Shown: positions 1-64,000 of the stretch, piece after piece
How the letters are laid out: each line of letters starts with the position of its first letter
Numbering within the stretch: position 1 is the stretch's first letter
Origin: Escherichia coli
GTDB taxonomy: Bacteria > Pseudomonadota > Gammaproteobacteria > Enterobacterales > Enterobacteriaceae
DNA: 64,000 nt
Assembly (NCBI RefSeq): GCF_030013595.1
Contig: NZ_CP122768.1
Reading direction: 5' to 3' (one strand)
The notes under the pieces: generated by a model
The model's database searches: none
Told to the model about the DNA's origin: nothing
Seen by the model: only the letters and a program-made list of their open reading frames with translations
Made by a program: the position numbers and the translations under genes

Positions 1-370
1 AATTGCCCGTATCGCCGTCATCTTAATTTTCATTATTTTTGGTTTTCCCAAAATGATGGGCTTTGACGGTACGGTCCAATATATGGCCTCGCTGGGCGCG
101 CCGATGCCGATGCTGGCAGCTATTATTGCGGTAGTTATGGAAGTGCCCGCCGCGATATTAATCGTGCTTGGCTTTTTCACCCGTCCGCTGGCGGTGCTGT
201 TTATTTTCTACACGCTGGGTACGGCGGTGATTGGTCACCATTACTGGGATATGACCGGCGATGCGGTTGGGCCAAATATGATTAATTTCTGGAAGAATGT
301 CAGTATCGCTGGCGCATTCCTGCTGTTGGCAATTACCGGGCCGGGGGCAATTTCTCTCGATCGGCGTTAG
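1..370 (+). CDS. DoxX-family inner-membrane protein (YphA-like), C-terminal part; N-terminus lies upstream of the window
   Basis: ORF 53..370 is in frame with the window start; hydrophobic helices and the [10 protein letters not shown]...[15 protein letters not shown] region are typical of DoxX proteins. Family call is from memory. Confidence 0.55.
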
Positions 371-376
371 GAAAGA

Positions 377-395
377 TGCCGGATGCGGCGTGAAC
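377..395. repeat. Left half of a REP (palindromic unit) split by the IS insertion
   Basis: gccggatgcggcgtgaac at 378-395 joined to gccttatccggcc at 1832-1844 reconstructs the canonical REP GCCGGATGCGGCGTGAACGCCTTATCCGGCC. Confidence 0.7.
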
Positions 396-919
396 TGAAC
401 TGCACCCCAAATGTTGGACATAATCTGACATCTGAAGGTGCAGTTTATGAAACATTCATTTGAAGTAAAACTTGCCGCTGTAAATCATTACCTGGCTGGT
501 CATGCAGGCATCATTTCTACGGCAAAACTCTTTCAACTTTCTCACACCAGCCTCTCACACTGGATTAATCTTTTTCTTCTTCACGGTCCTCGTGCACTGG
601 ATTGCAGACACAAGCGTAGCTATTCTCCTGAAGATAAACTTTGCGTGGTTCTTTATGCTCTCGGGCATTCTGAGTCTCTACCCCGGGTAGCTGCCCGGTT
701 TAACATTCCCAGCCACAACACGGTTAAAAACTGGATAAAAGGCTACCGCAAATCTGGTAATGAGGCCTTTATCAGGCGCAGGAAGGAGAAAAGCATGACC
801 CGTTCTGATGATACCCATGAAAACGAGGCAAACATGACGCCGGAAGAGATGAAGAATGAGCTGCGTTATCTTCGCGCAGAAAATGCATATCTGAAAGCCA
901 TGCAGGAGCATCTCCTGGA

Positions 920-1827
<908 letters not shown>

Positions 1828-1847
1828 GAACGCCTTATCCGGCCACT
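1828..1847. repeat. Right half of the REP split by the IS
   Basis: gaacgccttatccggcc immediately follows the right IS end. Confidence 0.7.
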
Positions 1848-1851
1848 CAGC

Positions 1852-2052
1852 TCACTTCTTCGGTTGATCCTTTTTCGGCCTGTCGTCGTCATCGTCCCAC
1901 TTATCGTTGAAATCACGATGCGGGGGAAGCTCCGGCTTGTTGGCGAGAAATTTCTTATGGTCGACGCGCTTGAGATCTTTAATCACGTTCAGCAGGACGC
2001 CTACCAAAAAGACAATCACCAGAATCCACCAATATTTAGCCAGCCAGTCCAT
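1852..2052 (-). CDS. ypfN: Small membrane protein YpfN (UPF0370), 66 aa
   Basis: ORF 1852..2076 has an internal Met giving [23 protein letters not shown]...; lies immediately downstream of dapE as in K-12. Confidence 0.7.
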
Positions 2053-2079
2053 GCTTATTTCCTCTTGCAGAACCACTCA

Positions 2080-3207
2080 TCAGGCGACGAGCTGTTCCAT
2101 GATACGTTGATACATACGGGCAAGTAGCTGCAGGTCGGCAGCGTTCACACATTCATTAATTTTATGAATAGTGGCATTGACCGGCCCGAGTTCCACCACC
2201 TGCGCCCCCATGCGGGCAATAAAGCGCCCGTCGGACGTTCCGCCTGTGGTCAGTAGCTGCGGTTTAATTTCATTATAGTGCTCAACCGCGTTAACGACCG
2301 CATCCACCAGTTTACCTCGCGCGGTCAAAAATGGCTGCCCGGAAAGCCACCAATCCACCGTATAGCGCAGTTGATGTTTTTCAAGCAGGGCAAGTACCTG
2401 CGCTTTGATCATCTCATCAGTCAGTTCGGTACTGAAGCGGAAGTTAAACTGCACAAACAGTTCACCCGGAATAACGTTGTTACTGCCCGTTCCCGCCTGA
2501 ATATTGGCAATCTGCATACTGGTCGCCGGGAAGAATTCATTGCCCTGATCCCACTCAATAGCCACTAATTCATTAAGGAAAGGTGCTGCGCGATGTACCG
2601 GATTGTCAGCCAGATGTGGGTAGGCAACATGCCCCTGCACGCCATGAATGGTGAGGTTGCAGGTTAACGATCCGCGACGACCATTTTTCACCACATCACC
2701 TACCACTTCGATACTCGACGGTTCGCCAACCAGGCAGTAATCGAGACGCTCATTACGTGCCATCAACGCTTCGACGACTTTTACCGTACCGTTATGGGCA
2801 CTGGCTTCTTCATCAGAAGTGATCAGAAATGCCAGTCGCCCCGTATGGTTGGGATGTTGTGCGACAAAGCGTTCTGCCGCTACCACCATCGCCGCCAGCG
2901 AGCCTTTCATATCTGCCGCACCGCGCCCGAATAACATGCCATCACGAATGGTGGGTTCAAACGGCGGATTGATCCAACGATCGGCGTCGCCAGGCGGCAC
3001 CACGTCGGTATGCCCGGCAAAGGCCAACGTTTCACCTTGCCCACGCCATGCCCAAAAATTCTGCGTATCGGCAAAATCCATGCGTTCAACGGTAAAACCG
3101 ATCGCCTGCAAACGTTCAATCAACAAAGCCTGGCATCCTGCGTCATCAGGACTCAGGGAAGGGCGGCGAATAAGCTGTTGTGTCAGCTCAATAACCGGGC
3201 ACGACAT
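2080..3207 (-). CDS. dapE: Succinyl-diaminopimelate desuccinylase (M20 peptidase family)
   Basis: 375 aa; [26 protein letters not shown]... and [11 protein letters not shown] metal-binding motif; conserved neighbourhood. Confidence 0.93.
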
Positions 3208-3210
3208 AGA

Positions 3211-3585
<375 letters not shown>

Positions 3586-3947
3586 TTATGAGAATAAATA
3601 CTCATTTAAGAGTGAAAACATTTTGCCTGCAAATGATTATCAGGAAATATAACATTATCGAAGTATTCAAATTAACAACTATTAAATAATATTAAACATT
3701 TTTAACGTAAACATTAAGAATATTCATCTTGTTATCTGTCTGTATTTTAAACAGAATTAAATCAGTATTAGATGCCGTATGAATATCTCGAAATGTTGCT
3801 GTGTATCACATACAAATCATCACCGCAGGACCATAGTATTTACATAAGGTTTGTCCCCCGGAGGTAGTCATCGCAGCAATCGAGTAAATTAGCTTCACCA
3901 CGGTATATTGTTTCCGTAGAATACCCATAATTATAAGAGAGGTTGTT

Positions 3948-4007
3948 ATGATTGAACGTGAACTGGGGAACTGGAAAGACTTTATCGAAGTTATGCTTCG
4001 TAAGTAA
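3948..4007 (+). CDS. ypfM: Small protein YpfM, 19 aa (MIERELGNWKDFIEVMLRK)
   Basis: ATG at 3948 preceded by an AAGAGAGG Shine-Dalgarno; identical to the small protein I recall between acrD and yffB in K-12. Too short for the ORF track. Confidence 0.6.
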   Translation: MIERELGNWKDFIEVMLRK

Positions 4008-4065
4008 TTCCTGAGACAAAGTACAAACAGCAAGAACCCGCTGAGCAGGTTCTTAATCGGAAAGT

Positions 4066-4100
4066 TGAAAAAGGCGACACATTGGCATGTCGCCTTTTTT
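4066..4100. terminator. Bidirectional rho-independent terminator between ypfM and the acrD 3' end
   Basis: aaaaaGGCGACAcattggcaTGTCGCCtttttt: GC stem flanked by an A-run and a T-run. Confidence 0.65.
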
Positions 4101-4105
4101 ATTGC

Positions 4106-7100
4106 TTATTCCGGGCGCGGCTTCAGCGGGAAGCGGCGGCGCACCAGCACAAAGAACAGCGGCACGAAGTAAATAGCCAGAATAGTGGCCGAAATCATCC
4201 CGCCCATTACGCCAGTACCCACCGCATGCTGACCACCGGAACCGGCACCCGTGCTGGTTGCCATTGGCAATACGCCGAAGATAAATGCCAGCGAGGTCAT
4301 CAGAATCGGGCGTAAACGCTGACGGCAGGCGTGGAGCGTCGCTTCAAACAGGTCGTGGCCTTTTTGGTTCATCTCGTTAGCAAACTCGACGATCAGGATG
4401 GCGTTTTTCGCCGATAAACCAATGACCGTTAACAGGCCCACCTGGAAGTAAACGTCGTTTTCCAGCCCGCGCATCCAGGTTGCCAGCAACGCGCCGATAA
4501 CCCCCAGCGGCACGACCAGCATTACCGAGAACGGCACCGACCAGCTTTCATACAGCGCCGCCAGACACAGGAATACCACCAGCAAGGAAATGGCGTACAG
4601 CGCCGGAGCCTGCGCGCCGGAAAGCCGCTCCTGATACGACATCGCCGTCCACTCCAGACCAAAGCCGTTTGGCAACTGCTTCACTAACGATTCCATAATA
4701 TCCATCGCCGTACCGGTACTGACCCCCGGTGCGGCTTCCCCAACAATCTCAACCGCAGAATAACCGTTATAGCGTTCCAGACGTGGCGAGCCTGTCTCCC
4801 AGCGTGAGGTCGCGAAAGCAGAGAAGGGCACCATGCCGCCATCTTTATTTCGGACATACCAGAGATTGATGTCATCTGGCAGCATGCGATACGGCGCAGC
4901 TGCCTGCACATAGACTTTCTTCACGCGACCGCGATCCATAAAGTCATTCACATAGCTCGAACCCCAGGCGGTTTGCAGTGTGTCGTTAATATCGTCGATA
5001 GCAACGCCCAGCGCCTGAGCTTTACGCTGGTCGATATCAATCTGCAACTGCGGACTGTCGTCGAGGCCGTTATGGCGCACACGGGTTAGCTCCGGGTTTT
5101 CCGCTGCCAGCGCCAGCAACTGGTTTCGTGCTGCCATCAGCGCATCGTGACCCGCTCCAGCGTGGTCCTGCAACTCCATATCAAAACCCGCAGAACTGCC
5201 AAGACCGCTAATTGCTGGCGGGCTGCTGGCGATAACGCGAGCTTCTTTAATCTTGTTAAACGCCTTCGTTGCACGTTCGATAATGGCAAACGAGGTGCCG
5301 GTCTTACTGTCGCGTTCGCTCCAGTCTTTCAGGCGGATAAACATTCGCGCCACGTTTTGCCCGTTACCCCCAGGGCCAGAACCAACGGTGGCAAACACCG
5401 ACATGATGTTGTCTTTTTCATGGGTGAAGTAGTATTTCTCGATTTGCTCAACGACTTTCAGGGTCTGTTGTTGGGTTGAACCGCTGGGCAACTGTACCGA
5501 GGTAGTAAACATGCCCCGGTCTTCCAGTGGCAAGAACGACGTCGGCAAACGCAGGAACAGGAACACCATGCCGCCAAGCAGCAGGACATAAATCACAATC
5601 CAGCGCAGGCTACGGTGGAGAATTTTCGCCACCCCTTTTTCGTAGCGTTCGGCGTTGCGGTTAAACATCTGGTTAAACCAGGCAAAAAAGCCTTTTTGCC
5701 CGTGATGCTCACCCTTTTTCAGAGGCTTAAGTAGCGTGGCACACAGAGCCGGAGTGAGGATCATCGCTACCAATACTGACAGCACCATCGCCGCAACAAT
5801 GGTAATAGAGAACTGGCGATAGATGGCACCGGTGGTGCCGCCGAAGAAGGCCATTGGTACAAATACCGCCGAAAGCACCATCGCAATCCCGACCAGTGCC
5901 CCCTGGATCTGCCCCATCGATTTACGTGTGGCTTCGCGAGGAGTGAGTCCTTCCTCACTCATAATACGTTCGACGTTTTCCACCACCACGATGGCATCAT
6001 CCACCAGCAGACCGATCGCCAGCACCATCGCGAACATGGTTAAGGTGTTGACGCTGTAACCGAAGGCGTAAAGCACGGAGAAGGTTCCCATCAACACCAC
6101 CGGCACGGCGATAGTGGGTATCAGCGTGGCGCGGAAGTTTTGCAGGAACAGATACATAACGAGGAAAACCAGGGCGATAGCTTCCAGCAGCGTTTTCACC
6201 ACGTCTTCAATGAAGGCTTTAACAAACGAGGTGGTTTCATACGCCACCTTGTATTCCAGTCCATGCGGGAAATACTGCGCCAGCTCGTCAAGACGATTGA
6301 GCACCAGCTCCGCTGTCGTCATTTCGTTCGCGCCGGAGGCCAGTTTCACCCCCAGCCCGGAGGCTGGCTTACCATTGAAGCGGCTAAGATAATCGTATTT
6401 CTCCGCCCCCATTTCGACGGTGGCGACATCGCCCAGCCTTACCTCTGAGCCGTCCTGATTCACCCGCAAGGTGATATCGCGGAACTGTTCTGGTGTTTGC
6501 AGCAGTGACTGGGCGTTAATGGTGGCGTTGAGCGCCTGCTTATCGACGGAAGGCGTACCACCAAGTTGCCCAACCGCAATCTGCGCGTTCTGTGACTCAA
6601 TGGCATCAGTGACATCTTTAGCCGTCATCTGGAAACTGTTGAGTTTCGCCGGGTCCAGCCAGATACGCATGGAATATTGCGAACCATAGGCATCGATATC
6701 CCCGACGCCATTCACGCGGCTTAACGGATCCTGAATATTACTGGCAACGTAATCGGCAATATCCTGTTTATCCATCGAACCATCGGTAGAGACGAAGGCA
6801 ATGGTCAGAATGTTGGTATCGCCGGTTTTACGCACCGTCACGCCCTGATTTTGCACCGCCTGCGGTAACTTTCGCATGGCTGATTGCAGCTGGTTTTGTA
6901 CTTGCTGCACGGCTTCGTCCGGATCGGTGCCTGCTTTAAAACTTAAAGTGACAGATGCCTGGCCGGTGCCACTGCTCTGAGACGACATATACATCAGATT
7001 ATCGAGACCGGTCATATTTTGCTCGATAACCTGGGTCACGGTGTTTTCCAGCGTCTGGGCCGATGCGCCGGGATAGTTAGCGGTCACTCGCACATTCGGT

Positions 7101-7219
7101 GGCGCGAGATCGGGGTATTGTTCAACGGGCAATGAAAAAATCGCCAGGGTCCCTGTCAGACACAACAGGATTGCCAGCACCCAGGCAAAAATGGGGCGAT
7201 CAATAAAGAAATTCGCCAT
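4106..7219 (-). CDS. acrD: RND-family multidrug/aminoglycoside efflux pump, inner-membrane component
   Basis: 1037 aa, 12-TM RND architecture; [41 protein letters not shown]...; position between yffB and narQ. Confidence 0.9.
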
Positions 7220-7382
7220 TAAAAGAGGACCTCGTGTTTCTGCGTATCGTTGTAGGCTTGACTTGCTTCACTGTAGCGGCAAGGTACGAGCCAATCGTGG
7301 AGAAAAAAAGGAGTTAATGTAAATTATCATGCCCTTTTATAGTGAACCTAAAGTGCCAGTATTCTTTGGTCAGTCGGAGGCA

Positions 7383-9083
7383 TTACATCAGCTGGCTTTC
7401 CTCACCCTCCGCAGAGCGAAAGCTAATACTCACTAACGTGCCGCCGCCGGAAGGTTGTGAAAAAGTCAGCGTCCCACCCAGCCGTTCCGCGCGTTCGCGC
7501 ATGATATTCAGACCATAATGGCCTTCGGGTTCTTTCGGTTCACCGATGCCAATCCCGTTGTCGCGAATATAGACCGTGTGATTGCCATCCGGCGCAGTGA
7601 CGCAGCTAACGGCGATTTCGCTGGCGTTGGCGTGCTTCATCGCATTCAGCACCGCTTCGCGAATAATTTGCAACAAATGCACCTGCATTTGCGCATCCAG
7701 CGCCAGGGTTGGCAGACGGCAGTCGAGGGTCAGTTTAGCGCTGGTTTGATTTTGTAACGTATCCAGCATTTCACGTAGCGCAGAGGGGAGATCTGCCTGC
7801 TGCAGCGTCAGGCGGAAAGTAGTTAACAGCTCGCGTAACTGCCGATAAGCATCATTCAACGCTTGGGAAAAATCGGCCATGATACTTTGTGCGGTGGCGT
7901 TATCTTCCGGTATCGAACGCTTCAGTAACGTCAACTGGATACGTAAGTAAGAAAGTACCTGAGCCAGCGAGTCGTGCAATTCGCGGGCGATGGTCGCACG
8001 TTCTTCCATCAACAATAACTGCTGAAAATGCTTCTGCGCCTGATTAAAGTACAAACCGCGTCCCAGCATCGACGAAACACTGTTAAGCAGCGGTTCTGAT
8101 GATGAAACGTGACTATTTTGCCAGTGCAGTTCGCCGTAAACCGTCTCTTGCATTGTCACCGGTAAAATCTGCATCGGCAATTCCGGGTTTGGTTTCCCTT
8201 CGCTAATCCGCCAGTTTTCACCGACATTTAACTCCAGATATTCAGCCGCTTCGTTGTCGCGAACAATCTGCAAAATATGGCGGAAACAATGCACATCAAT
8301 CTGGCTGGTGTTCAGCGCCTGCGAACACTGATACAACACCTCCAGGCGACGCTTGGCCTCGTGGAGATCGCGGGTCTTTTCTTCTACTGACGCCTCCAGC
8401 GAACGGTACAATTTATGCAGCTCGCTCGACATCTGGTTAAAGGTTTTGGCAAGCAGGCCAAGCTCATTCGGCAGGCTGGTATCCAGCGGTGGCGAGTCGA
8501 ACTGCCCGTGTTCAATACGCTGACTGGCGGTAACCAGCTGATTCAGCGGGGCAACCACCTGATGGCGTATGCGGCGCAAAGTAAAAAAGACCAGCGTGAA
8601 AATACCGATGCCGCCAGCCAGGGAAATTGCCACCACCAGCAGCATTTTGCGTTCAGCGTAGTGCTGTAAAGCCAGCACGAACAGGTCTATCTGATTAACA
8701 TAATTATTAATATTGGCCTGATACCACGGCAAGTCGCCCTTGCTGAGCCGATTATTCATCTCCAGCCAGTTGGCATTCAGATGCGCATAGCGGGTTTTTA
8801 CTGCCTCTGGCACATACCAGACGTTGAGATTGGTTAATACCGGTGAATGCAGTGCCTGCTGAAATAACTGGCGATGTGCATTGAGTTGTGGACTGCCACT
8901 TTGCAAGTCGTAGCCCAGGCGGTAACTCTGCATACGCAGCGATCCGGCAATATTGATAGCCTCAGCATCGCGCAAACTGCTCGCCAGAGTTAGCAGAGCG
9001 ATACCCGTGGAAAGAATCGACAGCAGGACAATGTAAAAAAAGGCCCGGGCCAGACTGGCCGAGACGGGTCGTTTAACAATCAC
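7383..9083 (-). CDS. narQ: Nitrate/nitrite sensor histidine kinase
   Basis: ORF 7383..9098 starts MEKTRV; the K-12-type start (MIVKRPVSASLARAFF...) corresponds to the in-frame GTG at 9081-9083. HAMP, HisKA_3 and HATPase regions present. Confidence 0.9.
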   Translation of the reverse strand: MIVKRPVSASLARAFFYIVLLSILSTGIALLTLASSLRDAEAINIAGSLRMQSYRLGYDLQSGSPQLNAHRQLFQQALHSPVLTNLNVWYVPEAVKTRYAHLNANWLEMNNRLSKGDLPWYQANINNYVNQIDLFVLALQHYAERKMLLVVAISLAGGIGIFTLVFFTLRRIRHQVVAPLNQLVTASQRIEHGQFDSPPLDTSLPNELGLLAKTFNQMSSELHKLYRSLEASVEEKTRDLHEAKRRLEVLYQCSQALNTSQIDVHCFRHILQIVRDNEAAEYLELNVGENWRISEGKPNPELPMQILPVTMQETVYGELHWQNSHVSSSEPLLNSVSSMLGRGLYFNQAQKHFQQLLLMEERATIARELHDSLAQVLSYLRIQLTLLKRSIPEDNATAQSIMADFSQALNDAYRQLRELLTTFRLTLQQADLPSALREMLDTLQNQTSAKLTLDCRLPTLALDAQMQVHLLQIIREAVLNAMKHANASEIAVSCVTAPDGNHTVYIRDNGIGIGEPKEPEGHYGLNIMRERAERLGGTLTFSQPSGGGTLVSISFRSAEGEESQLM

Positions 9084-9288
9084 ACGCGTCTTCTCCACAA
9101 AAAATCATTAATGTTCCAGTTCGCTGAAACGCAATTTAGTCAGTGATGGGATTATTTGATCTGCCACAGTTTATCGCGAAATAGTTACTTATTCTGGGCA
9201 CATGAACATTGCCGATTCCCCTGTAAGTCGGGTAATAACAACACTCATATAAAGAATAAGGTTTTTACAACCAAAAAAGAAGGTCGTT

Positions 9289-11268
9289 ATGAATCGTTTT
9301 ATTATGGCCAACAGTCAGCAATGTCTGGGTTGTCATGCTTGTGAAATCGCCTGTGTCATGGCTCACAATGATGAGCAACATGTCTTGAGCCAACACCATT
9401 TTCATCCCCGAATTACGGTTATCAAACATCAGCAGCAACGTAGTGCCGTGACCTGTCACCATTGCGAAGATGCGCCCTGCGCCCGTAGCTGCCCTAATGG
9501 CGCAATCAGCCACGTTGATGACAGCATTCAGGTCAATCAGCAAAAGTGTATTGGCTGTAAATCCTGCGTGGTGGCCTGTCCATTTGGTACGATGCAAATC
9601 GTCCTGACACCCGTCGCGGCGGGCAAAGTAAAAGCCACGGCGCATAAATGCGACCTTTGTGCAGGGCGCGAAAACGGTCCTGCCTGTGTCGAGAATTGCC
9701 CGGCGGACGCGCTGCAACTGGTCACTGACGCCGCACTCTCTGGCATGGCGAAATCCCGCCGCTTGCGCACCGCACGTCAGGAGCATCAACCGTGGCATGC
9801 CAGTACCGCGGCACAAGAAATGCCGGTAATGAGTAAAGTCGAGCAAATGCAGGCAACGCCCGCGCGTGGCGAGCCGGATAAACTGGCGATTGAAGCGCGC
9901 AAAACCGGTTTTGATGAAATTTATCTGCCATTCCGTGCCGATCAGGCACAACGGGAAGCCTCGCGCTGCCTTAAGTGCGGCGAGCACAGCGTTTGTGAAT
10001 GGACCTGCCCGCTGCATAACCATATTCCACAGTGGATTGAACTGGTGAAAGCCGGAAACATCGACGCCGCCGTCGAGCTTTCTCACCAGACCAACACCCT
10101 GCCGGAAATTACCGGACGCGTTTGTCCGCAAGACCGTTTGTGTGAAGGTGCCTGTACTATTCGCGATGAGCACGGCGCAGTAACTATCGGCAACATTGAA
10201 CGCTACATTTCAGATCAGGCGTTGGCGAAAGGTTGGCGTCCTGACTTAAGCCATGTCACCAAAGTGGACAAGCGGGTGGCGATTATCGGTGCGGGTCCGG
10301 CAGGGCTGGCCTGTGCGGATGTTCTGACCCGCAATGGCGTGGCGGTGACGGTGTACGATCGCCATCCAGAAATCGGTGGCTTGCTCACTTTCGGCATTCC
10401 TTCTTTCAAACTGGATAAATCCCTGTTGGCACGCCGTCGGGAAATCTTCAGCGCGATGGGGATTCACTTCGAACTCAATTGTGAAGTGGGTAAAGATGTC
10501 TCTTTGGATTCGCTTTTGGAACAATACGACGCGGTCTTCGTTGGCGTAGGCACTTACCGTTCCATGAAAGCGGGTTTACCCAATGAAGATGCGCCGGGCG
10601 TTTATGACGCCCTGCCGTTCCTCATCGCCAACACTAAACAGGTGATGGGACTCGAAGAGCTACCGGAAGAGCCGTTTATCAATACCGCCGGACTCAACGT
10701 CGTGGTACTGGGCGGCGGCGACACCGCGATGGACTGTGTGCGTACCGCGCTGCGCCACGGCGCGAGTAACGTCACCTGCGCTTATCGTCGTGATGAAGCT
10801 AACATGCCAGGCTCGAAGAAAGAGGTGAAGAACGCCCGCGAAGAGGGGGCCAACTTCGAATTTAACGTCCAGCCGGTGGCGCTTGAGCTGAATGAGCAAG
10901 GTCACGTTTGCGGAATTCGTTTCCTGCGCACACGTCTTGGCGAGCCGGATGCCCAGGGGCGTCGGCGTCCAGTACCGGTGGAAGGCAGTGAATTTGTCAT
11001 GCCAGCCGACGCGGTGATTATGGCGTTTGGCTTCAATCCACACGGGATGCCGTGGCTGGAGTCGCACGGTGTAATGGTAGACAAATGGGGCCGCATCATC
11101 GCGGATGTGGAAAGCCAGTACCGTTACCAGACCACGAATCCGAAAATCTTCGCCGGTGGTGACGCCGTGCGTGGTGCGGATCTGGTGGTTACCGCAATGG
11201 CAGAAGGACGTCATGCTGCACAGGGGATTATTGACTGGCTGGGGGTAAAATCAGTCAAATCTCACTGA
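9289..11268 (+). CDS. aegA: Fe-S-cluster / FAD-NAD(P)-binding oxidoreductase AegA (GltD-like)
   Basis: 659 aa; N-terminal multi-CxxCxxCxxxCP ferredoxin motifs followed by GAGPAG dinucleotide-binding motifs. Confidence 0.85.
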   Translation: MNRFIMANSQQCLGCHACEIACVMAHNDEQHVLSQHHFHPRITVIKHQQQRSAVTCHHCEDAPCARSCPNGAISHVDDSIQVNQQKCIGCKSCVVACPFGTMQIVLTPVAAGKVKATAHKCDLCAGRENGPACVENCPADALQLVTDAALSGMAKSRRLRTARQEHQPWHASTAAQEMPVMSKVEQMQATPARGEPDKLAIEARKTGFDEIYLPFRADQAQREASRCLKCGEHSVCEWTCPLHNHIPQWIELVKAGNIDAAVELSHQTNTLPEITGRVCPQDRLCEGACTIRDEHGAVTIGNIERYISDQALAKGWRPDLSHVTKVDKRVAIIGAGPAGLACADVLTRNGVAVTVYDRHPEIGGLLTFGIPSFKLDKSLLARRREIFSAMGIHFELNCEVGKDVSLDSLLEQYDAVFVGVGTYRSMKAGLPNEDAPGVYDALPFLIANTKQVMGLEELPEEPFINTAGLNVVVLGGGDTAMDCVRTALRHGASNVTCAYRRDEANMPGSKKEVKNAREEGANFEFNVQPVALELNEQGHVCGIRFLRTRLGEPDAQGRRRPVPVEGSEFVMPADAVIMAFGFNPHGMPWLESHGVMVDKWGRIIADVESQYRYQTTNPKIFAGGDAVRGADLVVTAMAEGRHAAQGIIDWLGVKSVKSH

Positions 11269-11335
11269 TAGCCTGCGCAGACAAACCCGGCTTCACAGCG
11301 TAAGATAATTGTTCATTTCGCGCTGTGGAGTCGGT

Positions 11336-11911
11336 ATGACGCAACAAATCACCCTCATTAAAGACAAAATTCTCTCCGATAACTATTTCACCCTGCACAA
11401 CATTACTTACGATCTCACGCGCAAAGATGGCGAAGTTATCCGCCATAAACGTGAAGTTTACGATCGCGGTAATGGTGCAACGATCCTCCTGTACAACGCG
11501 AAGAAAAAGACCGTGGTTCTGATTCGTCAGTTCCGTGTCGCTACCTGGGTTAATGGCAATGAAAGCGGGCAGCTGATCGAAACCTGCGCCGGGCTGCTGG
11601 ATAACGACGAACCGGAAGTGTGCATTCGCAAAGAAGCGATTGAAGAGACGGGCTATGAAGTGGGCGAAGTGCGCAAATTATTTGAACTGTATATGTCGCC
11701 AGGCGGTGTGACTGAGCTAATCCACTTTTTTATCGCCGAATACAGTGACAATCAGCGCGCTAACGCCGGTGGCGGTATCGAAGATGAAGATATTGAAGTG
11801 CTCGAGCTGCCGTTCAGCCAGGCGCTGGAGATGATCAAAACCGGCGAGATACGTGACGGTAAGACGGTGTTATTGCTTAACTATTTGCAAACGTCACATT
11901 TAATGGACTGA
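11336..11911 (+). CDS. nudK: GDP-mannose pyrophosphatase, Nudix hydrolase
   Basis: 191 aa from [15 protein letters not shown]...; Nudix box [22 protein letters not shown]. Confidence 0.8.
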
Positions 11912-12036
11912 AAAATAACAATAATATTTCGTTGTTTATTATTGGCTCAATCCGATAAATCCGATTGAGCCGCGCTACCTGCGCAACGAAGATACGACTT
12001 GTGCTGTTTGTTTGAACTTCTGGGGTCGTACCGTCC

Positions 12037-13080
12037 ATGCGCTATCGCATTTTCCTTCTCTTTTTTTTCGCTTTGTTGCCGACGTCTTTGGTGTGGGCGG
12101 CACCAGCGCAACGGGCGTTTTCCGACTGGCAGGTCACCTGTAATAACCAAAACTTCTGCGTGGCGCGTAATACGGGCGATCATAACGGACTGGTGATGAC
12201 CCTGAGCCGCAGCGCCGGGGCGCATACGGATGCCGTTTTACGTATTGAGCGCGGCGGGTTGAAGTCGCCGGATGCGTCTGAAGGGGAGATAGCGCCACGG
12301 CTGCTGTTAGATGGCGAGCCGTTGGCGTTAAGTGGTGACAAGTGGCGGATTTCACCATGGTTATTAGTAACCGATGATACGGCAACCATCACCGCGTTTT
12401 TGCAGATGATTCAGGAAGGGAAGGCGATCACCTTACGCGACGGCAATCAGACCATTTCTCTGAGTGGCTTAAAAGCGGCGTTGTTGTTTATAGATGCTCA
12501 GCAAAAGCGCGTTGGCAGTGAAACCGCGTGGATAAAGAAAGGGGATGAACCGCCGCTCAGCGTACCGCCCGCGCCTGCGCTGAAAGAGGTCGCGGTGGTT
12601 AACCCAACGCCGACGCCACTCTCACTCGAAGAACGCAACGATTTGCTGGATTATGGAAACTGGCGGATGAATGGTCTGCGCTGCTCGCTTGATCCGTTAC
12701 GTCGTGAGGTGAATGTCACTGCGCTGACCGATGATAAAGCGCTGATGATGATTAGCTGTGAGGCAGGGGCCTATAACACCATTGATTTGGCATGGATTGT
12801 GTCGCGTAAAAAGCCACTGGCCTCGCGCCCGGTTCGGTTACGTTTGCCGTTCAACAGCGGTCAGGAGACGAATGAACTGGAACTGATGAACGCAACATTC
12901 GATGAAAAATCGCGTGAACTGGTGACCTTAGCAAAAGGGCGCGGATTAAGCGATTGTGGCATTCAGGCGCGCTGGCGCTTTGACGGTCAGCGTTTTCGCC
13001 TGGTGCGTTACGCCGCAGAACCCACCTGTGATAACTGGCATGGGCCAGACGCCTGGCCCACGTTATGGATCACCCGTTAA
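12037..13080 (+). CDS. ypfG: DUF1176 periplasmic protein YpfG (signal peptide)
   Basis: 347 aa; N-terminal signal sequence MRYRIFLLFFFALLPTSLVWA; conserved position next to tktB. Confidence 0.75.
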   Translation: MRYRIFLLFFFALLPTSLVWAAPAQRAFSDWQVTCNNQNFCVARNTGDHNGLVMTLSRSAGAHTDAVLRIERGGLKSPDASEGEIAPRLLLDGEPLALSGDKWRISPWLLVTDDTATITAFLQMIQEGKAITLRDGNQTISLSGLKAALLFIDAQQKRVGSETAWIKKGDEPPLSVPPAPALKEVAVVNPTPTPLSLEERNDLLDYGNWRMNGLRCSLDPLRREVNVTALTDDKALMMISCEAGAYNTIDLAWIVSRKKPLASRPVRLRLPFNSGQETNELELMNATFDEKSRELVTLAKGRGLSDCGIQARWRFDGQRFRLVRYAAEPTCDNWHGPDAWPTLWITR

Positions 13081-13112
13081 ACAAAATCCCAGATGCGCCC
13101 CTAAAAAGCGCA

Positions 13113-13160
13113 CGGACCGTCCCCTCGCCCCTCTGGGGAGAGGGTTAGGGTGAGGGGAAC
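13113..13160. repeat. GC-rich interspersed palindromic repeat (boxC-like), copy 1
   Basis: cggaccgtcccctcgcccctctggggagagggttagggtgaggggaac; a near-identical copy occurs at 27843-27891. Confidence 0.55.
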
Positions 13161-13182
13161 ATACAGCATCCGGCGATCACCA

Positions 13183-15186
13183 TCAGGCACCTTTCACTCC
13201 CAGCACCTTATGCGCTTTTGCCACAATATTCTCGGCGGTAAAGCCAAAGAACGGGAACAGCTTATCTGCCGGAGCAGATTCCCCATAGCCGGTCATCCCG
13301 ACAATTGCCCCTTTCAGACCAACATATTTGTACCAGTAATCGGCGATGCCTGCTTCCACCGCCACGCGAGCCGCAACGTTAGAAGGCAACACCGACTCGC
13401 GATATTCCTCATCCTGGGCGTCGAAAATATCGGTCGAGGGCAGGGAAACTACGCGTACATTGCGACCTTCTCCTGCTAATTTCTCTGCCGCTTGCAGGGT
13501 GATTTCCATCTCTGAACCGGTGGCAATCAGAATAATATCCGGCTTGCCGCCGCTGTCTTTCAGCACATAACCACCACGAGCAATCTCTTTAACCTGATCC
13601 GGCGTACGTTCCACCTGGGCCAGATTCTGCCTTGAGAGGATCAGTGCCGTCGGTCCGTTGTGGCGCTCAACGGCCAGCTTCCAGCCCACCGCTGCTTCCA
13701 CCTGATCGCACGGTCGCCAGGTGCTGAAATTTGGCGTTAAGCGCAGACTGGCCAGTTGCTCAACAGCCTGGTGCGTCGGACCATCTTCGCCCAGACCAAT
13801 TGAGTCGTGGGTATAAACCATAATCTGCCGCGCTTTCATCAGTGCCGCCATCCGCGCGGCGTTACGGGCGTATTCAACAAACATCAGGAACGTCGCGGTA
13901 TACGGCACAAAGCCGCCGTGGTGCGCAATGCCGTTGGCGATAGCGGTCATGCCAAATTCACGCACCCCGTAGTGAATGTAGTTGCCCGCCGGATCTTCCT
14001 TCAGCGACACAGAACCTTTCCAGATGGTGAGGTTGCTGGGAGCCAGATCCGCCGAACCGCCGAGCAACTCAGGAAGCAATGGCCCGTATGCGTTAAGCGT
14101 ATTTTGCGAAGCCTTACGGGTAGCGATTTTCGCCGGATTCGCCTGTAATTCATTGATATATTTCTGAGTCGTTTTCTCCCAGTCCTTCGGTAAACCACCG
14201 CTCATCCGACGGGTAAACTCTTCTGCCAGTTGCGGATGAGCCTTTTTATAGGCGGCAAACTTCTCATTCCAGCTCTGCTGCGCTTTTTCGCCTTTTTCGC
14301 GGGCATCCCAGGCGTGATAAATCTCTTTAGGGATCTCAAATGGCGGATGGTGCCAGCCCAGTTTTTGCCGTGCCAGCGCCACTTCTTCTTCCCCCAGTGG
14401 TGCGCCGTGCGCCTCTTCCTTACCTGCTTTATTCGGCGAACCAAAGCCAATCACCGTACGGCAGATAATGAGCGACGGCTTATCTTTCACGCTTTGCGCT
14501 TCAAGGAGCGCTTCCTTCACCGCCTGCGGATCGTGGCCGTCGATCTCGTGGATCACATGCCAGTGATAGGCTTCAAAACGTTTTGCTGTATCGTCGGTAA
14601 ACCAGCCTTCGGTTTCACCGTCGATGGAAATACCGTTATGATCGTAAAAACCAATCAGTTTGCCCAGCCCCAGCGTGCCCGCCAGCGAACAGACTTCGTG
14701 GGAAATACCTTCCATCAGGCAACCGTCGCCCATAAACACATAGGTGAAGTGATCGACAATTTCATGATCCGGCTGGTTAAACTGCGCCGCCAGTGTACGC
14801 TCTGCTATCGCCAGCCCGACGGCGTTCGCCAAACCTTGTCCAAGTGGACCGGTGGTGGTTTCAACACCTGGCGTATAACCAATCTCCGGGTGACCTGGGG
14901 TTTTTGAATGCAACTGACGGAAGTTCTTCAGCTCTTCCAGCGGCAGGTCGTAACCAGTTAGATGCAGCAAACTGTAGAGCAGCATCGACGCGTGACCGTT
15001 GGAAAGAATAAAGCGGTCGCGATCATACCAGGTTGGGTCGGTAGGGTTATGTTTAAGAAAATCGTTCCACAGCACTTCGGCAATATCAGCCATGCCCATC
15101 GGCGCGCCGGGATGACCAGAATTGGCTTTTTGTACCGCATCCATACTGAGTGCGCGAATCGCATTGGCAAGGTCTTTTCGGGACAT
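13183..15186 (-). CDS. tktB: Transketolase 2
   Basis: 667 aa from [33 protein letters not shown]...; ORF track extends 21 codons upstream to 15249. Directly downstream of talA. Confidence 0.9.
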
Positions 15187-15205
15187 ATAACACTCCGTGG
15201 CTGGT

Positions 15206-16156
15206 TTATAGTTTGGCGGCAAGAAGATCTTCCAGTTTGCGTTGATCAACGGCGAACAGACGAATGCCTTCAGACAGTTTTTCTACCGCCATCGCATCCT
15301 GATTGTGCTCCCAACGGAACTCCGCTTCGCTCATGGGAGCTGGGCGTGGGAACGTCTGAGAAGGTGGGATTAATTTACGTACCACTGGCGAAACTTTTTC
15401 CTGTAGCTCCTTCAGCAAATTCGGTGCGATAGTCAGTCGGTCGCAGCCGGTTAAGGCGAGGATTTGTTCGGTGCGACGGAAGCTCGCGCCCATCACAATG
15501 GTTTCATAGTGGTGTTGCTTATAGTAGTCGTAGATATTGCGTACTGATTTAACGCCCGGATCTTCTTCCACCACATACGGGTCCATCGGCTTGCGTGCCT
15601 GATACCAGTCATAAATACGCCCGACAAACGGCGAAATCAGAAAAACGCCTGCTTCTGCACAGGCCCGCGCCTGTGCAAAAGAAAACAGCAGCGTCAGGTT
15701 GCAGTTAATACCTTCTTTTTCCAGCTCTTCTGCCGCGCGAATTCCTTCCCAGGTTGAAGCCAGCTTGATCAAAATACGTGATTTCTCAACGCCTTGTTGC
15801 TGATACAAGTCCACCAGATGGCGCGCCTTCTCAATACTCTTTTCTTTATCAAAAGAGAGGCGTGCATCAACTTCTGTTGACACGCGACCGGGTACGATTT
15901 TGAGAATTTCAGCACCGAAATTGACCGCCAGTTTGTCACACGCTGCGACCACCTGTTGTTCCTGGGTCTTGCCATTTTTTTTACCCCAGGCGATAGCATC
16001 GTCTATTAAATGCTCATATTGTGATAATCCGGCAGCCTTGAGTAACAGCGAAGGATTGGTGGTGGCATCCTGGGGATGATAATGGCGAATGGACTCAATA
16101 TCGCCGCTGTCTGCCACGACAGTAGTGAACTGTTTGATGCCGTCTAACTCGTTCAT
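15206..16156 (-). CDS. talA: Transaldolase A
   Basis: 316 aa, [23 protein letters not shown]...; talA-tktB operon arrangement. Confidence 0.9.
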
Positions 16157-16444
16157 AGGAAATACTCCTTGAAAAGTAAAGTGTTAGATGAGTGCGTTAA
16201 TTCACACTTCTGAGAAATTTCGCTAAACGCATCAAAAAAGCATAGCAGACAGGCATGGTATTGCTGGATTAAGCAGGTAACATCAGTGTTATAGGATTAT
16301 TACCAAAACATTATATTAATGGTGAGAGTTTGGACTTGCTCAAAGTCTGTAGACTCCGGCAAGGTAATAATGTGCGCCACGTTGTGGGCAGGGGCTGTTG
16401 CCCACACACTTTATTTGTGAACGTTACGTGAAAGGAACAACCAA

Positions 16445-18724
16445 ATGGATGACCAGTTAAAACAAAGTGCACTTGATTTCCATGAATTTCCAGTTCCAGG
16501 GAAAATCCAGGTTTCTCCAACCAAGCCTCTGGCAACGCAGCGCGATCTGGCGCTGGCCTACTCACCAGGCGTTGCCGCACCTTGTCTTGAAATCGAAAAA
16601 GACCCGTTAAAAGCCTACAAATATACCGCGCGCGGTAACCTGGTGGCGGTGATCTCTAACGGTACGGCGGTGCTGGGGTTAGGCAACATTGGCGCGCTGG
16701 CAGGCAAACCGGTGATGGAAGGCAAGGGCGTTCTGTTTAAGAAATTCGCCGGGATTGATGTATTTGACATTGAAGTTGATGAACTCGACCCGGACAAATT
16801 TATTGAAGTCGTCGCCGCGCTCGAACCGACCTTCGGCGGCATCAACCTCGAAGACATTAAAGCGCCAGAATGTTTCTATATTGAACAGAAACTGCGCGAG
16901 CGAATGAATATTCCGGTATTCCACGACGATCAGCACGGCACGGCAATCATCAGCACTGCCGCCATCCTCAACGGTTTGCGCGTGGTGGAGAAAAACATCT
17001 CTGACGTGCGGATGGTGGTTTCCGGCGCGGGTGCCGCAGCAATCGCCTGTATGAACCTGCTGGTAGCGCTGGGTCTGCAAAAACATAACATCGTGGTTTG
17101 CGATTCAAAAGGCGTTATCTATCAGGGCCGTGAGCCAAACATGGCGGAAACCAAAGCCGCATATGCGGTGGTGGATGACGGCAAACGTACCCTCGATGAT
17201 GTGATTGAAGGCGCGGATATTTTCCTGGGATGTTCCGGCCCGAAAGTGCTGACCCAGGAAATGGTGAAGAAAATGGCCCGTGCGCCAATGATCCTGGCGC
17301 TGGCGAACCCGGAACCGGAAATTCTGCCGCCGCTGGCGAAAGAAGTGCGTCCGGATGCCATCATCTGTACCGGCCGTTCCGACTACCCGAACCAGGTGAA
17401 CAACGTTCTTTGCTTCCCGTTCATCTTCCGTGGCGCGCTGGACGTTGGCGCAACCGCCATCAACGAAGAGATGAAACTGGCGGCGGTACGCGCGATTGCA
17501 GAACTGGCCCATGCGGAACAGAGTGAAGTGGTGGCTTCAGCTTATGGCGATCAGGATCTGAGCTTTGGTCCGGAATACATCATTCCAAAACCGTTTGATC
17601 CGCGCTTGATCGTTAAGATCGCTCCTGCGGTCGCTAAAGCAGCGATGGAGTCCGGCGTGGCGACGCGTCCGATTGCTGATTTCGACGTCTACATCGACAA
17701 GCTGACGGAGTTCGTTTACAAAACCAACCTGTTTATGAAGCCGATTTTTTCCCAGGCTCGCAAAGCGCCGAAGCGCGTCGTTCTGCCGGAAGGTGAAGAG
17801 GCGCGCGTTCTGCATGCCACTCAGGAACTGGTAACGCTGGGGCTGGCGAAACCGATCCTTATCGGGCGTCCGAATGTGATCGAAATGCGCATTCAGAAAC
17901 TGGGCTTGCAGATCAAAGCGGGCGTTGATTTTGAGATCGTCAATAACGAATCCGATCCGCGCTTTAAAGAGTACTGGACCGAATACTTCCAGATCATGAA
18001 GCGTCGCGGTGTCACTCAGGAACAGGCGCAGCGTGCATTGATCAGTAACCCGACAGTGATCGGCGCAATCATGGTTCAGCGTGGCGAAGCCGATGCAATG
18101 ATCTGCGGTACGGTGGGCGATTATCATGAACATTTTAGCGTGGTGAAAAATGTCTTTGGTTATCGCGATGGCGTTCACACCGCAGGTGCCATGAACGCGC
18201 TGCTGCTGCCGAGTGGTAACACCTTTATTGCCGATACATACGTTAATGACGAACCAGACGCAGAAGAGCTGGCGGAGATCACCTTGATGGCGGCAGAAAC
18301 TGTCCGTCGTTTCGGTATTGAACCGCGCGTTGCTCTATTGTCGCACTCCAACTTTGGTTCTTCTGACTGCCCGTCTTCGAGCAAAATGCGTCAGGCGCTG
18401 GAACTGGTCAGGGAACGTGCACCAGAACTGATGATTGATGGTGAAATGCACGGCGATGCAGCGCTGGTGGAAGCGATTCGCAGCGACCGTATGCCGGACA
18501 GCCCTTTGAAAGGTTCCGCTAATATTCTGGTGATGCCGAACATGGAAGCTGCCCGCATTAGTTACAACTTATTGCGCGTTTCCAGCTCGGAAGGTGTGAC
18601 TGTCGGCCCGGTGCTGATGGGGGTGGCGAAACCGGTTCACGTGTTAACGCCGATCGCATCGGTACGTCGTATCGTCAACATGGTGGCGCTGGCTGTGGTT
18701 GAAGCGCAAACCCAACCGCTGTAA
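16445..18724 (+). CDS. maeB: NADP-dependent malic enzyme (malic enzyme domain plus PTA-like C-terminal domain)
   Basis: 759 aa, [44 protein letters not shown].... Confidence 0.93.
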
Positions 18725-18741
18725 TTCATTCTTAACTCTCA

Positions 18742-18776
18742 CGCTTACCCTGAATATTCAGGGTAAGCGGTTTTCC
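18742..18776 (+). terminator. Rho-independent terminator of maeB
   Basis: CGCTTACCCTGAatatTCAGGGTAAGCG followed by gTTTTcc. Confidence 0.75.
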
Positions 18777-19016
18777 TGAAATATATTAGTAAAGCTTATT
18801 ACTGAGTTTACGAATAATAAAAAAAGCAGTATATGAAATATCTCGATATTATTTTATTTATATTCATGCGTCGCATATGAAAGTTTATTCATAACAGTAA
18901 ATATCTCTCCATTCTTAGTGATCTACCTCACCTTTTAAACGCGCTTGCCGAATTTTGTTATTTACTCTGACGAAAAATTGTCACGATACACGAAAGTTTT
19001 TCACAGGCGGCGACTC

Positions 19017-19352
19017 ATGGATAAAGAACGCATCATTCAGGAATTTGTGCCCGGTAAACAGGTCACACTGGCGCATCTCATCGCGCATCCCGGCGAGGAA
19101 CTGGCGAAGAAAATCGGCGTTCCTGATGCGGGCGCAATCGGCATTATGACGCTAACTCCCGGCGAAACGGCGATGATCGCCGGTGATTTAGCACTAAAAG
19201 CCGCCGATGTGCATATCGGTTTTCTCGACCGTTTTAGCGGCGCGTTGGTGATTTATGGCTCGGTGGGTGCAGTAGAAGAAGCGTTATCACAAACCGTCAG
19301 CGGTTTAGGGCGTTTATTAAATTATACGCTTTGTGAAATGACCAAAAGTTAA
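19017..19352 (+). CDS. eutS: Bacterial microcompartment shell protein EutS
   Basis: 111 aa from [15 protein letters not shown]...; first gene of the eut operon. Confidence 0.85.
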
Positions 19353-19364
19353 TACGAGGCATTC

Positions 19365-19844
19365 ATGAAACGAATTGCGTTTGTGGGTACCGTCGGGGCA
19401 GGAAAAACAACGTTATTTAATGCGTTGCAGGGAGATTATACCCTCGCCAGAAAAACGCAGGCCGTAGAATTTAATGATAAGGGTGATATTGATACGCCGG
19501 GTGAATATTTTAGCCATCCCCGCTGGTATCACGCCTTAATTACCACGCTACAGGATGTGGACATGCTGATCTATGTCCACGGCGCGAATGACCCGGAAAG
19601 TCGGTTGCCTGCCGGGTTGCTGGATATTGGCGTCAGCAAACGGCAAATCGCCGTCATCAGTAAAACGGACATGCCAGATGCTGACGTCGCCGCAACGCGA
19701 AAGTTATTGCTTGAGACGGGCTTCGAAGAGCCGATTTTCGAGCTAAACAGCTACGACCCGCAAAGCGTGCAGCAACTGGTGGATTATCTGGCATCTCTCA
19801 CCAAACAGGAGGAAGCAGGTGAAAAAACTCATCACAGCGAATGA
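19365..19844 (+). CDS. eutP: Ethanolamine utilisation GTPase/kinase-like protein EutP
   Basis: 159 aa, P-loop GTVGAGKTTLF. Confidence 0.85.
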   Translation: MKRIAFVGTVGAGKTTLFNALQGDYTLARKTQAVEFNDKGDIDTPGEYFSHPRWYHALITTLQDVDMLIYVHGANDPESRLPAGLLDIGVSKRQIAVISKTDMPDADVAATRKLLLETGFEEPIFELNSYDPQSVQQLVDYLASLTKQEEAGEKTHHSE

Positions 19845-20520
19845 TATTCGTGAAGCACACGCGCGCGGCGAACAGGCAATGTCCGTGGTTCTGCGCGCCA
19901 GCATTATTACCCCGGAAGCCCGTGAAGTGGCAGATCTACTGGGTTTTACCATCACTGAATGTGATGAATCGACCCCGGTAACGGCGTCCGTTCCCGCCTG
20001 CGTGCCAGCCGATAAAACCGAAAGCCAGCGTATCCGCGAAACCATCATCGCCCAGCTACCGGAAGGCCAGTTTACCGAAAGCCTGGTCGCGCAGCTGATG
20101 GAAAAAGTGATGAAGGAAAAACAGTCACTGGAGCAGGGTGCAATGCAGCCGAGTTTCAAATCGGTTACCGGCAAAGGCGGCATCAAAGTGATTGATGGCA
20201 GCAGCGTCAAGTTTGGTCGTTTTGACGGCGCACAGCCACACTGCGTCGGATTAACGGATCTGGTCACCGGAGACGACGGCAGCAGCATGGCCGCTGGTTT
20301 TATGCAGTGGGAGAACGCCTTCTTCCCGTGGACCCTGAACTATGACGAAATCGACATGGTACTGGAAGGGGAACTGCACGTTCGCCACGAAGGCGAAACC
20401 ATGATCGCCAAAGCAGGCGACGTGATGTTTATCCCGAAAGGCTCCAGCATCGAATTTGGTACGACATCCAGCGTGAAATTCCTGTATGTCGCCTGGCCGG
20501 CTAACTGGCAATCCCTATGA
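19819..20520 (+). CDS. eutQ: Cupin-domain protein EutQ
   Basis: 233 aa; overlaps eutP by 26 bp. Confidence 0.85.
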   Translation: MKKLITANDIREAHARGEQAMSVVLRASIITPEAREVADLLGFTITECDESTPVTASVPACVPADKTESQRIRETIIAQLPEGQFTESLVAQLMEKVMKEKQSLEQGAMQPSFKSVTGKGGIKVIDGSSVKFGRFDGAQPHCVGLTDLVTGDDGSSMAAGFMQWENAFFPWTLNYDEIDMVLEGELHVRHEGETMIAKAGDVMFIPKGSSIEFGTTSSVKFLYVAWPANWQSL

Positions 20521-21320
20521 AAGATTTCATCACCGAAGCATGGCTAAGAGCGAACCATACGCTCAGCGAAGGCGCAGAGATCCATCTCCCTGCGGACAGT
20601 CGCCTGACGCCCTCTGCCCGGGAGCTACTGGAAAGCCGCCATCTGCGCATCAAGTTTATTGACGAGCAGGGCCGCCTGTTTGTTGACGATGAACAGCAGC
20701 AGCCGCAGCCCGTTCACGGGCTGACCAGTAGCGATGAACATCCGCAGGCGTGCTGCGAACTGTGCCGCCAGCCGGTGGCAAAAAAGCCGGACACTCTGAC
20801 TCACCTGTCGGCGGAAAAAATGGTCGCCAAAAGCGATCCGCGCCTCGGTTTTCGCGCGGTTCTCGACAGCACCATTGCGCTGGCAGTGTGGCTGCAAATT
20901 GAACTGGCAGAACCGTGGCAGCCGTGGCTGGCGGACATCCGCTCGCGTCTTGGCAATATTATGCGTGCCGATGCGCTGGGGGAACCGCTGGCCTGCCAGG
21001 CGATTGTCGGGCTTTCTGACGAAGATCTGCATCGGCTTTCTCACCAGCCGCTGCGCTATCTTGGTCACGATCATCTGGTGCCGGAAGCCAGCCACGGGCG
21101 CGATGCGGCGTTACTCAATCTGCTACGCACCAAAGTGCGGGAAACCGAAACCGTAGCGGCGCAGGTATTTATCACCCGCAGCTTTGAAGTATTACGCCCG
21201 GACATCTTGCAGGCGCTGAACCGCCTTTCCAGCACGGTCTACGTGATGATGATCCTGAGCGTAGCGAAACAACCGCTAACGGTGAAGCAGATCCAACAAC
21301 GACTGGGGGAAACGCAATGA
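20517..21320 (+). CDS. eutT: Cob(I)alamin adenosyltransferase EutT
   Basis: 267 aa; ATGA start/stop overlap with eutQ; operon position. Confidence 0.85.
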
Positions 21321-22333
21321 TTATTGAACGTTGTCGTGAACTGGCGTTGCGAGCGCCCGCCAGAGTGGTTTTTCCGGATGCGTTAGATCAACGTGTGCTG
21401 AAAGCCGCGCAATATTTACATCAACAAGGTCTGGCAACGCCCATTCTGGTCGCCAGCCCGTTTGAACTTCGTCAGTTTGCGCTCAGTCATGGCGTGGCGA
21501 TGGACGGGGTTCAGGTTATTGATCCACAGAGCAATCTTGCTATGCGGGAAGCGTTTGCGCAGCGTTGGTTGGCCCGTGCGGGCGAAAAAACGCCGCCGGA
21601 TGCGCTGGAAAAACTCACCGATCCGCTGATGTTCGCTGCCGCAATGGTCAGCGCCGGGATAGCGGATGTCTGTATCGCGGGCAATCTCTCTTCCACGGCG
21701 AATGTGCTGCGTGCCGGATTACGCATTATTGGCTTACAGCCAGGCTGTAAAACGCTCTCCTCCATTTTCCTGATGCTGCCACAGTACAGTGGCCCCGCAT
21801 TGGGCTTTGCCGATTGCAGCGTAGTGCCACAGCCGACGGCGGCGCAACTGGCGGATATCGCGCTTGCCAGCGCCGAAACCTGGCGCGCCATCACCGGAGA
21901 AGAACCGCGCGTGGCGATGTTGTCGTTTTCCAGTAACGGCAGCGCCCGTCACCCCTGCGTTGCCAACGTCCAGCAGGCGACAGAAATCGTCCGTGAGCGC
22001 GCGCCGCAGTTGGTAGTCGATGGCGAGTTGCAGTTTGACGCCGCCTTCGTGCCGGAAGTGGCGGCGCAAAAAGCGCCTGCCAGCCCGCTACAAGGCAAGG
22101 CCAATGTGATGGTTTTTCCGTCGCTGGAAGCCGGAAATATTGGCTACAAAATCGCACAACGACTCGGCGGATATCGTGCCGTCGGGCCATTGATACAAGG
22201 GCTTGCCGCGCCGATGCACGATCTCTCTCGTGGTTGTAGCGTGCAGGAAATTATCGAGCTGGCGCTGGTGGCAGCTGTGCCGCGTCAGACAGAAGTGAAC
22301 CGCGAAAGCAGTTTACAAACACTGGTTGAATGA
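21317..22333 (+). CDS. eutD: Phosphotransacetylase EutD (EutI)
   Basis: 338 aa, PTA-family motifs. Confidence 0.88.
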
Positions 22334-22371
22334 ACGGTCCCGTTCTGGACCCTGATAAAGAGGAAAGCACA

Positions 22372-22665
22372 ATGGAAGCATTAGGAATGATCGAAACCCG
22401 GGGCCTGGTTGCACTGATTGAGGCTTCTGACGCGATGGTGAAAGCTGCGCGCGTCAAGCTGGTTGGTGTTAAGCAGATTGGCGGCGGCCTGTGTACTGCC
22501 ATGGTTCGTGGTGATGTTGCAGCCTGTAAAGCCGCGACCGACGCAGGTGCTGCAGCGGCACAGCGTATCGGCGAGCTGGTATCTGTACACGTTATCCCGC
22601 GTCCGCACGGCGACCTGGAAGAAGTCTTCCCGATCGGCCTGAAAGGCGATAGCAGCAACCTGTAA
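22372..22665 (+). CDS. eutM: Major BMC-H shell protein EutM
   Basis: 97 aa from [28 protein letters not shown]...; ORF track extends 14 codons upstream to 22330. Confidence 0.9.
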
Positions 22666-22771
22666 TCACCCTGTGTGACGTCGATTCGGGCGTCACGCTC
22701 TCTCCTTTTTCAGTTTACCTTCCGCGGAGGGTAGGGGGAGCTTTTACCTGAAATACGCCACGGAGGCGGGT

Positions 22772-23059
22772 ATGAAACTGGCAGTCGTCACTGGACAAAT
22801 TGTTTGTACCGTACGCCATCACGGACTGGCGCATGACAAATTGCTGATGGTGGAAATGATTGATCCACAAGGTAATCCTGACGGGCAATGCGCCGTCGCC
22901 ATCGACAATATTGGCGCGGGAACCGGGGAGTGGGTGTTACTGGTGAGTGGCAGTTCCGCCCGCCAGGCGCATAAAAGCGAAACGTCACCGGTCGATCTGT
23001 GCGTGATTGGCATCGTCGATGAGGTGGTGTCTGGCGGTCAGGTAATTTTCCACAAATAA
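22772..23059 (+). CDS. eutN: BMC vertex (pentamer) protein EutN
   Basis: 95 aa, MKLAVVTGQIVCTVRHHGL.... Confidence 0.88.
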   Translation: MKLAVVTGQIVCTVRHHGLAHDKLLMVEMIDPQGNPDGQCAVAIDNIGAGTGEWVLLVSGSSARQAHKSETSPVDLCVIGIVDEVVSGGQVIFHK

Positions 23060-23070
23060 GGCAGAACATC

Positions 23071-24474
23071 ATGAATCAACAGGATATTGAACAGGTGGTG
23101 AAAGCGGTACTGCTGAAAATGCAAAGCAGTGACACGCCGCCCGCCGCCCTTCATGAGATGGGTGTTTTCGCGTCCCTGGATGACGCCGTTGCGGCAGCCA
23201 AAGTCGCCCAGCAAGGGTTAAAAAGCGTGGCAATGCGCCAGTTAGCCATTGCTGCCATTCGTGAGGCAGGCGAAAAACACGCCAGAGATTTAGCGGAACT
23301 TGCCGTCAGTGAAACCGGCATGGGGCGCGTCGAAGATAAATTTGCCAAAAACGTCGCTCAGGCGCGCGGCACACCAGGCGTTGAGTGCCTCTCTCCGCAA
23401 GTGCTGACGGGCGACAACGGCCTGACTTTAATTGAAAACGCGCCCTGGGGCGTGGTGGCTTCGGTGACGCCTTCCACTAACCCGGCGGCAACCGTAATTA
23501 ACAACGCCATCAGCCTGATTGCCGCGGGCAACAGCGTCATTTTTGCCCCGCATCCGGCGGCGAAAAAAGTCTCCCAGCGGGCGATTACGCTGCTCAACCA
23601 GGCGATTGTTGCCGCAGGCGGGCCGGAAAACTTACTGGTTACTGTGGTCAATCCGGATATCGAAACCGCGCAACGTTTGTTCAAGTTTCCGGGTATCGGC
23701 CTTTTGGTGGTGACCGGCGGCGAAGCGGTAGTGGAAGCGGCGCGTAAACACACCAATAAACGTCTGATTGCCGCGGGCGCTGGCAACCCACCGGTAGTGG
23801 TGGATGAAACCGCCGACCTCGCCCGTGCCGCTCAGTCCATCGTCAAAGGCGCTTCTTTCGATAACAACATCATTTGTGCCGACGAAAAGGTACTGATTGT
23901 TGTTGATAGCGTAGCCGATGAACTGATGCGTCTGATGGAAGGCCAGCACGCGGTGAAACTGACCGCAGAGCAGGCGCAGCAGCTGGAACCGGTGTTGCTG
24001 AAAAATATCGACGAGCGCGGAAAAGGCACCGTCAGCCGTGACTGGGTTGGTCGCGATGCGGCGAAAATCGCGGCGGCAATCGGCCTTAAAGTTCCGGAAC
24101 AAACGCGACTGCTGTTTGTAGAAACCACCGCAGAACATCCGTTTGCCGTGACCGAACTGATGATGCCGGTGCTGCCCGTCGTGCGTGTCGCCAACGTGGC
24201 GGATGCCATTGCGCTGGCGGTGAAACTGGAAGGCGGTTGCCACCACACGGCGGCAATGCACTCGCGCAACATCGAGAACATGAACCAGATGGCGAACGCC
24301 ATTGATACCAGCATCTTCGTTAAGAACGGACCGTGCATTGCCGGGCTGGGGCTGGGCGGGGAAGGCTGGACCACCATGACCATCACCACGCCAACCGGTG
24401 AAGGGGTAACCAGCGCGCGTACGTTTGTCCGTCTGCGTCGCTGTGTATTAGTCGATGCGTTTCGCATTGTTTAA
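23071..24474 (+). CDS. eutE: CoA-acylating acetaldehyde dehydrogenase EutE
   Basis: 467 aa aldehyde-dehydrogenase family. Confidence 0.9.
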   Translation: MNQQDIEQVVKAVLLKMQSSDTPPAALHEMGVFASLDDAVAAAKVAQQGLKSVAMRQLAIAAIREAGEKHARDLAELAVSETGMGRVEDKFAKNVAQARGTPGVECLSPQVLTGDNGLTLIENAPWGVVASVTPSTNPAATVINNAISLIAAGNSVIFAPHPAAKKVSQRAITLLNQAIVAAGGPENLLVTVVNPDIETAQRLFKFPGIGLLVVTGGEAVVEAARKHTNKRLIAAGAGNPPVVVDETADLARAAQSIVKGASFDNNIICADEKVLIVVDSVADELMRLMEGQHAVKLTAEQAQQLEPVLLKNIDERGKGTVSRDWVGRDAAKIAAAIGLKVPEQTRLLFVETTAEHPFAVTELMMPVLPVVRVANVADAIALAVKLEGGCHHTAAMHSRNIENMNQMANAIDTSIFVKNGPCIAGLGLGGEGWTTMTITTPTGEGVTSARTFVRLRRCVLVDAFRIV

Positions 24475-24484
24475 GGAGTAACAG

Positions 24485-24910
24485 ATGGCGCACGACGAAC
24501 AATGGCTCACCCCGCGTCTGCAAACGGCGGCAACGCTGTGTAACCAGACGCCTGCCGCAACGGAATCTCCGCTGTGGCTGGGGGGGGATCTGGGCACCTG
24601 CGATGTGGTGTCGATGGTTGTCGACCGCGACGGTCAGCCGGTGGCGGTATGCCTCGACTGGGCCGATGTGGTCCGCGACGGCATCGTCTGGGATTTCTTC
24701 GGTGCGGTCACCATTGTTCGTCGCCATCTCGACACCCTCGAGCAGCAATTCGGTCGCCGTTTTAGCCATGCGGCGACCTCATTTCCTCCAGGTACGGACC
24801 CGCGTATTTCCATCAACGTGCTGGAATCTGCCGGGCTGGAAGTGAGCCATGTGCTGGATGAGCCAACCGCAGTCGCGGATCTGCTGCAACTGGACAACGC
24901 AGGCGTAGTG
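24485..24910 (+). pseudogene. eutJ: eutJ 5' fragment (codons 1-142), interrupted by IS10
   Basis: The reading frame runs straight into the IS10 outside end at 24911; 24485..24910 plus 26249..26659 gives 278 codons with a continuous ...NAGVV|DIGGGTTGIAIV... junction. Confidence 0.85.
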
Positions 24911-24956
24911 CTGATGAATCCCCTAATGATTTTGGTAAAAATCATTAAGTTAAGGT

Positions 24957-25025
24957 GGATACACATCTTGTCATATGATCAAATGGTTTCGCGAAAAATC
25001 AATAATCAGACAACAAGATGTGCGA
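24957..25025 (-). ncRNA. Predicted IS10 antisense RNA-OUT (pOUT transcript), placed by position within IS10
   Basis: Coordinates inferred from the known IS10 layout (transposase start at IS nt 108, matching the ATG at 25018); not independently verified. Confidence 0.4.
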
Positions 25026-26226
25026 ACTCGATATTTTACACGACTCTCTTTACCAATTCTGCCCCGAATTACACTTAAAACGACTCAACAGCTTAACGTT
25101 GGCTTGCCACGCATTACTTGACTGTAAAACTCTCACTCTTACCGAACTTGGCCGTAACCTGCCAACCAAAGCGAGAACAAAACATAACATCAAACGAATC
25201 GACCGATTGTTAGGTAATCGTCACCTCCACAAAGAGCGACTCGCTGTATACCGTTGGCATGCTAGCTTTATCTGTTCGGGCAATACGATGCCCATTGTAC
25301 TTGTTGACTGGTCTGATATTCGTGAGCAAAAACGACTTATGGTATTGCGAGCTTCAGTCGCACTACACGGTCGTTCTGTTACTCTTTATGAGAAAGCGTT
25401 CCCGCTTTCAGAGCAATGTTCAAAGAAAGCTCATGACCAATTTCTAGCCGACCTTGCGAGCATTCTACCGAGTAACACCACACCGCTCATTGTCAGTGAT
25501 GCTGGCTTTAAAGTGCCATGGTATAAATCCGTTGAGAAGCTGGGTTGGTACTGGTTAAGTCGAGTAAGAGGAAAAGTACAATATGCAGACCTAGGAGCGG
25601 AAAACTGGAAACCTATCAGCAACTTACATGATATGTCATCTAGTCACTCAAAGACTTTAGGCTATAAGAGGCTGACTAAAAGCAATCCAATCTCATGCCA
25701 AATTCTATTGTATAAATCTCGCTCTAAAGGCCGAAAAAATCAGCGCTCGACACGGACTCATTGTCACCACCCGTCACCTAAAATCTACTCAGCGTCGGCA
25801 AAGGAGCCATGGGTTCTAGCAACTAACTTACCTGTTGAAATTCGAACACCCAAACAACTTGTTAATATCTATTCGAAGCGAATGCAGATTGAAGAAACCT
25901 TCCGAGACTTGAAAAGTCCTGCCTACGGACTAGGCCTACGCCATAGCCGAACGAGCAGCTCAGAGCGTTTTGATATCATGCTGCTAATCGCCCTGATGCT
26001 TCAACTAACATGTTGGCTTGCGGGCGTTCATGCTCAGAAACAAGGTTGGGACAAGCACTTCCAGGCTAACACAGTCAGAAATCGAAACGTACTCTCAACA
26101 GTTCGCTTAGGCATGGAAGTTTTGCGGCATTCTGGCTACACAATAACAAGGGAAGACTTACTCGTGGCTGCAACCCTACTAGCTCAAAATTTATTCACAC
26201 ATGGTTACGCTTTGGGGAAATTATGA
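25018..26226 (+). CDS. IS10 transposase
   Basis: 402 aa, MCELDILHDSLYQFCPELHLKRLNSL...HGYALGKL; identical at protein level to the copy at 31470..32678. Confidence 0.93.
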   Translation: MCELDILHDSLYQFCPELHLKRLNSLTLACHALLDCKTLTLTELGRNLPTKARTKHNIKRIDRLLGNRHLHKERLAVYRWHASFICSGNTMPIVLVDWSDIREQKRLMVLRASVALHGRSVTLYEKAFPLSEQCSKKAHDQFLADLASILPSNTTPLIVSDAGFKVPWYKSVEKLGWYWLSRVRGKVQYADLGAENWKPISNLHDMSSSHSKTLGYKRLTKSNPISCQILLYKSRSKGRKNQRSTRTHCHHPSPKIYSASAKEPWVLATNLPVEIRTPKQLVNIYSKRMQIEETFRDLKSPAYGLGLRHSRTSSSERFDIMLLIALMLQLTCWLAGVHAQKQGWDKHFQANTVRNRNVLSTVRLGMEVLRHSGYTITREDLLVAATLLAQNLFTHGYALGKL

Positions 26227-26239
26227 GGGGATCTCTCAG

Positions 26240-26659
26240 GGCGTAGTGGATATCGGCGGCGGCACTACCGGCATTGCCATCGTGAAAAAGGGCAAGGTGA
26301 CGTACTCGGCGGATGAAGCCACTGGCGGACATCACATCTCTCTGACTCTCGCCGGAAATCGCCGTATTTCGCTGGAAGAGGCGGAGCAGTACAAGCGCGG
26401 TCACGGTGAAGAGATTTGGCCTGCGGTGAAACCGGTGTACGAAAAAATGGCGGACATTGTCGCCCGGCATATTGAAGGGCAGGGCATTACTGATTTATGG
26501 CTGGCGGGCGGCTCCTGTATGCAACCGGGCGTGGCGGAACTGTTTTGCAAACAATTCCCGGCGTTACAGGTGCATCTACCGCAGCACAGTTTGTTTATGA
26601 CCCCGCTGGCGATCGCCAGTAGCGGGCGAGAGAAAGCGGAGGGGATCTATGCAAAATGA
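26240..26659 (+). pseudogene. eutJ: eutJ 3' fragment (starts with the duplicated 9 bp)
   Basis: In frame with the 5' fragment after removing the IS and one TSD copy; Hsp70/actin-like ATPase motif DIGGGTT. Confidence 0.85.
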
Positions 26660-27836
26660 ATTGCAGACCGCGCTCTTTCAGGCGTTCGATACCCTGAATC
26701 TGCAACGGGTAAAAACATTTAGCGTTCCACCAGTGACGCTTTGCGGTCCGGGCGCGATGAGCAGTTGCGGGCAGCAAGCGCAAACGCGTGGGCTGAAACA
26801 TCTGTTCGTGATGGCAGACAGCTTTTTGCATCAGGCGGGGATGACCGCCGGGCTGACGCGTAGCCTGGCCGTTAAAGGTATCGCCATGACGCTCTGGCCA
26901 TGTCCGGTGGGCGAACCGTGCATCACCGACGTGTGTGCAGCCGTGGCGCAGTTGCGTGAATCGGGTTGCGATGGGGTGATCGCGTTTGGCGGCGGCTCGG
27001 TGCTGGATGCAGCAAAAGCCGTGGCGTTGCTGGTGACGAACCCGGATAGCACGCTGGCAGAGATGTCAGAAACCAGCGTTCTGCAACCGCGCCTGCCGTT
27101 GATTGCCATTCCAACTACCGCCGGAACCGGTTCTGAAACCACCAACGTAACGGTGATTATCGACGCGGTGAGCGGGCGCAAGCAGGTGTTAGCCCACGCC
27201 TCGCTGATGCCGGATGTGGCGATTCTCGACGCTACGCTGACCGAAGGCGTGCCGTCGCATGTCACGGCGATGACCGGTATCGACGCGTTAACCCATGCTA
27301 TTGAAGCGTACAGCGCGCTGAACGCTACACCGTTTACCGACAGCCTGGCGATTGGCGCAATCGCGATGATTGGTAAATCACTGCCGAAAGCGGTGGGCTA
27401 CGGTCATGACCTTGCCGCGCGCGAGAGCATGTTGCTGGCTTCATGCATGGCGGGAATGGCGTTTTCCAGTGCGGGGCTTGGGTTATGCCACGCGATGGCG
27501 CATCAGCCAGGGGCGGCGCTGCATATTCCGCACGGTCTGGCGAACGCTATGTTGCTGCCAACGGTGATGGAATTTAACCGGATGGTTTGTCGTGATCGGT
27601 TTAGCTTGGTTGGTCGGGCGCTGCGAACTAAAAAATCCGACGATCGTGACGCTATTAACGCGGTAAGTGAGCTGATTGCGGAAGTCGGGATTGGTAAACG
27701 ACTGGGCGATATTGGTGCGACATCTGCGCATTACGGCGCATGGGCGCAGGCCGCGCTGGAAGATATTTGTCTGCGCAGCAACCCGCGTACCGCCAGCCTG
27801 GAGCAGATTGTCGGCCTGTACGCAGCGGCGCAATAA
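26649..27836 (+). CDS. eutG: Iron-containing alcohol dehydrogenase EutG
   Basis: 395 aa, Fe-ADH family. Confidence 0.88.
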   Translation: MQNELQTALFQAFDTLNLQRVKTFSVPPVTLCGPGAMSSCGQQAQTRGLKHLFVMADSFLHQAGMTAGLTRSLAVKGIAMTLWPCPVGEPCITDVCAAVAQLRESGCDGVIAFGGGSVLDAAKAVALLVTNPDSTLAEMSETSVLQPRLPLIAIPTTAGTGSETTNVTVIIDAVSGRKQVLAHASLMPDVAILDATLTEGVPSHVTAMTGIDALTHAIEAYSALNATPFTDSLAIGAIAMIGKSLPKAVGYGHDLAARESMLLASCMAGMAFSSAGLGLCHAMAHQPGAALHIPHGLANAMLLPTVMEFNRMVCRDRFSLVGRALRTKKSDDRDAINAVSELIAEVGIGKRLGDIGATSAHYGAWAQAALEDICLRSNPRTASLEQIVGLYAAAQ

Positions 27837-27842
27837 AAGTGT

Positions 27843-27940
27843 ACGGACAGTCCCCTCGCCCCTTTGGGGAGAGGGTTAGGGTGAGGGGAACAGAGTCGCG
27901 CCGGTGCAAACAATTACCCTCACCCCGGCCCCTCGGCTTC
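27843..27940. repeat. GC-rich interspersed palindromic repeat (boxC-like), copy 2, with an extra inverted arm
   Basis: acggacagtcccctcgcccctttggggagagggttagggtgaggggaac, then ttaccctcaccccggcccctcggc, which is partly complementary to it. Confidence 0.55.
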
Positions 27941-28005
27941 CAGAGTGAGGGAAAAACCCACTTTCAGCATTGGCAATAAATAACAACTAACAGGGAGTAA
28001 AGGCG

Positions 28006-29232
28006 ATGGGAATTAACGAAATCATCATGTACATCATGATGTTCTTTATGCTGATAGCTGCCGTAGACAGGATCCTGTCGCAGTTCGGCGGTTCTGCTCG
28101 TTTCCTCGGTAAGTTCGGTAAAAGTATCGAAGGATCCGGCGGGCAGTTTGAAGAAGGCTTTATGGCGATGGGCGCACTGGGCCTGGCGATGGTTGGTATG
28201 ACCGCGCTGGCACCTGTTCTGGCCCACGTACTCGGACCGGTGATTATCCCGGTTTACGAAATGCTCGGTGCAAACCCGTCAATGTTCGCCGGAACACTGC
28301 TGGCGTGCGATATGGGCGGGTTCTTCCTCGCCAAAGAGCTGGCGGGCGGCGACGTAGCAGCGTGGCTATACTCTGGGTTAATTCTCGGGTCGATGATGGG
28401 GCCAACGATTGTGTTTTCCATTCCGGTGGCGCTCGGCATTATCGAACCTTCTGACCGTCGTTATCTGGCGCTCGGCGTGCTGGCGGGCATTGTGACCATT
28501 CCGATTGGCTGTATTGCTGGTGGTCTGGTTGCTATGTACTCCGGTGTGCAGATCAACGGTCAGCCGGTGGAATTCACCTTTGCGCTGATCCTGATGAACA
28601 TGATCCCGGTACTTATCGTTGCGGTGCTGGTGGCGCTGGGGCTGAAATTCATCCCGGAAAAAATGATCAACGGCTTCCAGATCTTCGCCAAATTCCTCGT
28701 TGCATTGATCACCCTCGGTCTTGCTGCCGCGGTAGTGAAATTCCTCCTTGGCTGGGAACTGATCCCGGGCCTTGATCCTATCTTTATGGCCCCTGGCGAC
28801 AAACCCGGTGAAGTGATGCGCGCCATTGAAGTTATCGGTTCTATCTCCTGCGTTCTGTTAGGGGCGTATCCGATGGTGCTGCTGCTGACCCGCTGGTTTG
28901 AAAAACCGCTGATGAGCGTCGGTAAAGTGCTGAATATGAACAACATCGCGGCAGCCGGCATGGTGGCAACGCTTGCCAACAACATCCCGATGTTCGGCAT
29001 GATGAAGCAGATGGATACCCGCGGCAAAGTCATCAACTGCGCCTTCGCCGTTTCCGCTGCTTTCGCCCTGGGCGACCACTTAGGCTTCGCCGCTGCCAAC
29101 ATGAACGCCATGATTTTCCCGATGATTGTCGGCAAATTGATCGGCGGCGTAACGGCGATTGGCGTGGCGATGATGCTGGTGCCAAAAGAAGACGCGACCG
29201 CGGCTAAAACCGAAGCGGAGGCACAATCGTGA
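28006..29232 (+). CDS. eutH: Ethanolamine permease EutH
   Basis: 408 aa polytopic membrane protein. Confidence 0.88.
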   Translation: MGINEIIMYIMMFFMLIAAVDRILSQFGGSARFLGKFGKSIEGSGGQFEEGFMAMGALGLAMVGMTALAPVLAHVLGPVIIPVYEMLGANPSMFAGTLLACDMGGFFLAKELAGGDVAAWLYSGLILGSMMGPTIVFSIPVALGIIEPSDRRYLALGVLAGIVTIPIGCIAGGLVAMYSGVQINGQPVEFTFALILMNMIPVLIVAVLVALGLKFIPEKMINGFQIFAKFLVALITLGLAAAVVKFLLGWELIPGLDPIFMAPGDKPGEVMRAIEVIGSISCVLLGAYPMVLLLTRWFEKPLMSVGKVLNMNNIAAAGMVATLANNIPMFGMMKQMDTRGKVINCAFAVSAAFALGDHLGFAAANMNAMIFPMIVGKLIGGVTAIGVAMMLVPKEDATAAKTEAEAQS

Positions 29233-30632
29233 ACACTCGCCAGCTACTGAGCGTCGGTATCGATATCGGCACCACCACCACCCAGGTGATTTTCTCCCAC
29301 CTGGAGCTGGTTAACCGTGCGGCGGTGTCGCAGGTGCCGCGCTACGAATTCATCAAACGCGAAATTAGCTGGCAAAGCCCGGTGTTCTTTACCCCTGTCG
29401 ATAAACAGGGTGGTTTAAAAGAAGCGGAACTGAAAACCTTAATCCTCGAGCAATATCAGGCTGCGGGCATTGCGCCGGAAAGCGTTGATTCTGGTGCCAT
29501 CATTATCACCGGTGAAAGCGCAAAAACCCGCAACGCTCGCCCGGCGGTGATGGCGCTCTCCCGGTCGCTGGGCGATTTTGTCGTCGCCAGCGCCGGGCCG
29601 CATCTTGAATCCGTGATCGCCGGACACGGTGCCGGGGCGCAAACCCTTTCTGAACAACGGCTGTGTCGGGTCCTGAATATCGATATCGGCGGTGGCACCG
29701 CGAACTACGCCCTGTTCGATGCCGGAAAAATCAGCGGCACTGCCTGCCTCAACGTCAGCGGTCGCCTGCTGGAAACCGACAGCCAGGGGCGCGTGGTTTA
29801 CGCTCATAAACCGGGGCAGATGATTGTGGATGAGTGCTTCGGTGCCGGTACTGACGCCCGTTCGCTGACTGGCGGGCAGCTGGTGCAGGTTACCCGCCGG
29901 ATGGCAGAGCTGATTGTCGAAGTGATTGACGGAACGCTCTCGCCGCTCGCGCAGGCATTGATGCAAACCGATTTGCTGCCCGCAGGTGTTACGCCCGAAA
30001 TCATTACGCTTTCTGGCGGGGTAGGCGAATGTTATCGCCACCAGCCCACCGACCCGTTCTGTTTTGCCGATATCGGCCCGCTTCTGGCAACGGCGCTGCA
30101 TGACCATCCGCGTCTGCGTGAGATGAACGTGCAGTTTCCGGCGCAAACCGTGCGCGCCACGGTGATTGGCGCGGGTGCTCATACCCTTTCGCTCTCTGGC
30201 AGCACAATCTGGCTGGAGGGCGTACAACTGCCGCTGCGCAATTTGCCAGTGGCGATCCCGATTGATGAAACGGATCTGGTCAGTGCCTGGCAACAGGCGC
30301 TGATTCAACTGGATCTTTGCCCCAAAACTGACGCGTACGTGCTGGCGCTTCCCGCCTCGCTGCCTGTGCGTTACGCCGCGGTACTGACGGTCATCAACGC
30401 GCTGGTCGATTTCGTCGCGCGTTTTCCGAATCCGCATCCCCTGCTGGTGGTGGCCGGGCAGGACTTTGGTAAAGCTCTGGGCATGTTGTTGCGCCCACAG
30501 CTACAACAACTCCCGTTGGCAGTCATTGACGAAGTGATTGTCCGCGCGGGGGACTATATCGACATTGGTACGCCTCTTTTTGGCGGATCGGTTGTGCCGG
30601 TGACGGTGAAATCACTCGCATTTCCTTCCTGA
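29229..30632 (+). CDS. eutA: Ethanolamine ammonia-lyase reactivase EutA
   Basis: 467 aa; ATGA-type 4-bp overlap with eutH. Confidence 0.88.
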   Translation: MNTRQLLSVGIDIGTTTTQVIFSHLELVNRAAVSQVPRYEFIKREISWQSPVFFTPVDKQGGLKEAELKTLILEQYQAAGIAPESVDSGAIIITGESAKTRNARPAVMALSRSLGDFVVASAGPHLESVIAGHGAGAQTLSEQRLCRVLNIDIGGGTANYALFDAGKISGTACLNVSGRLLETDSQGRVVYAHKPGQMIVDECFGAGTDARSLTGGQLVQVTRRMAELIVEVIDGTLSPLAQALMQTDLLPAGVTPEIITLSGGVGECYRHQPTDPFCFADIGPLLATALHDHPRLREMNVQFPAQTVRATVIGAGAHTLSLSGSTIWLEGVQLPLRNLPVAIPIDETDLVSAWQQALIQLDLCPKTDAYVLALPASLPVRYAAVLTVINALVDFVARFPNPHPLLVVAGQDFGKALGMLLRPQLQQLPLAVIDEVIVRAGDYIDIGTPLFGGSVVPVTVKSLAFPS

Positions 30633-30643
30633 GGGAACGACTT

Positions 30644-31456
30644 ATGAAACTAAAGACCACATTGTTCGGCAATGTATATCAGTTTAAGGATGTAAAAGAG
30701 GTGCTGGCTAAAGCCAACGAACTGCGTTCGGGGGATGTGCTGGCGGGCGTTGCTGCGGCAAGTTCACAGGAGCGCGTGGCGGCAAAGCAGGTGTTGTCGG
30801 AAATGACCGTAGCGGACATCCGCAATAATCCGGTGATTGCCTATGAAGATGACTGCGTGACGCGGCTGATTCAGGACGACGTTAACGAAACGGCCTATAA
30901 CCAGATTAAAAACTGGAGCATCAGCGAACTGCGTGAGTATGTGCTGAGCGATGAAATCAGCGTGGACGACATTGCCTTTACCCGCAAAGGGCTGACCTCG
31001 GAAGTGGTGGCGGCGGTAGCGAAGATTTGCTCCAACGCGGACCTGATCTACAGCGCGAAGAAAATGCCGGTGATCAAAAAGGCCAATACCACCATCGGTA
31101 TTCCGGGCACCTTTAGCGCCCGTTTGCAGCCGAACGATACCCGTGACGACGTGCAAAGTATCGCCGCGCAAATCTACGAAGGGCTTTCCTTCGGGGTGGG
31201 CGATGCGGTGATTGGCGTTAACCCGGTGACTGACGACGTGGAAAACTTAAGCCGCGTGTTGGATACCATTTATGGCGTGATCGACAAATTCAACATCCCA
31301 ACTCAGGGCTGCGTACTGGCGCACGTCACCACCCAGATCGAAGCGATCCGTCGTGGCGCACCAGGCGGGCTGATTTTCCAGAGTATCTGTGGCAGCGAAA
31401 AAGGGCTGAAAGAGTTTGGCGTAGAGCTGGCGATGCTCGATGAAGCACGCGCAGTG
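30644..31456 (+). pseudogene. eutB: eutB 5' fragment (ethanolamine ammonia-lyase large subunit), interrupted by IS10
   Basis: MKLKTTLFGNVYQFKDVKEVLAKANELRSGDV...; frame enters the IS10 inside end at 31457. 30644..31456 plus 32795..33343 gives 454 codons (453 aa). Confidence 0.88.
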
Positions 31457-31469
31457 CTGAGAGATCCCC

Positions 31470-32678
31470 TCATAATTTCCCCAAAGCGTAACCATGTGTG
31501 AATAAATTTTGAGCTAGTAGGGTTGCAGCCACGAGTAAGTCTTCCCTTGTTATTGTGTAGCCAGAATGCCGCAAAACTTCCATGCCTAAGCGAACTGTTG
31601 AGAGTACGTTTCGATTTCTGACTGTGTTAGCCTGGAAGTGCTTGTCCCAACCTTGTTTCTGAGCATGAACGCCCGCAAGCCAACATGTTAGTTGAAGCAT
31701 CAGGGCGATTAGCAGCATGATATCAAAACGCTCTGAGCTGCTCGTTCGGCTATGGCGTAGGCCTAGTCCGTAGGCAGGACTTTTCAAGTCTCGGAAGGTT
31801 TCTTCAATCTGCATTCGCTTCGAATAGATATTAACAAGTTGTTTGGGTGTTCGAATTTCAACAGGTAAGTTAGTTGCTAGAACCCATGGCTCCTTTGCCG
31901 ACGCTGAGTAGATTTTAGGTGACGGGTGGTGACAATGAGTCCGTGTCGAGCGCTGATTTTTTCGGCCTTTAGAGCGAGATTTATACAATAGAATTTGGCA
32001 TGAGATTGGATTGCTTTTAGTCAGCCTCTTATAGCCTAAAGTCTTTGAGTGACTAGATGACATATCATGTAAGTTGCTGATAGGTTTCCAGTTTTCCGCT
32101 CCTAGGTCTGCATATTGTACTTTTCCTCTTACTCGACTTAACCAGTACCAACCCAGCTTCTCAACGGATTTATACCATGGCACTTTAAAGCCAGCATCAC
32201 TGACAATGAGCGGTGTGGTGTTACTCGGTAGAATGCTCGCAAGGTCGGCTAGAAATTGGTCATGAGCTTTCTTTGAACATTGCTCTGAAAGCGGGAACGC
32301 TTTCTCATAAAGAGTAACAGAACGACCGTGTAGTGCGACTGAAGCTCGCAATACCATAAGTCGTTTTTGCTCACGAATATCAGACCAGTCAACAAGTACA
32401 ATGGGCATCGTATTGCCCGAACAGATAAAGCTAGCATGCCAACGGTATACAGCGAGTCGCTCTTTGTGGAGGTGACGATTACCTAACAATCGGTCGATTC
32501 GTTTGATGTTATGTTTTGTTCTCGCTTTGGTTGGCAGGTTACGGCCAAGTTCGGTAAGAGTGAGAGTTTTACAGTCAAGTAATGCGTGGCAAGCCAACGT
32601 TAAGCTGTTGAGTCGTTTTAAGTGTAATTCGGGGCAGAATTGGTAAAGAGAGTCGTGTAAAATATCGAGTTCGCACAT
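31470..32678 (-). CDS. IS10 transposase
   Basis: 402 aa, identical to the copy at 25018..26226. Confidence 0.93.
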   Translation of the reverse strand: MCELDILHDSLYQFCPELHLKRLNSLTLACHALLDCKTLTLTELGRNLPTKARTKHNIKRIDRLLGNRHLHKERLAVYRWHASFICSGNTMPIVLVDWSDIREQKRLMVLRASVALHGRSVTLYEKAFPLSEQCSKKAHDQFLADLASILPSNTTPLIVSDAGFKVPWYKSVEKLGWYWLSRVRGKVQYADLGAENWKPISNLHDMSSSHSKTLGYKRLTKSNPISCQILLYKSRSKGRKNQRSTRTHCHHPSPKIYSASAKEPWVLATNLPVEIRTPKQLVNIYSKRMQIEETFRDLKSPAYGLGLRHSRTSSSERFDIMLLIALMLQLTCWLAGVHAQKQGWDKHFQANTVRNRNVLSTVRLGMEVLRHSGYTITREDLLVAATLLAQNLFTHGYALGKL

Positions 32679-32739
32679 CTTGTTGTCTGATTATTGATTT
32701 TTCGCGAAACCATTTGATCATATGACAAGATGTGTATCC
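32671..32739 (+). ncRNA. Predicted IS10 antisense RNA-OUT of copy 2, placed by position
   Basis: Mirror of the copy-1 placement; pOUT points toward the outside end at 32785 and onward into eutB'-eutC. Confidence 0.4.
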
Positions 32740-32785
32740 ACCTTAACTTAATGATTTTTACCAAAATCATTAGGGGATTCATCAG

Positions 32786-33343
32786 CGCGCAGTGGGCGCG
32801 GAGTTCAACCGTATCGCCGGGGAAAACTGTCTCTACTTCGAAACCGGGCAAGGCTCGGCGCTGTCCGCTGGCGCGAACTTCGGCGCAGACCAGGTGACGA
32901 TGGAAGCGCGTAACTATGGGCTGGCGCGTCATTACGATCCGTTTATCGTCAACACCGTGGTCGGTTTTATTGGGCCGGAGTATCTCTACAACGACCGCCA
33001 GATTATCCGTGCGGGCTTAGAAGATCACTTTATGGGCAAGCTGAGCGGCATCTCGATGGGCTGTGACTGCTGCTACACCAACCACGCTGACGCTGATCAG
33101 AACCTCAACGAAAACCTGATGATCCTGCTCGCCATCGCAGGCTGTAACTACATCATGGGGATGCCGCTGGGCGATGACATCATGCTCAACTATCAGACCA
33201 CCGCATTCCACGACACTGCCACTGTGCGTCAGTTACTCAACCTGCGCCCGTCACCGGAGTTTGAACGCTGGCTGGAAAGCATGGGCATTATGGCAAACGG
33301 TCGCCTGACCAAACGGGCGGGCGATCCGTCACTGTTCTTCTGA
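32786..33343 (+). pseudogene. eutB: eutB 3' fragment (starts with the duplicated 9 bp)
   Basis: ...RAVGAEFNRIAGENCLYFETGQG... continues the EutB frame and ends at the TGA at 33341-33343. Confidence 0.88.
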
Positions 33344-33363
33344 TGACGCGGAGATAACACATC

Positions 33364-34251
33364 ATGGATCAAAAACAGATTGAAGAAATTGTACGCAGCG
33401 TGATGGCGTCAATGGGACAAGCGGCCCCCGCGCCGTCAGAAGCAAAGTGCGCCACCACCACCTGTGCGGCACCGGTGACCTCTGAAAGCTGTGCGCTGGA
33501 TTTAGGTTCTGCGGAAGCAAAAGCGTGGATTGGTGTTGAAAACCCGCATCGCGCAGACGTATTAACAGAACTGCGTCGCAGCACCGTGGCCCGCGTTTGT
33601 ACCGGTCGTGCCGGTCCGCGTCCGCGCACCCAGGCGTTGCTGCGTTTCCTGGCCGATCACTCTCGTTCGAAAGATACCGTTCTGAAAGAAGTACCGGAAG
33701 AGTGGGTGAAAGCGCAGGGCTTGCTGGAAGTCCGCTCCGAAATCAGCGACAAAAATCTCTACCTGACTCGTCCGGATATGGGCCGCCGCCTGTGTGCAGA
33801 AGCTGTTGAAGCGCTGAAAGCACAGTGTGTTGCTAATCCGGACGTGCAGGTCGTTATTTCTGATGGCCTGTCAACTGATGCGATCACCGTGAACTACGAA
33901 GAGATCCTGCCGCCGCTGATGGCGGGCCTGAAGCAAGCCGGGCTGAAAGTCGGTACGCCATTCTTTGTACGTTATGGTCGCGTGAAGATTGAAGATCAGA
34001 TCGGTGAGATCCTAGGCGCGAAAGTAGTGATCCTGCTGGTGGGCGAACGTCCGGGGTTGGGGCAGTCAGAAAGCCTCTCCTGCTACGCCGTTTACTCGCC
34101 GCGTATGGCGACCACCGTTGAGGCCGATCGCACCTGTATCTCTAACATTCACCAGGGCGGCACGCCGCCGGTTGAAGCCGCAGCCGTCATTGTGGATTTG
34201 GCGAAACGTATGCTGGAGCAGAAAGCATCCGGCATCAACATGACCCGATAA
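33364..34251 (+). CDS. eutC: Ethanolamine ammonia-lyase small subunit EutC
   Basis: 295 aa, operon position immediately after eutB. Confidence 0.88.
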
Positions 34252-34260
34252 GGAGGCATC

Positions 34261-34920
34261 ATGCCAGCTTTAGATTTGATTCGACCGTCGGTAACCGCCA
34301 TGCGGGTGATTGCCTCCGTTAACGCCGAATTTGCACGTGAACTGAAATTGCCGCCGCATATTCGTAGCCTCGGGCTGATTTCTGCTGATTCAGATGACGT
34401 CACCTACATTGCGGCTGACGAAGCGACCAAGCAGGCGATGGTCGAAGTGGTATATGGTCGCTCGCTGTATGCGGGCGCTGCACACGGCCCGTCACCGACT
34501 GCCGGTGAGGTGCTGATTATGCTTGGTGGACCAAACCCGGCGGAAGTGCGTGCTGGTCTGGATGCGATGGTTGCGAATATTGAAAATGGCGCTGCTTTCC
34601 AGTGGGCAAATGACGCAGAAAACACAGCCTTCCTGGCACATGTAGTTTCGCGTACCGGTTCTTATCTCTCATCAACCGCCGGGATCACGCTTGGCGATCC
34701 GATGGCGTATCTGGTGGCACCGCCGCTGGAAGCGACCTACGGCATTGATGCAGCGTTGAAATCTGCCGACGTGCAGTTGGTGACCTATGTCCCGCCACCG
34801 TCTGAAACCAACTACTCGGCAGCATTTTTAACCGGTAGCCAGGCCGCGTGTAAAGCAGCCTGTAACGCCTTTACCGATGCAGTGCTGGAAATCGCGCGTA
34901 ATCCAATCCAGCGTGCGTAA
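34261..34920 (+). CDS. eutL: BMC-T (tandem-domain) shell protein EutL
   Basis: 219 aa. Confidence 0.88.
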
Positions 34921-34926
34921 CGGAGG

Positions 34927-35433
34927 TTGCCGATGATCAATGCACTGGGATTGCTGGAAGTGGACGGCATGGTCGCCGCGATAGATGCAGCTGATGCCAT
35001 GCTCAAAGCAGCTAACGTTCGTCTGCTCAGTCACGAAGTGCTTGACCCTGGTCGCCTAACGCTGGTGGTGGAAGGCGATCTGGCGGCGTGTCGTGCGGCG
35101 CTGGACGCAGGTTGTGCTGCCGCGATGCGTACCGGGCGTGTCATCAGCCGTAAGGAGATCGGTCGGCCAGACGATGACACCCAGTGGCTGGTTACTGGCT
35201 TTAACCGCCAGCCGAAGCAACCCGTAAAGGAACCCGACGCGCCAGTTATCGTCGCGGAATCTGCTGACGAGTTGTTGGCGCTGTTAACATCAGTACGTCA
35301 GGGAATGACGGCAGGAGAAGTGGCTGCCCACTTTGGCTGGCCGCTGGAAAAAGCCAGAAATGCGCTCGAACAGCTCTTTTCTGCCGGGACGTTACGTAAA
35401 CGCAGTAGTCGTTACCGTCTCAAGCCCCATTAA
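34927..35433 (+). CDS. eutK: BMC shell protein EutK (BMC domain plus C-terminal nucleic-acid-binding-like tail)
   Basis: 168 aa, MINALGLLEVDGMVAAIDAADAMLKAANV.... Confidence 0.85.
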   Translation: MPMINALGLLEVDGMVAAIDAADAMLKAANVRLLSHEVLDPGRLTLVVEGDLAACRAALDAGCAAAMRTGRVISRKEIGRPDDDTQWLVTGFNRQPKQPVKEPDAPVIVAESADELLALLTSVRQGMTAGEVAAHFGWPLEKARNALEQLFSAGTLRKRSSRYRLKPH

Positions 35434-35478
35434 CCTGTCGGAGGTGCCGGGTGTCCTACAACACCCGGCATTAACATC

Positions 35479-36531
35479 ATGAAAAAGACCCGTACAGCCA
35501 ATTTGCACCATCTTTATCATGAACCCTTACCCGAAAACCTGAAGCTCACGCCGAAGGTCGAAGTGGATAATGTTCATCAACGACAGACAACGGACGTCTA
35601 TGAACATGCTTTGACAATTACCGCCTGGCAGCAGATTTACGATCAGCTGCATCCGGGCAAGTTTCATGGTGAATTTACGGAAATTCTACTCGATGATATT
35701 CAGGTTTTTCGTGAATACACTGGTCTGGCGCTGCGTCAGTCGTGCCTGGTCTGGCCGAACTCGTTCTGGTTTGGCATTCCGGCGACGCGCGGTGAGCTGG
35801 GATTTATCGGTTCGCAATGTCTGGGAAGCGCAGAAATTGCGACGCGCCCGGGTGGAACTGAGTTTGAATTAAGTACGCCGGACGATTACACGATCCTTGG
35901 CGTAGTGCTTTCTGAAGATGTCATCACTCGTCAGGCTAACTTTTTGCATAATCCGGATCGGGTATTACATATGCTGCGTAGCCAGTCGGCGCTGGAAGTG
36001 AAAGAGCAGCATAAAGCCGCGCTGTGGGGCTTTGTCCAACAGGCGCTGGCGACGTTTTGCGAGAACCCGGAAAATCTCCATCAGCCTGCAGTGCGAAAAG
36101 TGCTGGGGGATAATTTGCTAATGGCGATGGGGGCGATGCTGGAAGAAGCGCAGCCGATGATGACGGCGGAAAGCATCAGTCATCAGAGTTACCGTCGATT
36201 GCTTTCCCGCGCCCGTGAATATGTGCTGGAAAACATGTCCGAACCGGTGACGGTGCTGGACTTGTGTAATCAACTGCATGTCAGCCGCCGCACGCTACAA
36301 AACGCGTTTCACGCCATTTTGGGCATTGGTCCGAACGCGTGGCTGAAACGTATTCGCCTGAACGCCGTGCGCCGCGAACTCATAAGTCCGTGGTCACAAA
36401 GCACAACGGTAAAAGACGCCGCCATGCAGTGGGGATTCTGGCATCTTGGGCAATTTGCCACGGATTATCAGCAACTGTTTGCCGAGAAGCCGTCACTGAC
36501 GCTGCATCAGCGGATGCGAGAGTGGGGGTGA
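35479..36531 (+). CDS. eutR: AraC-family transcriptional activator of the eut operon
   Basis: 350 aa; C-terminal AraC helix-turn-helix ([36 protein letters not shown]). Confidence 0.88.
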
Positions 36532-36536
36532 GGGAG

Positions 36537-37439
<903 letters not shown>

Positions 37440-38309
37440 TTACCGCTTTCTCGAGTGTGCTTTCTGGTTGTCAAACCAGTGGAAATAACTGATCACGCCT
37501 TCGGCAATCGCTGTGGCGATTTTCTGGCGAAACGCCGCAGTGCCTAACAGCCGCTCTTCTTCTGGGTTGGTGATAAACGAGGTTTCCACCAGCACCGAAG
37601 GAACCGACGGCGATTTCAACACCACAAACGCGGCTTGTTCGGTGTTGCGGCTGTGCAGTTTATGCACCGGCTTAATCTTTTTCAGAATATGCGAGCCGAG
37701 CGTCAGGCTGTTTTTAATAGTATCGGTTTGCACCAGATCAAACAGCACTTGCTGCAATAGGTGATCCTTGTCAGTCGCCTTTTTACCGGCAACTTCATCG
37801 GCGCGGTTTTCGCGTTCAGACAGGTATTTCGCCATTGCGCTACTTGCCCCACGGTTAGAGAGGGCAAATACCGAAGCACCGGCAGCTTTCGGGTTGGTAA
37901 AGCCGTCGGCATGAATTGACATAAACAGATCTGCGCCATGTTTATGGGCGATTTCAACGCGATCGTATAGTGGGATAAACGTATCGCCAGAACGCGTTAA
38001 ACGCGCATCAATGCCATGATTACGCAAAATGGAACGGACGTTTTTAGCAATCGCCAGCACCACATGTTTTTCTTTCGAACCGTTGCGCCCGATCGCTCCG
38101 GTATCAATCCCGCCGTGGCCTGGATCGAGAACAACGACACGTTTGCCGCCAGATTTTTTGGCTTTCGGCTTGCTGTGTCCGTTGCTGGTTTTTAAAGGTT
38201 CGTCTTTGGCGATGGCTTGCGACATTCCTGACAACGTCAGGGCAGCCAAACCGGCTTTCAGCACCTGGCGGCGCGAAGTGAGTGTTTTTAGTGGTTTAAA
38301 AGTGCTCAT
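37440..38309 (-). CDS. amiA: N-acetylmuramoyl-L-alanine amidase AmiA
   Basis: 289 aa; Tat-type signal (SRRQVLKAGLAAL) and amidase_3 domain. Confidence 0.9.
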   Translation of the reverse strand: MSTFKPLKTLTSRRQVLKAGLAALTLSGMSQAIAKDEPLKTSNGHSKPKAKKSGGKRVVVLDPGHGGIDTGAIGRNGSKEKHVVLAIAKNVRSILRNHGIDARLTRSGDTFIPLYDRVEIAHKHGADLFMSIHADGFTNPKAAGASVFALSNRGASSAMAKYLSERENRADEVAGKKATDKDHLLQQVLFDLVQTDTIKNSLTLGSHILKKIKPVHKLHSRNTEQAAFVVLKSPSVPSVLVETSFITNPEEERLLGTAAFRQKIATAIAEGVISYFHWFDNQKAHSRKR

Positions 38310-38522
38310 ACGGCCTGAGTTGTAATAATAAAGTTCCAGATGTTATATCGTATCGCGTAATCCGTTACGACCGTTTGCTGTTGAGAATTGTTTTACTTTT
38401 CATTTCAATAGTTGACAACTCCCCATTATGCCACTTTTTCAACCGATTTTCGTCAGATATTGGCTAATTCGACCGTTCACGCCATAATCAGCCTTTTAAC
38501 CCGCAAAAAGGTAACGAATACC

Positions 38523-38948
38523 ATGGAGATACGCGTATTTCGCCAGGAAGATTTCGAAGAGGTCATCACCCTTTGGGAGCGTTGCGACTTGCTGCGTCCG
38601 TGGAACGATCCGGAAATGGACATCGAGCGTAAGATGAACCATGACGTCAGTTTGTTTCTGGTCGCTGAGGTAAACGGTGAAGTGGTCGGAACGGTGATGG
38701 GCGGTTATGACGGGCATCGCGGGTCTGCTTATTATCTTGGCGTGCATCCAGAGTTTCGTGGGCGTGGGATTGCTAATGCGTTGCTTAATCGGTTGGAGAA
38801 AAAGCTGATTGCTCGCGGCTGCCCGAAAATTCAGATCAACGTGCCGGAAGATAACGACATGGTGCTCGGAATGTATGAACGCCTGGGATATGAACACGCC
38901 GACGTGCTGAGTCTGGGTAAGCGTTTGATTGAAGATGAAGAGTACTGA
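38523..38948 (+). CDS. ypeA: GNAT-family acetyltransferase YpeA
   Basis: 141 aa from [29 protein letters not shown]...; ORF track extends upstream to 38412. Confidence 0.8.
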
Positions 38949-39384
38949 GTTTCATCCTGTCCATTATGATGCACACGGTCGCCTGCGTTTACCCTTGCTC
39001 TTCTGGCTTGTGCTATTGCTTCAGGCGCGAACCTGGGTGCTGTTTGTCATTGCCGGTGCGTCGCGCGAGCAGGGTACTGCGCTGCTAAATCTGTTTTATC
39101 CCGATCACGATAATTTCTGGCTGGGGTTGATTCCCGGCATTCCGGCGGTGCTGGCGTTTTTGCTGAGTGGTCGGCGGGCTTCATTTCCCCGTATCTGGCA
39201 TGTGCTCTATTTTCTGTTGCTGTTGGCGCAGGTGGTTTTACTTTGCTGGCAACCGTGGCTGTGGCTGAACGGTGAATCCGTTAGCGGTATCGGGCTGGCG
39301 CTGGTAGTGGCGGATATTGTGGCGTTAATCTGGCTGCTGACCAATCGACGTTTACGCGCTTGTTTTAATGAAGAAAAAGAATAA
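38929..39384 (+). CDS. yfeZ: Inner-membrane protein YfeZ (start uncertain by a few codons)
   Basis: About 150 aa with multiple TM helices; overlaps the ypeA 3' end. Confidence 0.7.
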
Positions 39385-39444
39385 CGGCACTTTTTGGTGA
39401 ATTTGCACTCCAAGCAACGTTATTGAATAACCAAAGGAAGTGAC

Positions 39445-40020
39445 ATGAAATCGCTGCGTTTAATGTTATGCGCTATGCCGTTGATGCTGACCGGCTGTTC
39501 CACGATGTCGTCAGTTAACTGGTCTGCCGCTAACCCGTGGAACTGGTTTGGGTCGTCCACCAAAGTGAGCGAGCAGGGCGTTGGTGAATTAACGGCGTCC
39601 ACACCACTGCAAGAACAAGCCATTGCTGATGCGCTTGATGGCGATTATCGCCTGCGCAGCGGAATGAAAACCGCGAACGGCAACGTGGTGCGCTTTTTTG
39701 AAGTGATGAAAGGCGACAACGTGGCGATGGTGATTAACGGTGATCAAGGCACGATCAGCCGCATTGATGTGCTGGATAGCGATATTCCTGCTGACACCGG
39801 TGTTAAAATCGGTACACCGTTTAGCGACCTTTACAGCAAAGCATTTGGCAATTGCCAAAAAGCTGATGGTGATGATAATCGTGCCGTCGAATGTAAAGCC
39901 GAAGGCAGTCAACATATTAGCTACCAGTTCAGCGGGGAATGGAGTGGTCCTGAAGGGTTAATGCCTTCGGACGATACCCTGAAAAACTGGAAAGTCAGTA
40001 AAATTATCTGGCGGCGTTAA
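39445..40020 (+). CDS. yfeY: Lipoprotein YfeY (DUF1131)
   Basis: 191 aa; lipobox LMLTGC after the signal peptide. Confidence 0.78.
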   Translation: MKSLRLMLCAMPLMLTGCSTMSSVNWSAANPWNWFGSSTKVSEQGVGELTASTPLQEQAIADALDGDYRLRSGMKTANGNVVRFFEVMKGDNVAMVINGDQGTISRIDVLDSDIPADTGVKIGTPFSDLYSKAFGNCQKADGDDNRAVECKAEGSQHISYQFSGEWSGPEGLMPSDDTLKNWKVSKIIWRR

Positions 40021-40031
40021 TTTGCGTCTGA

Positions 40032-41015
<984 letters not shown>

Positions 41016-41025
41016 TCGTTTCTGA

Positions 41026-41062
41026 TTCGATGATTAAAGGCCAGCCAGTATCACAACTGACT
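41026..41062. terminator. Bidirectional terminator between the convergent genes yfeX and yfeW
   Basis: aaaGGCCAGCCAGtatcacaaCTGACTGGCCttttt. Confidence 0.65.
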
Positions 41063-41072
41063 GGCCTTTTTA

Positions 41073-42374
41073 TTACTGCTTTAACGCCGCATACACCTGA
41101 TCAACCACCCAACCATAAGTTGCAATCGGCAACTGACCGCTTTCGAACATATTGGGATTCTTTTGTGGATCGGCAACTGGCGAATGTGGCTTGTTGCTTA
41201 ACATCACAATCGCCATATGATTCACCGGATCGATAACGGTCACCGTCCCGGTCCAGCCAGTGTGACCGTAGGTTTGCGGGCTTGCCAGCGTGCCAAACGT
41301 CGGCGTCATGGTGGCATTACCATTCACGCGCCAGCCAAGGCCAAAAGTGGCATCTTCCTTAGAGCTGGTGGTGAACATCTTCACCGTTTCTGCATTGAAC
41401 AGCTGCACATCGCCATAGCCGCCGCCGTTCAGCATCGTTTGCATTAACACCGCAATATCGCCGGTATTGGAAAACAACCCTGCATGCCCGGAAACGCCGC
41501 CCATCGAATAAAAGGCTTTTTCATCGTGCACCTGACCCCAGAGAGTGGAGGTGCGGATATTCGGGAAATGGATCACGCCATCGCGGGTATTGCCGTTGAG
41601 TTCCGTGGCGGCAATTTGTTGCGGTTTAAAGCCTTTCAGTAGCGGATTAAACACCGTATGCGTCAGGCCGAGCGGGCGATAAATCGACTCTTCAACATAG
41701 CGGTCAAGTGGCTGACCGGTAATCGACTCGACGATAAATCCAAGCAGCATATAATCGACATCGCTGTAGATATGCTTGCTGCCGGGCTGATACTCCAGCG
41801 GCGTGCGCTTGATCATCTCCAGCGTCTGGCCTTTATCCTGGGAATATAACGCGCCCGTGACCGCTTTATTCGGGTATTGCGGATCTGCCGGGAAACCGCC
41901 GCTGTGATGCAGCAGGTCAGAAATCCGCAGCGTGTTTTTGCCTTTGATGGTGTCATTTGGACTATCGGCAAATCCCGGAATATATTTCGCAATCCGATCG
42001 TCAGGATGCAGCTTGCCTTCGCTCATCAGCTTTTGCAGCGCGAAGTTAGTGGCGTACATCTTGGTGTTTGAGGCCAGATCATACAGCGTCCCGGTGGTGG
42101 CTTTTACAGGCTGCGCCATTAACGCGCTGCCATCGTACTTTTTCGCCGCGCCCCAGGCTTTGCGATAAACAATCTGATTATCTTTTATAATCAGCAGGTT
42201 TACTCCCGGATAACCGGCATCAACTTGCTGGCTTATCCAGCGATCCATCTGATTAAGCCGTTCGACGTTAAACCCTGCTTTCTCTGGCGAACTTTCTGTC
42301 AGAACAGGGTATTTTGCGGCGCTGACGCTACAACTAACAGCCAGCAGAGAAAGATAGAGCATTGTCCGTTTCAT
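41073..42374 (-). CDS. yfeW: Penicillin-binding protein 4B / beta-lactamase-family D,D-carboxypeptidase YfeW
   Basis: About 433 aa from MKRTMLYLSLLAVSCSVSA...; start chosen at the Met preceding the signal peptide (the ORF track gives a longer ORF to 42461 that would overlap murP). Confidence 0.8.
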   Translation of the reverse strand: MKRTMLYLSLLAVSCSVSAAKYPVLTESSPEKAGFNVERLNQMDRWISQQVDAGYPGVNLLIIKDNQIVYRKAWGAAKKYDGSALMAQPVKATTGTLYDLASNTKMYATNFALQKLMSEGKLHPDDRIAKYIPGFADSPNDTIKGKNTLRISDLLHHSGGFPADPQYPNKAVTGALYSQDKGQTLEMIKRTPLEYQPGSKHIYSDVDYMLLGFIVESITGQPLDRYVEESIYRPLGLTHTVFNPLLKGFKPQQIAATELNGNTRDGVIHFPNIRTSTLWGQVHDEKAFYSMGGVSGHAGLFSNTGDIAVLMQTMLNGGGYGDVQLFNAETVKMFTTSSKEDATFGLGWRVNGNATMTPTFGTLASPQTYGHTGWTGTVTVIDPVNHMAIVMLSNKPHSPVADPQKNPNMFESGQLPIATYGWVVDQVYAALKQ

Positions 42375-42378
42375 GATA

Positions 42379-43803
<1,425 letters not shown>

Positions 43804-43806
43804 GGG

Positions 43807-44703
43807 TTATTCCTTGTCTAAAACCTGACGAATAAAGCCGCCGTGTTGATCAAGGCGTTTTTTAGCTTCTGCGGCATCGAGATTTTTCAGCACCATCACA
43901 ATGGCCGTTTTACAGTTGCGCTCGCAGGCAACCAATGCCGCTTCCGCTTGCTCTGCGCTACATCCGGTAGCGTTTTTGACGATATTGACCTGGCGCACAT
44001 GCAATTTTTCGTTGGTGGCGACCACATCGACCATCAGGTTGCCGAACACTTTGCCGGATTTAATCATCAGCCCGGTGGAGAGCATATTGAGCACCAGTTT
44101 CTGCGCCGTACCTGCTTTCATTCGCGAAGAACCTGTGACCACTTCGGCCCCAACAACTGGCGTAATGGCAAACTCAGCGGTGGCTGAAACGGCGCTCCCG
44201 GGATTACAGGAAATTCCCACTGTGCGGCAGCCGAGCTGGCGTGCGTATTCCAGTCCGGCAATTACATACGGCGTGCGACCACTGGCCGCAATGCCAACCA
44301 CCACATCCTGCGCGGTTAAGCCGATGTTTTTCAAATCATTAACACCACCTTCCCGGCTATCTTCAGCGCCTTCCACCGCGTGCTGAATGGCATATTCGCC
44401 TCCAGCAATCAAACCAACCACCAGACCCGGTTTAACGCCGTAGGTGGGCGGACATTCGCTGGCATCCAGAATCCCCAGACGACCGGATGTTCCCGCACCG
44501 AGATAAATCAGACGCCCGCCGCCGCTTACCTGGGCGTGGATAACATCGATCGCCGCGGCGATATCCGGCAGTACGCGCTCAACGGCGAGTGGTACAGTTT
44601 TATCTTCATCGTTGATAATCCGGCACATTTCCAGCGTCGATACGCGGTCAATTTCAGCCGAGGCGGCGTTCGAGCCTTCAGTAATCATCTTTTCAAGTTG
44701 CAT
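43807..44703 (-). CDS. murQ: N-acetylmuramic acid 6-phosphate etherase (SIS domain)
   Basis: 298 aa. Confidence 0.88.
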
Positions 44704-44874
44704 CGGTGGTGACCTTACTATTTACGATCAAATAATTGCAGATGTATGGAATCATATATCTCAATTTGCTAGTTTTAAAGGAATCATTGAGTCTGAAATC
44801 ACAGAGTGTGAAGAGCGTCAAAGGGCAAAATCCGTGTGCTATGCTGCGCGCAGGATGTGGTGAGGGAGTGGAAG

Positions 44875-45732
44875 ATGTTGTACCTGACAAAATTACGCAA
44901 TGCAGAAAGTGACTTTACTGAAAATGAGCAAAAGATAGCCGACTTTCTGCAAGCCAGGGTGAGCGAACTGAAATCCGTTTCTTCACGAAATATGGCGAAA
45001 CAGCTCGGTATTAGCCAGTCGAGTATTGTGAAGTTTGCCCAGAAGCTCGGCGCGCAAGGATTTACTGAATTGCGTATGGCGTTAATTGGCGAATACAGTG
45101 CTAGCCGGGAGAAAACGAATGCCACGGCGCTGCACCTGCACAGTTCGATTACCAGTGATGATTCGCTGGAAGTGATTGCCCGCAAATTGAATCGCGAAAA
45201 AGAGCTGGCGCTGGAGCAAACCTGTGCGTTGTTCGACTACGCGCGGTTGCAAAAAATCATTGAGGTCATCAGTAAAGCACCGTTTATCCAGATAACGGGC
45301 CTGGGTGGGTCGGCGCTGGTGGGGCGCGATCTTTCATTCAAACTGATGAAAATTGGTTATCGTGTGGCCTGTGAAGCTGACACGCATGTACAAGCCACCG
45401 TTTCCCAGGCGCTGAAAAAAGGCGATGTACAAATCGCTATCTCTTACAGCGGCAGTAAAAAAGAGATTGTCTTGTGCGCCGAGGCAGCACGAAAGCAGGG
45501 GGCAACGGTGATTGCCATTACCTCGTTAACCGATTCCCCGCTGCGGCGGCTGGCGCATTACACCCTCGATACCGTTTCTGGCGAAACCGAATGGCGCAGC
45601 TCGTCGATGTCCACCCGCACGGCGCAAAATTCTGTTACCGATTTACTGTTTGTTGGCCTTGTGCAACTCAATGATGTGGAGTCATTGAAAATGATTGAGC
45701 GCAGCAGTGAGCTAACGCAACGCCTGAAATGA
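44875..45732 (+). CDS. murR: RpiR-family HTH/SIS transcriptional repressor MurR
   Basis: 285 aa from [25 protein letters not shown]...; divergent from murQP. Confidence 0.85.
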
Positions 45733-45860
45733 TGCATAAAGCAGCGACTGGATTGAGATTTTCCTGAATTAGTGAGCTGATCCGCAGCAATATTTTGTTT
45801 ATCCTGTATTTTCAGAGGGAATGGAGTGTAACGCTCTGTATTAACAAGGAGAGCATTAAA

Positions 45861-46652
45861 ATGGGTAAACTCACGGGCAAGACAGCACTGATTACGGGCG
45901 CATTGCAGGGAATTGGCGAAGGAATTGCCAGAACTTTTGCGCGTCATGGCGCAAACCTAATCTTGCTGGATATCTCCCCTGAGATCGAAAAGCTGGCGGA
46001 CGAACTGTGTGGTCGTGGTCATCGCTGTACGGCGGTTGTCGCCGATGTGCGTGACCCGGCGTCGGTCGCCGCAGCTATCAAGCGCGCGAAGGAAAAAGAA
46101 GGGCGCATTGATATCCTGGTGAATAACGCAGGCGTTTGTCGTCTGGGCAGTTTCCTCGATATGAGCGATGAAGATCGCGATTTCCATATTGATATCAATA
46201 TTAAAGGCGTATGGAACGTCACGAAGGCGGTGCTGCCGGAGATGATTGCCCGCAAAGATGGTCGCATTGTGATGATGTCTTCAGTCACTGGCGATATGGT
46301 GGCCGATCCGGGTGAAACGGCGTATGCCTTAACGAAAGCGGCGATTGTTGGCCTGACTAAATCGCTGGCGGTGGAGTACGCGCAGTCTGGTATTCGCGTT
46401 AACGCCATCTGCCCGGGATACGTACGCACGCCAATGGCGGAAAGCATTGCCCGCCAGTCGAACCCGGAAGATCCAGAATCGGTGCTGACTGAAATGGCAA
46501 AAGCAATCCCGATGCGTCGCCTCGCCGATCCGCTGGAAGTCGGCGAACTGGCAGCCTTCCTCGCATCGGATGAATCAAGTTATTTAACCGGTACACAGAA
46601 TGTGATTGATGGCGGCAGCACACTGCCGGAGACGGTTAGCGTCGGCATCTGA
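45861..46652 (+). CDS. ucpA: Short-chain dehydrogenase/reductase UcpA
   Basis: 263 aa from MGKLTGKTALITGALQGIGEG.... Confidence 0.85.
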   Translation: MGKLTGKTALITGALQGIGEGIARTFARHGANLILLDISPEIEKLADELCGRGHRCTAVVADVRDPASVAAAIKRAKEKEGRIDILVNNAGVCRLGSFLDMSDEDRDFHIDINIKGVWNVTKAVLPEMIARKDGRIVMMSSVTGDMVADPGETAYALTKAAIVGLTKSLAVEYAQSGIRVNAICPGYVRTPMAESIARQSNPEDPESVLTEMAKAIPMRRLADPLEVGELAAFLASDESSYLTGTQNVIDGGSTLPETVSVGI

Positions 46653-46665
46653 TTCACCTCTGTTT

Positions 46666-46697
46666 CCTCCCTGCATTTGTGGGGAGGATTTCGTCTT
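46666..46697 (+). terminator. Probable terminator after ucpA
   Basis: CCTCCCtgcatttgtGGGGAGG followed by a U-rich tract (atttcgtctt). Confidence 0.5.
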
Positions 46698-46822
46698 GAA
46701 CCCGGTTCTTATTCCCTTTTCAACTTCCAAATCACCAAACGGTATATAAAACCGTTACTCCTTTCACGTCCGTTATAAATATGATGGCTATTAGAAAGTC
46801 ATTAAATTTATAAGGGTGCGCA

Positions 46823-47839
46823 ATGGCCGTTAACTTACTGAAAAAGAACTCACTCGCGCTGGTCGCTTCTCTGCTGCTGGCGGGCCATGTACAGGCAACG
46901 GAACTGCTGAACAGTTCTTATGACGTCTCCCGCGAGCTGTTTGCCGCCCTGAATCCGCCGTTTGAGCAACAATGGGCAAAAGATAACGGCGGCGACAAAC
47001 TGACGATAAAACAATCTCATGCAGGGTCATCAAAACAGGCGCTGGCGATTTTGCAGGGCTTAAAAGCAGACGTTGTCACTTATAACCAGGTGACCGACGT
47101 ACAAATCCTGCACGATAAAGGCAAGCTGATCCCGGCCGACTGGCAGTCGCGCCTGCCGAATAATAGCTCGCCGTTCTACTCCACCATGGGCTTCCTGGTG
47201 CGTAAGGGCAACCCGAAGAATATCCACGACTGGAACGACCTCGTGCGCTCCGACGTGAAGCTGATTTTCCCGAACCCAAAAACCTCCGGTAACGCGCGTT
47301 ATACCTATCTGGCGGCATGGGGCGCAGCGGATAAAGCTGACGGTGGCGACAAAGCCAAAACCGAACAGTTTATGACCCAGTTCCTGAAAAACGTTGAAGT
47401 GTTCGATACTGGCGGTCGTGGCGCGACCACCACTTTTGCCGAGCGCGGCCTGGGCGATGTGCTGATCAGCTTCGAGTCGGAAGTGAACAACATCCGCAAA
47501 CAGTATGAAGCGCAGGGCTTTGAAGTGGTGATTCCGAAAACCAACATTCTGGCGGAATTCCCGGTGGCGTGGGTCGATAAAAACGTGCAGGCCAACGGTA
47601 CGGAAAAAGCAGCAAAAGCCTACCTGAACTGGCTCTACAGCCCGCAGGCGCAGACCATCATCACCGACTATTACTACCGCGTAAATAACCCGGAAGTCAT
47701 GGACAAACTGAAAAACAAATTCCCGCAGACCGAACTGTTCCGCGTGGAAGACAAATTTGGCTCCTGGCCGGAAGTGATGAAAACCCACTTCACCAGCGGC
47801 GGCGAGTTAGACAAGCTGTTAGCGGCGGGGCGTAATTAA
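46823..47839 (+). CDS. cysP: Thiosulfate/sulfate-binding periplasmic protein
   Basis: 338 aa with signal peptide; first gene of cysPUWAM. Confidence 0.9.
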
Positions 47840-48672
47840 TGTTTGCAGTTTCATCAAGACGCGTGCTGCCGGGCTTTACCTTAAGCCTCAGCACCAGTCT
47901 GCTGTTTGTGTGCCTGATTTTGCTGCTGCCGCTCTCCGCGCTGGTGATGCAGCTGGCTCAGATGAGCTGGGCGCAGTACTGGGAGGTGATCACCAACCCG
48001 CAGGTGGTCGCGGCCTACAAAGTGACGCTGCTGTCGGCGTTTGTGGCATCAATTTTTAACGGCGTTTTCGGCCTGCTGATGGCGTGGATTTTAACCCGTT
48101 ATCGCTTTCCGGGCCGCACGCTGCTTGATGCGCTGATGGATTTACCCTTTGCGCTGCCAACGGCAGTCGCCGGTTTAACGCTGGCCTCGCTCTTTTCTGT
48201 AAACGGTTTTTACGGTGAATGGCTGGCGAAGTTTGATATCAAAGTTACCTATACCTGGCTGGGGATTGCGGTGGCGATGGCCTTTACCAGTATTCCATTT
48301 GTGGTGCGTACCGTGCAGCCGGTGCTGGAAGAGTTAGGCCCGGAATATGAAGAAGCGGCAGAAACGCTCGGCGCAACGCGCTGGCAGAGTTTCTGCAAAG
48401 TGGTGCTGCCGGAGCTTTCTCCGGCGCTGGTGGCGGGCGTGGCGCTGTCGTTTACCCGCAGCCTCGGTGAGTTTGGCGCGGTAATTTTTATCGCCGGGAA
48501 CATTGCCTGGAAGACGGAAGTGACGTCGCTGATGATTTTTGTTCGCTTACAGGAGTTTGATTACCCGGCGGCGAGCGCGATTGCTTCGGTGATCCTCGCG
48601 GCATCCCTGCTGCTGCTGTTCTCAATTAACACTCTGCAAAGTCGCTTTGGTCGGCGTGTGGTAGGTCATTAA
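47839..48672 (+). CDS. cysU: Sulfate/thiosulfate ABC transporter permease CysU (CysT)
   Basis: 277 aa; TAATG stop/start overlap with cysP. Confidence 0.9.
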   Translation: MFAVSSRRVLPGFTLSLSTSLLFVCLILLLPLSALVMQLAQMSWAQYWEVITNPQVVAAYKVTLLSAFVASIFNGVFGLLMAWILTRYRFPGRTLLDALMDLPFALPTAVAGLTLASLFSVNGFYGEWLAKFDIKVTYTWLGIAVAMAFTSIPFVVRTVQPVLEELGPEYEEAAETLGATRWQSFCKVVLPELSPALVAGVALSFTRSLGEFGAVIFIAGNIAWKTEVTSLMIFVRLQEFDYPAASAIASVILAASLLLLFSINTLQSRFGRRVVGH

Positions 48673-49547
48673 TGGCGGAAGTGACACAGTTGAAGCGTTA
48701 TGACGCGCGCCCGATTAACTGGGGCAAATGGTTTCTGATTGGCATCGGGATGCTGGTTTCGGCGTTCATCCTGCTGGTGCCGATGATTTACATCTTCGTG
48801 CAGGCGTTCAGCAAAGGGCTGATGCCGGTTTTACAGAATCTGGCCGATCCGGACATGCTGCACGCCATCTGGCTGACGGTGATGATTGCGCTGATTGCCG
48901 TGCCGGTGAACCTGGTGTTCGGCATTCTGCTGGCCTGGCTGGTGACGCGCTTTAACTTCCCCGGACGCCAGTTGCTGCTGACGCTGCTGGATATTCCGTT
49001 TGCCGTATCGCCGGTGGTTGCCGGTCTGGTGTATCTGCTGTTTTACGGCTCTAACGGCCCGCTCGGTGGCTGGCTGGATGAACATAATCTGCAAATTATG
49101 TTCTCCTGGCCGGGAATGGTGCTGGTCACCATCTTCGTGACGTGTCCGTTTGTGGTGCGTGAGCTGGTGCCGGTGATGTTAAGCCAGGGCAGCCAGGAAG
49201 ACGAAGCGGCAATTTTGCTTGGCGCGTCTGGCTGGCAGATGTTTCGCCGCGTCACGCTGCCGAACATCCGCTGGGCGCTGCTTTATGGCGTGGTGCTGAC
49301 CAACGCCCGCGCGATTGGCGAGTTTGGTGCGGTGTCGGTGGTTTCCGGCTCGATTCGCGGCGAAACACTTTCGCTGCCGTTACAGATTGAATTGCTGGAG
49401 CAGGACTACAACACCGTCGGCTCCTTTACCGCTGCCGCGTTGTTGACGCTGATGGCGATTATCACCCTGTTTTTAAAGAGTATGTTGCAGTGGCGTCTGG
49501 AGAATCAGGAAAAACGCGCGCAGCAGGAGGAACATCATGAGCATTGA
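48672..49547 (+). CDS. cysW: Sulfate/thiosulfate ABC transporter permease CysW
   Basis: 291 aa. Confidence 0.9.
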
Positions 49548-50634
49548 GATTGCCAATATTAAGAAGTCTTTTGGTCGCACCCAGGTGCTGAACGATATCT
49601 CACTGGATATTCCTTCTGGTCAGATGGTCGCATTGCTGGGGCCGTCTGGTTCCGGGAAAACCACGCTGCTGCGGATTATCGCCGGGCTGGAGCATCAAAC
49701 CAGCGGGCATATTCGCTTCCACGGCACCGACGTCAGCCGCCTGCATGCGCGCGATCGTAAAGTTGGTTTCGTGTTCCAGCACTATGCGCTGTTCCGCCAT
49801 ATGACGGTGTTCGACAATATCGCTTTCGGCCTGACGGTGCTGCCGCGTCGCGAGCGCCCGAATGCCGCAGCCATCAAAGCGAAAGTGACAAACTTGCTGG
49901 AGATGGTGCAGCTTGCGCATCTGGCGGATCGTTATCCGGCACAGCTTTCCGGCGGGCAGAAACAGCGCGTGGCGCTGGCGCGTGCGCTGGCTGTAGAACC
50001 GCAAATTCTGCTGCTTGATGAACCGTTTGGCGCGCTGGATGCGCAGGTGCGTAAAGAGCTGCGTCGCTGGTTGCGTCAACTGCATGAAGAACTGAAATTT
50101 ACCAGCGTATTCGTGACCCATGACCAGGAAGAAGCGACCGAAGTAGCCGATCGTGTAGTGGTGATGAGCCAGGGCAATATCGAGCAGGCTGATGCGCCGG
50201 ATCAGGTATGGCGCGAACCAGCGACCCGCTTTGTGCTCGAATTTATGGGCGAAGTGAACCGCCTGCAGGGAACCATTCGCGGCGGGCAGTTCCATGTTGG
50301 CGCACATCGCTGGCCGCTGGGCTATACACCTGCGTATCAGGGGCCGGTGGATCTCTTCCTTCGTCCGTGGGAAGTGGATATCAGCCGCCGTACCAGCCTC
50401 GATTCGCCGCTGCCGGTACAGGTACTGGAAGCCAGCCCGAAAGGCCACTACACCCAATTAGTCGTGCAGCCGCTGGGGTGGTACAACGAAGCGCTGACGG
50501 TCGTGATGCACGGCGACGACGCCCCGCAACGTGGCGAGCGTTTATTCGTTGGTCTGCAACATGCGCGGCTGTATAACGGCGACGAGCGTATTGAAACCCG
50601 CGATGAGGAACTTGCTCTCGCACAAAGCGCCTGA
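49537..50634 (+). CDS. cysA: Sulfate/thiosulfate ABC transporter ATPase CysA
   Basis: 365 aa; Walker [13 protein letters not shown] signature [15 protein letters not shown]. Confidence 0.92.
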
Positions 50635-50710
50635 TAGGTTGAGTGAATGTTAAACGCCCGGAGGCGCTTCCCGCGATCCGGGCTTTTTAATGGCAAGGTT
50701 TGTAACCTGT

Positions 50711-50745
50711 AGGCCTGATAAGACGCGCAAGCGTCGCATCAGGCA
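50711..50745. repeat. REP (palindromic unit) element in the cysA-cysM spacer
   Basis: aggcctgataagacgcgcaagcgtcgcatcaggca. Confidence 0.7.
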
Positions 50746-50767
50746 ACACCACGTATGGACAGAGATC

Positions 50768-51679
50768 GTGAGTACATTAGAACAAACAATTGGCAATACG
50801 CCTCTGGTGAAGTTGCAGCGAATGGGGCCGGATAACGGCAGTGAAGTGTGGTTAAAACTGGAAGGCAATAACCCGGCAGGTTCGGTGAAAGATCGTGCGG
50901 CGCTTTCGATGATCGTCGAGGCGGAAAAGCGCGGGGAAATTAAACCGGGTGACGTGCTGATCGAAGCCACCAGTGGTAACACCGGCATTGCGCTGGCAAT
51001 GATTGCCGCGCTTAAAGGCTATCGCATGAAATTGCTGATGCCCGACAACATGAGCCAGGAACGTCGTGCGGCGATGCTGGCATACGGTGCGGAACTGATT
51101 CTTGTCACCAAAGAGCAGGGCATGGAAGGTGCGCGCGATCTGGCGCTGGAGATGGCGAATCGTGGTGAAGGAAAGCTGCTCGATCAGTTCAATAATCCCG
51201 ATAACCCTTACGCCCATTACACCACTACCGGGCCGGAAATCTGGCAGCAAACTGGCGGGCGCATTACCCATTTTGTCTCCAGCATGGGAACAACCGGCAC
51301 CATCACCGGCGTGTCACGCTTTATGCGCGAACAATCCAAACCGGTGACCATTGTCGGCCTGCAACCGGAAGAGGGCAGCAGCATTCCCGGCATTCGCCGC
51401 TGGCCTGCGGAATATCTGCCGGGGATTTTCAACGCTTCGCTGGTGGATGAGGTGCTGGATATTCATCAGCGCGATGCAGAAAACACCATGCGCGAACTGG
51501 CAGTGCGGGAAGGAATATTCTGTGGCGTCAGCTCCGGCGGCGCGGTTGCCGGAGCACTGCGCGTGGCAAAAGCTAACCCCGGCGCGGTGGTTGTGGCGAT
51601 CATCTGCGATCGCGGCGATCGCTACCTCTCCACCGGCGTGTTTGGGGAAGAACACTTTAGCCAGGGGGCGGGGATTTAA
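50768..51679 (+). CDS. cysM: Cysteine synthase B (O-acetylserine sulfhydrylase B)
   Basis: 303 aa from a GTG start (V/M-STLEQTIGNTPLVKLQRMGPDNGSEVWLKLEGNNPAGSVKDR); PLP lysine motif. Confidence 0.88.
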   Translation: MSTLEQTIGNTPLVKLQRMGPDNGSEVWLKLEGNNPAGSVKDRAALSMIVEAEKRGEIKPGDVLIEATSGNTGIALAMIAALKGYRMKLLMPDNMSQERRAAMLAYGAELILVTKEQGMEGARDLALEMANRGEGKLLDQFNNPDNPYAHYTTTGPEIWQQTGGRITHFVSSMGTTGTITGVSRFMREQSKPVTIVGLQPEEGSSIPGIRRWPAEYLPGIFNASLVDEVLDIHQRDAENTMRELAVREGIFCGVSSGGAVAGALRVAKANPGAVVVAIICDRGDRYLSTGVFGEEHFSQGAGI

Positions 51680-51681
51680 GA

Positions 51682-52141
<460 letters not shown>

Positions 52142-52154
52142 GAGAAAAAATTAA

Positions 52155-53006
52155 ATGAGTAGTTTGTTGTTGTTTAACGATAAGAGCAGGGCGCTGCAGG
52201 CGGATATCGTCGCCGTGCAGTCGCAGGTGGTTTACGGCAGCGTGGGCAACAGCATTGCCGTGCCTGCTATCAAACAGAACGGCCTGAATGTCTTTGCCGT
52301 GCCGACGGTATTGCTGAGCAATACGCCGCATTATGACACTTTCTACGGTGGTGCGATTCCGGACGAATGGTTTAGCGGCTATTTGCGTGCGCTTCAGGAG
52401 CGTGATGCGCTGCGCCAACTTCGTGCTGTAACCACGGGCTATATGGGAACGGCATCGCAAATCAAAATCCTTGCCGAGTGGCTGACTGCGCTACGCAAAG
52501 ACCATCCTGACCTATTGATCATGGTCGATCCGGTGATTGGCGATATTGACAGCGGAATTTATGTCAAACCTGACCTTCCCGAGGCGTATCGACAATATTT
52601 ACTGCCGCTGGCGCAGGGAATTACCCCCAATATCTTTGAGCTGGAAATCCTGACCGGTAAAAATTGCCGCGATCTCGACAGTGCCATTGCTGCCGCAAAA
52701 AGTCTGCTTTCAGACACATTAAAATGGGTGGTGATTACCAGCGCCTCCGGTAATGAAGAAAATCAGGAGATGCAGGTGGTGGTGGTGAGTGCCGACAGCG
52801 TGAATGTCATTTCCCATTCACGGGTAAAAACCGACCTGAAAGGGACTGGCGACCTGTTTTGTGCTCAGCTTATCAGTGGTTTGCTGAAAGGGAAGGCGTT
52901 AAACGATGCGGTGCACCGTGCGGGGTTGCGCGTACTGGAAGTGATGCGCTACACCCAGCAGCATGAGAGCGATGAATTGATTTTGCCGCCGTTGGCGGAA
53001 GCATAA
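52155..53006 (+). CDS. pdxK: Pyridoxal/pyridoxine/pyridoxamine kinase
   Basis: 283 aa. Confidence 0.88.
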
Positions 53007-53035
53007 AAAATGGCGCCGATGGGCGCCATTTTTCA
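53007..53035. terminator. Bidirectional terminator shared by pdxK and crr
   Basis: aaaaaATGGCGCCgatgGGCGCCATtttt. Confidence 0.75.
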
Positions 53036-53047
53036 CTGCGGCAAGAA

Positions 53048-53557
53048 TTACTTCTTGATGCGGATAACCGGGGTTTCACCCACGGTTACGCTACCGGACA
53101 GTTTGATCAGTTCTTTGATTTCGTCCATGTTGGAGATAACAACCGGAGTCAGGGTAGACTTGGCTTTCTCTTCCAGCAGCGGCAGATCAAATTCAATGAC
53201 AGTATCGCCAACTTTCACGCGCTGACCTTCTTCAGCAATACGCTTGAAGCCTTCGCCTTTCAGTTCAACGGTGTCGATACCGAAGTGGACGAACAGTTCA
53301 ACGCCGCTATCAGATTCGATAGAGAACGCGTGGTTGGTTTCAAAGATTTTACCAATGGTGCCGTCTACAGGCGCGACCATTTTGTTTCCAGTTGGTTTGA
53401 TAGCAATGCCATCACCAACGATTTTTTCCGCAAAAACGACATCCGGCACGTCTTCGATATTGACGATCTCGCCAGAGAGCGGAGCAATGATCTCAATAGT
53501 TCCGGTATCCTTCTTGTCGTCGGAAACCAGAGATTTCAGTTTATCGAACAAACCCAT
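53048..53557 (-). CDS. crr: PTS glucose-specific EIIA component
   Basis: 169 aa, [39 protein letters not shown].... Confidence 0.95.
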
Positions 53558-53597
53558 GATCTTCTCCTAAGCAGTAAATTGGGCCGCATCTCGTGGA

Positions 53598-55325
53598 TTA
53601 GCAGATTGTTTTTTCTTCAATGAACTTGTTAACCAGCGTCATTAACTCGTCCGTTGTCGGTTGAGCAAGAGCCTGCTCTGCTAACACCTTCGCATCTTCG
53701 AAGTTCGTGTTACGGATAATCTTCTTAATGCGCGGGATAGAAATGGCGCTCATAGAGAATTCGTCCAGACCCATCCCCAGCAACAGAAGTGTAGCACGTT
53801 CGTCGCCTGCAAGCTCACCACACATGCCAGTCCATTTGCCTTCAGCATGAGAAGCATCAATAACTTGCTTGATCAAGTTCAGCACGGACGGTGACATTGG
53901 CTGGTAAAGGTGTGAAATCATATCATTACCACGGTCAACTGCCAGAGTGTACTGCGTTAAATCATTGGTGCCGATACTAAAGAAATCAACTTCTTTGGCT
54001 AAATGACGTGCAATTGTTGCGGCAGCCGGTGTTTCCACCATTACGCCGATTTCAATTGACTCGTCAAACGCTTTACCTTCGTCGCGCAGTTCCTGTTTGT
54101 AGATTTCGATCTCTTTGCGCAGTGCACGTACTTCTTCAACAGAGATGATCATCGGGAACATAATGCGCAATTTACCGAAAGCCGAGGCACGCAGGATAGC
54201 GCGGAGCTGATCGCGCAGGATCTCTTTACGATCCATCGCGATACGGATAGCGCGCCAGCCGAGGAACGGGTTCTCTTCTTTCGGGAAGTTCATGTATGGC
54301 AGCTCTTTGTCGCCGCCGATGTCCATGGTACGAACGATAACCGCCTGCGAGCCACACGCTTCAGCCACTGCTTTGTAAGCAGCAAACTGTTCTTCTTCAG
54401 TGGGCAGCGCGTCGCGGTCCATGAACAGAAACTCAGTACGATACAGACCAACGCCTTCAGCGCCGTTACGCTCTGCACCTTCAACGTCACGAACCGTACC
54501 AATGTTAGCGCACACTTCTACCTGGTGACCGTCCAGCGTAATAGCTGGCAGATCTTTCAGTTTAGCAAGCTCTGCTTTTTCAGAAGCCACTTGCTCCTGA
54601 ACAGCGCGCATTTTATCAATAACTTCGTTGGTTGGATTGACGTAAACCTGATTATTTACGGCATCCAGAATCAGATAGTCGTCATTTTTCACCTGAGAGG
54701 TGACGCTACCGGTACCCACGATAGCAGGCAGTTCCAGAGAACGCGCCATGATAGAGGTGTGGGAAGTACGGCCACCCGCGTCGGTGATGAAACCCAGCAC
54801 CTTCTTCAGGTTCAGCTGTGCAGTTTCGGACGGCGTCAGGTCAGCGGCAACCAGAATGACTTCATCCTGAATGGCGCTCAGGTCGATAATCTTCAGGCCC
54901 AGGATGTTGCGCAGCAGGCGCTTACCGATATCACGTACGTCAGCCGCACGTTCTTTCAGGTATTCATCATCCAGCTCTTCCAGGGCAGAAGCCTGACCTT
55001 CGATAACTTCATGAGCAGCTGCGTCCGCTGTCATGTGCTTATCTTTAATCAGGGCTATGATTTCCTGCTCCAGCTCCTCATCTTCGAGCAGCATAATATG
55101 CCCTTCAAAGATGGCTTCTTTTTCTTCACCGAACGTTTCACCAGCTTTCGTTTTGATCGTTTCCAGCTGGGCTGATGCCTTGGCACGACCGCTCAGAAAA
55201 CGTTCAACTTCCTGATCAACCTGGTCGGCAGAAATTTTTTTCCGGTCAATGACAATTTCGTCTTCTTTCAGAAGCAGAGCTTTACCGAAAGCGATACCCG
55301 GGGATGCTAAAATGCCTGAAATCAT
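53598..55325 (-). CDS. ptsI: PTS enzyme I
   Basis: 575 aa, [30 protein letters not shown].... Confidence 0.95.
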
Positions 55326-55369
55326 AACCCTACCTTACTTGTGACTGATTTTTAAAAGAACCCGGGAAA

Positions 55370-55627
55370 TTACTCGAGTTCCGCCATCAGTTTAACCAGA
55401 TGTTCAACCGCTTTCTGCTCGTCTTCGCCTTCTGCGGAGATAGTCACAACGGTACCTTGAGTCAGGCCCAGAGTCTGCAGTTTAAACAGGCTTTTCGCGC
55501 TGGCGCTTTTGCCGTTGGAAGTCACAGTAATTTCAGAAGTGAAGCCCTTAGCTTCTTTTACAAACTGGGCAGCAGGGCGGGTGTGCAGACCGTTCGGAGC
55601 GGTAATGGTAACTTCTTGCTGGAACAT
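55370..55627 (-). CDS. ptsH: Phosphocarrier protein HPr
   Basis: 85 aa, [23 protein letters not shown].... Confidence 0.95.
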
Positions 55628-55959
55628 TGTATTTCCCCAACTTATAGGTTTAGTGTTGTGGAACTAAAGTCTAGCCTGGCGGTTCGACTTTAGCCTGTAT
55701 TGTTAGCGCCAGTTTTTAACAGACGCGACGCACGAAGAGCGCAATACAGTCCATTGCTGGCGGGTGTTGACCGCTGACGTTTCGTACGTCATTAAACATT
55801 ATGCCGCTAAAGGAAGAATTGAACCAAATCATAAAATCGATTCAGCTTTGGCTTTTCCTGTAACGATTAATTTCGCGCATCAAAATAATTAGTCTGGTTA
55901 AATACCAGTTCCGACAGGCTGAATCAATGCCAGGAGGAGCGAAAGTTTGAAGCAGGCCA

Positions 55960-55990
55960 CAAAAAAGCACCTGAAAAGGTGCTTTTTTAC
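55960..55990 (-). terminator. Rho-independent terminator of cysK
   Basis: aaaaaAGCACCtgaaaAGGTGCTttttt, about 25 nt 3' of the cysK stop. Confidence 0.75.
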
Positions 55991-56010
55991 GCATTTTTAA
56001 CAAGCTGGCA

Positions 56011-56982
56011 TTACTGTTGCAATTCTTTCTCAGTGAAGAGATCGGCAAACAATGCGGTGCTTAAATAACGCTCACCCGATGACGGTAGAATAACCACAAT
56101 ATTCTTGTTGGTAAAGCTTTCATCTTCTTGTAGTTTCAACGCCGCGGCAACAGCTGCTCCAGAAGAGATACCTGCAAGAATACCTTCTTCTTCCATCAGA
56201 CGACGGGCGGTAGAAATGGCTTCTTCATTGGTAATGCCAATGACTTTATCGACCAGCTTGAGATCGAGGTTAGCCGGGATAAAACCAGCGCCAATACCCT
56301 GAATTTTATGCGGGCCAGGTTTAATCTCTTCACCTGCCAGCGCCTGGGCGATAACTGGAGAATCGGTTGGCTCAACGGCGACAGAGATAAGATCGGTCTT
56401 GCCTTTGGTGCCTTTAATGTAGCGGCTGACGCCAGTCAGCGTACCGCCAGTCCCAACGCCAGCAATAAATACATCAACCTGACCGTCGGTATCTTCCCAG
56501 ATCTCCGGACCGGTGGTTTTTTCGTGAATTTCAGGGTTTGCCGGATTGCTGAATTGTTGCAGCAGCAGGTATTTCTCTGGATTGCTGGCGACAATTTCTT
56601 CTGCTTTTTGGATTGCGCCTTTCATGCCTTTAGCACCTTCGGTCAGCACCAGGTTTGCACCTAACGCTTTCAGCAGCTTGCGGCGTTCAATACTCATGGT
56701 TTCTGGCATGGTCAGGGTAAGTTTGTAACCGCGAGCGGCAGCGACATAGGCCAGTGCAATCCCGGTATTACCGCTGGTTGGTTCAACCAGTTCAACGCCT
56801 GGTTTCAGCACGCCGCGCTTTTCGGCATCCCAAATCATGTTAGCACCGATACGGCACTTAACGCTGAAGCTGGGGTTACGAGATTCCACCTTCGCCAGAA
56901 TGCGTCCGTTACCGATGCGATTCAGGCGAACCAGCGGCGTGTGACCGATAGTCAGCGAGTTATCTTCAAAAATCTTACTCAT
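56011..56982 (-). CDS. cysK: Cysteine synthase A (O-acetylserine sulfhydrylase A)
   Basis: 323 aa, [44 protein letters not shown].... Confidence 0.95.
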
Positions 56983-57166
56983 GGCCTGTCCTTAACTGTA
57001 TGAAATTGGGATACAACAGGTAGCATACCCGCTCAGAGAATATGCGGAAGTAAGGATTTAGCATATCTATATGCAGAAGGGAAATAATGACATGCAAGAT
57101 GGAATAAGGGGCGGCATAAGCCACCCCTGTTTCACACAAACGGTTTACAAAATAACCGGTAGATTG

Positions 57167-57928
57167 TTACCGCCACATCGCGTGTTTATCGCGATAGCAA
57201 TCGACCCACATCGCCGTCGCACCACAAACGGCAACGGGCATGATGAACAGATTAAGCAGAGGGATCATCGTAAACAGGCTGGTTAAAGCACCAAACTGCA
57301 TATTGGTGATTTTGCGTGTGCGCAGGGCGGTGCGCATCTCTTTAAACGGCACTTTGTGGTTATCGAAGGGGTAATCGCAATACTGGATGGCTAACATCCA
57401 GGCGCTAAACAGGAACCACAGTACCGGCGCGACGGTTTGCCCAATACCAGGGATGAAGTAAAGAATTAGCAATACAATTGCGCGCGGCAGATACCAGGCA
57501 AATTTTTGCCATTCGCGTTTCATGATTCGCGGCACATCTTTCATGATACCGAAAATCCCGGTATCTGGCGGTGTAGCGCCAGTCAATCGTGCTTCCAGTT
57601 GTTCAGCCAATAAACCATTGAACGGAGCGGCAATCCAGTTAGCAATCGTTGAGAAGAAATAGCCAAACACTAACAGCACAGAGATGACAGCCAGAGGCCA
57701 CAACAGATAGCTCAGCCATTGTAACCAGTCCGGAACATAACTCATGAGAGTCGGGATCCAGACATCGAGTTGCGTAAAGAGCCACCAGAATGCGCCCCCC
57801 ATCAACAAAATATTGACCAGCAGCGGTAAAATAACGAAACGCCGAATCCCAGGTTGCGAGACGAGCTTCCAGCCTTGCGCAAAATAGTAAAAACCGCTGC
57901 GTGGGGCAGATGTGAATGATGAAACCAT
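57167..57928 (-). CDS. cysZ: Sulfate transporter CysZ
   Basis: 253 aa membrane protein upstream of cysK. Confidence 0.88.
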
Positions 57929-58157
57929 AATCAGGATGAGCTCCTTTTGACCAATCCCAGGAAAATTCTGCGTATTTTACCGGGTAATTGCGCAATGGAC
58001 AGTTAGGATATGTTCGAAAAAACAGCAAAAAGCACGATTTCATCTATCTTTGTGCTGTGAAAGTTAATAGTGCACTTGCACTTGAGGTAATCGGCAAATA
58101 CTCTTAGTGAGTAAATGTTTGCCGTGGTGGCAAGGTGTTAGAACAACAGAGAATATA

Positions 58158-59144
58158 ATGATGCAGGATTTGCGTCTGATATTAATCATTGTTGGCGCGA
58201 TCGCCATAATCGCTTTACTGGTACATGGTTTCTGGACCAGCCGTAAAGAACGATCTTCTATGTTCCGCGATCGGCCATTAAAACGAATGAAGTCAAAACG
58301 TGACGACGATTCTTATGACGAGGATGTCGAAGATGATGAGGGCGTTGGTGAGGTTCGTGTTCACCGCGTGAATCATGCCCCGGCTAACGCCCAGGAGCAT
58401 GAGGCTGCTCGTCCGTCGCCGCAACACCAGTACCAACCGCCTTATGCGTCTGCGCAGCCGCGTCAACCGGTCCAGCAGCCGCCTGAAGCGCAGGTATCGC
58501 CGCAACATGCTCCGCGTCCAGCGCAGCCGGTGCAGCAGCCTGCCTATCAGCCGCAGCCTGAACAGCCGTTGCAGCAGCCAGTTTCGCCACAAGTCGCGTC
58601 AGCGCCGCAGCCAGTGCATTCAGCACCGCAACAGGCACAACAGGCTTTCCAGCCTGCAGAACCCGTAGCGGCACCACAGCCTGAGCCTGTAGCGGAACCG
58701 GCTCCAGTTATGGATAAACCGAAGCGCAAAGAAGCGGTGATTATCATGAACGTCGCGGCGCATCACGGTAGCGAGCTAAACGGTGAACTGCTTCTTAACA
58801 GCATTCAACAAGCGGGCTTCATTTTTGGCGATATGAATATTTACCATCGTCATCTTAGCCCGGATGGCAGCGGCCCGGCGTTATTTAGCCTGGCGAATAT
58901 GGTGAAACCGGGAACCTTTGATCCTGAAATGAAGGATTTCACTACTCCGGGTGTCACTATCTTTATGCAGGTACCTTCTTACGGTGACGAGCTGCAGAAC
59001 TTCAAGCTGATGCTGCAATCTGCGCAGCATATTGCCGATGAAGTGGGTGGTGTAGTGCTTGACGATCAGCGCCGTATGATGACTCCGCAGAAATTGCGCG
59101 AGTACCAGGACATCATCCGCGAAGTCAAAGACGCCAACGCCTGA
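58158..59144 (+). CDS. zipA: Cell-division protein ZipA (TM anchor, P/Q-rich linker, FtsZ-binding domain)
   Basis: 328 aa from [26 protein letters not shown]...; ORF track extends 17 codons upstream to 58107. Confidence 0.9.
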
Positions 59145-59173
59145 TACACTTAAGGCAAATTAACTCCTCTTCG

Positions 59174-59197
59174 AACCCCCGCTTGTCGGGGGTTTTT
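59174..59197 (+). terminator. Rho-independent terminator after zipA
   Basis: aaCCCCCGcttgtCGGGGGttttt. Confidence 0.75.
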
Positions 59198-59205
59198 AGC
59201 ATTGA

Positions 59206-61230
<2,025 letters not shown>

Positions 61231-61232
61231 AG

Positions 61233-61451
61233 ATGGAAAAAGAGCAGCTGATTGAAATAGCCAATACGATAATGCCGTTTGGCAAATACAAAGGGCGTCG
61301 CTTAATCGACCTACCGGAGGAGTATCTGCTGTGGTTTGCCCGCAAAGATGAGTTCCCGGCAGGGAAGCTCGGTGAGCTAATGCAAATCACGCTGCTGATT
61401 AAAACCGAGGGGCTGACGCAACTGGTCCAGCCCCTGAAGCGTCCGCTTTAA
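61233..61451 (+). CDS. ypeB: Small conserved protein YpeB (DUF3820)
   Basis: 72 aa, 2 bp downstream of ligA. Confidence 0.75.
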   Translation: MEKEQLIEIANTIMPFGKYKGRRLIDLPEEYLLWFARKDEFPAGKLGELMQITLLIKTEGLTQLVQPLKRPL

Positions 61452-62446
61452 GCTTTATCGGCGATGCTTTCCTGCTGCGCCTGTAACTGTTCGGTCTGGC
61501 GTTTGTATCGACGCGCCAGCACCGCACAGACCATCAATTGGATCTGATGGAAAATCATCAGAGGCAGCACCATCATACCGATCACCGATGTGGGGAACAG
61601 AATGTTTGCCATCGGGATGCCATTTGCCAGACTCTTTTTCGAACCACAAAAGACGATAGTAATTTCATCTGCTTTATTGAAGCCTAGTCGGCGTGCCATA
61701 AAGACGTTAACTACAATCACGATAGCCAGAAGAACGCAGCTGACCACCACGATAAACAGCAATGATCCCCAGCCAACTTTATGCCAGATACCATTAACAA
61801 CGGCTTCGCTGAACGCTGTATAAACCACCAACAGAATGGACGTCTGGTCAGTTTTCGCAATCCATTTTTTATTGCGCGACACCCAGTCACCAATCCACGG
61901 CCGGGAAAGATGCCCCAACACAAACGGCAGCAGCAGTTGCAGCATAATTTTACCGACCTGCTCAAGGCTGCCCCCTGCACCGTGAACATTCATCACCAGA
62001 CCAACCAGCAATGGTGAAAGGAAAATACCCAGCAGGCTCGATGCTGATGCAGAACAAACCGCCGCCGCAACGTTACCGCCCGCCATTGACGTGAAGGCGA
62101 TTGCAGACTGCACGGTAGCGGGGAGAATGCACAAGTAGAGAAAACCGGAGTAGAGCATCGGGTCGACATTTACCGGTTTCCACCAGGCAAACAGCACGCC
62201 CAGAATCGGAAACAATACGAAGGTGCTGCACATTACCCACAAATGCAGTCGCCAGTGCCCACCGCCAGCAATAATCGCCTCACGCGACAACTTCGCGCCG
62301 TGCATAAAAAACAGCAGGGCAATCGCTGCGGTGGTCAGATTTTCAAAGAAGGGGACGAAATCGCCTCTGGCCGGAAAGAAAGAGGCCAGCAACACCACCG
62401 TGATCAGGGTTAAGGTGAAAGGATCGAGGATACGAAAAAGTTTCAT
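61448..62446 (-). CDS. yfeH: Bile acid:sodium symporter-family membrane transporter YfeH
   Basis: 332 aa polytopic membrane protein; 3' end overlaps the ypeB 3' end by 4 bp (convergent). Confidence 0.8.
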   Translation of the reverse strand: MKLFRILDPFTLTLITVVLLASFFPARGDFVPFFENLTTAAIALLFFMHGAKLSREAIIAGGGHWRLHLWVMCSTFVLFPILGVLFAWWKPVNVDPMLYSGFLYLCILPATVQSAIAFTSMAGGNVAAAVCSASASSLLGIFLSPLLVGLVMNVHGAGGSLEQVGKIMLQLLLPFVLGHLSRPWIGDWVSRNKKWIAKTDQTSILLVVYTAFSEAVVNGIWHKVGWGSLLFIVVVSCVLLAIVIVVNVFMARRLGFNKADEITIVFCGSKKSLANGIPMANILFPTSVIGMMVLPLMIFHQIQLMVCAVLARRYKRQTEQLQAQQESIADKA

Positions 62447-62535
62447 AAAGACTCCAGATGATCGATGGTTCTATTGTGCTTCTTCCAGTTTGAGAAATAA
62501 AATTGATTTATTGCATCCATTCATGAAGAAAACAG

Positions 62536-63462
62536 ATGAATTATTCTTTAAAACAATTAAAGGTTTTCGTCACAGTAGCGCAGGAGAAAAGTTTTAGTCG
62601 TGCAGGAGAGCGTATCGGCCTGAGCCAGTCGGCAGTGAGTCACAGTGTGAAGGAGCTGGAAAATCATACTGGTGTTCGCCTGCTGGACAGAACCACGCGT
62701 GAAGTGGTGCTTACAGATGCAGGGCAGCAGTTGGCTTTGCGTCTTGAGCGACTGCTGGATGAACTTAACAGCACGTTGCGCGATACCGGGCGTATGGGGC
62801 AACAACTGAGCGGAAAAGTTCGGGTCGCTGCCAGCCAGACCATTTCCGCGCATCTTATTCCGCAATGCATTGCTGAAAGCCATCGCCGCTATCCAGATAT
62901 TCAGTTTGTCCTGCACGATCGTCCGCAGCAGTGGGTGATGGAAAGTATTCGCCAGGGAGATGTCGATTTTGGCATCGTCATCGATCCAGGCCCAGTGAGC
63001 GATCTGCAATGTGAAGCGATTCTTTCCGAGCCTTTCTTCTTGCTTTGCCATCGCGATAGCGCTTTGGCCGCGGAAGATTATGTACCCTGGCAGGCATTAC
63101 AGGGAGCGAAATTGGTGTTGCAGGATTACGCGTCAGGCAGCCGACCGCTGATTGACGCAGCGCTGGCGCGCAATGGTATTCAGGCGAATATTGTGCAGGA
63201 GATTGGTCATCCGGCGACGCTGTTCCCGATGGTAGCCGCAGGCATCGGCATCAGTATTCTTCCCGCACTGGCGCTACCATTGCCTGAAGGTAGCCCACTG
63301 GTGGTAAAGCGCATTACGCCGGTGGTGGAACGCCAGTTGATGCTGGTGCGCAGAAAGAACCGTTCACTTTCCACCGCCGCACAAGCGTTATGGGACGTGG
63401 TACGAGGCCAGGGCCGTGCGCTAATGGCTGGGCGGGAAGGGGAGCCGCTGTATCAGATATAG
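62536..63462 (+). CDS. yfeR: LysR-family transcriptional regulator YfeR
   Basis: 308 aa; N-terminal HTH ([23 protein letters not shown]). Confidence 0.8.
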
Positions 63463-63499
63463 AGCTATTCATACTGCCGGGAGCCCCGGCAGTAATCAA

Positions 63500-64000
63500 T
63501 CAGAAATTAAATTTGATGGAGTAGATTATTGCATCCTGGTAAAAATCTTCGCCCAGTTTGTCATCCGCATAACGATACTGAATCCCTGTGGTGATGTGTG
63601 AAGTTGCATTCCACCAAAGTGCGACGGCACCGTTCAGACCTTCTTTGCCGCCATTACCTGCCGCGTAGGTGGCATCACGATCAAACTCGTACTCGTTCCA
63701 GTTGGTGAGGGTGAATTTCTCATTGCCCAGCATAAAGCTGTAACCTGCAACCCAACCGGCTACATAGCCGTTGTCGCCAGTGTAATAGGTTTGATCTGTA
63801 TAACGCTTAGCAAAGAACGGTTTGAACCACCAACCGCTGCCGGTGAAATTGTAGCCGATCCCGTAAAGGAACATATCGTCATGGAAATTCACACGATTCG
63901 CAGAACCGTAGGTGCCATACGCATGCAAGTAGAGATTAAATCCGGTGTCACCCAGGTAAATACGGTTGGTATTTTTAAATGTATAACGCTGCTCGCTACC
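63500..64000 (-). CDS. yfeN: Tsx/OmpK-like outer-membrane beta-barrel protein (YfeN-like), C-terminal part; N-terminus beyond the window end
   Basis: C-terminal ...YSIKFNF with terminal Phe and alternating aromatic pattern typical of OM beta-barrels; position after yfeR. Confidence 0.6.
   Translation of the reverse strand, partial: GSEQRYTFKNTNRIYLGDTGFNLYLHAYGTYGSANRVNFHDDMFLYGIGYNFTGSGWWFKPFFAKRYTDQTYYTGDNGYVAGWVAGYSFMLGNEKFTLTNWNEYEFDRDATYAAGNGGKEGLNGAVALWWNATSHITTGIQYRYADDKLGEDFYQDAIIYSIKFNF

Follow-up and report, generated by a model that had tools for sequence, protein, structure and literature searches.

ypfM of Escherichia coli, a conserved 19-codon gene between yffB and acrD with a candidate sRNA pairing site in its coding sequence

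Organization of the locus

The window analysed here is a stretch of 64,000 nucleotides from an Escherichia coli genome (contig NZ_CP122768.1). The spacer between yffB and acrD contains a short ORF, ypfM, which is divergent from yffB and convergent with acrD. It reads ATGATTGAACGTGAACTGGGGAACTGGAAAGACTTTATCGAAGTTATGCTTCGTAAGTAA and encodes the peptide MIERELGNWKDFIEVMLRK. Its codons are ATG ATT GAA CGT GAA CTG GGG AAC TGG AAA GAC TTT ATC GAA GTT ATG CTT CGT AAG TAA. The features of the locus are summarized in Table 1. On the plus strand, the next 3 kb beyond ypfM are antisense to acrD, and no same-strand gene follows. The initial annotation had described a 19-codon ORF from the ATG at 3948 and had placed it in the yffB-acrD spacer; the sequence and the coordinates are as described, and the flanking gene coordinates confirm the location. 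It had also remarked that the ORF falls under the threshold of the ORF track. The minimum of the ORF listing is indeed 20 amino acids, and the 19-residue ypfM is therefore absent from it.

Table 1. Positions of ypfM, its neighbouring genes and the associated features in the window.
Feature	Positions	Strand	Basis and remarks
dapE	2080-3207	-	
yffB	3211-3567	-	
AT-rich divergent control region yffB/ypfM	3568-3893	.	GC content down to 19-27% around 3600-3800
Sigma-70-type promoter-like site TTCACC-17-TAGAAT	3894-3922	+	Promoter scan, conservation
Shine-Dalgarno sequence AAGAGAGGT	3935-3943	+	Sequence, orthologues
ypfM coding sequence	3948-4007	+	19 codons and TAA (4005-4007); RefSeq, NF033843, orthologues, K-12 identity
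Predicted ArcZ pairing site ACUGGGGAA	3962-3970	+	Third base of codon 5 to second base of codon 8
Rfam RF01409 (STnc250) match	3987-4106	+	Covariance model; 3' end of the ORF, 3' UTR and terminator
3' UTR hairpin AAGAACC-CGCTGAGCA-GGTTCTT	4031-4055	+	Sequence, fold; 9-nt loop
Intrinsic terminator A5-GGCGACA-N8-TGTCGCC-T6	4066-4101	both (ypfM +, acrD -)	Scan, covariation; GC-rich stem, A5 left and T6 right; ends 5 nt before the acrD stop codon
acrD	4106-7219	-	Stop codon at 4106-4108
narQ	7383-9098	-	

The pattern of a short ORF behind a Shine-Dalgarno sequence is not beyond chance on its own. In the window, 12 ATG-initiated ORFs, 15-30 codons long, have a Shine-Dalgarno-like core at the right distance, and 5 of the 12 have a longer Shine-Dalgarno sequence. 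The case for ypfM therefore rests on conservation and on published experiments. Two ORFs on the minus strand, at 3806-4033 and 3840-4019, overlap ypfM; they were rejected because their starts fall in the non-conserved 3' UTR.

Identification of the gene and its product

The yffB-acrD spacer was found by megablast in 5425 of 5426 complete E. coli genomes, and the RefSeq/PGAP feature on identical DNA is named "ypfM: protein YpfM". The peptide matched the NCBIfam equivalog NF033843 (small_YpfM) with 59.2 bits (E 2.4e-16) over profile positions 1-19 of 19, above the cutoff of 33; the query was the peptide with one upstream codon, and the match spans residues 2-20. The ORF is also identical, base for base, to the K-12 ORF NC_000913.3:2590807-2590866 (minus strand) in a published Ribo-seq table (PMC10746267). 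The name ypfM, given in the initial annotation, is thus correct by annotation, profile score and identity with the K-12 ORF.

Translation of the gene has been reported with two kinds of data. Intact YpfM was detected by top-down mass spectrometry (MS) with 100% coverage and formyl-Met retained, and the peptide was also detected by targeted MS (PMC12529367). Ribosome footprints on the K-12 ORF were quantified by Ribo-seq (PMC10746267, Table S8). A lack of footprints had been named at the outset as an observation that would speak against the gene; the table covers exactly the K-12 ORF. The profile score, the ORF with its Shine-Dalgarno sequence and position, the coding signature described below and, from the published K-12 data, a product that is made all agree with assignment to the YpfM family. 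It is virtually certain that 3948-4007 is the translated gene ypfM.

This gene is already known; both its annotation and its detection by experiment date back years. Hemm 2008 and Hemm 2010 are reportedly the papers that first validated it and described its expression under stress. There is also a natural E. coli strain with IS1 inside ypfM, and the gene is therefore dispensable, at least in that background.

Phylogenetic distribution and selection on the peptide

Loci were collected from one-genome-per-species collections with YffB as the query and were then searched for the ypfM ORF, an order of search chosen to avoid selection for the peptide. Among the 80 Enterobacterales loci obtained, 67 carry the ypfM ORF upstream of yffB and divergent from it. 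The range includes Escherichia, Salmonella, Citrobacter, Klebsiella and Enterobacter, and extends to Pantoea, Erwinia, Dickeya, Yersinia and Serratia. All the orthologues have 19-20 codons, an ATG start and a Shine-Dalgarno sequence, which is GAGAGG or GGAG at equal spacing to the ATG in 68 orthologues.

The orthologue alignment has a clear coding signature. The variability (minor-allele frequency) at codon positions 1, 2 and 3 is 0.049, 0.063 and 0.188, respectively, and the pooled pN/pS is 0.16. The peptide has eight invariant residues (M1, E5, W9, K10, F12, I13, M16 and L17) and two hypervariable positions, 4 and 15. The substitution pattern shows purifying selection on the encoded protein across the Enterobacterales. 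The initial annotation had allowed that only the nucleotide sequence might be conserved; with this pN/pS value, and with length, ATG and Shine-Dalgarno sequence kept in 67 species, the conservation extends to the peptide.

The order acrD-ypfM-yffB holds in about 60 species. In nearly all ypfM-bearing loci, the convergent genes ypfM and acrD are 75-220 nt apart, and ypfM keeps its place beside the acrD 3' end also where yffB lies 1.5-2 kb away from it. The linkage to acrD or yffB is broken in a few lineages; in Dickeya, ypfM is present without an adjacent acrD. In 13 of the 80 loci ypfM was not found: two of these have no upstream sequence, and a motif search of the others was empty. Most of these remaining loci also lack acrD, and the region has therefore been rearranged in them. 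In Erwinia endophytica, an unrelated ORF of 64 codons occupies the ypfM slot.

A seemingly divergent yffB allele was also considered. It belongs to a locus labelled E. coli in GTDB whose YffB has 88% amino acid identity, and the whole locus is about 88% identical to the window. It therefore represents a divergent lineage, and the window has no anomaly: its yffB shares 97.8-100% identity with the listed E. coli genomes.

The transcription unit

The promoter-like site of Table 1 is the sole such site on the plus strand within 3500-4250. Identical hexamers were listed for ypfM in a genomic SELEX study, and H-NS was noted in the spacer (Shimada 2014, PMC3946193). The promoter blocks CTTCAC and GTAnAAT are conserved in 30 genera, and transcription of ypfM would start near 3929. 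Just upstream of the -35 hexamer, at about 3866-3890, there is a further conserved block, TAGTCATCGCAGCAATCGAGTAAAT (alignment consensus AGCAATCAnAGCAATnGGnTAAA). In Salmonella, a MarA ChIP peak was assigned to ypfM<>yffB (PMC10268841).

The predicted leader is about 19 nt long. It contains AAGAGAGG at 3935-3942, and a spacing of 5 nt separates the GAGG(T) core from the ATG. The Shine-Dalgarno sequence had been called strong; it is a fair one, given the GAGGU core and the 5-nt spacing, but not a perfect AGGAGG. It corresponds to the invariant columns A81-G85 of alignment A1 and is surrounded by a conserved A-rich 5' leader, CATAAT(A/T)ATAAGAGAGG, which is conserved across 30 genera. The leader contains AAU, AAG and AGA triplets, which may form an ARN-type Hfq-binding motif.

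Two structures follow the ORF. The initial annotation had mentioned a hairpin after ypfM, and one is found at the position given in Table 1. It is lineage-specific: within alignment A1 it occurs only in E. coli and E. albertii, and other genera have different hairpins or none at this place. It had also mentioned a bidirectional terminator, and an A5/T6-flanked hairpin common to ypfM and the convergent acrD was identified. The terminator is supported by covariation, with 96% of cells paired, compensatory changes in 7 of 12 pairs, and none of 500 shuffles as high. The terminator scan flagged the plus strand only, because it took the A/T runs into the stem; judged by its form, the terminator is bidirectional. 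The promoter, the leader, the ORF, a predicted 3' UTR of about 95 nt and the terminator together define a monocistronic RNA, which would be about 175 nt long between its predicted ends, near 3929 and near 4101-4104.

The 3' part of this unit was recognized by the Rfam family STnc250, which is typed "Gene; sRNA" and represents a Salmonella Hfq-binding RNA. The window scored 37.5 bits (E 5e-6) over the full model (1-94), below the gathering score of 42. This sub-threshold score is due to a longer insert in E. coli, whose 3' UTR has a 37-nt insert with its own hairpin compared with 13 nt in the model. Among the orthologues, Salmonella (112.9 bits) and Citrobacter (81.5 bits) pass, Enterobacter (35.7 bits) fails, and the covariance-model search gave no match at the Klebsiella ypfM locus. 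Rfam also draws a 4-bp hairpin (GAAG...CUUC) in codons 14-18, which was rejected as too short and is broken where Leu17 is UUG. In Salmonella, STnc250 was found to be the small mRNA of ypfM, with 4-fold enrichment in Hfq co-immunoprecipitation and a band of about 220 nt (Sittka 2008, PMC2515195).

Constraint on the RNA and pairing with ArcZ

Published Ribo-seq data give a hint of control beyond transcription. At pH 5.8 the ypfM footprints were slightly increased (log2 +0.63, padj 0.011; PMC10746267, Table S8). At pH 4.4 versus 7.6 they fell 5.7-fold (log2 -2.51, padj 7e-20; same table), while the change in ypfM RNA was not significant (log2 -0.35; PMC10746267). This fall in footprints without a significant change in RNA hints at post-transcriptional control of ypfM.

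The synonymous sites of ypfM are less variable than those of the flanking genes. For the same species, the pooled pS against the window sequence is 0.375 for ypfM, compared with 0.658 for dapE, 0.627 for acrD and 0.664 for yffB. Windows of 18 codons with a pS as low as that of ypfM make up at most 0.3% of those in dapE and acrD, and 14% of those in yffB. The synonymous sites of codons 5-10 are nearly frozen. Gly7 is the non-preferred GGG in 93% of the species, a level reached by none of the 65 conserved-Gly columns of the flanking genes, which mostly keep GGC; E5 GAA, N8 AAC and K10 AAA are also nearly fixed. Over 3900-3999, two Escherichia lineages match the window at 99-100% identity, compared with about 88% overall. 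These comparisons go part of the way to showing that the ypfM RNA itself is constrained beyond the coding need. The low synonymous divergence could partly come from the codon bias of a highly expressed short ORF, or from constraint on translation initiation. GAA, AAA, AAC and CGT in ypfM are preferred codons, and only GGG, which is non-preferred, argues specifically against such an account.

The frozen stretch coincides with a site of sRNA contact. In Hfq-CLASH data, 13 arcZ-ypfM hybrids, ligated in vivo, were recovered in exponential and transition phase and were flagged also in RIL-seq (PMC7213987, supplementary file 3). The mRNA fragment of these hybrids, TATGATTGAACGTGAACTGGGGAACTGG, corresponds to 3947-3974 of the window (PMC7213987). 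One chimera joins the same ypfM fragment to a fragment beginning GCCAUUUCCCUGG, and another joins ChiX to 3764-3792 of the window (PMC7213987). The EPEC RIL-seq supplements contain no mention of ypfM. The ChiX chimera, together with the Salmonella band described above, suggests that a longer form of the ypfM RNA may exist; a start upstream of 3764 would account for both.

The predicted pairing is between the ArcZ seed UUCCCUGGU and ACUGGGGAA, a duplex of 9 bp with -15.5 kcal/mol (RNAduplex); 13% of shuffles are as good. The same site is also predicted to pair with the same seed motif in the fragment beginning GCCAUUUCCCUGG, which we take to be SdsR-like. It falls within a direct repeat, GAACTGG (3960-3966) and GAACTGG (3968-3974) separated by one G. 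When the fold of the ypfM RNA is predicted, most of the site is single-stranded. Pairing is complete (9/9) in 49 of 68 species, as scored against one ArcZ seed that was assumed equal in other genera. The Leu6 variants CUG, CUA and UUA all keep the pairing; at Gly7, a C-G pair would be lost with GGA, GGC or GGU. Dickeya, Yersinia and Serratia have retained the peptide but not the site, so ypfM can do without ArcZ control.

On balance, we lean slightly towards a pairing of ArcZ with ypfM that is real and selected. In the proposed mechanism, ArcZ with Hfq, perhaps joined by SdsR, would pair at codons 5-8, just inside the ribosome-binding window. Pairing there would lower YpfM synthesis, and control by ArcZ and SdsR would tie YpfM to aerobic and growth-phase signals. 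Repression as the outcome of the pairing is proposed tentatively; no reporter or compensatory-mutation validation of ArcZ-ypfM was found in the literature searched.

The same observations could also be read in the opposite direction, with the Hfq-bound ypfM RNA not only encoding YpfM but also base-pairing in trans, for instance to soak up ArcZ and SdsR as a sponge or decoy at the conserved CUGGGGAA site. In the broadest form of this reading, selection would act on both the peptide and the pairing site at codons 5-8, and the abundant RNA would either be silenced by these sRNAs or titrate them. The size of about 175 nt, the own promoter, the intrinsic terminator with a U-tail and the Hfq association would suit such a dual-function RNA, as would the Rfam classification of the locus as an Hfq-binding sRNA and a nucleotide constraint that exceeds coding needs. 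The chimeras with ArcZ (13), the SdsR-like fragment (1) and ChiX (1) would suit it as well (PMC7213987), but chimeras do not tell whether ypfM is a target or a sponge. From the stop codon to the terminator, the 3' UTR lacks sequence conservation, which leaves the coding site as the only place for a seed that acts in trans, and no effect of ypfM RNA on ArcZ targets was found in the literature searched. A dual function is considered rather unlikely. If true, it would link a conserved enterobacterial micro-protein to the aerobic and stationary-phase sRNA network.

Properties of the peptide and possible partners

YpfM has four acidic and four basic residues and a net charge of 0; the mean hydrophobicity is -0.12. 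As a helix, the peptide has a hydrophobic moment of 0.55, which places it among the top 2.4% of shuffled sequences. On a helix, the invariant hydrophobic residues lie on one face; the variable residues 4 and 15 lie on the opposite face, 155 and 135 degrees off the hydrophobic direction. These properties fit a soluble (cytosolic) amphipathic helix, not a transmembrane peptide. No Pfam family was found for YpfM, and a profile search of the PDB returned only an 8-residue chance match (E 1.4), with no solved relative. No function or partner of YpfM was found in the literature searched. From the arrangement of the conserved residues, it is possible, though still a tentative proposal, that YpfM is an amphipathic-helix protein binder. 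The hydrophobic face (I2, L6, W9, F12/I13, M16/L17) would bind a larger protein, and residues 4 and 15 would face the solvent.

The partner might be sought next to the gene, in YffB, an ArsC/Spx-family protein with a divergent promoter, or in the RND pump AcrD. The gene order kept in about 60 species and the conserved arrangement of the divergent yffB promoter would agree with this, but gene order among close relatives is weak evidence, and for each of the two neighbours there are lineages in which ypfM is no longer linked to it. A YffB-(G4S)4-YpfM fusion was modelled with AlphaFold2 on a paired alignment of 33 species and showed no confident docking: the pLDDT was > 90 for YffB, 50-68 for the C-terminal half of the peptide, and < 50 for its N-terminal half and for the linker. 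As the output came without PAE or contacts, this is a weak negative on docking to YffB. With a mean hydrophobicity of -0.12 and eight charged residues, YpfM is not hydrophobic enough for an AcrZ-like transmembrane helix. An action of YpfM on YffB or AcrD is therefore unlikely.

It might also be argued that the peptide has no role as a protein, either as a cis-acting leader or arrest peptide, or as a by-product of transcription that only interferes with or terminates acrD. Arrest peptides are likewise encoded by very short ORFs with a conserved peptide, and ypfM converges on acrD, has a common terminator with it, and stays beside the acrD 3' end where yffB is distant. A leader peptide, however, would precede a same-strand gene or an attenuator that alternates with the terminator. 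No such gene lies downstream in the next 3 kb; the stem that follows the ORF is a constitutive terminator with covariation. The free peptide reaches levels detectable by MS (PMC12529367), and Dickeya has ypfM without an adjacent acrD. A role confined to cis is very unlikely.

A further reading takes the locus as the non-coding Hfq-binding sRNA STnc250, with the 19-codon ORF incidental, as the family type and the match at the 3' end of the unit might suggest. The third codon position is 3-4 times as variable as positions 1 and 2, and nonsynonymous change is correspondingly rare (the pN/pS value given above). Across 67 species the ORF keeps its length, ATG and Shine-Dalgarno sequence, in contrast to the variable 3' UTR on which the Rfam model is built. 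The intact peptide has been seen by MS, ribosome footprints have been measured, and STnc250 itself was reclassified as a small mRNA (Sittka 2008, PMC2515195). Peptide detection and the coding signature have already refuted this reading, and its probability is close to nil. A chance ORF behind a chance purine-rich stretch, for which only the 12 comparable short ORFs of the window would speak, is likewise already refuted, by the annotation, the NF033843 score, the orthologues, the coding signature, MS and Ribo-seq, and its probability is vanishingly small.

The explanation that very probably accounts best for the data as a whole is that ypfM is a real gene, independently transcribed and translated, with a possible additional layer of control at the RNA level and a product that may bind another protein through its helix.

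Significance and comparison with known systems

As a gene call, ypfM matters only for annotation. YpfM is among the shortest proteins conserved across the Enterobacterales and has repeatedly been detected by MS, and the gene lies below most ORF thresholds, which makes it a useful positive control for small-protein detection. What the present analysis adds is how widely the gene is conserved, the excess constraint on its synonymous sites, and the overlap of this constraint with the site of the ArcZ chimeras. A conserved ArcZ-complementary site in the coding sequence, if confirmed, would modestly extend what is known of an established gene and would not make it a new kind of system.

The closest comparison is YpfM (b4606) of E. 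coli K-12, with the same DNA, the same peptide and the same position between acrD and yffB; the window represents another strain of the species, with a 100% match to strain HCP5S3_I2. STnc250 is the orthologous locus, located in the same acrD/yffB spacer on the strand opposite both genes, and the model spans ypfM from codon 14 to the terminator. However, the family is typed as an sRNA although the RNA is an mRNA, and the E. coli sequence misses the gathering threshold. A further comparison is with ArcZ targets paired in the early coding region. The target motif C(U/C)(G/A)GGG(A) matches the seed UUUCCCUGG, as it does in other ArcZ chimeras of the CLASH table, such as sppA and rcnB. A difference is that the paired positions in ypfM, +15 to +23, are close to the limit of the zone in which pairing prevents initiation.

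AcrZ and MgtS are very small single-pass membrane proteins that regulate transporters, and AcrZ acts on AcrB. The proposed likeness to YpfM lies in a very small protein that has its own gene and binds a larger protein, and ypfM adjoins a pump gene; but YpfM has no hydrophobic span, being an amphipathic peptide whose charges sum to zero. AzuCR and SgrS/SgrT are dual-function RNAs that encode small proteins; these RNAs have been shown to base-pair in trans, and a partner of the protein has been demonstrated as well. AzuC forms an amphipathic helix. Like ypfM, they are short Hfq-associated RNAs with their own promoter and terminator and a very small protein. They differ in their demonstrated trans activity, where ypfM has only the ArcZ chimeras. 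AzuC was detected under the same low-Mn condition as YpfM in the MS study (PMC12529367). By these comparisons, ypfM works most like the other small-protein genes that are independently transcribed into small Hfq-associated RNAs.

Natural disruption and distribution of ypfM

A natural disruption of ypfM was identified in E. coli strain Res13-Sevr-PER06-05-b-A, in which an IS1A copy lies within the gene, past about codon 9. The ypfM is therefore dispensable in this strain. A 19-codon "ypfM" is still annotated by PGAP at this locus, overlapping the IS1 end and with a different protein accession.

The ypfM is absent from the acrD-yffB slot of Erwinia endophytica (locus L071); an unrelated 64-codon ORF (MNYLKASSVHTVEETQSM...) occupies its place. 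The locus L002 (NZ_JAATUR010000003.1, strain SCPM-O-B-8794) shares about 88.6% identity with the window over the whole acrD-ypfM-yffB locus. Since this divergence is comparable to that of E. albertii, despite the Escherichia coli label, the genome probably represents a divergent Escherichia lineage, not E. coli proper. Within yffB (window 3211-3567), some 18-codon windows showed unusually low synonymous divergence of the relatives from the window sequence (minimum pS 0.25 vs. median 0.73).

Features of the ypfM locus and of comparison loci
Feature	Locus	Coordinates	Strand	Remarks
Conserved block	Window	3866-3890		Immediately 5' of the ypfM -35 hexamer; kept in about 25 genera
Direct repeat GAACTGG-G-GAACTGG	Window	3960-3974		Within the ypfM ORF, codons 5-9
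IS1A insertion in ypfM	L082 (NZ_CP062815.1)	2501-3359		Equivalent to window about 3974
Unrelated 64-codon ORF	L071	2162-2356	minus	Strong Shine-Dalgarno GAAGGAGGGG before it

Both strands of the 64-kb window also contain eleven further ATG ORFs of 15-30 codons with a correctly spaced Shine-Dalgarno-like core; the Shine-Dalgarno-like match is longer in four of them.

Upstream spacer and possible RNA interactions

The conserved block upstream of ypfM has the consensus AGCAATCAnAGCAATnGGnTAAA across these genera; the E. coli version is TAGTCATCGCAGCAATCGAGTAAAT. A CAATC...GCAATC repeat lies within the block, which may serve as a regulator site or as an UP-like element. At window 3600-3800, the spacer between yffB and ypfM is strongly AT-rich, with GC at just 19-27%. 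H-NS binding in this spacer is on record in the literature, and a MarA ChIP peak has been reported there in Salmonella.

In one published Hfq-CLASH chimera, ChiX is joined to window 3764-3792, a stretch that precedes the ypfM ATG by 156-184 nt and also lies 5' of the predicted promoter. Together with the northern band of roughly 220 nt reported in Salmonella, this chimera hints that the transcript may have a longer form, or that an unrelated RNA may lie upstream. Inside the ORF, the direct repeat generates two overlapping CUGG(G/A)A motifs, which are complementary to UUUCCCUGG, a motif common to the ArcZ fragment and the SdsR-like one.

Follow-up and report, generated by a model that had tools for sequence, protein, structure and literature searches.

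Why does an operon whose genes are otherwise tightly packed leave 106 nt between the genes for two of its shell proteins, eutM and eutN? A microcompartment shell requires many more facet hexamers (EutM) than vertex pentamers (EutN), and the enterobacterial eut genes are controlled by EutR, not EutVW. The window analyzed here, a stretch of 64,000 nt, contains the Escherichia coli eut operon on its plus strand, in the order eutQ, eutT, pta/eutD, eutM, eutN, eutE. The gene coordinates give the gap the length reported in the initial annotation of this DNA. The tight packing described there for the other eut genes also holds: the remaining junctions are overlaps or gaps of 10-38 nt, with the exception of eutG-eutH (169 nt), and eutE starts only 11 nt after eutN. 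The features at the junction are the following.

22372-22665, plus strand: eutM, major BMC-H shell protein, 97 aa (open reading frame list and RefSeq annotation of an identical sequence)
22663-22665, plus strand: TAA stop codon of eutM
22666-22771, plus strand: eutM-eutN intercistronic spacer, 106 nt, single copy per E. coli genome, unannotated
22772-23059, plus strand: eutN, BMC-P pentamer vertex protein, 95 aa

In each of 5,407 E. coli genomes the spacer was found at a single place, the matches labeled as plasmids being mislabeled chromosomes only, and no second copy was found within the window. It carries no annotated feature in the RefSeq genomes checked, including MG1655 (2572051-2572156). 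Searching positions 21000-24500 against Rfam with cmscan (E ≤ 10) gave no hit to the ANTAR target RNA, the AdoCbl riboswitch or any other family, and a sigma-70 promoter scan of both strands of the spacer returned no site. We also rejected the possibility that the spacer is coding: the sole frame through it is a 19-codon GTG open reading frame lacking a Shine-Dalgarno sequence, and any reading frame would be broken because the loop of the first hairpin described below ranges from 4 to 20 nt among species. Our literature search found no description of the eutM-eutN spacer; operon-internal RNA elements of this kind are already well known, and the two-hairpin element itself has apparently not been described before.

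The MFE fold and the RNAalifold consensus of 15 species agree on two hairpins and a small hairpin at the Shine-Dalgarno sequence of eutN, arranged as follows.

22673-22698, plus strand: hairpin 1 (MFE fold and RNAalifold)
22697-22741, plus strand: hairpin 2, bulged, ending directly before UUUUACCUGAAAU (MFE fold and RNAalifold)
22699-22723, plus strand: C/U-rich, G-poor tract CUCUCUCCUUUUUCAGUUUACCUUCC, which supplies the 5' arms of hairpin 2
22742-22754, plus strand: tail UUUUACCUGAAAU, directly 3' of hairpin 2 and starting with UUUU (22742-45)
22756-22768, plus strand: mini-hairpin CGCC-ACGGA-GGCG, 4 bp, at the eutN ribosome-binding site (RNAalifold)

Hairpin 1 begins 7 nt after the UAA stop codon of eutM. 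The GC hairpin that the initial annotation had placed at 22675-22696 is indeed there, formed by GTGACG (22675-80) and CGTCAC (22691-96), but the true stem is longer, with 10 bp in E. coli (22673-82 with 22689-98) that include two G·U pairs; its loop is GAUUCG and its dG is -16.2 kcal/mol. An account with a single hairpin is incomplete, as it overlooks hairpin 2. The lower stem of the latter pairs 22697-22704 with 22734-22741 (in an alternative register, 22700-06 with 22734-40), that is, the C/U-rich 5' arm with GGGGGAG(C). A 5' bulge of about 9-11 nt (22705-22715) leads to an upper stem of 7 bp (UACCUUC/GAGGGUA, 22716-22 with 22727-33) and to a tetraloop at 22723-26, which is CGCG in the window and UGCG (UNCG type) in most E. 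coli; the dG is -15 to -17 kcal/mol. The T-run noticed earlier at 22706-22710 is exactly in place but belongs to this bulge and is no terminator tail. The 25 nt that follow hairpin 1 include 8-9 C and 0-1 G, and the tract at 22699-22723 contains a single G in the window and no G in the common E. coli allele. On the minus strand, the common E. coli allele also shows a -10-like TAAAAT at 22712-22717, with no -35 element.

Judged by a single sequence, the fold is not striking. The z-score of the whole spacer is -1.95, and of 2000 dinucleotide shuffles, 7.8% also produced a stem of 10 bp or longer, and 3.9% one of 8 bp or longer in which six or more pairs were G-C, so that the hairpin is marginally beyond chance (P about 0.04-0.08). 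We accept it as real because of its conservation and covariation, and on this comparative sequence evidence the existence of a structured eutM-eutN spacer is confirmed. The fold is specific to the sense strand, at -42.7 kcal/mol versus -32.8 kcal/mol for the antisense strand, where the G·U pairs turn into A·C mismatches, thus weakening the fold by 10 kcal/mol; an antisense function was rejected on this ground.

Conservation of the hairpin across eut loci, a check proposed in the initial annotation, was followed in a scan for EutN with one genome per species. The scan yielded 48 loci, 43 of them with eutM just upstream, and all 43 spacers (52-211 nt) contain a strong hairpin. In Enterobacteriaceae these hairpins have a dG of -12 to -58 kcal/mol and usually lie 1-10 nt past the eutM stop codon. 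The element found in E. coli, which we call Type 1, is present in 25 species: five Escherichia, thirteen Citrobacter and Klebsiella spallanzanii, together with diverged forms in four Buttiauxella species, Entomohabitans and Yokenella. The spacers of Pseudomonas nitroreducens and two Rhodocyclaceae between the eutM and eutN homologs (131-211 nt) are GC-rich and strongly folding, and unrelated in sequence to the enterobacterial ones. EutN sequences 87-100% identical to that of E. coli were also encountered on contigs of 269-466 bp in assemblies of Gemelliphila palaticanis, a Prolixibacteraceae bacterium and Caballeronia mineralivorans; these tiny contigs are probably enterobacterial contamination.

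The spacers of E. coli and the C. freundii group share 74-83% identity (counting indels as mismatches), versus 50-55% for the four-fold degenerate sites of pta, eutM, eutN and eutE. In the alignment of 15 species, 76 columns are invariant. The tracts invariant in sequence are TGACG/CGTCA, CTCTCC, the GGAG at the apex of hairpin 2, GGGGAG and TTTTACCTGAAA; within the C/U tract, the TTTT accompanying CTCTCC is invariant in the 15 species as well. The tail UUUUACCUGAAAU does not vary among Escherichia, Citrobacter and K. spallanzanii; Buttiauxella and Entomohabitans retain UACCUGAA. Variants in the four sampled E. coli strains and the Escherichia species fall mostly in loops, in the bulge or in the 5' flank; the only sampled E. 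coli variant touching a paired position is C22705A in O157:H7 (EC4115), in the C/U arm of the hairpin 2 lower stem.

The paired positions change in a compensatory manner. The core of hairpin 1 (TGACG at 22676-80, CGTCA at 22691-95) is invariant in the 25 species, in which the stem has 9-11 bp and the loop 4-20 unconserved nucleotides, and the flanking pairs alternate between G-C and A-U, among U-G, G-C and C-G, and among C-G, U-G and U-A. In the comparison, 15-16 of the 16 stem positions match, versus only 1-2 of the 7-15 loop positions. In hairpin 2, the pair adjoining the U-tract covaries in the RNAalifold/MAFFT alignment (C-G 7, G-C 4, U-G 2), and two pairs of the upper stem are compensated (A-U to G-C and C-G to U-A); in a wider species set, five of the seven upper-stem pairs covary, around an apex GGAG (22726-29) that does not. 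Overall, three pairs in the MAFFT alignment have compensatory changes on both sides. In a 22-species alignment fitted to a covariance model (CM), which leans towards the structure, 97% of the cells pair and 11 pairs show two-sided changes, a covariation that none of 500 shuffles reach and that slid controls attain at most by half; the 25-species pair table for hairpin 1 is independent of this alignment. The covariance model built from the MAFFT alignment finds the element at the eutM-eutN junction only in the 293 kb searched. A weak match in the maeB-eutS intergenic/promoter region (18719-18825; 14.5 bits, E = 0.18, GC 0.31) is probably due to chance. Taken at the level of sequence, these patterns indicate that the spacer is under strong purifying selection as a sense-strand RNA structure. 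We also considered a switch in which the 5' arm of hairpin 2, UACCUUC, would pair as an anti-Shine-Dalgarno sequence with the GGAGG of eutN. This was rejected because Citrobacter R56 and NCU1 have the arm UGUUCUC instead, with hairpin 2 kept by compensatory changes.

A second class of spacers, found in 15 species, has bona fide REP/BIME elements in the eutM-eutN gap. It comprises Salmonella enterica subspecies diarizonae and arizonae, Klebsiella pneumoniae, K. oxytoca, K. michiganensis and K. grimontii, and also Citrobacter koseri, C. amalonaticus, C. sedlakii, Pseudocitrobacter and Pluralibacter. The REP in the Salmonella gap is TAGGCCGGATAAGACGCGTAGCGTCGCCATCCGGCA, which we compared with the window's own REP at 50712-45. 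Only the last ~20 nt (TTACC...A[C/U]GGAGGCGGGT ATG) are common to Type 1 and REP spacers. No REP motif of the GCCGGATG.../...CTTATCCGGCCTAC type was found in the 25 Type 1 spacers, and the E. coli element, at a single place per genome, does not have the many dispersed copies of a REP/BIME.

Insertions and pseudogenes were seen in the eut loci of several strains. In the window, the operon is broken downstream of the eutM-eutN spacer by two complete, inverted IS10 copies (24911-26239 and 31457-32785; 1329 bp each, with a 402-aa transposase), which interrupt eutJ and eutB; the insertions were independent, since they are flanked by different 9-bp target duplications (GGCGTAGTG and CGCGCAGTG). In E. 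coli strain 90-1, an IS911 (1579-2858 of its locus) has entered the spacer itself right after GGGGGAGCTT, inside the U-tract that follows hairpin 2, and separates the hairpins from eutN. The eutE of strain HCP5S3_I2 and the pta/eutD of strain Ec-042-T0 are annotated as pseudogenes with internal stops. Together, these cases suggest that eut decay is frequent among E. coli strains.

How are the genes on either side of the spacer expressed? Relative iBAQ abundances for E. coli K-12 W3110 on ethanolamine plus B12 are EutQ 100, EutM 96, EutL 39, EutB 37, EutE 27, EutC 24, EutS 11, EutD 10, EutK 8, EutG 7, EutP 7 and EutN 1 (PMC11334477). EutN is the least abundant Eut shell protein in these data, and with EutM at 96 versus EutN at 1 the spacer therefore divides the most abundant from the least abundant shell protein. 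The downstream enzymes show no general step-down; EutE, EutB, EutC and EutL exceed the upstream EutD, EutS and EutP. Thus, there is little net polarity across the spacer, and gene-specific translation is the dominant influence, so that any termination must be weak and the big step is specific to eutN. The initial annotation had proposed an RNA element that favors EutM over the downstream enzymes. An element favoring EutM fits the selection on the spacer, its sense-strand specificity, its replacement by REPs, the RNA-seq data given next and the EutM:EutN ratio, but EutE (27), EutB (37) and EutL (39) argue against a strong polarity on the enzymes.

At the RNA level, RPKM values for the AIEC strain LF82 in minimal medium are 108 for eutD, 55 for eutM, 5 for eutN, 14 for eutE and 13 for eutJ, and with bile salts, when the operon is induced, 357, 177, 62, 149 and 147, respectively (PMC6379400). 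From eutM to eutN there is a 3-11-fold drop, with partial or full rebound at eutE, in this one study with low counts. Induction raises eutD and eutM 3.2-3.3-fold versus 10-12-fold for eutN, eutE and eutJ. The E. coli 3'-end tables of Adams 2021 list no sense-strand end for eutM, eutN, eutD or eutE, because the operon was not induced. The only mapped RNA 3' end near the spacer is an antisense one at about 22605 on the minus strand (K-12 2572217 +), in the 3' part of eutM (Adams et al. 2021). The only other large gap of the operon, eutG-eutH (27837-28005; 169 nt here, 216 nt in MG1655), contains a GC-rich imperfect palindromic repeat (CCCCTCGCCCCTTTGGGGAGAGGGTTAGGGTGAGGGG ... CCCTCACCCC), and in LF82 the RPKM of eutH is 3-fold over that of eutG (35 to 106; 168 to 514), which suggests an internal promoter or stabilizer in that gap. 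A kinship between GAGGG-TAGGGGGAG of the spacer and the eutG-eutH repeat GAGGGTTAGGGTGAG was rejected, the similarity (18) not being above that of shuffled controls (16 ± 2).

From these observations we tentatively infer, with a probability of roughly 45%, that the spacer is an intercistronic RNA expression boundary, that is, an exonuclease barrier or weak terminator combined with a translational uncoupler. The boundary would consist of the two stable stem-loops past the eutM stop codon, the short U-rich tail and a partly occluded eutN ribosome-binding site. Downstream RNA 3' ends would be generated by weak termination at the junction of hairpin 2 with UUUU, by Rho acting in poorly translated eutN, or by endonuclease cleavage in the single-stranded UUUUACCUGAAAU. 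The consensus of RNase E is RN|WUU, which the junction GC|UUU fits. Such ends would be trimmed back to the hairpins, which would block PNPase and RNase II, and the eutS-eutM segment would outlive the downstream RNA. At the same time, the hairpins and the 106-nt distance would uncouple eutN from the heavy ribosome traffic on eutM; this uncoupling and the structured start region of eutN would keep EutN about 100-fold below EutM.

Several known systems resemble the spacer in part. Intercistronic "decay terminator" hairpins favor a structural subunit in the Rhodobacter puf operon (pufBA/pufLMX) and in E. coli pili (papB-papA). As in the eut operon, the gene of the excess subunit would lie upstream of the hairpin and less would be required of the products encoded beyond it, but the sequences are unrelated and the downstream Eut enzymes are not uniformly scarce. 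The ANTAR (EutV) antiterminator targets of Firmicute eut loci share with it two neighboring hairpins in a non-coding gap of a eut locus; unlike them, the spacer has no Rfam match, and its loops are of 4-20 nt instead of conserved hexaloops. REP/BIME elements act as intercistronic mRNA stabilizers, for instance at malE-malF, a role summarized elsewhere (PMC6061677). They too are stable stem-loops between cistrons near the upstream stop codon, and bona fide REPs occupy the orthologous gap in Salmonella, Klebsiella, other Citrobacter, Pseudocitrobacter and Pluralibacter; the E. coli element differs in lacking the REP consensus and in being a single-copy, conserved orthologous sequence with its own motifs. 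What it does have of an intercistronic stabilizer is a stable, conserved stem-loop of the sense RNA between cistrons. More generally, E. coli stem-loops that lack a U-tract, among them REPs, stop PNPase and RNase II and thereby fix stable 3' ends (PMC6061677), and the sequence just downstream of them has more C than G (PMC6061677, Dar and Sorek). Hairpin 1, stable and without an adjacent U-tract, followed by the C-rich, G-poor 22699-22723, fits this description of the stem-loops at Rho-dependent 3' ends, and for this reason the intercistronic boundary is favored. Those stem-loops, however, stand at transcript ends, whereas the spacer is inside an operon whose downstream genes are expressed.

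Other observations weigh against the boundary: eutE and eutJ return to the level of eutM when the operon is induced, the RPKM of eutM is below that of eutD, which is unexpected for a 3'-protected fragment, and a plain exonuclease barrier does not need the invariant sequence tracts. Moreover, Liang, Rudd and Deutscher reportedly observed in 2015 that a stem-loop located 15 nt or less from a stop codon can reduce the expression of the upstream gene, an effect that would be of opposite sign for EutM.

The alternative that fares best, although we consider it somewhat unlikely, is that the spacer chiefly insulates or represses eutN at the level of translation. The hairpins would bar re-initiation after eutM and the structured ribosome-binding site would keep EutN ~100-fold lower, the low eutN RNA being secondary to the faster decay of untranslated RNA. 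The protein data agree with this (EutN 1, versus EutM 96 and EutE 27, the product of a gene only 11 nt after eutN), as does an RNA level of eutN below that of both neighbors. The Shine-Dalgarno sequence of eutN, GGAGG (22762-66; start codon ATG at 22772), is contained in the ACGGA loop and 3' arm of the mini-hairpin, in which the CM-fitted alignment shows only one-sided changes. In a crude accessibility model, the predicted energy required to open positions -20 to +12 is 13.4 kcal/mol for eutN versus 4.5-6.1 kcal/mol for eutM, and thus among the highest in the operon, even though the Shine-Dalgarno sequence is strong (-9.5 kcal/mol). Against this alternative, the opening energy is equal with 70 or 120 nt of upstream context, so that no part of it comes from hairpin 1 or the spacer's 5' end; both contexts include hairpin 2. 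A long-range helix closing the 5' end of the spacer onto the ribosome-binding site, ACCC (22668-71) with GGGU (22768-71), was rejected, as it is not conserved in the C. freundii group; it is also without effect on the opening energy of the ribosome-binding site. In a variant of the alternative, CsrA might bridge two GGA motifs, which we sought at 10-63 nt from each other: GGAG at the apex of hairpin 2 (22726-29) and the ACGGA loop of the mini-hairpin (22760-64). The invariance of the former amid a covarying upper stem speaks for this, and so does A(C/U)GGAGG, kept at the ribosome-binding site in all enterobacterial spacer types; the GGA motif is, however, not consistently present in Buttiauxella or Entomohabitans, and the supplements of a CsrA CLIP study list no eut entry, the operon being probably unexpressed there.

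It is unlikely that the spacer is a partial intrinsic (Rho-independent) terminator giving a short eutS-eutM transcript and less downstream RNA. Transcription would stop either at the T-run at 22706-10 after hairpin 1 or, more plausibly, at UUUU (22742-45) after hairpin 2, with UUUUACCUGAAAU as what could be a weak U-tract. The first combination, suggested in the initial annotation, does not survive inspection: the T-run is 7 nt off the stem, interrupted, and within hairpin 2. In favor of termination, a lenient scan flags 22673-22698 plus its tail, the lower stem of hairpin 2 ends directly at (G/C)UUUU with a closing pair that covaries (C-G, G-C, U-G), UUUU is invariant, and RNA drops from eutM to eutN in LF82. 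Like intrinsic terminators and attenuators, the spacer thus has GC-containing stems followed by U residues and a covarying pair next to the U-tract. Unlike them, it has four U residues instead of a 7-8-nt U-tract directly after the stem, a stem interrupted by a bulge of 9-11 nt, and negative d'Aubenton-Carafa-type scores: -20 for hairpin 1 and -46 to -21 for hairpin 2 (tail UUUUACCU), versus +25 and +30 for two out of three terminators used as controls, the third of which also scored low. The Citrobacter tail after hairpin 1 scores 0.7. Furthermore, the RNA levels of eutE and eutJ are about equal to that of eutM upon induction, the downstream proteins are abundant, and the REP elements that occupy the gap in other species are not intrinsic terminators.

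We regard as improbable a more elaborate reading, in which the spacer is a dedicated, sequence-specific cis-regulatory RNA motif that a trans-acting factor (CsrA or a nuclease) would read, fixing the EutM:EutN ratio at ~100:1. Its parts would be the invariant TGACG/CGTCA hairpin, the GGA-presenting UNCG hairpin and a possible pseudoknot between UGAAA (22749-53) in the tail and UUUCA (22708-12) in the bulge, and read-through or processing would change on induction. The pseudoknot helix is compatible with the sequences of 15 of 15 species, with one-sided changes only. If this reading were true, the motif would merit an RNA family of its own, and the REP elements of the sister species would partly stand in for it functionally.

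There is very little probability that the spacer is neutral filler or the relic of a mobile repeat with no role in eut expression. Mobile REP/BIME elements do sit in the gap of 15 species, the eutG-eutH gap also has a GC-rich palindromic repeat, and an IS911 has inserted in the spacer of one strain; yet the spacer is single-copy in the E. coli genomes, its covariance model matches the junction only, its likeness to the eutG-eutH repeat is at the level of shuffles, and it is far more conserved than synonymous sites, with compensatory changes. This conservation largely refutes such a reading. Equally remote is a DNA-level site in which a dimeric DNA-binding protein would bind the inverted repeat TGACG...CGTCA: both half-sites are invariant in 25 species, but they lie anywhere from 8 to 26 nt apart, the pairs that flank them covary and include G·U, which is meaningful in RNA only, and there is no promoter-like site nearby. 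The readings of the spacer as boundary, insulator, terminator, filler and DNA site are not fully exclusive of one another.

Should the preferred reading, an RNA expression boundary, come down to a generic hairpin barrier, the spacer would add one more case to a well-known type of operon design. The spacer is also relevant to engineered Eut shells, whose eutSMNLK cassettes are usually rebuilt without the native spacers. For the biology of the microcompartment, a conserved RNA boundary that coincides with the eutM-eutN junction offers a testable candidate for a mechanism contributing to the EutM:EutN ratio, and the unrelated REP stem-loops at the same junction of other enterobacteria point the same way.

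Follow-up and report, generated by a model that had tools for sequence, protein, structure and literature searches.

IS10-Right within eutJ, with a second copy within eutB, in the eut operon of an Escherichia coli chromosome

Introduction

Tn10 carries an IS10-Right (IS10R) and an IS10-Left, and it is the Right type that has been reported as active (PMC11148124, PMC5006887). In IS10 a DAM site overlaps the -10 region of pIN, and RNA-OUT together with Hfq represses translation of the transposase (PMC5006887). Transcription arriving from outside meets a shield as well: according to Davis et al. (1985), as cited in PMC13181058, the transposase translation signals are sequestered in RNA secondary structure. 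The target consensus of IS10 has been given in a strict form, NGCTNAGCN, and in a relaxed form, NPuCNNNGPyN (PMC4574204). Transcription can also leave the element, since promoters directed outwards have been reported for each end, namely pOUT for the outside end and, reading across the inside end, pIII/OUTIIp in positions 1000-1230 (PMC4574204, PMC11481808). Tn10 insertions can be incompletely polar, to judge from the title of Morgan (1980) as cited in PMC11481808.

In the eut operon, EutR, ethanolamine and AdoCbl activate the promoter P1 upstream of eutS, and eutR, the last eut gene, is served both by a weak internal promoter (P2) and by autoinduction through read-through from P1 (PMC8565329). 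The DNA described here is a stretch of 64,000 nucleotides from an E. coli chromosome (the window), in which eutJ is interrupted by an IS10 element. It is very probable that this is a genuine, recent cut-and-paste insertion of IS10R into the chromosomal gene, one of two independent IS10R hits in the eut operon, the other being in eutB.

Results

Interruption of eutJ

A repeat search found the 9-mer GGCGTAGTG at 24902-24910 and again at 26240-26248, with a start-to-start spacing of 1338 bp. The two copies are no chance repeat: they form a perfect target-site duplication that brackets a complete IS10 element of 1329 bp (24911-26239; copy A). The gene starts at 24485, so codon 142 occupies 24908-24910 and the left copy of the 9-mer corresponds to eutJ codons 140-142; in the empty site of the nearest relative (see below) it is single. 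The 5′ part of eutJ, codons 1-142, thus lies at 24485-24910 on the plus strand (placed by translation and by the gene map of that relative), and its frame ends ...LDNAGVV before passing into IS sequence. The 3′ part, codons 140-278 at 26240-26659 on the plus strand, begins with the right copy of the 9-mer and translates as GVVDIGGGTT... to the normal stop at 26657-26659. The original prediction, that IS10 splits eutJ with a 9-bp duplication, that the break follows codon 142 and that the frame picks up at DIGGGTT past the element, is thereby confirmed in all three respects.

When the element is removed together with one of the two 9-mers, an eutJ reading frame of 837 bp (278 aa) is restored, and the reconstructed protein reaches 397 bits with NF011660, the EutJ equivalog of NCBIfam (cut-off 182), and 369 bits with TIGR02529. 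The surroundings agree: the gene sits between eutE and eutG, the neighbouring ORFs match aldehyde dehydrogenase (eutE-type) and EutG models, and the gene order is that of the annotated nearest relative.

As the DNA stands, translation from the eutJ start runs through residues 1-142 of EutJ and then through 55 residues encoded by the IS, a chimeric ORF at 24485-25078 on the plus strand that stops at 25076-25078. Near the other end of the element an in-frame ATG at 26201, still within the IS, opens a 152-aa ORF that continues into the 3′ part of eutJ. Intact EutJ phosphate-binding motifs (GVDLGT and DIGGGTT) are not found together in one frame: the split falls between them, and the first motif reads GGDLGT here, the result of a derived, lineage-specific V34G change at 24585. 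The translation shows that EutJ is cut short past residue 142, at a point that separates phosphate-1 from phosphate-2 (DIGGGTT) in its actin/Hsp70-like ATPase fold, and eutJ is a pseudogene in this strain.

Identity and anatomy of the element

Copy A lies on the plus strand, starts with CTGATGAATCCCC and ends with GGGGATCTCTCAG; its ends are imperfect terminal inverted repeats in which 17 of 23 bases match (CTGATGAATCCCC... against CTGAGAGATCCCC...). Aligned end to end with the IS10-Right of Tn10 on plasmid R100 (NC_002134.1, positions 43950-45278, where the RefSeq annotation uses the family name ISVsa5), it is identical at 1328 of 1329 positions, and the single mismatch, an A instead of a C at IS position 203, is synonymous. 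Against IS10-Left the count falls to 1313 of 1329. Because 16 bases and four amino acids (V266I, L381S, A389T, A398V) separate it from the Left element, copy A is assigned to the Right type.

The orientation follows from the same alignment: base 1 of copy A coincides with the outer boundary of Tn10 in R100, and therefore the outside end is 24911, upstream in the operon, and the inside end is 26239. On the minus strand, 24956-25025 matches Rfam RF00240 over its full length (1-70) with 98.8 bits (gathering score 41); this is the antisense RNA-OUT gene, which overlaps the transposase gene at the 5′ end of the latter. It is transcribed from pOUT towards the outside end, so that pOUT of copy A points backwards, antisense to eutJ and eutE. 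The transposase gene itself (25018-26226, plus strand) is a single intact DDE ORF of 402 aa that starts near the outside end, at IS position 108; its product is identical to the R100 IS10R transposase and matches the NCBIfam IS4 family transposase model NF033591 with 404 bits. The two orientation claims made earlier, that the outside end is upstream and that transposase and eut operon share the same sense, both hold.

Within copy A, GATC (dam) sites occur only at IS positions 67 and 1320, as expected of IS10, which has one such site in the -10 region of pIN and one in the inside end. The target GGCGTAGTG fits the relaxed consensus completely and the strict one at four of its six specified bases. 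On sequence, then, the element agrees with IS10 (IS4 family) in every defining feature that can be tested. Nor is it rare: copies 100% identical to copy A are present on many plasmids, and IS10 matches of at least 99% identity occur in more than 1000 records. Copy A is apparently active in transposition, given an intact ORF, intact ends and two identical copies at two new sites.

A second IS10R in eutB

About 5.2 kb downstream of copy A lies another IS10-Right (copy B, 31457-32785, minus strand), which the original prediction did not mention. It is 100% identical to copy A, with its inside end at 31457, its outside end at 32785 and its RNA-OUT at 32671-32740 on the plus strand (Rfam). It has a duplication of its own, CGCGCAGTG, at 31448-31456 and 32786-32794, and it splits eutB, the gene for the large subunit of ethanolamine ammonia-lyase, past codon 271: the 5′ part (codons 1-271, 30644-31456, plus strand) ends in the first CGCGCAGTG, and the second begins the stretch at 32786-33343 (plus strand) that holds the 3′ part, as sequence comparison with the relative shows. 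Like the site in eutJ, CGCGCAGTG fits NPuCNNNGPyN and four of six bases of the strict consensus, and the two target sites resemble each other further (GCA-NGCGNAGTG-G).

The copies are inverted with respect to one another, outside ends outermost, and the 5,217 bp between them comprise eutJ′, eutG, eutH, eutA and eutB′. Three of these genes, eutG (26649-27836), eutH (28006-29232) and eutA (29229-30632), are intact plus-strand ORFs, together spanning 26649-30632, supported by the relative's map and by profile matches; the eutG start overlaps the eutJ stop. The 64-kb window contains no further IS10 beyond these two. It carries IS1397, and no CPZ-55 prophage separates eutA from eutB.

Empty sites and distribution

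The flanks in the window are E. coli sequence; their identity is 98.5% with most complete genomes and reaches 99.9% with two pig isolates. In the nearest complete E. coli genome, NZ_CM149870.1 (99.9% identical), eutJ and eutB are uninterrupted, and the joined flanks are present verbatim at both sites with one 9-mer each. Once both elements and one duplication copy each have been excised, 18,001 bp align to NZ_CM149870.1 with 11 mismatches and no indels. The segment between the insertions is collinear with the relative and in the same orientation (2 mismatches in 5,217 bp).

The junctions are a different matter from the element. When a hit was defined as one place covering both sides of a junction, neither the left nor the right junction of copy A, nor the left junction of copy B, occurred in any of 5,426 complete E. 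coli genomes; a search of the plasmid collection for the right-hand junction of copy A had no match, and an exact 36-mer over its left junction was not found in the genome or metagenome contig collections. Since the copies are identical, the duplications intact and the junctions absent from these collections, the evidence points to two recent insertions, probably private to this strain.

The same relative has lost eutE independently through a nonsense mutation, which hints that the eut operon may be dispensable in this clade. Of 9 substitutions derived in the window, 6 lie in eut, 5 of them non-synonymous, counts too small to be read as an enrichment through decay of the operon.

RNA-level features of copy A

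Transcripts that read into copy A from upstream are predicted, by both minimum free energy and centroid structures, to form a fold-back stem (24962-25022, plus strand) in which 24962-24971 pairs with 25013-25022 and which covers the transposase AUG at 25018-25020. The arms were also detected as an inverted repeat in the sequence. RNA starting at IS10 position 81, which we take to be the start of the pIN transcript, lacks the upstream arm and is predicted to be essentially unstructured. The predicted stem agrees with the account of Davis et al. (1985, as cited in PMC13181058), in which RNA structure hides the signals for transposase translation. Neither this stem nor the outward promoters reported for IS10 were mentioned in the original prediction. 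Ribosomes translating the EutJ′ fusion ORF cross both arms of the stem, and this could weaken the inhibition.

Further on, about 180 nt are rich in C and poor in G: windows covering 25031-25228, around and just past the stop of the fusion ORF, contain 29-32% C and 12-17% G, with C/G ratios of 1.8-2.6. Near the inside end, the stretch reported to contain pIII and OUTIIp, both directed outwards (positions 1000-1230 of IS10; PMC11481808, PMC4574204), corresponds to 25910-26140 on the plus strand, where the bases are identical to IS10R, and these promoters would read into eutJ′-eutG. A consensus promoter scan of 24400-26800 returned no promoters, and a terminator scan of the same interval gave two weak terminator-like hairpins, a yield not above that of shuffled sequence; because the promoter scan also missed the documented pIN and pOUT, these scans say little either way.

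Discussion

The preferred reading of a genuine, recent IS10R insertion implies the following course of events. Transposase cut the two strands of the target 9 bp apart, at a site in agreement with NPuCNNNGPyN, and repair of the stagger left GGCGTAGTG duplicated. Transcripts from the EutR-dependent promoter upstream of eutS would then run into the IS in the sense of its transposase. Ribosomes on the EutJ′ fusion ORF would halt at 25076-25078, and the start codon of the transposase would be masked by the fold-back stem, with RNA-OUT and Hfq repressing translation further; about 1.15 kb of poorly translated IS RNA, C-rich at its start, would as a result be accessible to Rho. With RNA exposed in this way, induced expression of eutG, eutH, eutA and the later genes should decrease sharply. 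A C-rich, G-poor stretch suits Rho loading, which makes polarity on eutG, eutH, eutA and later genes plausible, and the polarity put forward in the original prediction agrees with this anatomy; it may be incomplete, since outward promoters are reported at both IS10 ends. Weak constitutive transcription might leave the elements in two places: from pIII/OUTIIp of copy A across its inside end into eutJ′-eutG, and from pOUT of copy B into eutB′-eutC-L-K-R. The autoinduction loop by which read-through sustains eutR would be broken.

How much of this polarity is realized matters less to the phenotype than it might. With eutB also split, ethanolamine ammonia-lyase would be lost at any degree of polarity, and therefore no breakdown of ethanolamine is expected of the strain in any case. 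The prediction that follows from the splitting of both eutJ and eutB is that ethanolamine serves the strain neither as a source of carbon nor as one of nitrogen.

The first alternative accepts the insertion as real and denies effective polarity: pIII/OUTIIp or read-through would sustain eutG, eutH and eutA, and the only direct loss at this site would be EutJ. Outward promoter activity from both IS10 ends has been invoked for residual downstream expression (PMC4574204, PMC11481808), and IS10 positions 1000-1230 are intact here. In addition, eutG has a strong Shine-Dalgarno sequence of its own (GGAGGGG, 6 nt upstream of the ATG), and the IS holds no strong intrinsic terminator, at least in the scan that missed pIN and pOUT. 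Against this, the inside-end outward promoters of IS10 are weak, and transcription from P1 must cross about 1.15 kb of poorly translated RNA with a C-rich, G-poor start. The inside-end promoters of copy B would, moreover, produce convergent antisense transcription through eutG, eutH and eutA, and with eutB split there would be no pathway for the products of these genes to serve. Taken together, absence of effective polarity seems rather unlikely, if still deserving of some weight.

Two less ordinary consequences can be drawn from the geometry of the locus, and that either of them applies is distinctly improbable. First, two identical and apparently active IS10R might form, in place, a 7,875-bp Tn10-like composite (24911-32785), whose outside ends, which are highly active, could carry eutG-eutH-eutA elsewhere or bring about deletions and inversions at the locus. 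Second, as copy A is in the sense orientation and the EutJ′ frame passes through both arms of the stem, translation of EutJ′ induced by ethanolamine could open the stem and uncover the transposase start codon, which would tie the activity of IS10 to a nutrient signal of the gut.

An artefact is a third possibility, and a highly improbable one: the IS10 copies may have been mis-assembled, or may have hopped from a cloning host that carries IS10 (DH10B or XL1-Blue, for example) into a cloned fragment before sequencing. Such moves of IS10 out of a host strain into a cloned insert have been documented as a cause of artefacts (Kovarik et al., 2001, as cited in PMC11148124 and PMC4574204), neither junction was found in any other genome searched, and two copies lie within 6.5 kb when the 64-kb window has no other. 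Mis-assembly is ruled out by the exactness of the duplications and of the empty sites in NZ_CM149870.1: perfect 9-bp duplications at both copies and precise empty sites are not products of such an error. A clone-borne insertion would have had to dominate the consensus twice, and IS10 is common in natural E. coli, as the records with at least 99% identity attest. Transposition in a cloning host and transposition in the strain would leave the same outcome, between which sequence alone does not distinguish.

Next to no credence can be given to a single Tn10-like composite, IS10-eutJ′GHAB′-IS10, inserted as a unit or importing eut genes: the two IS10R do bracket 5,217 bp in inverted orientation with their outside ends outermost as in Tn10, but the whole unit lacks a shared 9-bp duplication (its outer flanks are GGCGTAGTG and CGCGCAGTG), each IS has a separate one, the interior follows the relative in order and orientation with only 2 mismatches, and the junction of the inside end with eutJ′ was not found in the other E. 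coli genomes or plasmids searched. The duplication pattern and the collinearity refute such an origin, and it is for these reasons (separate duplications, unlike outer flanks, a collinear interior) that two separate insertions are favoured.

On the preferred reading, two independent and recent IS10R insertions, the kind of event is already known, and the particular allele alone is new to the collections searched. Its significance is local, and it leaves existing knowledge unchallenged. It does mark IS10R as recently active in this genome, and the locus may offer a natural test case for two questions: how IS10 transposase is shielded from outside transcription, and how a pair of insertion sequences becomes a composite transposon.

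Comparison with known systems

The closest described system is the IS10-Right of Tn10 on R100, with which copy A shares its 1329-bp length, an identical transposase, RNA-OUT, the dam sites, the terminal inverted repeats and a 9-bp duplication. It differs in being solitary in a chromosome rather than an arm of Tn10, and in one synonymous base. IS10-Left of Tn10 is alike in element family and length and differs by 16 bases and 4 amino acids.

Among chromosomal insertions, solitary IS10R copies in laboratory E. coli offer a close parallel, for example tonB::IS10R and yncI::IS10R of XL1-Blue: each is an independent 1329-bp IS10R that interrupts a chromosomal gene at a defined codon (PMC11148124). 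Unlike those insertions, the present ones are in a host that is not K-12, that is without the CPZ-55 prophage and that carries IS1397.

The arrangement of the pair recalls Tn10 as well, with two inverted IS10 whose outside ends are outermost. In Tn10, however, the architecture is not that seen here, where the cargo consists of native eut DNA that has kept its place and each arm is an IS10R with a duplication of its own. Finally, the eut operon has been found to host a mobile element before: in MG1655 the CPZ-55 prophage lies between eutA and eutB (PMC11148124). That element is a prophage between genes, whereas those described here are insertion sequences within coding sequences.

A second IS10R interrupts the eut operon

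A second IS10R copy, in minus orientation and 100% identical to the one that splits eutJ, lies at 31457-32785 and breaks eutB after codon 271. It is bracketed by a 9-bp duplication, CGCGCAGTG, so that the whole span runs from 31448 to 32794.

Fate of the eutJ fragments

In the 5′ part of eutJ, a T>G change at window position 24585, derived in the window lineage, turns Val34 into Gly within GVDLGT, the conserved phosphate-1 motif of EutJ, and yields a run of eight Gs; V34G could reflect decay after inactivation, or could be a base-calling error beside the homopolymer. On the 3′ side, an ATG at 26201, within the IS10 inside end, opens a 152-aa ORF (26201-26659) in frame with the 3′ part of eutJ, from which a C-terminal EutJ fragment could in principle be expressed; no convincing Shine-Dalgarno was found upstream of this ATG.

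Substitutions in the eut operon

Derived substitutions were counted over the roughly 38 kb where polarisation was possible. The eut operon (window 19017-36531) holds six of the nine assigned to the window lineage, and five of these six are non-synonymous: eutP H130Y, eutJ V34G, eutA G177S, eutB G137S and eutB T385I. Across all nine, G:C>A:T changes predominate (8/9). The nearest relative, NZ_CM149870.1, independently acquired eutE Q177*, and its eutE is annotated as a pseudogene (4530-5933 of the relative's locus L001). Together, the changes in eut and the relative's nonsense mutation hint that selection on eut is relaxed in the clade, though the counts are too small for testing.

Repeats and other differences from the nearest relative

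Two copies of a 58-bp REP-like repeat (93% identical) occupy the eutG-eutH (27835-27892) and ypfG-tkt (13104-13161) intergenic regions. Between yfeY and yfeX, the nearest relative carries a tnpA of the IS200/IS605 family, about 700 bp long (1529-1987 of its locus L003), which the window lacks at ~40100. At 58460-58514, zipA is about 50-70 bases longer than in the relative, in a Pro/Gln-rich repeat region; this looks like coding-repeat length variation.

At the window start (1-1843), IS1397 (IS3 family; about 392-1827) sits within a REP/palindromic unit. To its left is the yphA 3′ end, where the nearest relative has tmcA-ypfH, while the ypfN-dapE side lies to its right. These loci, joined head-to-head here, lie about 80 kb apart in the K-12 gene order, which suggests an inversion with IS1397 copies at its boundaries.

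Organisation of the IS10R pair

Considered together, the two IS10R copies enclose eutJ'-eutG-eutH-eutA-eutB' with their outside ends facing outward, a geometry like that of Tn10.

Follow-up and report, generated by a model that had tools for sequence, protein, structure and literature searches.

The window, that is, the whole stretch of 64,000 nucleotides that was analyzed, is a piece of E. coli chromosome that runs from yphA and IS1397 at the left through dapE, acrD, and narQ to the eut operon, and then on to zipA, ligA, and yfeR. Two genes of the operon are broken by IS10, eutJ by copy 1 and eutB by copy 2. Copy 1 (24911..26239, + strand) is 1329 bp long and lies inside eutJ with its outside end at the left. 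The 9-mer GGCGTAGTG is found on both sides of it, at 24902..24910, where it forms the codons GGC GTA GTG of eutJ, and again at 26240..26248. The outside end of the element (CTGATGAATCCCC... from 24911) begins directly 3' of the left GGCGTAGTG, and the inside end (...GGGGATCTCTCAG, last base 26239) stops directly 5' of the right one. The transposase gene of copy 1 (25018..26226, + strand) encodes a DDE enzyme of 402 aa, and the antisense RNA, RNA-OUT (24956..25025, − strand), is directed outwards, to the left, antisense to eutJ and eutE.

Copy 2 (31457..32785, − strand) is also 1329 bp long and lies inside eutB, with the inside end at its left and the outside end at its right. It is flanked by the 9-mer CGCGCAGTG, at 31448..31456 (codons CGC GCA GTG of eutB) and at 32786..32794. 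Its 402-aa transposase gene is at 31470..32678 on the − strand, and its RNA-OUT (32671..32740, + strand) is directed outwards, to the right, toward the eutB remnant and eutC. The two copies are inverted and 100% reverse-complementary over their 1329 bp. Between them (26249..31447, + strand) is chromosomal DNA in its native orientation, comprising the 3' part of eutJ, eutG, eutH, eutA, and the 5' part of eutB. Thus, both 9-bp direct duplications are perfect, and each copy of the element has its own pair. A preliminary description of this DNA, made from the sequence alone, had noted that the two targets share the pattern GCG-N-AGTG. This is confirmed; the duplications are real, and GGCGTAGTG and CGCGCAGTG are identical at 7/9 positions (2, 3, 4, 6, 7, 8, and 9).

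The element has the expected features of IS10. The outside end is CTGATGAATCCCCTAATGATTTT and the inside end is CTGAGAGATCCCCTCATAATTTC; these terminal repeats are imperfect, with 17/23 positions matched, and both begin with CTGA. The transposase matches Pfam PF01609 at 1.5e-24 and the NCBIfam IS4 family transposase at 4e-121. D97, D161, and E292, which we take to be the catalytic residues of the IS10 transposase, are all present. RNA-OUT is found at full length near the outside end of both copies (Rfam RF00240; score 98.8 bits, gathering score 41). The IS10 subgroup of the IS4 family has a length of 1200–1350 bp and CT ends (PMC2266710), and the 1329 bp of both copies falls within that range. 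Each copy has a 9-bp direct target duplication, and the empty sites of a close relative have one copy of each 9-mer. Furthermore, the element shows 0 mismatches to 14 of the 20 full-length natural copies that we found on unrelated viral, genome, and metagenome contigs, and also 0 mismatches to an E. coli chromosomal copy. In RefSeq, such copies carry the name 'IS4-like element ISVsa5 family transposase'. Residues C134 and C249 of the transposase are wild type; mutations at these residues relax the target specificity of IS10 (Bender & Kleckner 1992b, as described in PMC2229646).

Over the 5,217 bp that separates the IS10 copies, the window is 100% identical to HCP5S3_I2 and LCP30S3_I5, two UK pig isolates in which both eutJ and eutB are intact. 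The next-best genomes have 98.1% identity. When each IS10 and one of its 9-mers were removed from the window, the reconstructed sequence matched HCP5S3_I2 over 35.6 kb across both sites with 22 mismatches and 0 gaps. Both events were therefore simple insertions that duplicated 9 bp. Neither IS10/eut junction was found in 5,426 complete E. coli genomes with junction-spanning queries, and the IS10/eutJ junction was not found on 72,556 plasmids. Since each copy has its own duplication, the relative has the empty sites, and the junctions are absent from the 5,426 genomes, the two insertions are recent, separate, and simple, and they are private to this genome.

Another match of IS10 in eut, in the chicken isolates Z1323CEC0004 and Z1323CEC0002, was rejected as an example of the same insertion. 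The site is different, with IS10 inside an IS1 that is located immediately downstream of eutA (locus L094, NZ_CP148483.1, 1340116-1342148), and this IS10 had been brought together with the eut match by piece-joining. In these isolates, murI and gadC are found in place of the eutB-side genes, so this is another IS-mediated disruption of eut at another site.

A few other differences between the window and its closest relative were seen. At the left edge (1-1843), yphA (DoxX) and IS1397 (IS3 family; orfA 438-968, orfB 1073-1795) adjoin the ypfN/dapE region at about 1828, whereas the relative has tmcA-ypfH at this place, indicating a rearrangement associated with IS1397, either a deletion or an inversion. 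At about 40102, between yfeY and yfeX, HCP5S3_I2 has a 711-bp IS200/IS605 element that the window lacks. The zipA gene (~58460-58514) exceeds that of the relative by about 68–69 bp, probably through a length polymorphism in a repetitive linker region. Finally, eutE (23071-24474) is an intact ORF of 467 aa in the window, whereas the annotation of the closest relative lists it as a pseudogene that contains an internal stop; two of the 22 single-nucleotide differences, at 23599 and 23952, are located in it.

The two copies of IS10 have the geometry of Tn10. Between 24911 and 32785, a distance of 7,875 bp, they are inverted, with the outside ends outermost (24911, + strand; 32785, − strand) and both transposase genes intact. 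As in Tn10, inverted IS10 copies with outermost outside ends bracket a segment, here of 5.2 kb, and the size of the whole unit is near that of Tn10. Unlike in Tn10, the cargo consists of chromosomal eut genes rather than tetA/tetR, and the arrangement was formed in situ by two insertions. This geometry might suggest that a single event brought in both copies, either as a Tn10-like composite or through a rearrangement mediated by IS10, in which case the repeats would not be independent. However, a composite would leave one duplication around the whole unit, while here GGCGTAGTG is on the left and CGCGCAGTG is on the right. Furthermore, the DNA between the copies is native in order and orientation and 100% identical to that of the relative. 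With different outer flanks and a native interior, the unit gives no sign of having moved as a whole. Given a separate duplication for each copy, and native DNA between them that is colinear with the empty sites, a single-event origin is hardly conceivable, and we have rejected it. The Tn10-like geometry is the expected consequence of two nearby IS10 copies.

Why are there two copies of IS10 in one operon? The copies are 100% identical and only 6.5 kb apart, and both insertions are private to this genome, so one of them could be a short-range hop from the other, in either direction, with the proximity of the donor explaining the spacing, rather than the quality of the target or the tolerance of an operon that was already broken. 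However, the closest relative is already rich in IS10. The query of IS10 plus eut has 25 matching places on the HCP5S3_I2 chromosome, while the eut part alone has 9, which gives about 16 IS10 places and shows that the lineage is IS10-rich. In a genome of 5.27 Mb with about 18 copies, chance alone would place at least one pair within 6.5 kb in about 30% of cases. Nor does identity point to a donor and its product, since most natural IS10 copies do not differ from each other. In addition, after the loss of eutJ, a second insertion in the operon would probably be neutral. For these reasons, a short-range hop is possible but rather unlikely.

The preferred target of IS10/Tn10 is 5'-NGCTNAGCN-3' (Halling & Kleckner 1982, as cited in PMC4574204 and PMC10294622), which is the hotspot consensus given in the preliminary description. 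There, the targets were said to resemble this consensus only at some positions and hence to be secondary sites. Both points have held up. Neither target is a perfect hotspot (NGCTNAGCN, with all six GCT-N-AGC bases); each matches at 4/6 positions (G2, C3, A6, and G7), and both deviate in the same way, T4 to G and C8 to T, so that their half-sites are GCG and ACT instead of GCT and GCT. In the reconstructed window, a match to GCTNAGC at 4/6 or more is seen for only 4.3% of 9-mers, and thus the fit of two out of two targets to the consensus exceeds chance (p ~0.002). A relaxed consensus, 5'-NRCNNNGYN-3', was derived from many insertions (Kovarik et al. 2001, as quoted in PMC4574204 and PMC2758499). 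Both GGCGTAGTG and CGCGCAGTG satisfy it at all four specified positions, G2, C3, G7, and T8. In the form used in PMC10359306, NRCWNWRYN, they fit at 5/6, with the G at position 4 breaking W. Neither 9-mer occurs in the available text of the supplementary files of PMC10359306, which covers 2,690 natural IS10 events.

To compare the eut targets with natural ones, copies of IS10 from many sources were collected. The exact 39-nt outside end was searched for in three public collections and was present at 31, 10, and 49 loci. The 9 bp adjoining each outside end yielded 87 unique 9-mers. The logo of these junctions comes mainly from viral-contig and metagenome matches, with 10 IS10 junctions from genome contigs. 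With 87 sites, the set is small; its hosts are mixed, selection has already acted on it, and its flank data are from one side only. Three full-length natural copies lack matching 9-bp repeats, which fits composite ends or later rearrangement; one metagenome contig, L071, has two IS10 outside ends that are 158 bp apart.

When the natural sites were symmetrised, position 2 was found to be G in 64% and A in 33%, position 3 was C in 86% and T in 14%, and position 8 was C in 64% and T in 33%. Position 4 is less constrained, with T in 55%, A in 23%, C in 14%, and G in 8%. A perfect 6/6 match to GCTNAGC is present in only 4 of the 87 sites, so that about 95% depart from the hotspot as the eut targets do, 5/6 in 28, and 3/6 or fewer in 20; the commonest class is 4/6, with 35. 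The preliminary description had allowed that the comparison with the consensus might prove unremarkable, and so it does, since both eut targets are in this commonest class. A secondary site is thus the normal condition for IS10. The relaxed consensus NRCNNNGYN fits 58/87 natural sites. ACT is the second commonest half-site among the natural junctions, and GCG is uncommon (9/174 half-sites). With a weight matrix of the core made from this set, the two eut targets rank 563 and 611 among 61,316 window positions, in the top 1%, and at about the 30th percentile of the natural sites.

The sequence around the 9 bp also has an effect. Tn10 insertion depends on the context of about 6 bp flanking the 9 bp (Bender & Kleckner 1992a, as described in PMC2229646). 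In the natural set, A is found at −1 in 50% of the sites and at −5 in 45%, and the composition is biased out to −6, which agrees with the 6-bp context effect as PMC2229646 describes it. At both eut targets, these preferences are matched on the left side only. When mirrored 6-bp flanks were added to the core matrix, the targets ranked 49–59 and 64–312 of 61,304 (top 0.1–0.5%), the ranks varying with the background used. Of the twelve perfect GCTNAGC sites that the window contains, several have comparable ranks. Two of the perfect cores are close to the insertions and unused: one at 30943-30949, inside the bracketed segment (flank-aware rank 51–148), and one at 33040-33046, 255 bp downstream of copy 2 (rank 6–13), both of ~61,300 positions. 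That these sites at 30943 and 33040 were passed over counts against the explanation by typical targets. The eut targets are typical, mid-ranking natural IS10 targets.

We considered how much of the likeness of the two targets to each other is due to this specificity. At least 7/9 shared bases are expected for 0.2% of pairs of random window positions. For pairs drawn from the weight-matrix model, the chance is 5% when both are read on one strand and 9% if the orientation with the best match is taken, and for pairs of natural sites it is 8%. The bases G2, C3, A6, G7, and T8 are common to both targets because of the specificity of IS10. Thus, the 7/9 likeness is mostly forced by that specificity, together with chance. 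In the window, GCGNAGTG has 15 matches, 4 of them the duplicated copies, compared with 12.25 expected, so the bare motif shows no enrichment.

What the specificity leaves over is G4, G9, and the GCA that immediately precedes the duplication, a mild surplus of likeness that was noticed post hoc. The G at position 4 in both targets is the rarest base there, at 8% of natural sites, and this counts against the explanation by typical targets. The identity of the two sites over 21 bp is 12/21 (p ~0.04–0.07 under the model). The codon phase is also the same, as both duplications start at codon position 1 (GGC GTA GTG in eutJ and CGC GCA GTG in eutB). The peptide contexts at 24882-24910 and 31428-31456 are similar, ...LQLDNAGVV in EutJ and ...AMLDEARAV in EutB, and the 20 bp upstream of the two duplications is identical at 11/20 positions. 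The likeness upstream of the 6-bp flank that IS10 reportedly senses looks coincidental.

Could these features outside of the consensus, G4, G9, the 5' GCA, and the codon phase, reflect an extended or alternative IS10 motif, or a bias specific to this lineage? The 7/9 identity in the core and 12/21 with the flanks have p ~0.04–0.09 under the weight-matrix model, G4 occurs in both targets although it is present in 8% of natural sites, and the natural flank bias toward A at −1 (50%) and A at −5 (45%) is matched on the left of both sites. However, the p-values are marginal, and the features were picked after looking. Sites with a GCG half-site make up 16% of the model insertion mass in the window, as this triplet is frequent in the coding DNA of E. 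coli. The enzyme encoded here is the wild-type form, with the same sequence as that of the commonest natural copy. Furthermore, the targets are oppositely oriented relative to the element, with ...AGTG next to the outside end of copy 1 and CGCG... next to that of copy 2, so an asymmetric motif would not be common to both. An extended motif or a lineage-specific bias is therefore improbable. We would likewise give little credence to the proposal that one of two novelties is present, either that the IS10-eut-IS10 unit (24911-32785) is a new, transposition-competent Tn10-like composite able to mobilise the eut genes, or that GCA-N-GCG-N-AGTGG is an unrecognised extended preference of IS10. The 9-bp repeats are very probably the target-site duplications from two separate insertions of wild-type IS10 into typical targets in the eut operon.

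The analysis itself shows what the element is, its exact ends and duplications, that both sites were empty in the ancestral state, and how well the targets fit statistically; a mechanism for these events can be proposed from established knowledge of Tn10/IS10. Very probably, wild-type IS10 inserted twice by cut-and-paste, into eutJ and into eutB, in an E. coli from an IS10-rich lineage. After double-strand excision, the complex of transposase and transposon ends would capture and bend the target, as the literature on Tn10/IS10 suggests, contacting the symmetric core (5'-GCTNAGC-3' inside the 9 bp) and its flanks over about 6 bp. Both 3' ends of the transposon would then be joined to the target, 9 bp apart on opposite strands, if the staggered joining described in the literature applies here, and gap repair would duplicate the 9 bp. 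Both eut sites have the two strongly constrained base pairs of each half-site (G2 C3 and G7 Y8). They depart from the consensus at the third base of one half-site, where constraint is weak (T4 to G), and by the common C8 to T variant.

What are the consequences for the strain? Ethanolamine utilisation has probably been lost, given that both eutJ and eutB are broken and that genes farther downstream presumably suffer polar effects of the insertions. The RNA-OUT of copy 2, and hence pOUT, faces the eutB remnant and then eutC-eutL-eutK-eutR (32671-33343, and downstream to ~36531). Judging from this arrangement, transcription outward from copy 2 could drive the distal eut genes.

The biology at this locus is already known and is fully accounted for by the known behavior of IS10. 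Beyond annotation, then, the meaning of the finding is small: IS10 disrupted eut twice, recently and by simple insertion, at targets typical of the element. For the element itself, the logo of 87 natural junctions independently reproduces the relaxed consensus and the flank effect of about 6 bp, and perfect hotspots are a small minority of natural insertions.

Follow-up and report, generated by a model that had tools for sequence, protein, structure and literature searches.

Two separate IS10 insertions flank a segment of the chromosomal eut operon in Escherichia coli

Results

The window analysed here, a 64-kb stretch of Escherichia coli DNA (contig NZ_CP122768.1), contains a eut operon in which eutJ and eutB are each interrupted by a copy of IS10 (Table 1). 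A repeat search revealed a single inverted repeat pair in the window, at 24910–26239 and 31457–32786, which is 100% complementary with 5217 nt between its halves; the 1330th base of the repeat is a chance match of the flanks, and the IS10 elements proper are 1329 bp each. The 5217-bp core comprises the 3' part of eutJ, eutG, eutH, eutA and the 5' part of eutB, a gene content that agrees with the annotation of relatives, and together with both IS10 arms it amounts to 7875 bp. A first-pass annotation had described the two copies as full length, with identical transposases; when 24911–26239 was aligned with the reverse complement of 31457–32785, as it had proposed, the match was 100% over 1329 bp. 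Assembly polishing could have forced part of this identity.

Table 1. Features of the IS10-flanked eut segment
Feature	Position	Strand	Description
eutJ 5' part	24485..24910	+	Codons 1–142 of 278, cut by copy A; collinear with annotated eutJ of HCP5S3_I2; ORF continues into IS10
Target-site duplication 1 (GGCGTAGTG, eutJ)	24902..24910 and 26240..26248	.	Perfect 9-bp direct repeat; present once in relatives' empty site
IS10 copy A	24911..26239	+	1329 bp, IS10-Right type; outside end 24911, inside end 26239; 100% identical to copy B
RNA-OUT antisense RNA gene, copy A	24956..25025	-	Points outward (leftward); Rfam RF00240, 98.8 bits, E 3e-20
IS10 transposase ORF, copy A	25018..26226	+	402 aa, intact
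eutJ 3' part	26240..26659	+	Collinear with relatives' annotation
eutG	26649..27836	+	Intact, 395 aa
eutH	28006..29232	+	Intact, 408 aa
eutA	29229..30632	+	Intact, 467 aa
eutB 5' part	30644..31456	+	Codons 1–271 of 453, cut by copy B; collinear with relatives
Target-site duplication 2 (CGCGCAGTG, eutB)	31448..31456 and 32786..32794	.	Perfect 9-bp direct repeat
IS10 copy B	31457..32785	-	1329 bp, IS10-Right type; inside end 31457, outside end 32785
IS10 transposase ORF, copy B	31470..32678	-	402 aa, intact
RNA-OUT antisense RNA gene, copy B	32671..32740	+	Points outward (rightward), to eutB 3' part and eutC; Rfam RF00240, 98.8 bits
eutB 3' part	32795..33343	+	Collinear with relatives; 183-aa fragment called on 12 contigs of other assemblies

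The outside end of the left copy (CTGATGAATCCCC...) lies at 24911 and that of the right copy at 32785; the inside ends (CTGAGAGATCCCC...) of both copies point to the eut core and the outside ends away from it. Both transposases are of the IS4-family DDE type and match the model NCBIfam NF033591 with 404 bits (cut-off 152), and RF00240 at both outside ends places an RNA-OUT gene opposite each transposase start. GATC (Dam) sites occur in IS10 at nt 67 and nt 1320 only. Roberts et al. are said to have reported, in 1985, a Dam site within the IS10 inside end. The overlap of a Dam site with the -10 region of pIN has been described (PMC5006887), as has the nature of IS10R as the mobile arm, with a length of 1329 bp (PMC11148124; PMC5006887), and IS10 outside ends alone suffice for the paired-ends complex (PMC3159471).

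Neither window copy differs at any of its 1329 bp from the IS10-Right-type arm of the Tn10 carried by E. coli BLR(DE3) (NZ_CP020368.1), an identity of 100%. The other Tn10 arm of that strain shows 10 differences from the window copy, including nt 24, 25 and 27 of the outside end, and V266I in the transposase. The transposases of the window copies, the BLR(DE3) Tn10 arm and the KFu021 copy are annotated as, or translate to, WP_001339197.1. Copies were assigned to the IS10-Left or IS10-Right type using outside-end sequences that we take to be those of the two arms; the typing rests in addition on the comparison with Tn10 of BLR(DE3) and on PMC11148124. The first-pass annotation had likened the pair, in opposite orientation with outside ends outward, to Tn10, and this is the layout of Tn10 in BLR(DE3). 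Their identity to IS10R, together with the recent insertions in this lineage, suggests that both copies are competent for transposition.

A perfect 9-bp duplication brackets each copy individually. None encloses the unit as a whole, the outer flanks GGCGTAGTG and CGCGCAGTG mismatching at 2 of 9 positions. A perfect repeat of 1.3 kb together with two duplications of 9/9 cannot be a product of chance. IS10 inserts at sites that resemble NGCTNAGCN, the consensus reportedly given by Halling and Kleckner (1982). Both target sites agree with the core consensus GCTNAGC at 4/6 positions, which ranks them among the best 4.3% of 9-mers, and eut has 676 sites that match equally well or better. Both copies thereby display a 9-bp duplication at a consensus-like site, as IS10 insertions do.

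In silico removal of both IS10 copies yielded the uninterrupted operon of a 99.94%-identical relative, HCP5S3_I2, in which the exact empty-site 60-mers are present and the alignment blocks overlap by 9 bp. Both sites are likewise empty in GCA_012931135.1, whose core is 100% identical. In GCA_021649405.1, only eutB carries IS10 and eutJ is intact (278 aa), with 100% identity over 10.9 kb, while GCA_036246605.1 and GCA_008326365.1 have contigs of 5.4–5.5 kb that comprise the core and, on each side of it, an IS10 inside end, and thus contain both insertions. The comparison with related genomes suggested by the first-pass annotation has therefore produced strains with no insertion, with one (eutB) and with both, and from this stepwise series of near-identical strains it follows that the copies arrived separately, eutB first; the order is argued from parsimony. 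The eutB insertion is also the older and more widespread of the two, since its outside-end junction product occurs on 12 contigs. The same intermediate would also result if the eutJ copy had been precisely excised in an ancestor with both insertions, but precise excision of IS10 is rare. That the two copies came as separate insertions, as the first-pass annotation had proposed, is thus upheld by three independent lines: their individual duplications, the empty-site 60-mers in the 99.94% relative and the natural intermediate GCA_021649405.1. The opposite pattern, a duplication shared by the outer ends only, which the first-pass annotation had named as the sign of joint arrival, is absent here. 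It was seen in two positive controls that did arrive as units, namely a plasmid-borne IS10-fosA5 unit and a short IS10L/IS10R pair, each with one duplication, at the outer ends only.

Among draft assemblies, the inside-end junction of copy B was seen at 3 loci and its outside-end junction at 1 locus, and the 285-aa EutB'-IS10 chimera is present. The outside-end junction in eutJ is known from the window alone, other assemblies supporting the eutJ insertion by its inside-end junction only; exact-pattern scans for it gave 0 matches in genome contigs and 0 in metagenome contigs. An exact look-up of the 197-aa EutJ'-IS10 chimera found none on record, likely because draft contigs stop inside IS10 ahead of the stop codon. 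When contigs ending at this junction were sought via the identical EutE protein, the look-up yielded nothing but long contigs, all of them with eutJ intact. The orientation of the core, inverted or not, is not visible in draft assemblies.

The same double insertion is absent among 5,426 complete E. coli genomes, in which the two records covered to 80% or more carry a single IS10 elsewhere in eut, and none of these genomes has the eut core at a second site. Of 72,556 plasmids, 0 true plasmids carried the core, and only mislabelled chromosomes and ordinary Klebsiella eut loci were returned. The unit was accordingly found in no more than one genomic context, and the data examined hold no signs of excision, inversion or rearrangement of the pair.

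The closest complete relative contains about 17 IS10 copies (17 chromosomal places). In simulations at a load of 17–19 copies, a neighbouring pair this close arose with P = 0.29–0.35, and one that was also in the present orientation with P = 0.08–0.10. The collection contains 4,436 chromosomal IS10 places, of which, by our estimate, roughly 13 would fall in eut by chance. We rejected the idea that eut is an IS10 hotspot: the observed cases do not exceed the chance expectation, and the targets have only 4/6 matches, of which there are hundreds in eut. The IS10 pair in eut is an ordinary by-product of an IS10-rich genome.

A strain with eutB::IS10 is predicted to be Eut-negative, with ethanolamine utilisation lost. 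In further E. coli strains, IS10 insertions occur in eutQ, in eutE and in the interval separating eutS from eutP. A near-identical sister strain whose eut operon is free of IS10 lacks 1 bp of eutB, a deletion present on 2 contigs. A search of the literature on IS10 insertions in this operon returned nothing relevant. We also considered whether eut was already decaying in this clade, as the annotation of the closest complete relative gives its eutE an internal stop, and rejected this: the eutE and nudK stops of that genome are probably nanopore artefacts, because both are C>T changes at CCAGG Dcm sites and the remaining 28 differences lie off such sites. The yfeR stop in the same genome is also C>T (CAG to TAG); the reading from Dcm context covers eutE and nudK only.

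Discussion

The best explanation for this locus, which we hold with high confidence, is that two separate cut-and-paste insertions of IS10 took place in the chromosomal eut operon of an IS10-rich E. coli lineage. On this reading IS10 first entered eutB at codon 271, duplicating CGCGCAGTG and destroying the large subunit of ethanolamine ammonia-lyase. Later, in a sub-lineage, IS10 entered eutJ at codon 142 in the opposite orientation, duplicating GGCGTAGTG. The Tn10 geometry around the 5217-bp core, with outside ends outward and inside ends inward, is then an accidental outcome.

That the whole 7.9-kb structure came as one composite transposon or one horizontally transferred block might be suggested by a geometry that is the same as that of Tn10, and IS10 pairs that moved as units do exist. 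We nevertheless give this practically no credence: the core is native eut DNA, collinear with and 99.96–100% identical to that of relatives without IS10, the outer flanks differ while each copy has a perfect duplication of its own, and a natural single-insertion intermediate exists, so that the duplication pattern and the intermediate already refute it. Identical 1.3-kb repeats are difficult to assemble, and the outside-end junction in eutJ is without independent confirmation, which could point to an assembly artefact in which one or both IS10 copies are misplaced or the core is arbitrarily oriented. Such an artefact is most improbable, however, as three of the four junctions recur in independent draft assemblies and the perfect duplications pair only in the orientation given here.

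A refinement of the two-insertion explanation, not an alternative to it, is a local hop after replication, in which the eutB copy left one sister chromosome and inserted 5.2 kb away in the other, which retained its resident eutB copy; the mechanism, and not chance, would then account for how near the two copies are. The copies are identical and separated by 5.2 kb, in a genome that measures about 5.3 Mb, and IS10 is activated by hemimethylation after replication, all of which would fit a local hop. So would the preference of the IS10 transposase for action in cis (PMC5006887, where Dam regulation of IS10 is also cited). Yet IS10 copies in unrelated genomes (KFu021, BLR(DE3)) are 100% identical as well, so that identity cannot name the donor, and with 17–19 copies, chance would place two as near to each other as these in about 30% of genomes. 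We regard the hop as possible but doubtful. Selection for loss of ethanolamine catabolism in the clone, as opposed to neutral IS traffic, appears still less likely. Two insertions within one operon, the 1-bp eutB deletion in the sister strain and the IS10 insertions elsewhere in eut in other E. coli could be read in this way, but with eutB already broken the eutJ hit brings no further loss of function and makes better sense as a neutral event in an operon that no longer worked. Moreover, the roughly 13 insertions expected in eut by chance are not fewer than the handful observed, and the internal eutE stop discussed above probably arose as an artefact of nanopore sequencing.

The product of these two insertions is a potential composite transposon. 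Judging from their sequence, both copies appear to have all that IS10 requires, namely intact ends, the IHF region of the outside end, transposase, RNA-OUT and both Dam sites, so that the 7875-bp structure could transpose as Tn10 does, by excision and insertion via its two outside ends. RecA recombination between the two inverted 1.3-kb arms might also invert it, and its inside ends might serve in rearrangements; mobilisation or inversion of the core, as the first-pass annotation had suggested, is plausible. That annotation had further envisaged deletion by IS10–IS10 recombination; this does not hold, since homologous recombination between inverted copies yields inversion only, and deletion of the core would require transposase-mediated intramolecular events. 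A bolder reading is that a composite has been caught at birth, the eutJ copy being a short-range sister-chromosome hop of the eutB copy and the pair being active and able to carry eutG-eutH-eutA to new sites. We consider this improbable; if true, the locus would allow the formation and first movements of IS10 composites to be measured in a natural setting, and strains with empty sites, a single insertion and the double insertion are all in public collections.

The structure is real and was correctly interpreted in the first-pass annotation, but it is ordinary. It matters little beyond this strain, and nothing in it challenges what is known of IS10 or Tn10. It does mark a segment of 5.2 kb as liable to inversion and to rearrangement by IS10, a point to consider when this lineage is assembled or typed, and it provides a clean natural case of the first step in the capture of chromosomal DNA by an IS10 pair, with ancestor and intermediate preserved.

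Compared with IS10-Right (NCBI annotation: IS4-like element ISVsa5 family), to which the window copies are 100% identical, as they are to the KFu021 copy, there is no difference at the sequence level; the insertion sites alone are new. With Tn10, which consists of IS10-Left, a tetracycline-resistance core and IS10-Right, the eut unit shares two inverted 1329-bp IS10 copies with outside ends outward, transposase, RNA-OUT, Dam sites and the chemistry of 9-bp duplication, and its 7875 bp are similar to the 9147 bp of Tn10. In contrast to Tn10, its core is native chromosomal eut DNA and not tet genes, both arms are of the presumably active IS10-Right type, the two arms are flanked by separate duplications in place of a single surrounding one, and it is known from one locus only, without selectable cargo. 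The short IS10L/IS10R pair of MDR_56 (NZ_CP019906.1) also lies in E. coli chromosomal DNA with its outside ends outward, but one of its arms is Left-type and the other Right-type, its core measures only 493 bp, and its one duplication, CGCTCAGTG, lies at the outer ends; the single duplication and the Left and Right arms identify it as a Tn10 derivative inserted as a unit, not as two insertions. The record NZ_CP019906.1 is labelled a plasmid yet carries the chromosomal genes ypfM to tmcA. ISApl1-mcr-1-ISApl1 (Tn6330; PMC5821093) is likewise a composite of two copies of the same IS around captured DNA, but differs in IS family and mechanism, in its proven mobility and in its resistance cargo.

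The spread of Klebsiella-derived fosA genes has been tied to IS10-flanked cassettes (PMC10352792). Like the eut unit, the fosA5/fosA6/fosA10 plasmid cassettes (for example, pHKU1, NC_022374.1) contain a chromosome-derived segment between two identical inverted IS10 copies. The fosA5 unit differs in its opposite geometry, with inside ends outward, in carrying a selectable gene, in its presence on conjugative plasmids of several species, and in having one 9-bp duplication (GGCTAAACG) at its outer ends, which shows that the arms and the gene between them moved together. What is seen in eut resembles the first stage, still in situ, of such fosA-type cassette capture, the same route by which the Klebsiella fosA genes arrived on plasmids.

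Architecture and identity of the IS10 pair

The window has a single long repeat: inverted arms at 24910-26239 and 31457-32786 that are 100% complementary and lie 5217 nt apart. Trimmed to the elements, 24911-26239 (copy A, in eutJ) and the reverse complement of 31457-32785 (copy B, in eutB) are identical at 1329 bp each, and no further IS10 sequence is present within the 64-kb window. Copy A starts with its outside end, CTGATGAATCCCCTAATGATTTTGG..., and finishes with its inside end, ...GGGGATCTCTCAG; copy B is its mirror image, and the outside ends of both point outward. The first-pass annotation had described two full-length copies with identical transposases in the geometry of Tn10, with inside ends toward the eut core and a separate 9-bp duplication at each copy, and the alignment, terminal sequences and flanking repeats bear it out.

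Features of the two IS10 copies
Feature	Position	Strand	Sequence or score	Placement
9-bp perfect direct repeat	24902-24910 + 26240-26248		GGCGTAGTG	flanks copy A
9-bp perfect direct repeat	31448-31456 + 32786-32794		CGCGCAGTG	flanks copy B
RNA-OUT (Rfam RF00240)	24956-25025	minus	98.8 bits	directed out via copy A outside end
RNA-OUT (Rfam RF00240)	32671-32740	plus	98.8 bits	directed out via copy B outside end

Each copy has an intact 402-aa ORF that matches the IS4-family transposase model NF033591 (404 bits). GATC occurs in the element only at nt 67 and nt 1320, the former being the Dam site overlapping the pIN -10 region (PMC5006887). One Tn10 arm of E. coli BLR(DE3) is 100% identical to the window IS10; the second shows 10 differences, including outside-end nt 24, 25 and 27 and transposase V266I, and the IS10 copy of NIID080884 has the same 10 plus 6 others. 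The 1329-bp IS10-Right arm of Tn10 is active and able to move independently; IS10-Left is reported to be inactive (PMC11148124; PMC5006887). Given this description and the identity to one BLR(DE3) arm, copies A and B are both, judged by sequence, of the active IS10-Right type, which NCBI labels 'ISVsa5 family'. The sequence features that define IS10 are present in both.

From yphA/dapE the window extends along the E. coli chromosome through maeB and eutS-eutR as far as xapA. Copy A interrupts eutJ after codon 142 of 278 and copy B interrupts eutB after codon 271 of 453; the ORFs of the remaining eut genes in the window are full-length. The core between the copies comprises eutJ', eutG, eutH, eutA and eutB'. 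The eutG-eutH spacer (window 27836-28006) measures 170 bp in this lineage versus about 116 bp in E. coli KFu021. A 58-bp stretch within it resembles a REP/BIME-type repeat; its identity is 93% with window 13104-13161 and 88-90% with sequences from several plasmids.

Separate arrival and order of insertion

With each IS10 and one of its two duplicated 9-mers deleted in silico, the resulting empty-site 60-mers were both found exactly in HCP5S3_I2, a pig isolate that is the closest complete genome (~99.94% identical to the window across 59 kb). Its alignment blocks with the window overlap by exactly 9 bp at each insertion site. Look-ups of the chimeric truncated proteins located draft assemblies that form a stepwise series. 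In GCA_012931135.1 the eutJ and eutB sites are both empty and the core is 100% identical. GCA_021649405.1, 100% identical to the window along 10.9 kb, has an intact eutJ (278 aa) and eutB::IS10 junctions at the same bases as the window. The 5.4-5.5-kb contigs of GCA_036246605.1 and GCA_008326365.1 consist of the core with an IS10 inside end terminating both sides, and these strains therefore have both insertions. Precise excision of the eutJ copy, instead of sequential gain, would be a less parsimonious account of this series. Together with the diagnostic 183-aa EutB C-terminal fragment of eutB::IS10, present on 12 contigs, the series points to sequential gain: the eutB insertion predates, and is more widespread than, the eutJ insertion, which followed in a sub-lineage.

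The whole element was also queried against plasmids; the eut core has no match there, so IS10 pairs around other cargo were retrieved, and these served as controls. The 3,974-bp IS10-fosA5-IS10 unit has a common insertion context in pHKU1 (NC_022374.1) and p12949-FIIY (NZ_MH909344.1), with inside ends outward and one duplication, GGCTAAACG, at the outer ends only; it therefore transposed via its inside ends. In a short MDR_56 pair, IS10L-type and IS10R-type arms surround a 493-bp core with their outside ends outward, and a single outer duplication, CGCTCAGTG, is present; the pair is therefore a deletion derivative of Tn10 that inserted as one unit. Its record (NZ_CP019906.1, 'plasmid unnamed5', 29 kb), although filed as a plasmid, carries the chromosomal genes ypfM, dapE, ypfN, ypfH and tmcA. 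A shared 9-bp duplication at the outer ends only, which the first-pass annotation named as the sign of arrival as a unit, is present in both controls, each of which did arrive that way. The window pair is the reverse: 2 of 9 positions mismatch between its outer flanks, and a separate repeat accompanies each arm. With the exact empty sites in HCP5S3_I2 and the eutB-only strain GCA_021649405.1, the earlier claim of two separate insertions, not one composite, holds.

Several differences were seen in these relatives. The eutB IS10 of GCA_021649405.1 (L012 nt 76) has A, not G, at IS10 nt 107 (window 32679), directly before the transposase ATG and within the RNA-IN/RNA-OUT pairing region; this A is one of the differences typical of IS10-Left. 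In GCA_012931135.1, a near-identical sister strain whose eut genes are free of IS10, eutB has lost 1 bp (CC to C; L013 ~5918; window ~32817) at 23 bp from the IS10 target site. The deletion splits EutB into 304 + 147 aa and is probably real, because the 147-aa product is present on 2 contigs. The 'internal stop' annotations of eutE, nudK and yfeR in HCP5S3_I2 are all C>T, CAG to TAG (window 23599, 11819 and ~62953). The 2 of 3 that were checked lie in CCAGG Dcm sites, the other 28 regional differences lying outside such sites; the stops are probably nanopore methylation miscalls, and the genes probably not pseudogenes.

An inversion breakpoint forms the left edge of the window. The segment at window 1-395, comprising the yphA 3' end and half of a REP element, matches exactly, in reverse complement, a relative's yphA region that is ~97.5 kb distant. 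IS1397 (IS3 family, 1432 bp, ~396-1827) joins this segment to the REP element that separates ypfH from ypfN. Neither breakpoint site has an IS in that relative, and other genomes have IS1397 at one or other of them. A deletion was excluded because the interval contains the essential genes hisS, ispG and der. An IS200C-type tnpA between yfeY and yfeX, present in the closest relative (L003 33016-33723) and in a chicken strain, is missing in the window (~40098-40102). In zipA, the window (58460-58514) has ~54 bp extra versus the closest relative, probably because the repetitive linker region varies in length.

Proximity of the two insertions

Of 5,426 complete E. coli genomes, 1,967 contain IS10, at up to ~45 places each; the HCP5S3_I2 chromosome has it at 17 places. 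When 17-19 copies were placed at random on 5.27 Mb, two neighbours lay this close or closer in 29-35% of simulated genomes, and in 8-10% they also had this orientation. Both target sites agree with the IS10 core consensus at 4 of 6 positions, and eut has 676 sites at least as good. IS10 has inserted independently in other strains, into eutQ, into eutE and into the gap between eutS and eutP. Given 4,436 chromosomal IS10 places across the collection, we estimate that ~13 eut insertions are expected by chance. Because of the simulated proximity, the common target sites and this chance expectation, the data require no hotspot, selection or local hopping, although the eutJ copy may still have arisen by a local hop from the eutB copy.

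In a chicken E. coli strain, Z1323CEC0004 (NZ_CP148483.1), which has IS10 at ~38 places, one copy lies between eutS and eutP (duplication TACGAGGCA) and a second within IS1 in a CPZ-55-like island between eutA and eutB (duplication CGCTACGCA). They share one orientation, with ~12.4 kb between them, and eutR has a frameshift.

Potential for mobility

IS10 outside ends are able to synapse with each other (PMC3159471), and both transposase genes are intact; the pair thus appears from its sequence to have every feature for Tn10-like behaviour, namely two IHF-competent outside ends and two intact transposase genes. Competing events would include movement of one or other IS10 by itself, rearrangement via the inside ends, and RecA-mediated recombination of the 1.3-kb inverted arms that inverts the core. 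Of the IS10-IS10 recombination outcomes proposed earlier, inversion remains plausible and deletion does not, since recombination between inverted arms gives inversion. The duplications match up as assembled, so the assembled molecule is the non-inverted state. With ~17 or more IS10 copies, multicopy inhibition by RNA-OUT (PMC5006887) should damp all transposase-dependent events. The suggested search for the eutJ'GHAB' segment elsewhere gave no whole unit or second core copy in 5,426 complete E. coli genomes and no eut core on true plasmids in a collection of 72,556; these searches thus revealed no sign that the structure has moved.

Comparison with known systems

The pair is real, was read correctly at first pass and is an ordinary outcome of high IS10 load. 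What modest interest it has lies in the survival of ancestor, intermediate and final state together in public assemblies. The closest known systems are Tn10 and the IS10-flanked fosA5, fosA6 and fosA10 cassettes. The eut pair shares the architecture of a Tn10-type composite, but it has no single outer duplication and is not found in more than one context, and so lacks both features that mark a transposon in its own right. The fosA cassettes mobilised Klebsiella chromosomal DNA (PMC10352792); by analogy, the eut structure, although without their selectable cargo, looks like the in-situ first stage of a fosA-type capture.

Follow-up and report, generated by a model that had tools for sequence, protein, structure and literature searches.

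By sequence, two G+C-rich palindromic sites in the window, the 64,000-nucleotide stretch of Escherichia coli DNA analysed here, are copies of BoxC, a dispersed E. coli intergenic repeat that also goes by the names PIT and TMECO. The initial annotation of this DNA had called the repeat 'boxC-like' and had placed one copy in the eutG–eutH spacer and the other between ypfG and tktB; the name is borne out by exact matches to the TMECO pattern and by membership of a dispersed family, and the gene context is as described. Considering the evidence as a whole, we regard it as highly probable that both sites are BoxC, that the composite element in the eut spacer is a derived minority allele occupying a BIME slot, and that it is a passenger repeat without a eut-specific role.

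The TMECO motif is the element that was named BoxC in the 1990s and re-described later as PIT (Holder et al. 2015, PMC4666352). Its types are distinguished by the second loop, which is TTA in type A and CCG in type B (PMC4666352). We found that the strict pattern, CCCTCNCCC-N3-6-GGGNGAGGG-N3-GGGNGAGGG, was matched exactly at 13122-13156 and at 27853-27887, and that it was not matched once across 100 dinucleotide-preserving shuffles. Both copies are intergenic, lying between open reading frames. Features shared with BoxC/PIT/TMECO are the exact defining pattern, the type A (TTA) loop, the intergenic position, a length of about 50 bp and a G+C-rich composition, together with multi-copy, chromosomal occurrence, the A + B inverted pair and polymorphism of the locus between strains. 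A genome-wide search for the motif had been suggested in the initial annotation. Using a 60-nt query taken from the eut copy, we detected BoxC in 5,425 of 5,426 complete E. coli genomes, with a median of 18 and a maximum of 31 places per genome; 90,271 places were chromosomal and 52 were on plasmids. The family is dispersed, and a median of 18 places per genome excludes a motif unique to the two sites in the window, an outcome that would have spoken against a repeat family. The idea that the two blocks arose by chance or by local duplication, outside any repeat family, has a negligible probability and was rejected, as no point was found in its support and it is contradicted by the shuffles, by the roughly 90,000 family places across 5,425 genomes and by the annotation of the BoxC family since the 1990s.

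Holder et al. listed 63 TMECO loci, with 23 copies in MG1655; they reported many 'mutated TMECO' loci with degenerate copies, and they described five inverted pairs, every one of which combines an A with a B unit (PMC4666352). The K-12 GenBank record contains 33 annotated BoxC features of 51-59 bp (PMC5172473). Because K-12 carries REP sequence at both of the loci studied here, the copies in the window are not among the 23 TMECO or 33 BoxC copies of K-12; a further departure from the BoxC/PIT/TMECO description is the degenerate middle block in the B arm of the eut pair. The names eutG, eutH, tktB and ypfG do not occur in the portion of the PMC4666352 text available to us, and BoxC is not mentioned in the Delihas 2011 review. 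An E-value scan of 12500-28500 against Rfam placed no family at either BoxC locus. Its only true match was the RNA-OUT of an IS10 element, and the lone hit overlapping one of the repeats (Antizyme_FSE at 13106-13161, 22 bits against a gathering score of 40) was below threshold and is ascribed to chance.

The two copies in the window are closely similar. Compared in register on the + strand, 13113-13160 and 27844-27891 are identical at 46 of 48 positions, the 2 differences being C/A in GGACnG and C/T in the first loop. The twice-occurring block of about 48 bp with few differences that had been described earlier thus stands, with its start at eut shifted by one nucleotide from 27843 to 27844. 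The similarity runs beyond this block on the left (AAAAGyGyACGGAC) and on the right (AACAnA..GC..CCGG).

The site between ypfG and tktB reads as a single type A unit. According to the open reading frame calls and the RefSeq annotation of a 100%-identical genome, ypfG (12037-13080, + strand) converges on tktB (− strand, from 13183). The type A core between them, CCCTCGCCC-CTCTG-GGGAGAGGG-TTA-GGGTGAGGG (13122..13156, + strand), is an exact match to the pattern and is identical to the core in Nissle 1917. Alignment with K-12 delimited an allele-specific segment (13088..13163, + strand) composed of an extended BoxC left end (CAGATGCG..AAAAAGCGCACGGACCG), the core and AACATA, in place of which K-12 has REP sequence. 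The left extension is common to the gcvP, sstT and fepB copies. We found this BoxC allele in 830 of the 5,426 genomes, Nissle 1917 among them. In Nissle 1917 and similar genomes, the ypfG–tktB element (13088-13163) is the sole family member that megablast finds, and a single TMECO was reported by Holder et al. for the B2 strain IHE3034 (PMC4666352). The ypfG–tktB copy may be that single TMECO of IHE3034, and it is possibly the oldest BoxC copy. We also considered whether the BoxC hairpin might serve as a terminator for the convergent ypfG and tktB genes, and this was unsupported, there being no U-run on either strand.

The eut site holds a standard composite in which a linker joins a type A unit to an inverted and, in this copy, degenerate type B unit. 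By the same gene calls and annotation, eutG (26649-27836, + strand) is followed by a 169-nt spacer and then by eutH (28006-29232, + strand). The type A core (27853..27887, + strand) matches the pattern exactly, has TTA as its loop 2 and is G-rich in the sense of the eut mRNA. The linker GAACAGAGTCGCGCCGGTGCAAACAATTA (27888..27916, + strand) can be aligned with its counterparts in the BoxC pairs at cca–bacA, gcvP–ygfF and sstT–alx, and in the predicted hairpin it makes up the apical loop. The type B arm (27917..27951, − strand), with the reverse complement CCCTCACTC-TGGAA-GCCGAGGGG-CCG-GGGTGAGGG, aligns with intact B arms elsewhere. No strict TMECO match was found on the − strand at eut, because the B unit has a degenerate middle block, with GCCGAGGGG in place of GGGAGAGGG; its CCG loop and its position on the opposite strand agree with the rule that A pairs with B. 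The initial annotation had noted an additional, partly complementary arm at 27913-27936. This arm is real, and the first unit offers its G-rich half as the pairing partner in the predicted RNA fold; the extent of the arm is corrected here to 27917-27951, the span of the degenerate second BoxC unit.

The whole composite, including both arms, the linker and the end sequences, occupies 27838..27972 (+ strand) between two CAATAAA copies, as judged by alignment with three other composites. These composites of about 136 bp are located at cca–bacA, gcvP–ygfF and sstT–alx, and the eut sequence aligns with them end to end in the order left end AAAAGTGyACGGACAG, A unit, linker AACAG..GCACCGGTGCGAACAATTA, inverted B unit and right end ..GCTCA.CATTG. 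The gcvP–ygfF and sstT–alx pairs have the A + B layout too, with strict matches in both arms. The left flanking direct repeat GCAATAAA (27830..27837, + strand) consists of the last eutG codon CAA, the stop codon TAA and a further A. The right flanking direct repeat GCAATAAA (27973..27980, + strand) begins the portion of the spacer, extending to eutH, that is common to BIME alleles. It is followed by the ancestral short spacer (27981..28005, + strand), which contains the eutH Shine-Dalgarno sequence AGGGAG (27992-27997) outside the repeat and is present in all alleles.

Among five family copies with strongly diverged flanks and linkers, the A unit (TCCCCTCGCCCC..GGGGAACA) varies in loop 1 only, and the eut element is identical in three genomes whose eutG/eutH flanks differ at 3-9 sites. 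This invariance of the A unit and of the eut element points to constraint or gene conversion and would count against a freely drifting passenger. Part of the eut linker, AGTCGCGCCGGTGCAA (27894-27909), shares 14 of 16 positions with the K-12 inter-BIME linker AGTGGCG-CGGTGCAA, a closer resemblance than is seen for the linkers of other BoxC pairs. This likeness could reflect a hybrid origin or chance. In the strain GPEC1337, six substitutions are bunched in the last 27 nt of eutG (corresponding to 27810-27824 of the window), adjoining an otherwise identical BoxC; this cluster may mark a recombination breakpoint.

To place the eut allele among its alternatives, we compared eutG–eutH spacers across genomes. 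The BoxC allele was present in 383 of the 5,426 complete E. coli genomes (~7%). In K-12, BL21 and most strains, the spacer holds BIME units that repeat every 100 bp, so that it measures 116, 216, 316 or 516 nt, and an O157-type strain has a 99-nt remnant. In an even sample of 39 E. coli genomes, BoxC was present in 3 and the 99-bp form in 2, while one, two, three and about five BIME units occurred in 15, 12, 5 and 2 genomes, respectively; a synthetic empty-site query identified an empty slot in none of the 39. We also surveyed fifty eutG–eutH loci from other species, recovered through EutH. All other Escherichia examined have BIME in the spacer (116-578 nt), Citrobacter, Klebsiella, Salmonella and Pseudocitrobacter have REP types of their own, and only a 27-45 nt spacer is found in some Citrobacter, Yokenella, Pluralibacter, Buttiauxella, Hafnia and Morganella. 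None of the fifty loci had BoxC in this spacer. Since the outgroups carry BIME, their own REPs or a short spacer and never BoxC, the BoxC allele is derived within E. coli. The BIME array is itself minisatellite-like, with 1-5 units per spacer in E. coli and as many as about six (578 nt) in one genome of another Escherichia.

The BoxC and BIME inserts both start directly after TAA-A and end just before CAATAAATAAC. With these common boundaries, both are bounded by the direct repeat CAATAAA (GCAATAAA in the window), and the Citrobacter empty site has a single copy of the repeat (GCACAA TAA ATACAC..). These alignments indicate that the eut BoxC pair sits in exactly the slot that holds tandem BIME units in other Escherichia. 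The REP consensus palindrome (GCCGGATGCG..CGCATCCGGC type, often alternating, with a period of ~100 bp) is absent from the window spacers. BoxC and REP/BIME have in common the slot in eutG–eutH, their occurrence as alternative alleles at ypfG–tktB and cca–bacA, a G+C-rich palindromic sequence, transcription within operons and predicted stable RNA hairpins. They differ in that BoxC is unlike the REP consensus apart from the 14/16 linker match, has a three-block triplex architecture and does not form tandem ~100-bp arrays. We know of no association of BoxC with RAYT.

Variation was not confined to the two loci in the window, and six out of six BoxC loci compared are polymorphic. In addition to eutG–eutH and ypfG–tktB, cca–bacA holds a BoxC pair that is replaced by three REPs in K-12 and by one REP in strain H105. 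At sstT–alx, the alternatives to the BoxC pair are a collapsed simple hairpin (ST131) and an unrelated 400-bp insert (another strain). BoxC is present at fepB–entC in about half of genomes, the alternative being a clean 186-bp absence with TAA at both junctions. The alternative to the BoxC pair at gcvP–ygfF is a larger regional difference, which is uninformative. In ST131, the hairpin that replaces the A + B pair (216-538 of the sstT–alx locus) has the form CCCCTCGCCCC-TTTT-GGGGAGAGGGAG, which is consistent with deletion of the sequence between two GGGAGAGGG direct repeats; such a repeat-to-repeat collapse is the 'palindrome effect' of Holder et al. (PMC4666352). The unrelated insert, found in place of the BoxC pair in some strains and located in strain XD35 at ~300-800 of the locus, is very G+C-rich, measures ~400 bp and contains GGGGGCGGCCAATCGCCGCCGCCCCC palindromes.

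In single-stranded DNA, the A unit may form a purine-motif intrastrand triplex from its G-rich strand, which would fit the local instability and allele turnover at BoxC loci. An explanation that we regard as tenable but doubtful takes this as the main action of the element: the triplex would provoke replication stalling or repair and leave the spacer especially prone to deletion, replacement and recombination, with no role in expression. The three blocks, one C-rich and two mirror-symmetric and G-rich, fit the class II triplex motif exactly, and TMECO consensus oligonucleotides formed an intrastrand triplex in vitro as judged by CD and NMR (PMC4666352). The triplex went undetected in vivo by DMS footprinting, however, and PIT elements caused no replication block in vivo (PMC4666352). 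TMECO loci vary more between strains than control intergenic regions (PMC4666352), in keeping with the polymorphism of all six loci described above, including the ST131 collapse between GGGAGAGGG repeats. The BIME alleles of eutG–eutH are nevertheless at least as variable (1-5 units in E. coli), so the variability of this spacer need not come from BoxC, and the eut BoxC allele was invariant in the three genomes compared. Covariation between the variable positions of blocks 1 and 2 in viral contigs (T-A in 94 motifs and C-G in 4) also favours action at the DNA level.

The strict TMECO pattern was found in at least 120 IMG/VR viral or prophage contigs (G+C ~0.49-0.73; 123 distinct sequences), which may hold host DNA; the motif has been stated in the literature not to be phage-associated. 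Like H-DNA and quadruplex-prone sequences, BoxC has mirror-repeat purine blocks, and its G-rich half, GGGGAGAGGGTTAGGGTGAGGGG, fits the G3+N1-7 quadruplex rule. For the DNA oligonucleotide, however, NMR revealed a triplex and not a quadruplex (PMC4666352). Purine-motif triplexes do not form in RNA (PMC4666352), and the form adopted in the mRNA would therefore be a hairpin. The sequence GGGGAGAGGGUUAGGGUGAGGGG is a candidate RNA quadruplex.

Considering the preferred reading at the RNA level, the eut element would fold as a long imperfect hairpin in the polycistronic mRNA. RNA folding of the eut sense strand (27834-27965) predicted one such hairpin of −53.6 kcal/mol, with a z-score of −2.2 that is modest for a sequence so G+C-rich (3 of 200 shuffles were as stable), in agreement with the larger stem-loop that had been suggested earlier for the eut transcript. 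The predicted fold brings the G-rich half of A together with B's C-rich strand, and the TTA and CGG loops are opposed as U-G, U-G and A-C. The A unit alone gave −23.7 kcal/mol as RNA, and the RNA of the one-unit BIME allele gave −45.2 kcal/mol, with a similarly modest z-score of −2.7. With DNA parameters, the eut element formed local hairpins only, totalling −25.2 kcal/mol. Promoter and terminator scans revealed no promoter-like or terminator-like site at either BoxC element. The eut hairpin is followed by GAAAAACCCAC with no U-run, so it lacks the form of an intrinsic (Rho-independent) terminator, and it would not terminate transcription.

Published work bears on the same point. A follow-up study by Maher, as summarised in PMC4666352, detected neither promoter nor terminator activity in PIT elements and saw no effect of them on RNA polymerase. 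In K-12 W3110, whose eutG–eutH spacer contains BIME, EutG is less abundant than EutB and EutC, which are encoded downstream (PMC11334477), so strong structure at this position does not block downstream expression. We found no literature specifically on transcripts of the eutG–eutH spacer. It is well established that hairpins formed by REPs act as barriers to 3′ exonucleases, and a REP located within about 15 nt of a stop codon can reduce expression of the gene that precedes it. The BoxC hairpin, like the REP hairpins it replaced, may slow 3′-to-5′ exonucleases and modestly shift the stability of upstream relative to downstream mRNA. The effect on stability or processing of the eut mRNA that had been suggested earlier is at most plausible, and we infer that the element is a passenger with no eut-specific role.

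We think it unlikely that the eut element is instead a selected cis-acting RNA structure, which would act as a 3′ exonuclease shield for the eutS–eutG message or as a processing site and set the upstream/downstream ratio of the operon, with BoxC and BIME being interchangeable. This explanation draws on the observation that both alleles put strong structure in one slot and that no slot was empty among the 39 sampled E. coli genomes. A palindromic repeat of some kind is found in the spacer of most Enterobacteriaceae, and structured repeats have come to occupy it independently in Escherichia, Citrobacter, Klebsiella, Salmonella and Pseudocitrobacter; this repeated filling could reflect selection for structure at this point of the mRNA and not mere tolerance. 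Several of the short spacers also keep a small GCCTG..CAGGC hairpin (5-6 bp GC), which is common to Buttiauxella, Morganella and Pluralibacter gergoviae, but these hairpins are singly non-significant against shuffles, and the spacers of Citrobacter (27 nt) and Hafnia are nearly structureless (MFE −0.2 and −1.9 kcal/mol, respectively). On these grounds, we rejected the proposal that a hairpin is universally required between eutG and eutH. Selection on the RNA is further opposed by the published tests of PIT elements described above, by the lack of bias of BoxC elements in orientation or operon position (PMC4666352) and by the disruption that IS10 has already caused to the operon of the window, in eutJ.

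REP was the alternative allele at three of the five informative BoxC loci (eutG–eutH, ypfG–tktB and cca–bacA). REPs are estimated to occupy roughly 10-25% of suitable K-12 intergenic regions, and against this background three of five is suggestive only. The stronger statement that REP always alternates with BoxC was rejected because sstT–alx has a collapsed hairpin or a 400-bp insert and fepB–entC shows presence or absence. We treat as quite improbable the proposal that BoxC composites and REP/BIMEs are interchangeable occupants of common slots, with BoxC having precisely replaced BIME at eut, which would imply a directed mechanism or selection. If this proposal were true, either BoxC would be templated into REP-bearing sites, through microhomology (for example, the linker-like sequence) or a REP-targeting activity, or selection would keep stable RNA structure after certain stop codons, whichever repeat family supplies it.

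It is likewise improbable, in our assessment, that the composite is a non-autonomous MITE-like mobile element that generates a short target duplication and possibly prefers REP/BIME sites. The inverted-repeat architecture and conserved ends of the composite would suit such an element, as would the REP/BIME alternatives at three of five loci and the clean 186-bp presence/absence at fepB–entC. The 8-bp direct repeat GCAATAAA flanks the eut element as a target duplication might, but CAATAAA also flanks the BIME alleles, so that the duplication predates BoxC at eut. Flanking repeats are inconsistent in length, with 8 bp at eut, TAA at fepB–entC, where an empty allele exists, and none obvious or of consistent length at other loci. 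At eut, the left end has been truncated or has fused with the stop region of eutG, a configuration better explained by microhomology-mediated recombination. There is no associated transposase, plasmid copies are very rare (52 against 90,271 on chromosomes) and copies are ~12-14% diverged outside the core, which excludes a recent burst. ERIC/IRU and other MITE-like enterobacterial repeats resemble BoxC in being inverted-repeat composites of ~130 bp that lie inside transcripts and show presence/absence polymorphism, whereas BoxC has no sequence relation to them.

Finally, we examined the state of the eut operon in the window. An IS10-type element (24911-26239; 1,329 bp) interrupts eutJ (24485..26659). 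It contains a 402-aa transposase open reading frame (25018-26226) and RNA-OUT (24956-25025, − strand; 98.8 bits, Rfam), and it is flanked by a 9-bp target duplication, GGCGTAGTG, at 24902-24910 and 26240-26248. Downstream of the insertion, the eutG start codon follows at a distance of 0.4 kb and the eutG–eutH spacer at 1.6 kb. A search of the 5,426 complete E. coli genomes did not find its eutJ junction in any of them. In the window strain, transcription that reaches eutG and eutH from the eut promoter is probably subject to polarity, regardless of the spacer. In strain HCP5S3_I2 (pig, UK), the closest genome around the spacer, eutE is annotated as a pseudogene with an internal stop. The IS10 interruption upstream, the nature of the eut element as an A + B inverted pair and its status as a minority allele replacing the BIME array of most E. 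coli are three points that the initial annotation had left out.

The repeat family was described between 1992 and 2015, and the A + B composite arrangement is already known (Holder 2015). What is new is modest, local and evolutionary, namely that the eut slot is shared with BIME; the history of the eut insert is mildly interesting, and the element is otherwise an ordinary member of the BoxC family. As a known repeat family has been correctly identified, little changes, and the useful residue is evolutionary. The eutG–eutH spacer provides a natural experiment, in which an ancestral spacer of 25-27 nt has been filled by BIME arrays, filled by a BoxC pair (~7% of E. coli) or left empty (some Citrobacter), within a measurable operon.

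Follow-up and report, generated by a model that had tools for sequence, protein, structure and literature searches.

The eut operon of Escherichia coli K-12 contains a cryptic prophage, CPZ-55. Published work covers where it lies, between eutA and eutB, the 8 bp duplicated at its ends, how rarely it occurs outside K-12 and what it does to the operon (PMC6379469, PMC6652756, PMC7617246). The MG1655 record has an entry 'cryptic prophage CPZ-55' that spans 2558691-2565480, with eutB starting on one side of it at 2558679 and eutA stopping on the other at 2565481; the element measures 6,790 bp and has the core CTTCCTGA at both ends, the same 8-bp duplicated core that has been described for the prophage (PMC6379469). 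The first-pass annotation of the DNA analysed here had placed CPZ-55 at the eutA/eutB junction of K-12, and the MG1655 annotation and the three papers bear this out. The 8-bp sequence is the crossover core for the IntZ-type integrase of CPZ-55 and of related islands. One such IntZ-type island lies at the eutA/eutB junction of the UPEC strain U71 (PMC6652756), and in strain 13P460A the site is taken by another island. Islands of this kind share with the locus described below the chromosomal site, which here is empty, and differ in comprising >14 kb, with an IntZ-like integrase of ~88% nucleotide identity and other cargo, e.g. an AIPR-family protein.

A second described system that bears on this locus is Tn10, in which two inverted IS10 copies (IS10-Left and IS10-Right) have their outside ends facing outward, with RNA-OUT directed outward at both ends of the element. 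All of these features recur in the window, by which we mean the whole 64-kb stretch of DNA that was analysed. The DNA between the two copies is here native eut DNA, not tet genes, and the window's two IS10 copies differ from those of Tn10 in being identical and in each having its own target duplication.

An empty junction between eutA and eutB

A direct reading of the sequence, in which chance is not at issue, places the eutA stop and the eutB start 11 nt apart. That eutB follows eutA directly across an 11-bp gap, as the first-pass annotation had proposed, is confirmed by this reading and by the identities of the genes: the eutA ORF reaches 1066 bits with NF007991, the NCBIfam equivalog model for EutA (cut-off 799), and has the same length as b2451 of MG1655. 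Neither CPZ-55 DNA (blastn, E<=1e-3) nor an IntZ-like protein (tblastn) found a match anywhere in the 64-kb window, and the duplication of the core is absent from it. Since the core is present just once, nothing is integrated at the junction. A GAGG at 30631-30634 is likely to serve eutB as ribosome-binding site (Shine-Dalgarno sequence), and it overlaps the stop codon of eutA. With 11 nt between them, the two genes lie in one transcript, and they may be translationally coupled.

Table 1. Features of the eut region in the window; eut gene coordinates were transferred from the annotation of HCP5S3_I2.
Feature	Position	Strand	Description
eut operon, eutS to eutR (eutSPQTDMNEJGHABCLKR)	19017..36531	+	17 genes, complete; collinear with K-12, CFT073 and HCP5S3_I2
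eutJ	24485..26659	+	split after codon 142 by IS10 copy 1; NF011660 matches both fragments; reconstructed ORF 837 nt
IS10 copy 1	24911..26239	+	1,329 bp; transposase ORF 25018-26226 (+); outside end left
Target duplication of IS10 copy 1	24902-24910 and 26240-26248		GGCGTAGTG, 9 bp
RNA-OUT of IS10 copy 1	24956-25025	-	Rfam RF00240
eutA	29229..30632	+	intact, 467 aa; ethanolamine ammonia-lyase reactivase; GTG start; TGA stop 30630-30632
8-bp core, one copy	30625..30632	+	CTTCCTGA; unoccupied attachment site; includes the eutA stop codon
eutA-eutB spacer	30633..30643	+	GGGAACGACTT, 11 nt; eutB ATG at 30644
eutB, 5' part	30644..31456	+	codons 1-271; NF011649 profile positions 2-269
Target duplication of IS10 copy 2	31448-31456 and 32786-32794		CGCGCAGTG, 9 bp
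IS10 copy 2	31457..32785	-	1,329 bp, 100% identical to copy 1, inverted; transposase ORF 31470-32678 (-); outside end right
RNA-OUT of IS10 copy 2	32671..32740	+	Rfam RF00240; outward, toward the eutB 3' part and eutC-eutL-eutK-eutR
eutB, 3' part	32795..33343	+	codons 272-453 plus stop; NF011649 profile positions 272-451

The MG1655 locus (b2441-b2451) shares with the window all 17 eut genes and their order, as well as the eutA 3' end, core, 11-nt spacer and eutB start. In MG1655, 6,790 bp with intZ and yffL to yffS, which are on the opposite strand, separate the eutA stop from the spacer, and the core is duplicated, whereas the window lacks CPZ-55 DNA and is just 96-97% identical to MG1655 in the flanking eut genes. 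In the uninterrupted operons of CFT073, Nissle 1917 and HCP5S3_I2, the last of these a pig isolate, eutA adjoins eutB across the 11-nt spacer as it does here, and Nissle 1917 is 100% identical to the window's 411-bp junction query; what sets the window apart from all three is the additional presence of IS10 in eutJ and eutB.

An alignment of eut loci with K-12 and other E. coli, the check suggested in the first-pass annotation, found K-12 MG1655 occupied and most others contiguous. Among complete E. coli genomes in RefSeq, the junction is empty in 4,964 of 5,426 (91.5%). A full CPZ-55 occurs in 213 genomes, essentially all of them K-12 or strains derived from it, and in ~200 further genomes intZ and/or the yffS end are matched at 80-90% identity.

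Relationship to K-12 and the origin of the empty site

The window is most closely related to two isolates from UK pigs, with 27 SNPs over 48.6 kb, and both have an empty eutA-eutB junction. Identity to the closest relative, the pig isolate HCP5S3_I2, is ~99.93-99.96%. Compared with MG1655, identity lies between 94.9 and 98.4% in every aligned block across the 64 kb, short of the near-identity (~100% to the MG1655 backbone) that marks K-12. The absence of CPZ-55 had been read in the first-pass annotation as placing the genome outside the K-12 lineage. This conclusion is correct, but the absence alone is insufficient to reach it: the empty junction is the majority state, and a missing CPZ-55 is unfit as the sole marker for excluding K-12 because K-12 substr. 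GM4792 lacks it as well. GM4792 has the same empty 11-nt junction, identical in sequence to that of the window, within flanks that show 0 mismatches to MG1655 in 6.4 kb; the window is 96-97% identical to these flanks. The decisive evidence is instead the divergence from MG1655 across the 64-kb window, and judged by this sequence comparison the window's strain is not K-12, a hybrid with K-12 DNA outside these 64 kb being a formal possibility only.

GM4792 demonstrates that K-12 derivatives without the prophage exist, and the window could in principle come from one of them, CPZ-55 having been lost by precise excision or engineered deletion, in which case its absence would say nothing about lineage. 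Such an origin is next to impossible to reconcile with a window that departs from MG1655 at 1.6-5% of the positions in each block over 64 kb, that lacks yfeS, that has a different eutG-eutH spacer and that is nearly identical to HCP5S3_I2 instead. Loss of an element within the window's own lineage is a separate matter. That this lineage formerly held CPZ-55 or another IntZ-type island, and that precise excision left a secondarily empty site, would fit with the recurrent use of the spot for integration (among 5,423 matching genomes, 459 have a junction that is not contiguous, and islands of at least two kinds occupy it, including that of U71; PMC6652756) and with the scarless excision seen in GM4792; we nonetheless regard it as very unlikely, given an empty state that prevails among the genomes surveyed and is shared by the two closest relatives, the lack of any element remnant in the window, and parsimony, under which the simpler history is one without any occupancy. 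We put at about 95% the probability that this is an ordinary E. coli eutA-eutB junction without an integrative element, probably in the ancestral state, in a strain outside K-12.

Two IS10 insertions in eutJ and eutB

The elements that split eutJ and eutB have the hallmarks of IS10 (IS4 family): a length of 1,329 bp, imperfect 23-bp terminal inverted repeats (17/23 positions match), a 402-aa transposase ORF scoring 404 bits against the IS4-family model NF033591 (cut-off 152), a 9-bp target duplication and, near the outside end, the antisense RNA-OUT, which in both copies matches RF00240 with 98.8 bits (gathering score 41) and reads outward. PGAP names the transposase of identical copies 'IS4-like element ISVsa5 family transposase'. 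Measured against GCTNAGC, which we take to be the IS10 target consensus, the two duplications each fit 4/6 specified positions.

Of the 5,426 complete E. coli genomes in RefSeq, not one has this pair of insertions; the best RefSeq matches to a 12-kb query reach 88% coverage, and each has one IS10, placed differently. The exact 40-nt eutB::IS10 junction pattern had no match in the GTDB representative genomes. An IS10 hotspot in eut was considered and discarded, the three other cases, in eutQ, eutE and the maeB-eutS spacer, all being at different sites.

The geometry of the two copies is exactly that of Tn10. They are inverted with their outside ends outward, and form inverted-repeat arms of 1,330 nt (the 1,329-bp IS plus one chance-matching base) that are 100% complementary and lie 5,217 nt apart. 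It is nevertheless extremely improbable that the 7.9-kb segment at 24911-32785 moved in as one composite IS10 transposon. No 9-bp duplication is shared around the whole, the outer flanks (GGCGTAGTG and CGCGCAGTG) being unlike; each copy instead lies within its own matching duplication, and gene order is unchanged, with native eutJ'-eutG-eutH-eutA-'eutB in their native order between the copies and 2 SNPs in those 5,217 bp relative to HCP5S3_I2, which has no IS10 there. The same collinearity and near-identity to HCP5S3_I2 speak against the IS10-flanked segment having been inverted or imported. The separate target duplications imply two insertions, which assembled the structure in situ.

Two IS10 copies of identical sequence, inserted independently of each other by cut-and-paste transposition, would inactivate the operon, that in eutB (30644-33343 overall) causing loss of the ethanolamine ammonia-lyase large subunit. 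Each insertion is expected to exert polar effects on the genes downstream of it; in copy 2 the outward promoter (pOUT; RNA-OUT, + strand) may read through into eutC-eutL-eutK-eutR and give these genes some IS-driven transcription. A Eut-negative phenotype is predicted.

State of the eut operon

The locus has the gene content of the canonical 17-gene, long-form enterobacterial eut operon, with NCBIfam matches for EutA, EutB, EutC, EutH and EutJ. Its genes are not all intact: the fragments of eutJ and eutB each score below the whole-protein cut-off. When both IS10 copies were removed in silico, all 17 eut ORFs were full length and free of nonsense and frameshift mutations. Removal of IS10 and one duplicate from eutB restores a 1,362-nt ORF of 453 aa that differs at 3 residues from the crystallised E. 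coli EutB (3ABO). The statement in the first-pass annotation that the two IS10 insertions are the only lesions in the operon thus stands for gross lesions. It is not fully borne out at the level of single residues, where five missense changes in eut are private to the window's lineage (EutP H130Y, EutJ V34G, EutA G177S, EutB G137S and EutB T385I).

Whether these changes mark further functional lesions, in an operon decaying under relaxed selection or already impaired by missense mutation before IS10 arrived, turns on small numbers. Nonsynonymous changes make up 5/6 of the window-derived substitutions in eut and 2/6 of those outside it, a difference (5:1 vs 2:4) that is not significant (two-sided Fisher p ~0.24) at such tiny counts. 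EutB is otherwise nearly invariant, with the same protein accession in HCP5S3_I2 and CFT073 and just 3 residues separating the window from K-12, two of them private, and conservation of G137 extends to Listeria EutB (structure 2QEZ). Against this, the eut ORFs contain no nonsense or frameshift mutation, none of the five substitutions has a known effect, and the change at 24585 (T to G within a G run) may be a sequencing error. On balance we think additional lesions unlikely.

HCP5S3_I2 itself has an annotated internal stop in eutE and another stop in nudK. Both are CCAGG-to-CTAGG changes at Dcm sites and may be base-calling artefacts or the result of 5-methylcytosine deamination; convergent eut inactivation, which the eutE stop might suggest, was rejected on account of this Dcm-site change and possible artefact.

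Two more far-reaching readings, which draw on the Tn10-like geometry and on the very small counts given above, strike us as distinctly doubtful: that the element built in place (24911-32785) could mobilise eutG-eutH-eutA, or that the double IS10 hit and the five missense changes reflect the loss, through selection or drift, of ethanolamine use in a pig-associated E. coli lineage rich in IS10.

The empty site is the usual state of this junction and the facts about CPZ-55 were already known, so that the finding is of little importance in itself. Its value is practical and lies in annotation: the eut operon of this strain is best recorded as having its full set of genes, with eutJ and eutB entered as pseudogenes disrupted by IS10.

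The eutA–eutB junction and its occupancy

The first-pass annotation had eutA followed directly by eutB, 11 nt apart, which was correct as judged from the ORF list, the sequence and NCBIfam matches. ORF 29229-30632 matches the NCBIfam EutA equivalog at 1066 bits (cut-off 799), and EutB was recognised in an N-terminal part (ORF 30644-31501) and a C-terminal part (ORF 32792-33343), with EutH, EutC and a split EutJ as neighbouring genes. The annotation's placement of the K-12 prophage CPZ-55 at this junction is likewise borne out by the MG1655 RefSeq record, where the eutA stop is at 2565481, the eutB start at 2558679, and the prophage (2558691-2565480; 6,790 bp; intZ and yffL to yffS) lies exactly between them. 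When the window was aligned with MG1655, both prophage ends were found to be matched by the 3' end of eutA, with an exact common core of 8 bp, CTTCCTGA, that includes the eutA stop codon. This core is present in the window as a single copy (30625-30632), and neither CPZ-55 DNA nor an IntZ-like coding sequence was found anywhere in its 64 kb. An earlier study described the 8-bp duplication and the position of CPZ-55, and put its prevalence at 8% of 638 strains (PMC6379469); the insertion is characteristic of K-12, with a UPEC strain carrying another prophage in the same site (PMC6652756), and it disrupts eut expression in BW25113 (PMC7617246).

A contiguous 411-bp junction segment was found in 4,964 of 5,426 complete RefSeq E. 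coli genomes (91.5%), and a 2.2-kb junction query returned the identical count of 4,964. Full-length CPZ-55 at ≥99% identity was found in 212 genomes (213 at ≥80% coverage), its carriers being K-12 strains and laboratory derivatives among the matches listed, while in ~200 further genomes intZ and/or the yffS end matched at 80-90% identity. In strain 13P460A, a related integrase adjoins eutB and heads a different, larger island. With both CPZ-55 and related elements found here, the junction is one into which a small family of IntZ-type elements has integrated repeatedly; in the window it is unoccupied, as is usual. Alongside many hypothetical genes, the 13P460A island has an AIPR-family gene (abortive-infection type), and may therefore be a defence-carrying satellite or island.

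Features of the window and of comparison loci
Feature	Position	Description	Basis
eutA	29229-30632	GTG start, 467 aa, TGA stop	ORF list and sequence; NCBIfam
eutA-eutB spacer		11 nt, GGGAACGACTT, between eutA TGA and eutB ATG	sequence
eutB start	30644	ATG	sequence
IS10 copy 1	24911-26239	splits eutJ after codon 142; 9-bp target duplication GGCGTAGTG	
RNA-OUT, IS10 copy 1	24956-25025	- strand	Rfam RF00240
IS10 copy 2	31457-32785	splits eutB after codon 271; 9-bp target duplication CGCGCAGTG	
RNA-OUT, IS10 copy 2	32671-32740	+ strand	Rfam RF00240
IS1397 (IS3 family), orfA	438-968		
IS1397 (IS3 family), orfB	1073-1795		
13P460A island (locus L007)	12177-26624	fills eutA/eutB junction; IntZ-like integrase; pig isolate	
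KFu021 (locus L008)	514-1722	IS10	
NIID080884 (locus L009)	1652-2860	IS10	
LCP30S3_I3 (locus L010)	514-1722	IS10	

Relationship to K-12 and to the closest genomes

The absence of CPZ-55 had been taken to place this genome outside the K-12 lineage. While that conclusion holds, the reasoning does not: in the K-12 substrain GM4792 the junction is empty exactly as in the window, with 0 mismatches to MG1655 in the flanks, so that lack of the prophage alone is insufficient to exclude K-12. It is divergence that excludes K-12, as identity to MG1655 is only 94.9-98.4% in every aligned block of the 64 kb. The window also lacks yfeS and differs from K-12 in the eutG-eutH spacer. Near 51684 (cysM/yfeK) K-12 is longer by ~960 bp in the alignment, which is evidently the yfeS gene; yfeS is not annotated between cysM and yfeK in HCP5S3_I2 or CFT073. 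The spacer (27837-28006), 169 bp long as in HCP5S3_I2, does not align to K-12. This intergenic region is variable, with lengths of 116 bp (KFu021), 216 bp (K-12 and CFT073) and 416 bp (LCP30S3_I3) elsewhere, and it probably consists of REP-type repeats.

Closest to the window are HCP5S3_I2 and LCP30S3_I5, both isolated from pig faeces in the UK. Over 48.6 kb, HCP5S3_I2 and the window are separated by 27 SNPs, and the eutA-eutB junction of HCP5S3_I2 is empty too. HCP5S3_I2 carries a ~0.7-kb IS200/IS605 tnpA insertion that the window lacks at ~40100 (yfeY/yfeX). Its nudK and eutE are annotated with internal stops (positions 8820 and 20600 of its locus, L002), each due to a CCAGG-to-CTAGG change at a Dcm methylation site; these changes may reflect base-calling error or deamination of 5-methylcytosine, and were given no weight as evidence. 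Within window positions 1-2100, one IS1397 connects the 3' part of yphA (53-370) to ypfN/dapE (1852-3207), loci that lie ~80 kb apart in K-12 with essential genes in between. Because the yphA-IS1397 or IS1397-ypfN junction occurs singly in other genomes, and both together in none, the arrangement suggests an IS1397-mediated inversion.

IS10 insertions and the integrity of the eut operon

The two IS10 copies in eut, of 1,329 bp each, are inverted and mutually 100% identical. In each, the IS4-family transposase (402 aa) is intact, and 17 of 23 positions agree between the terminal repeats. Their outside ends face outward, a geometry shared with Tn10. However, import of the pair as a transposon is ruled out, since the 5,217 bp in between are native eutJ'-eutG-eutH-eutA-'eutB that differ from the IS-free HCP5S3_I2 by 2 SNPs, and each copy has its own target duplication, pointing to two independent insertions in place. 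The pair could represent a composite element built in situ and able to move eutG-eutH-eutA, the one mildly unusual reading of the locus. Given the + strand orientation of the copy 2 RNA-OUT, and from what is established for IS10, read-through from pOUT could lead to the eutB 3' fragment and eutC-eutL-eutK-eutR being transcribed to some extent.

When both IS10 copies and one copy of each duplication were removed in silico, all 17 eut ORFs were full-length and free of internal stops, and the reconstructed EutB differed at 3 residues from crystallised E. coli EutB (3ABO). The claim that the IS10 insertions are the operon's only lesions is thereby upheld where gross lesions are concerned; as regards missense changes it is unproven. 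Polarising the 27 SNPs relative to HCP5S3_I2, with MG1655 and CFT073 as outgroups, identified 11 as window-derived, and a twelfth (6213, acrD), where CFT073 has no call, is probably so too. The SNPs lie within 3000-54289, and 11 of these 12 window-branch substitutions are G:C-to-A:T transitions; the sole exception is a T-to-G change at 24585, which falls within a run of G and may be a sequencing error. Nonsynonymous changes account for 5/6 of those in eut (EutP H130Y, EutJ V34G, EutA G177S, EutB G137S and EutB T385I) and 2/6 of those outside; EutB G137 is conserved in Listeria EutB. This pattern, although statistically not significant, fits relaxed constraint after inactivation.

IS10 (ISVsa5) was also found in or beside eut in three unrelated complete genomes, KFu021 (eutQ), NIID080884 (eutE) and LCP30S3_I3 (maeB-eutS spacer), all at sites different from those in the window; such hits are sporadic events in IS10-rich strains. 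Everything at the locus is a known entity: a long-form eut operon, an empty, published CPZ-55 site and standard IS10 insertions. The empty eutA-eutB junction is correctly described, ordinary and already known.
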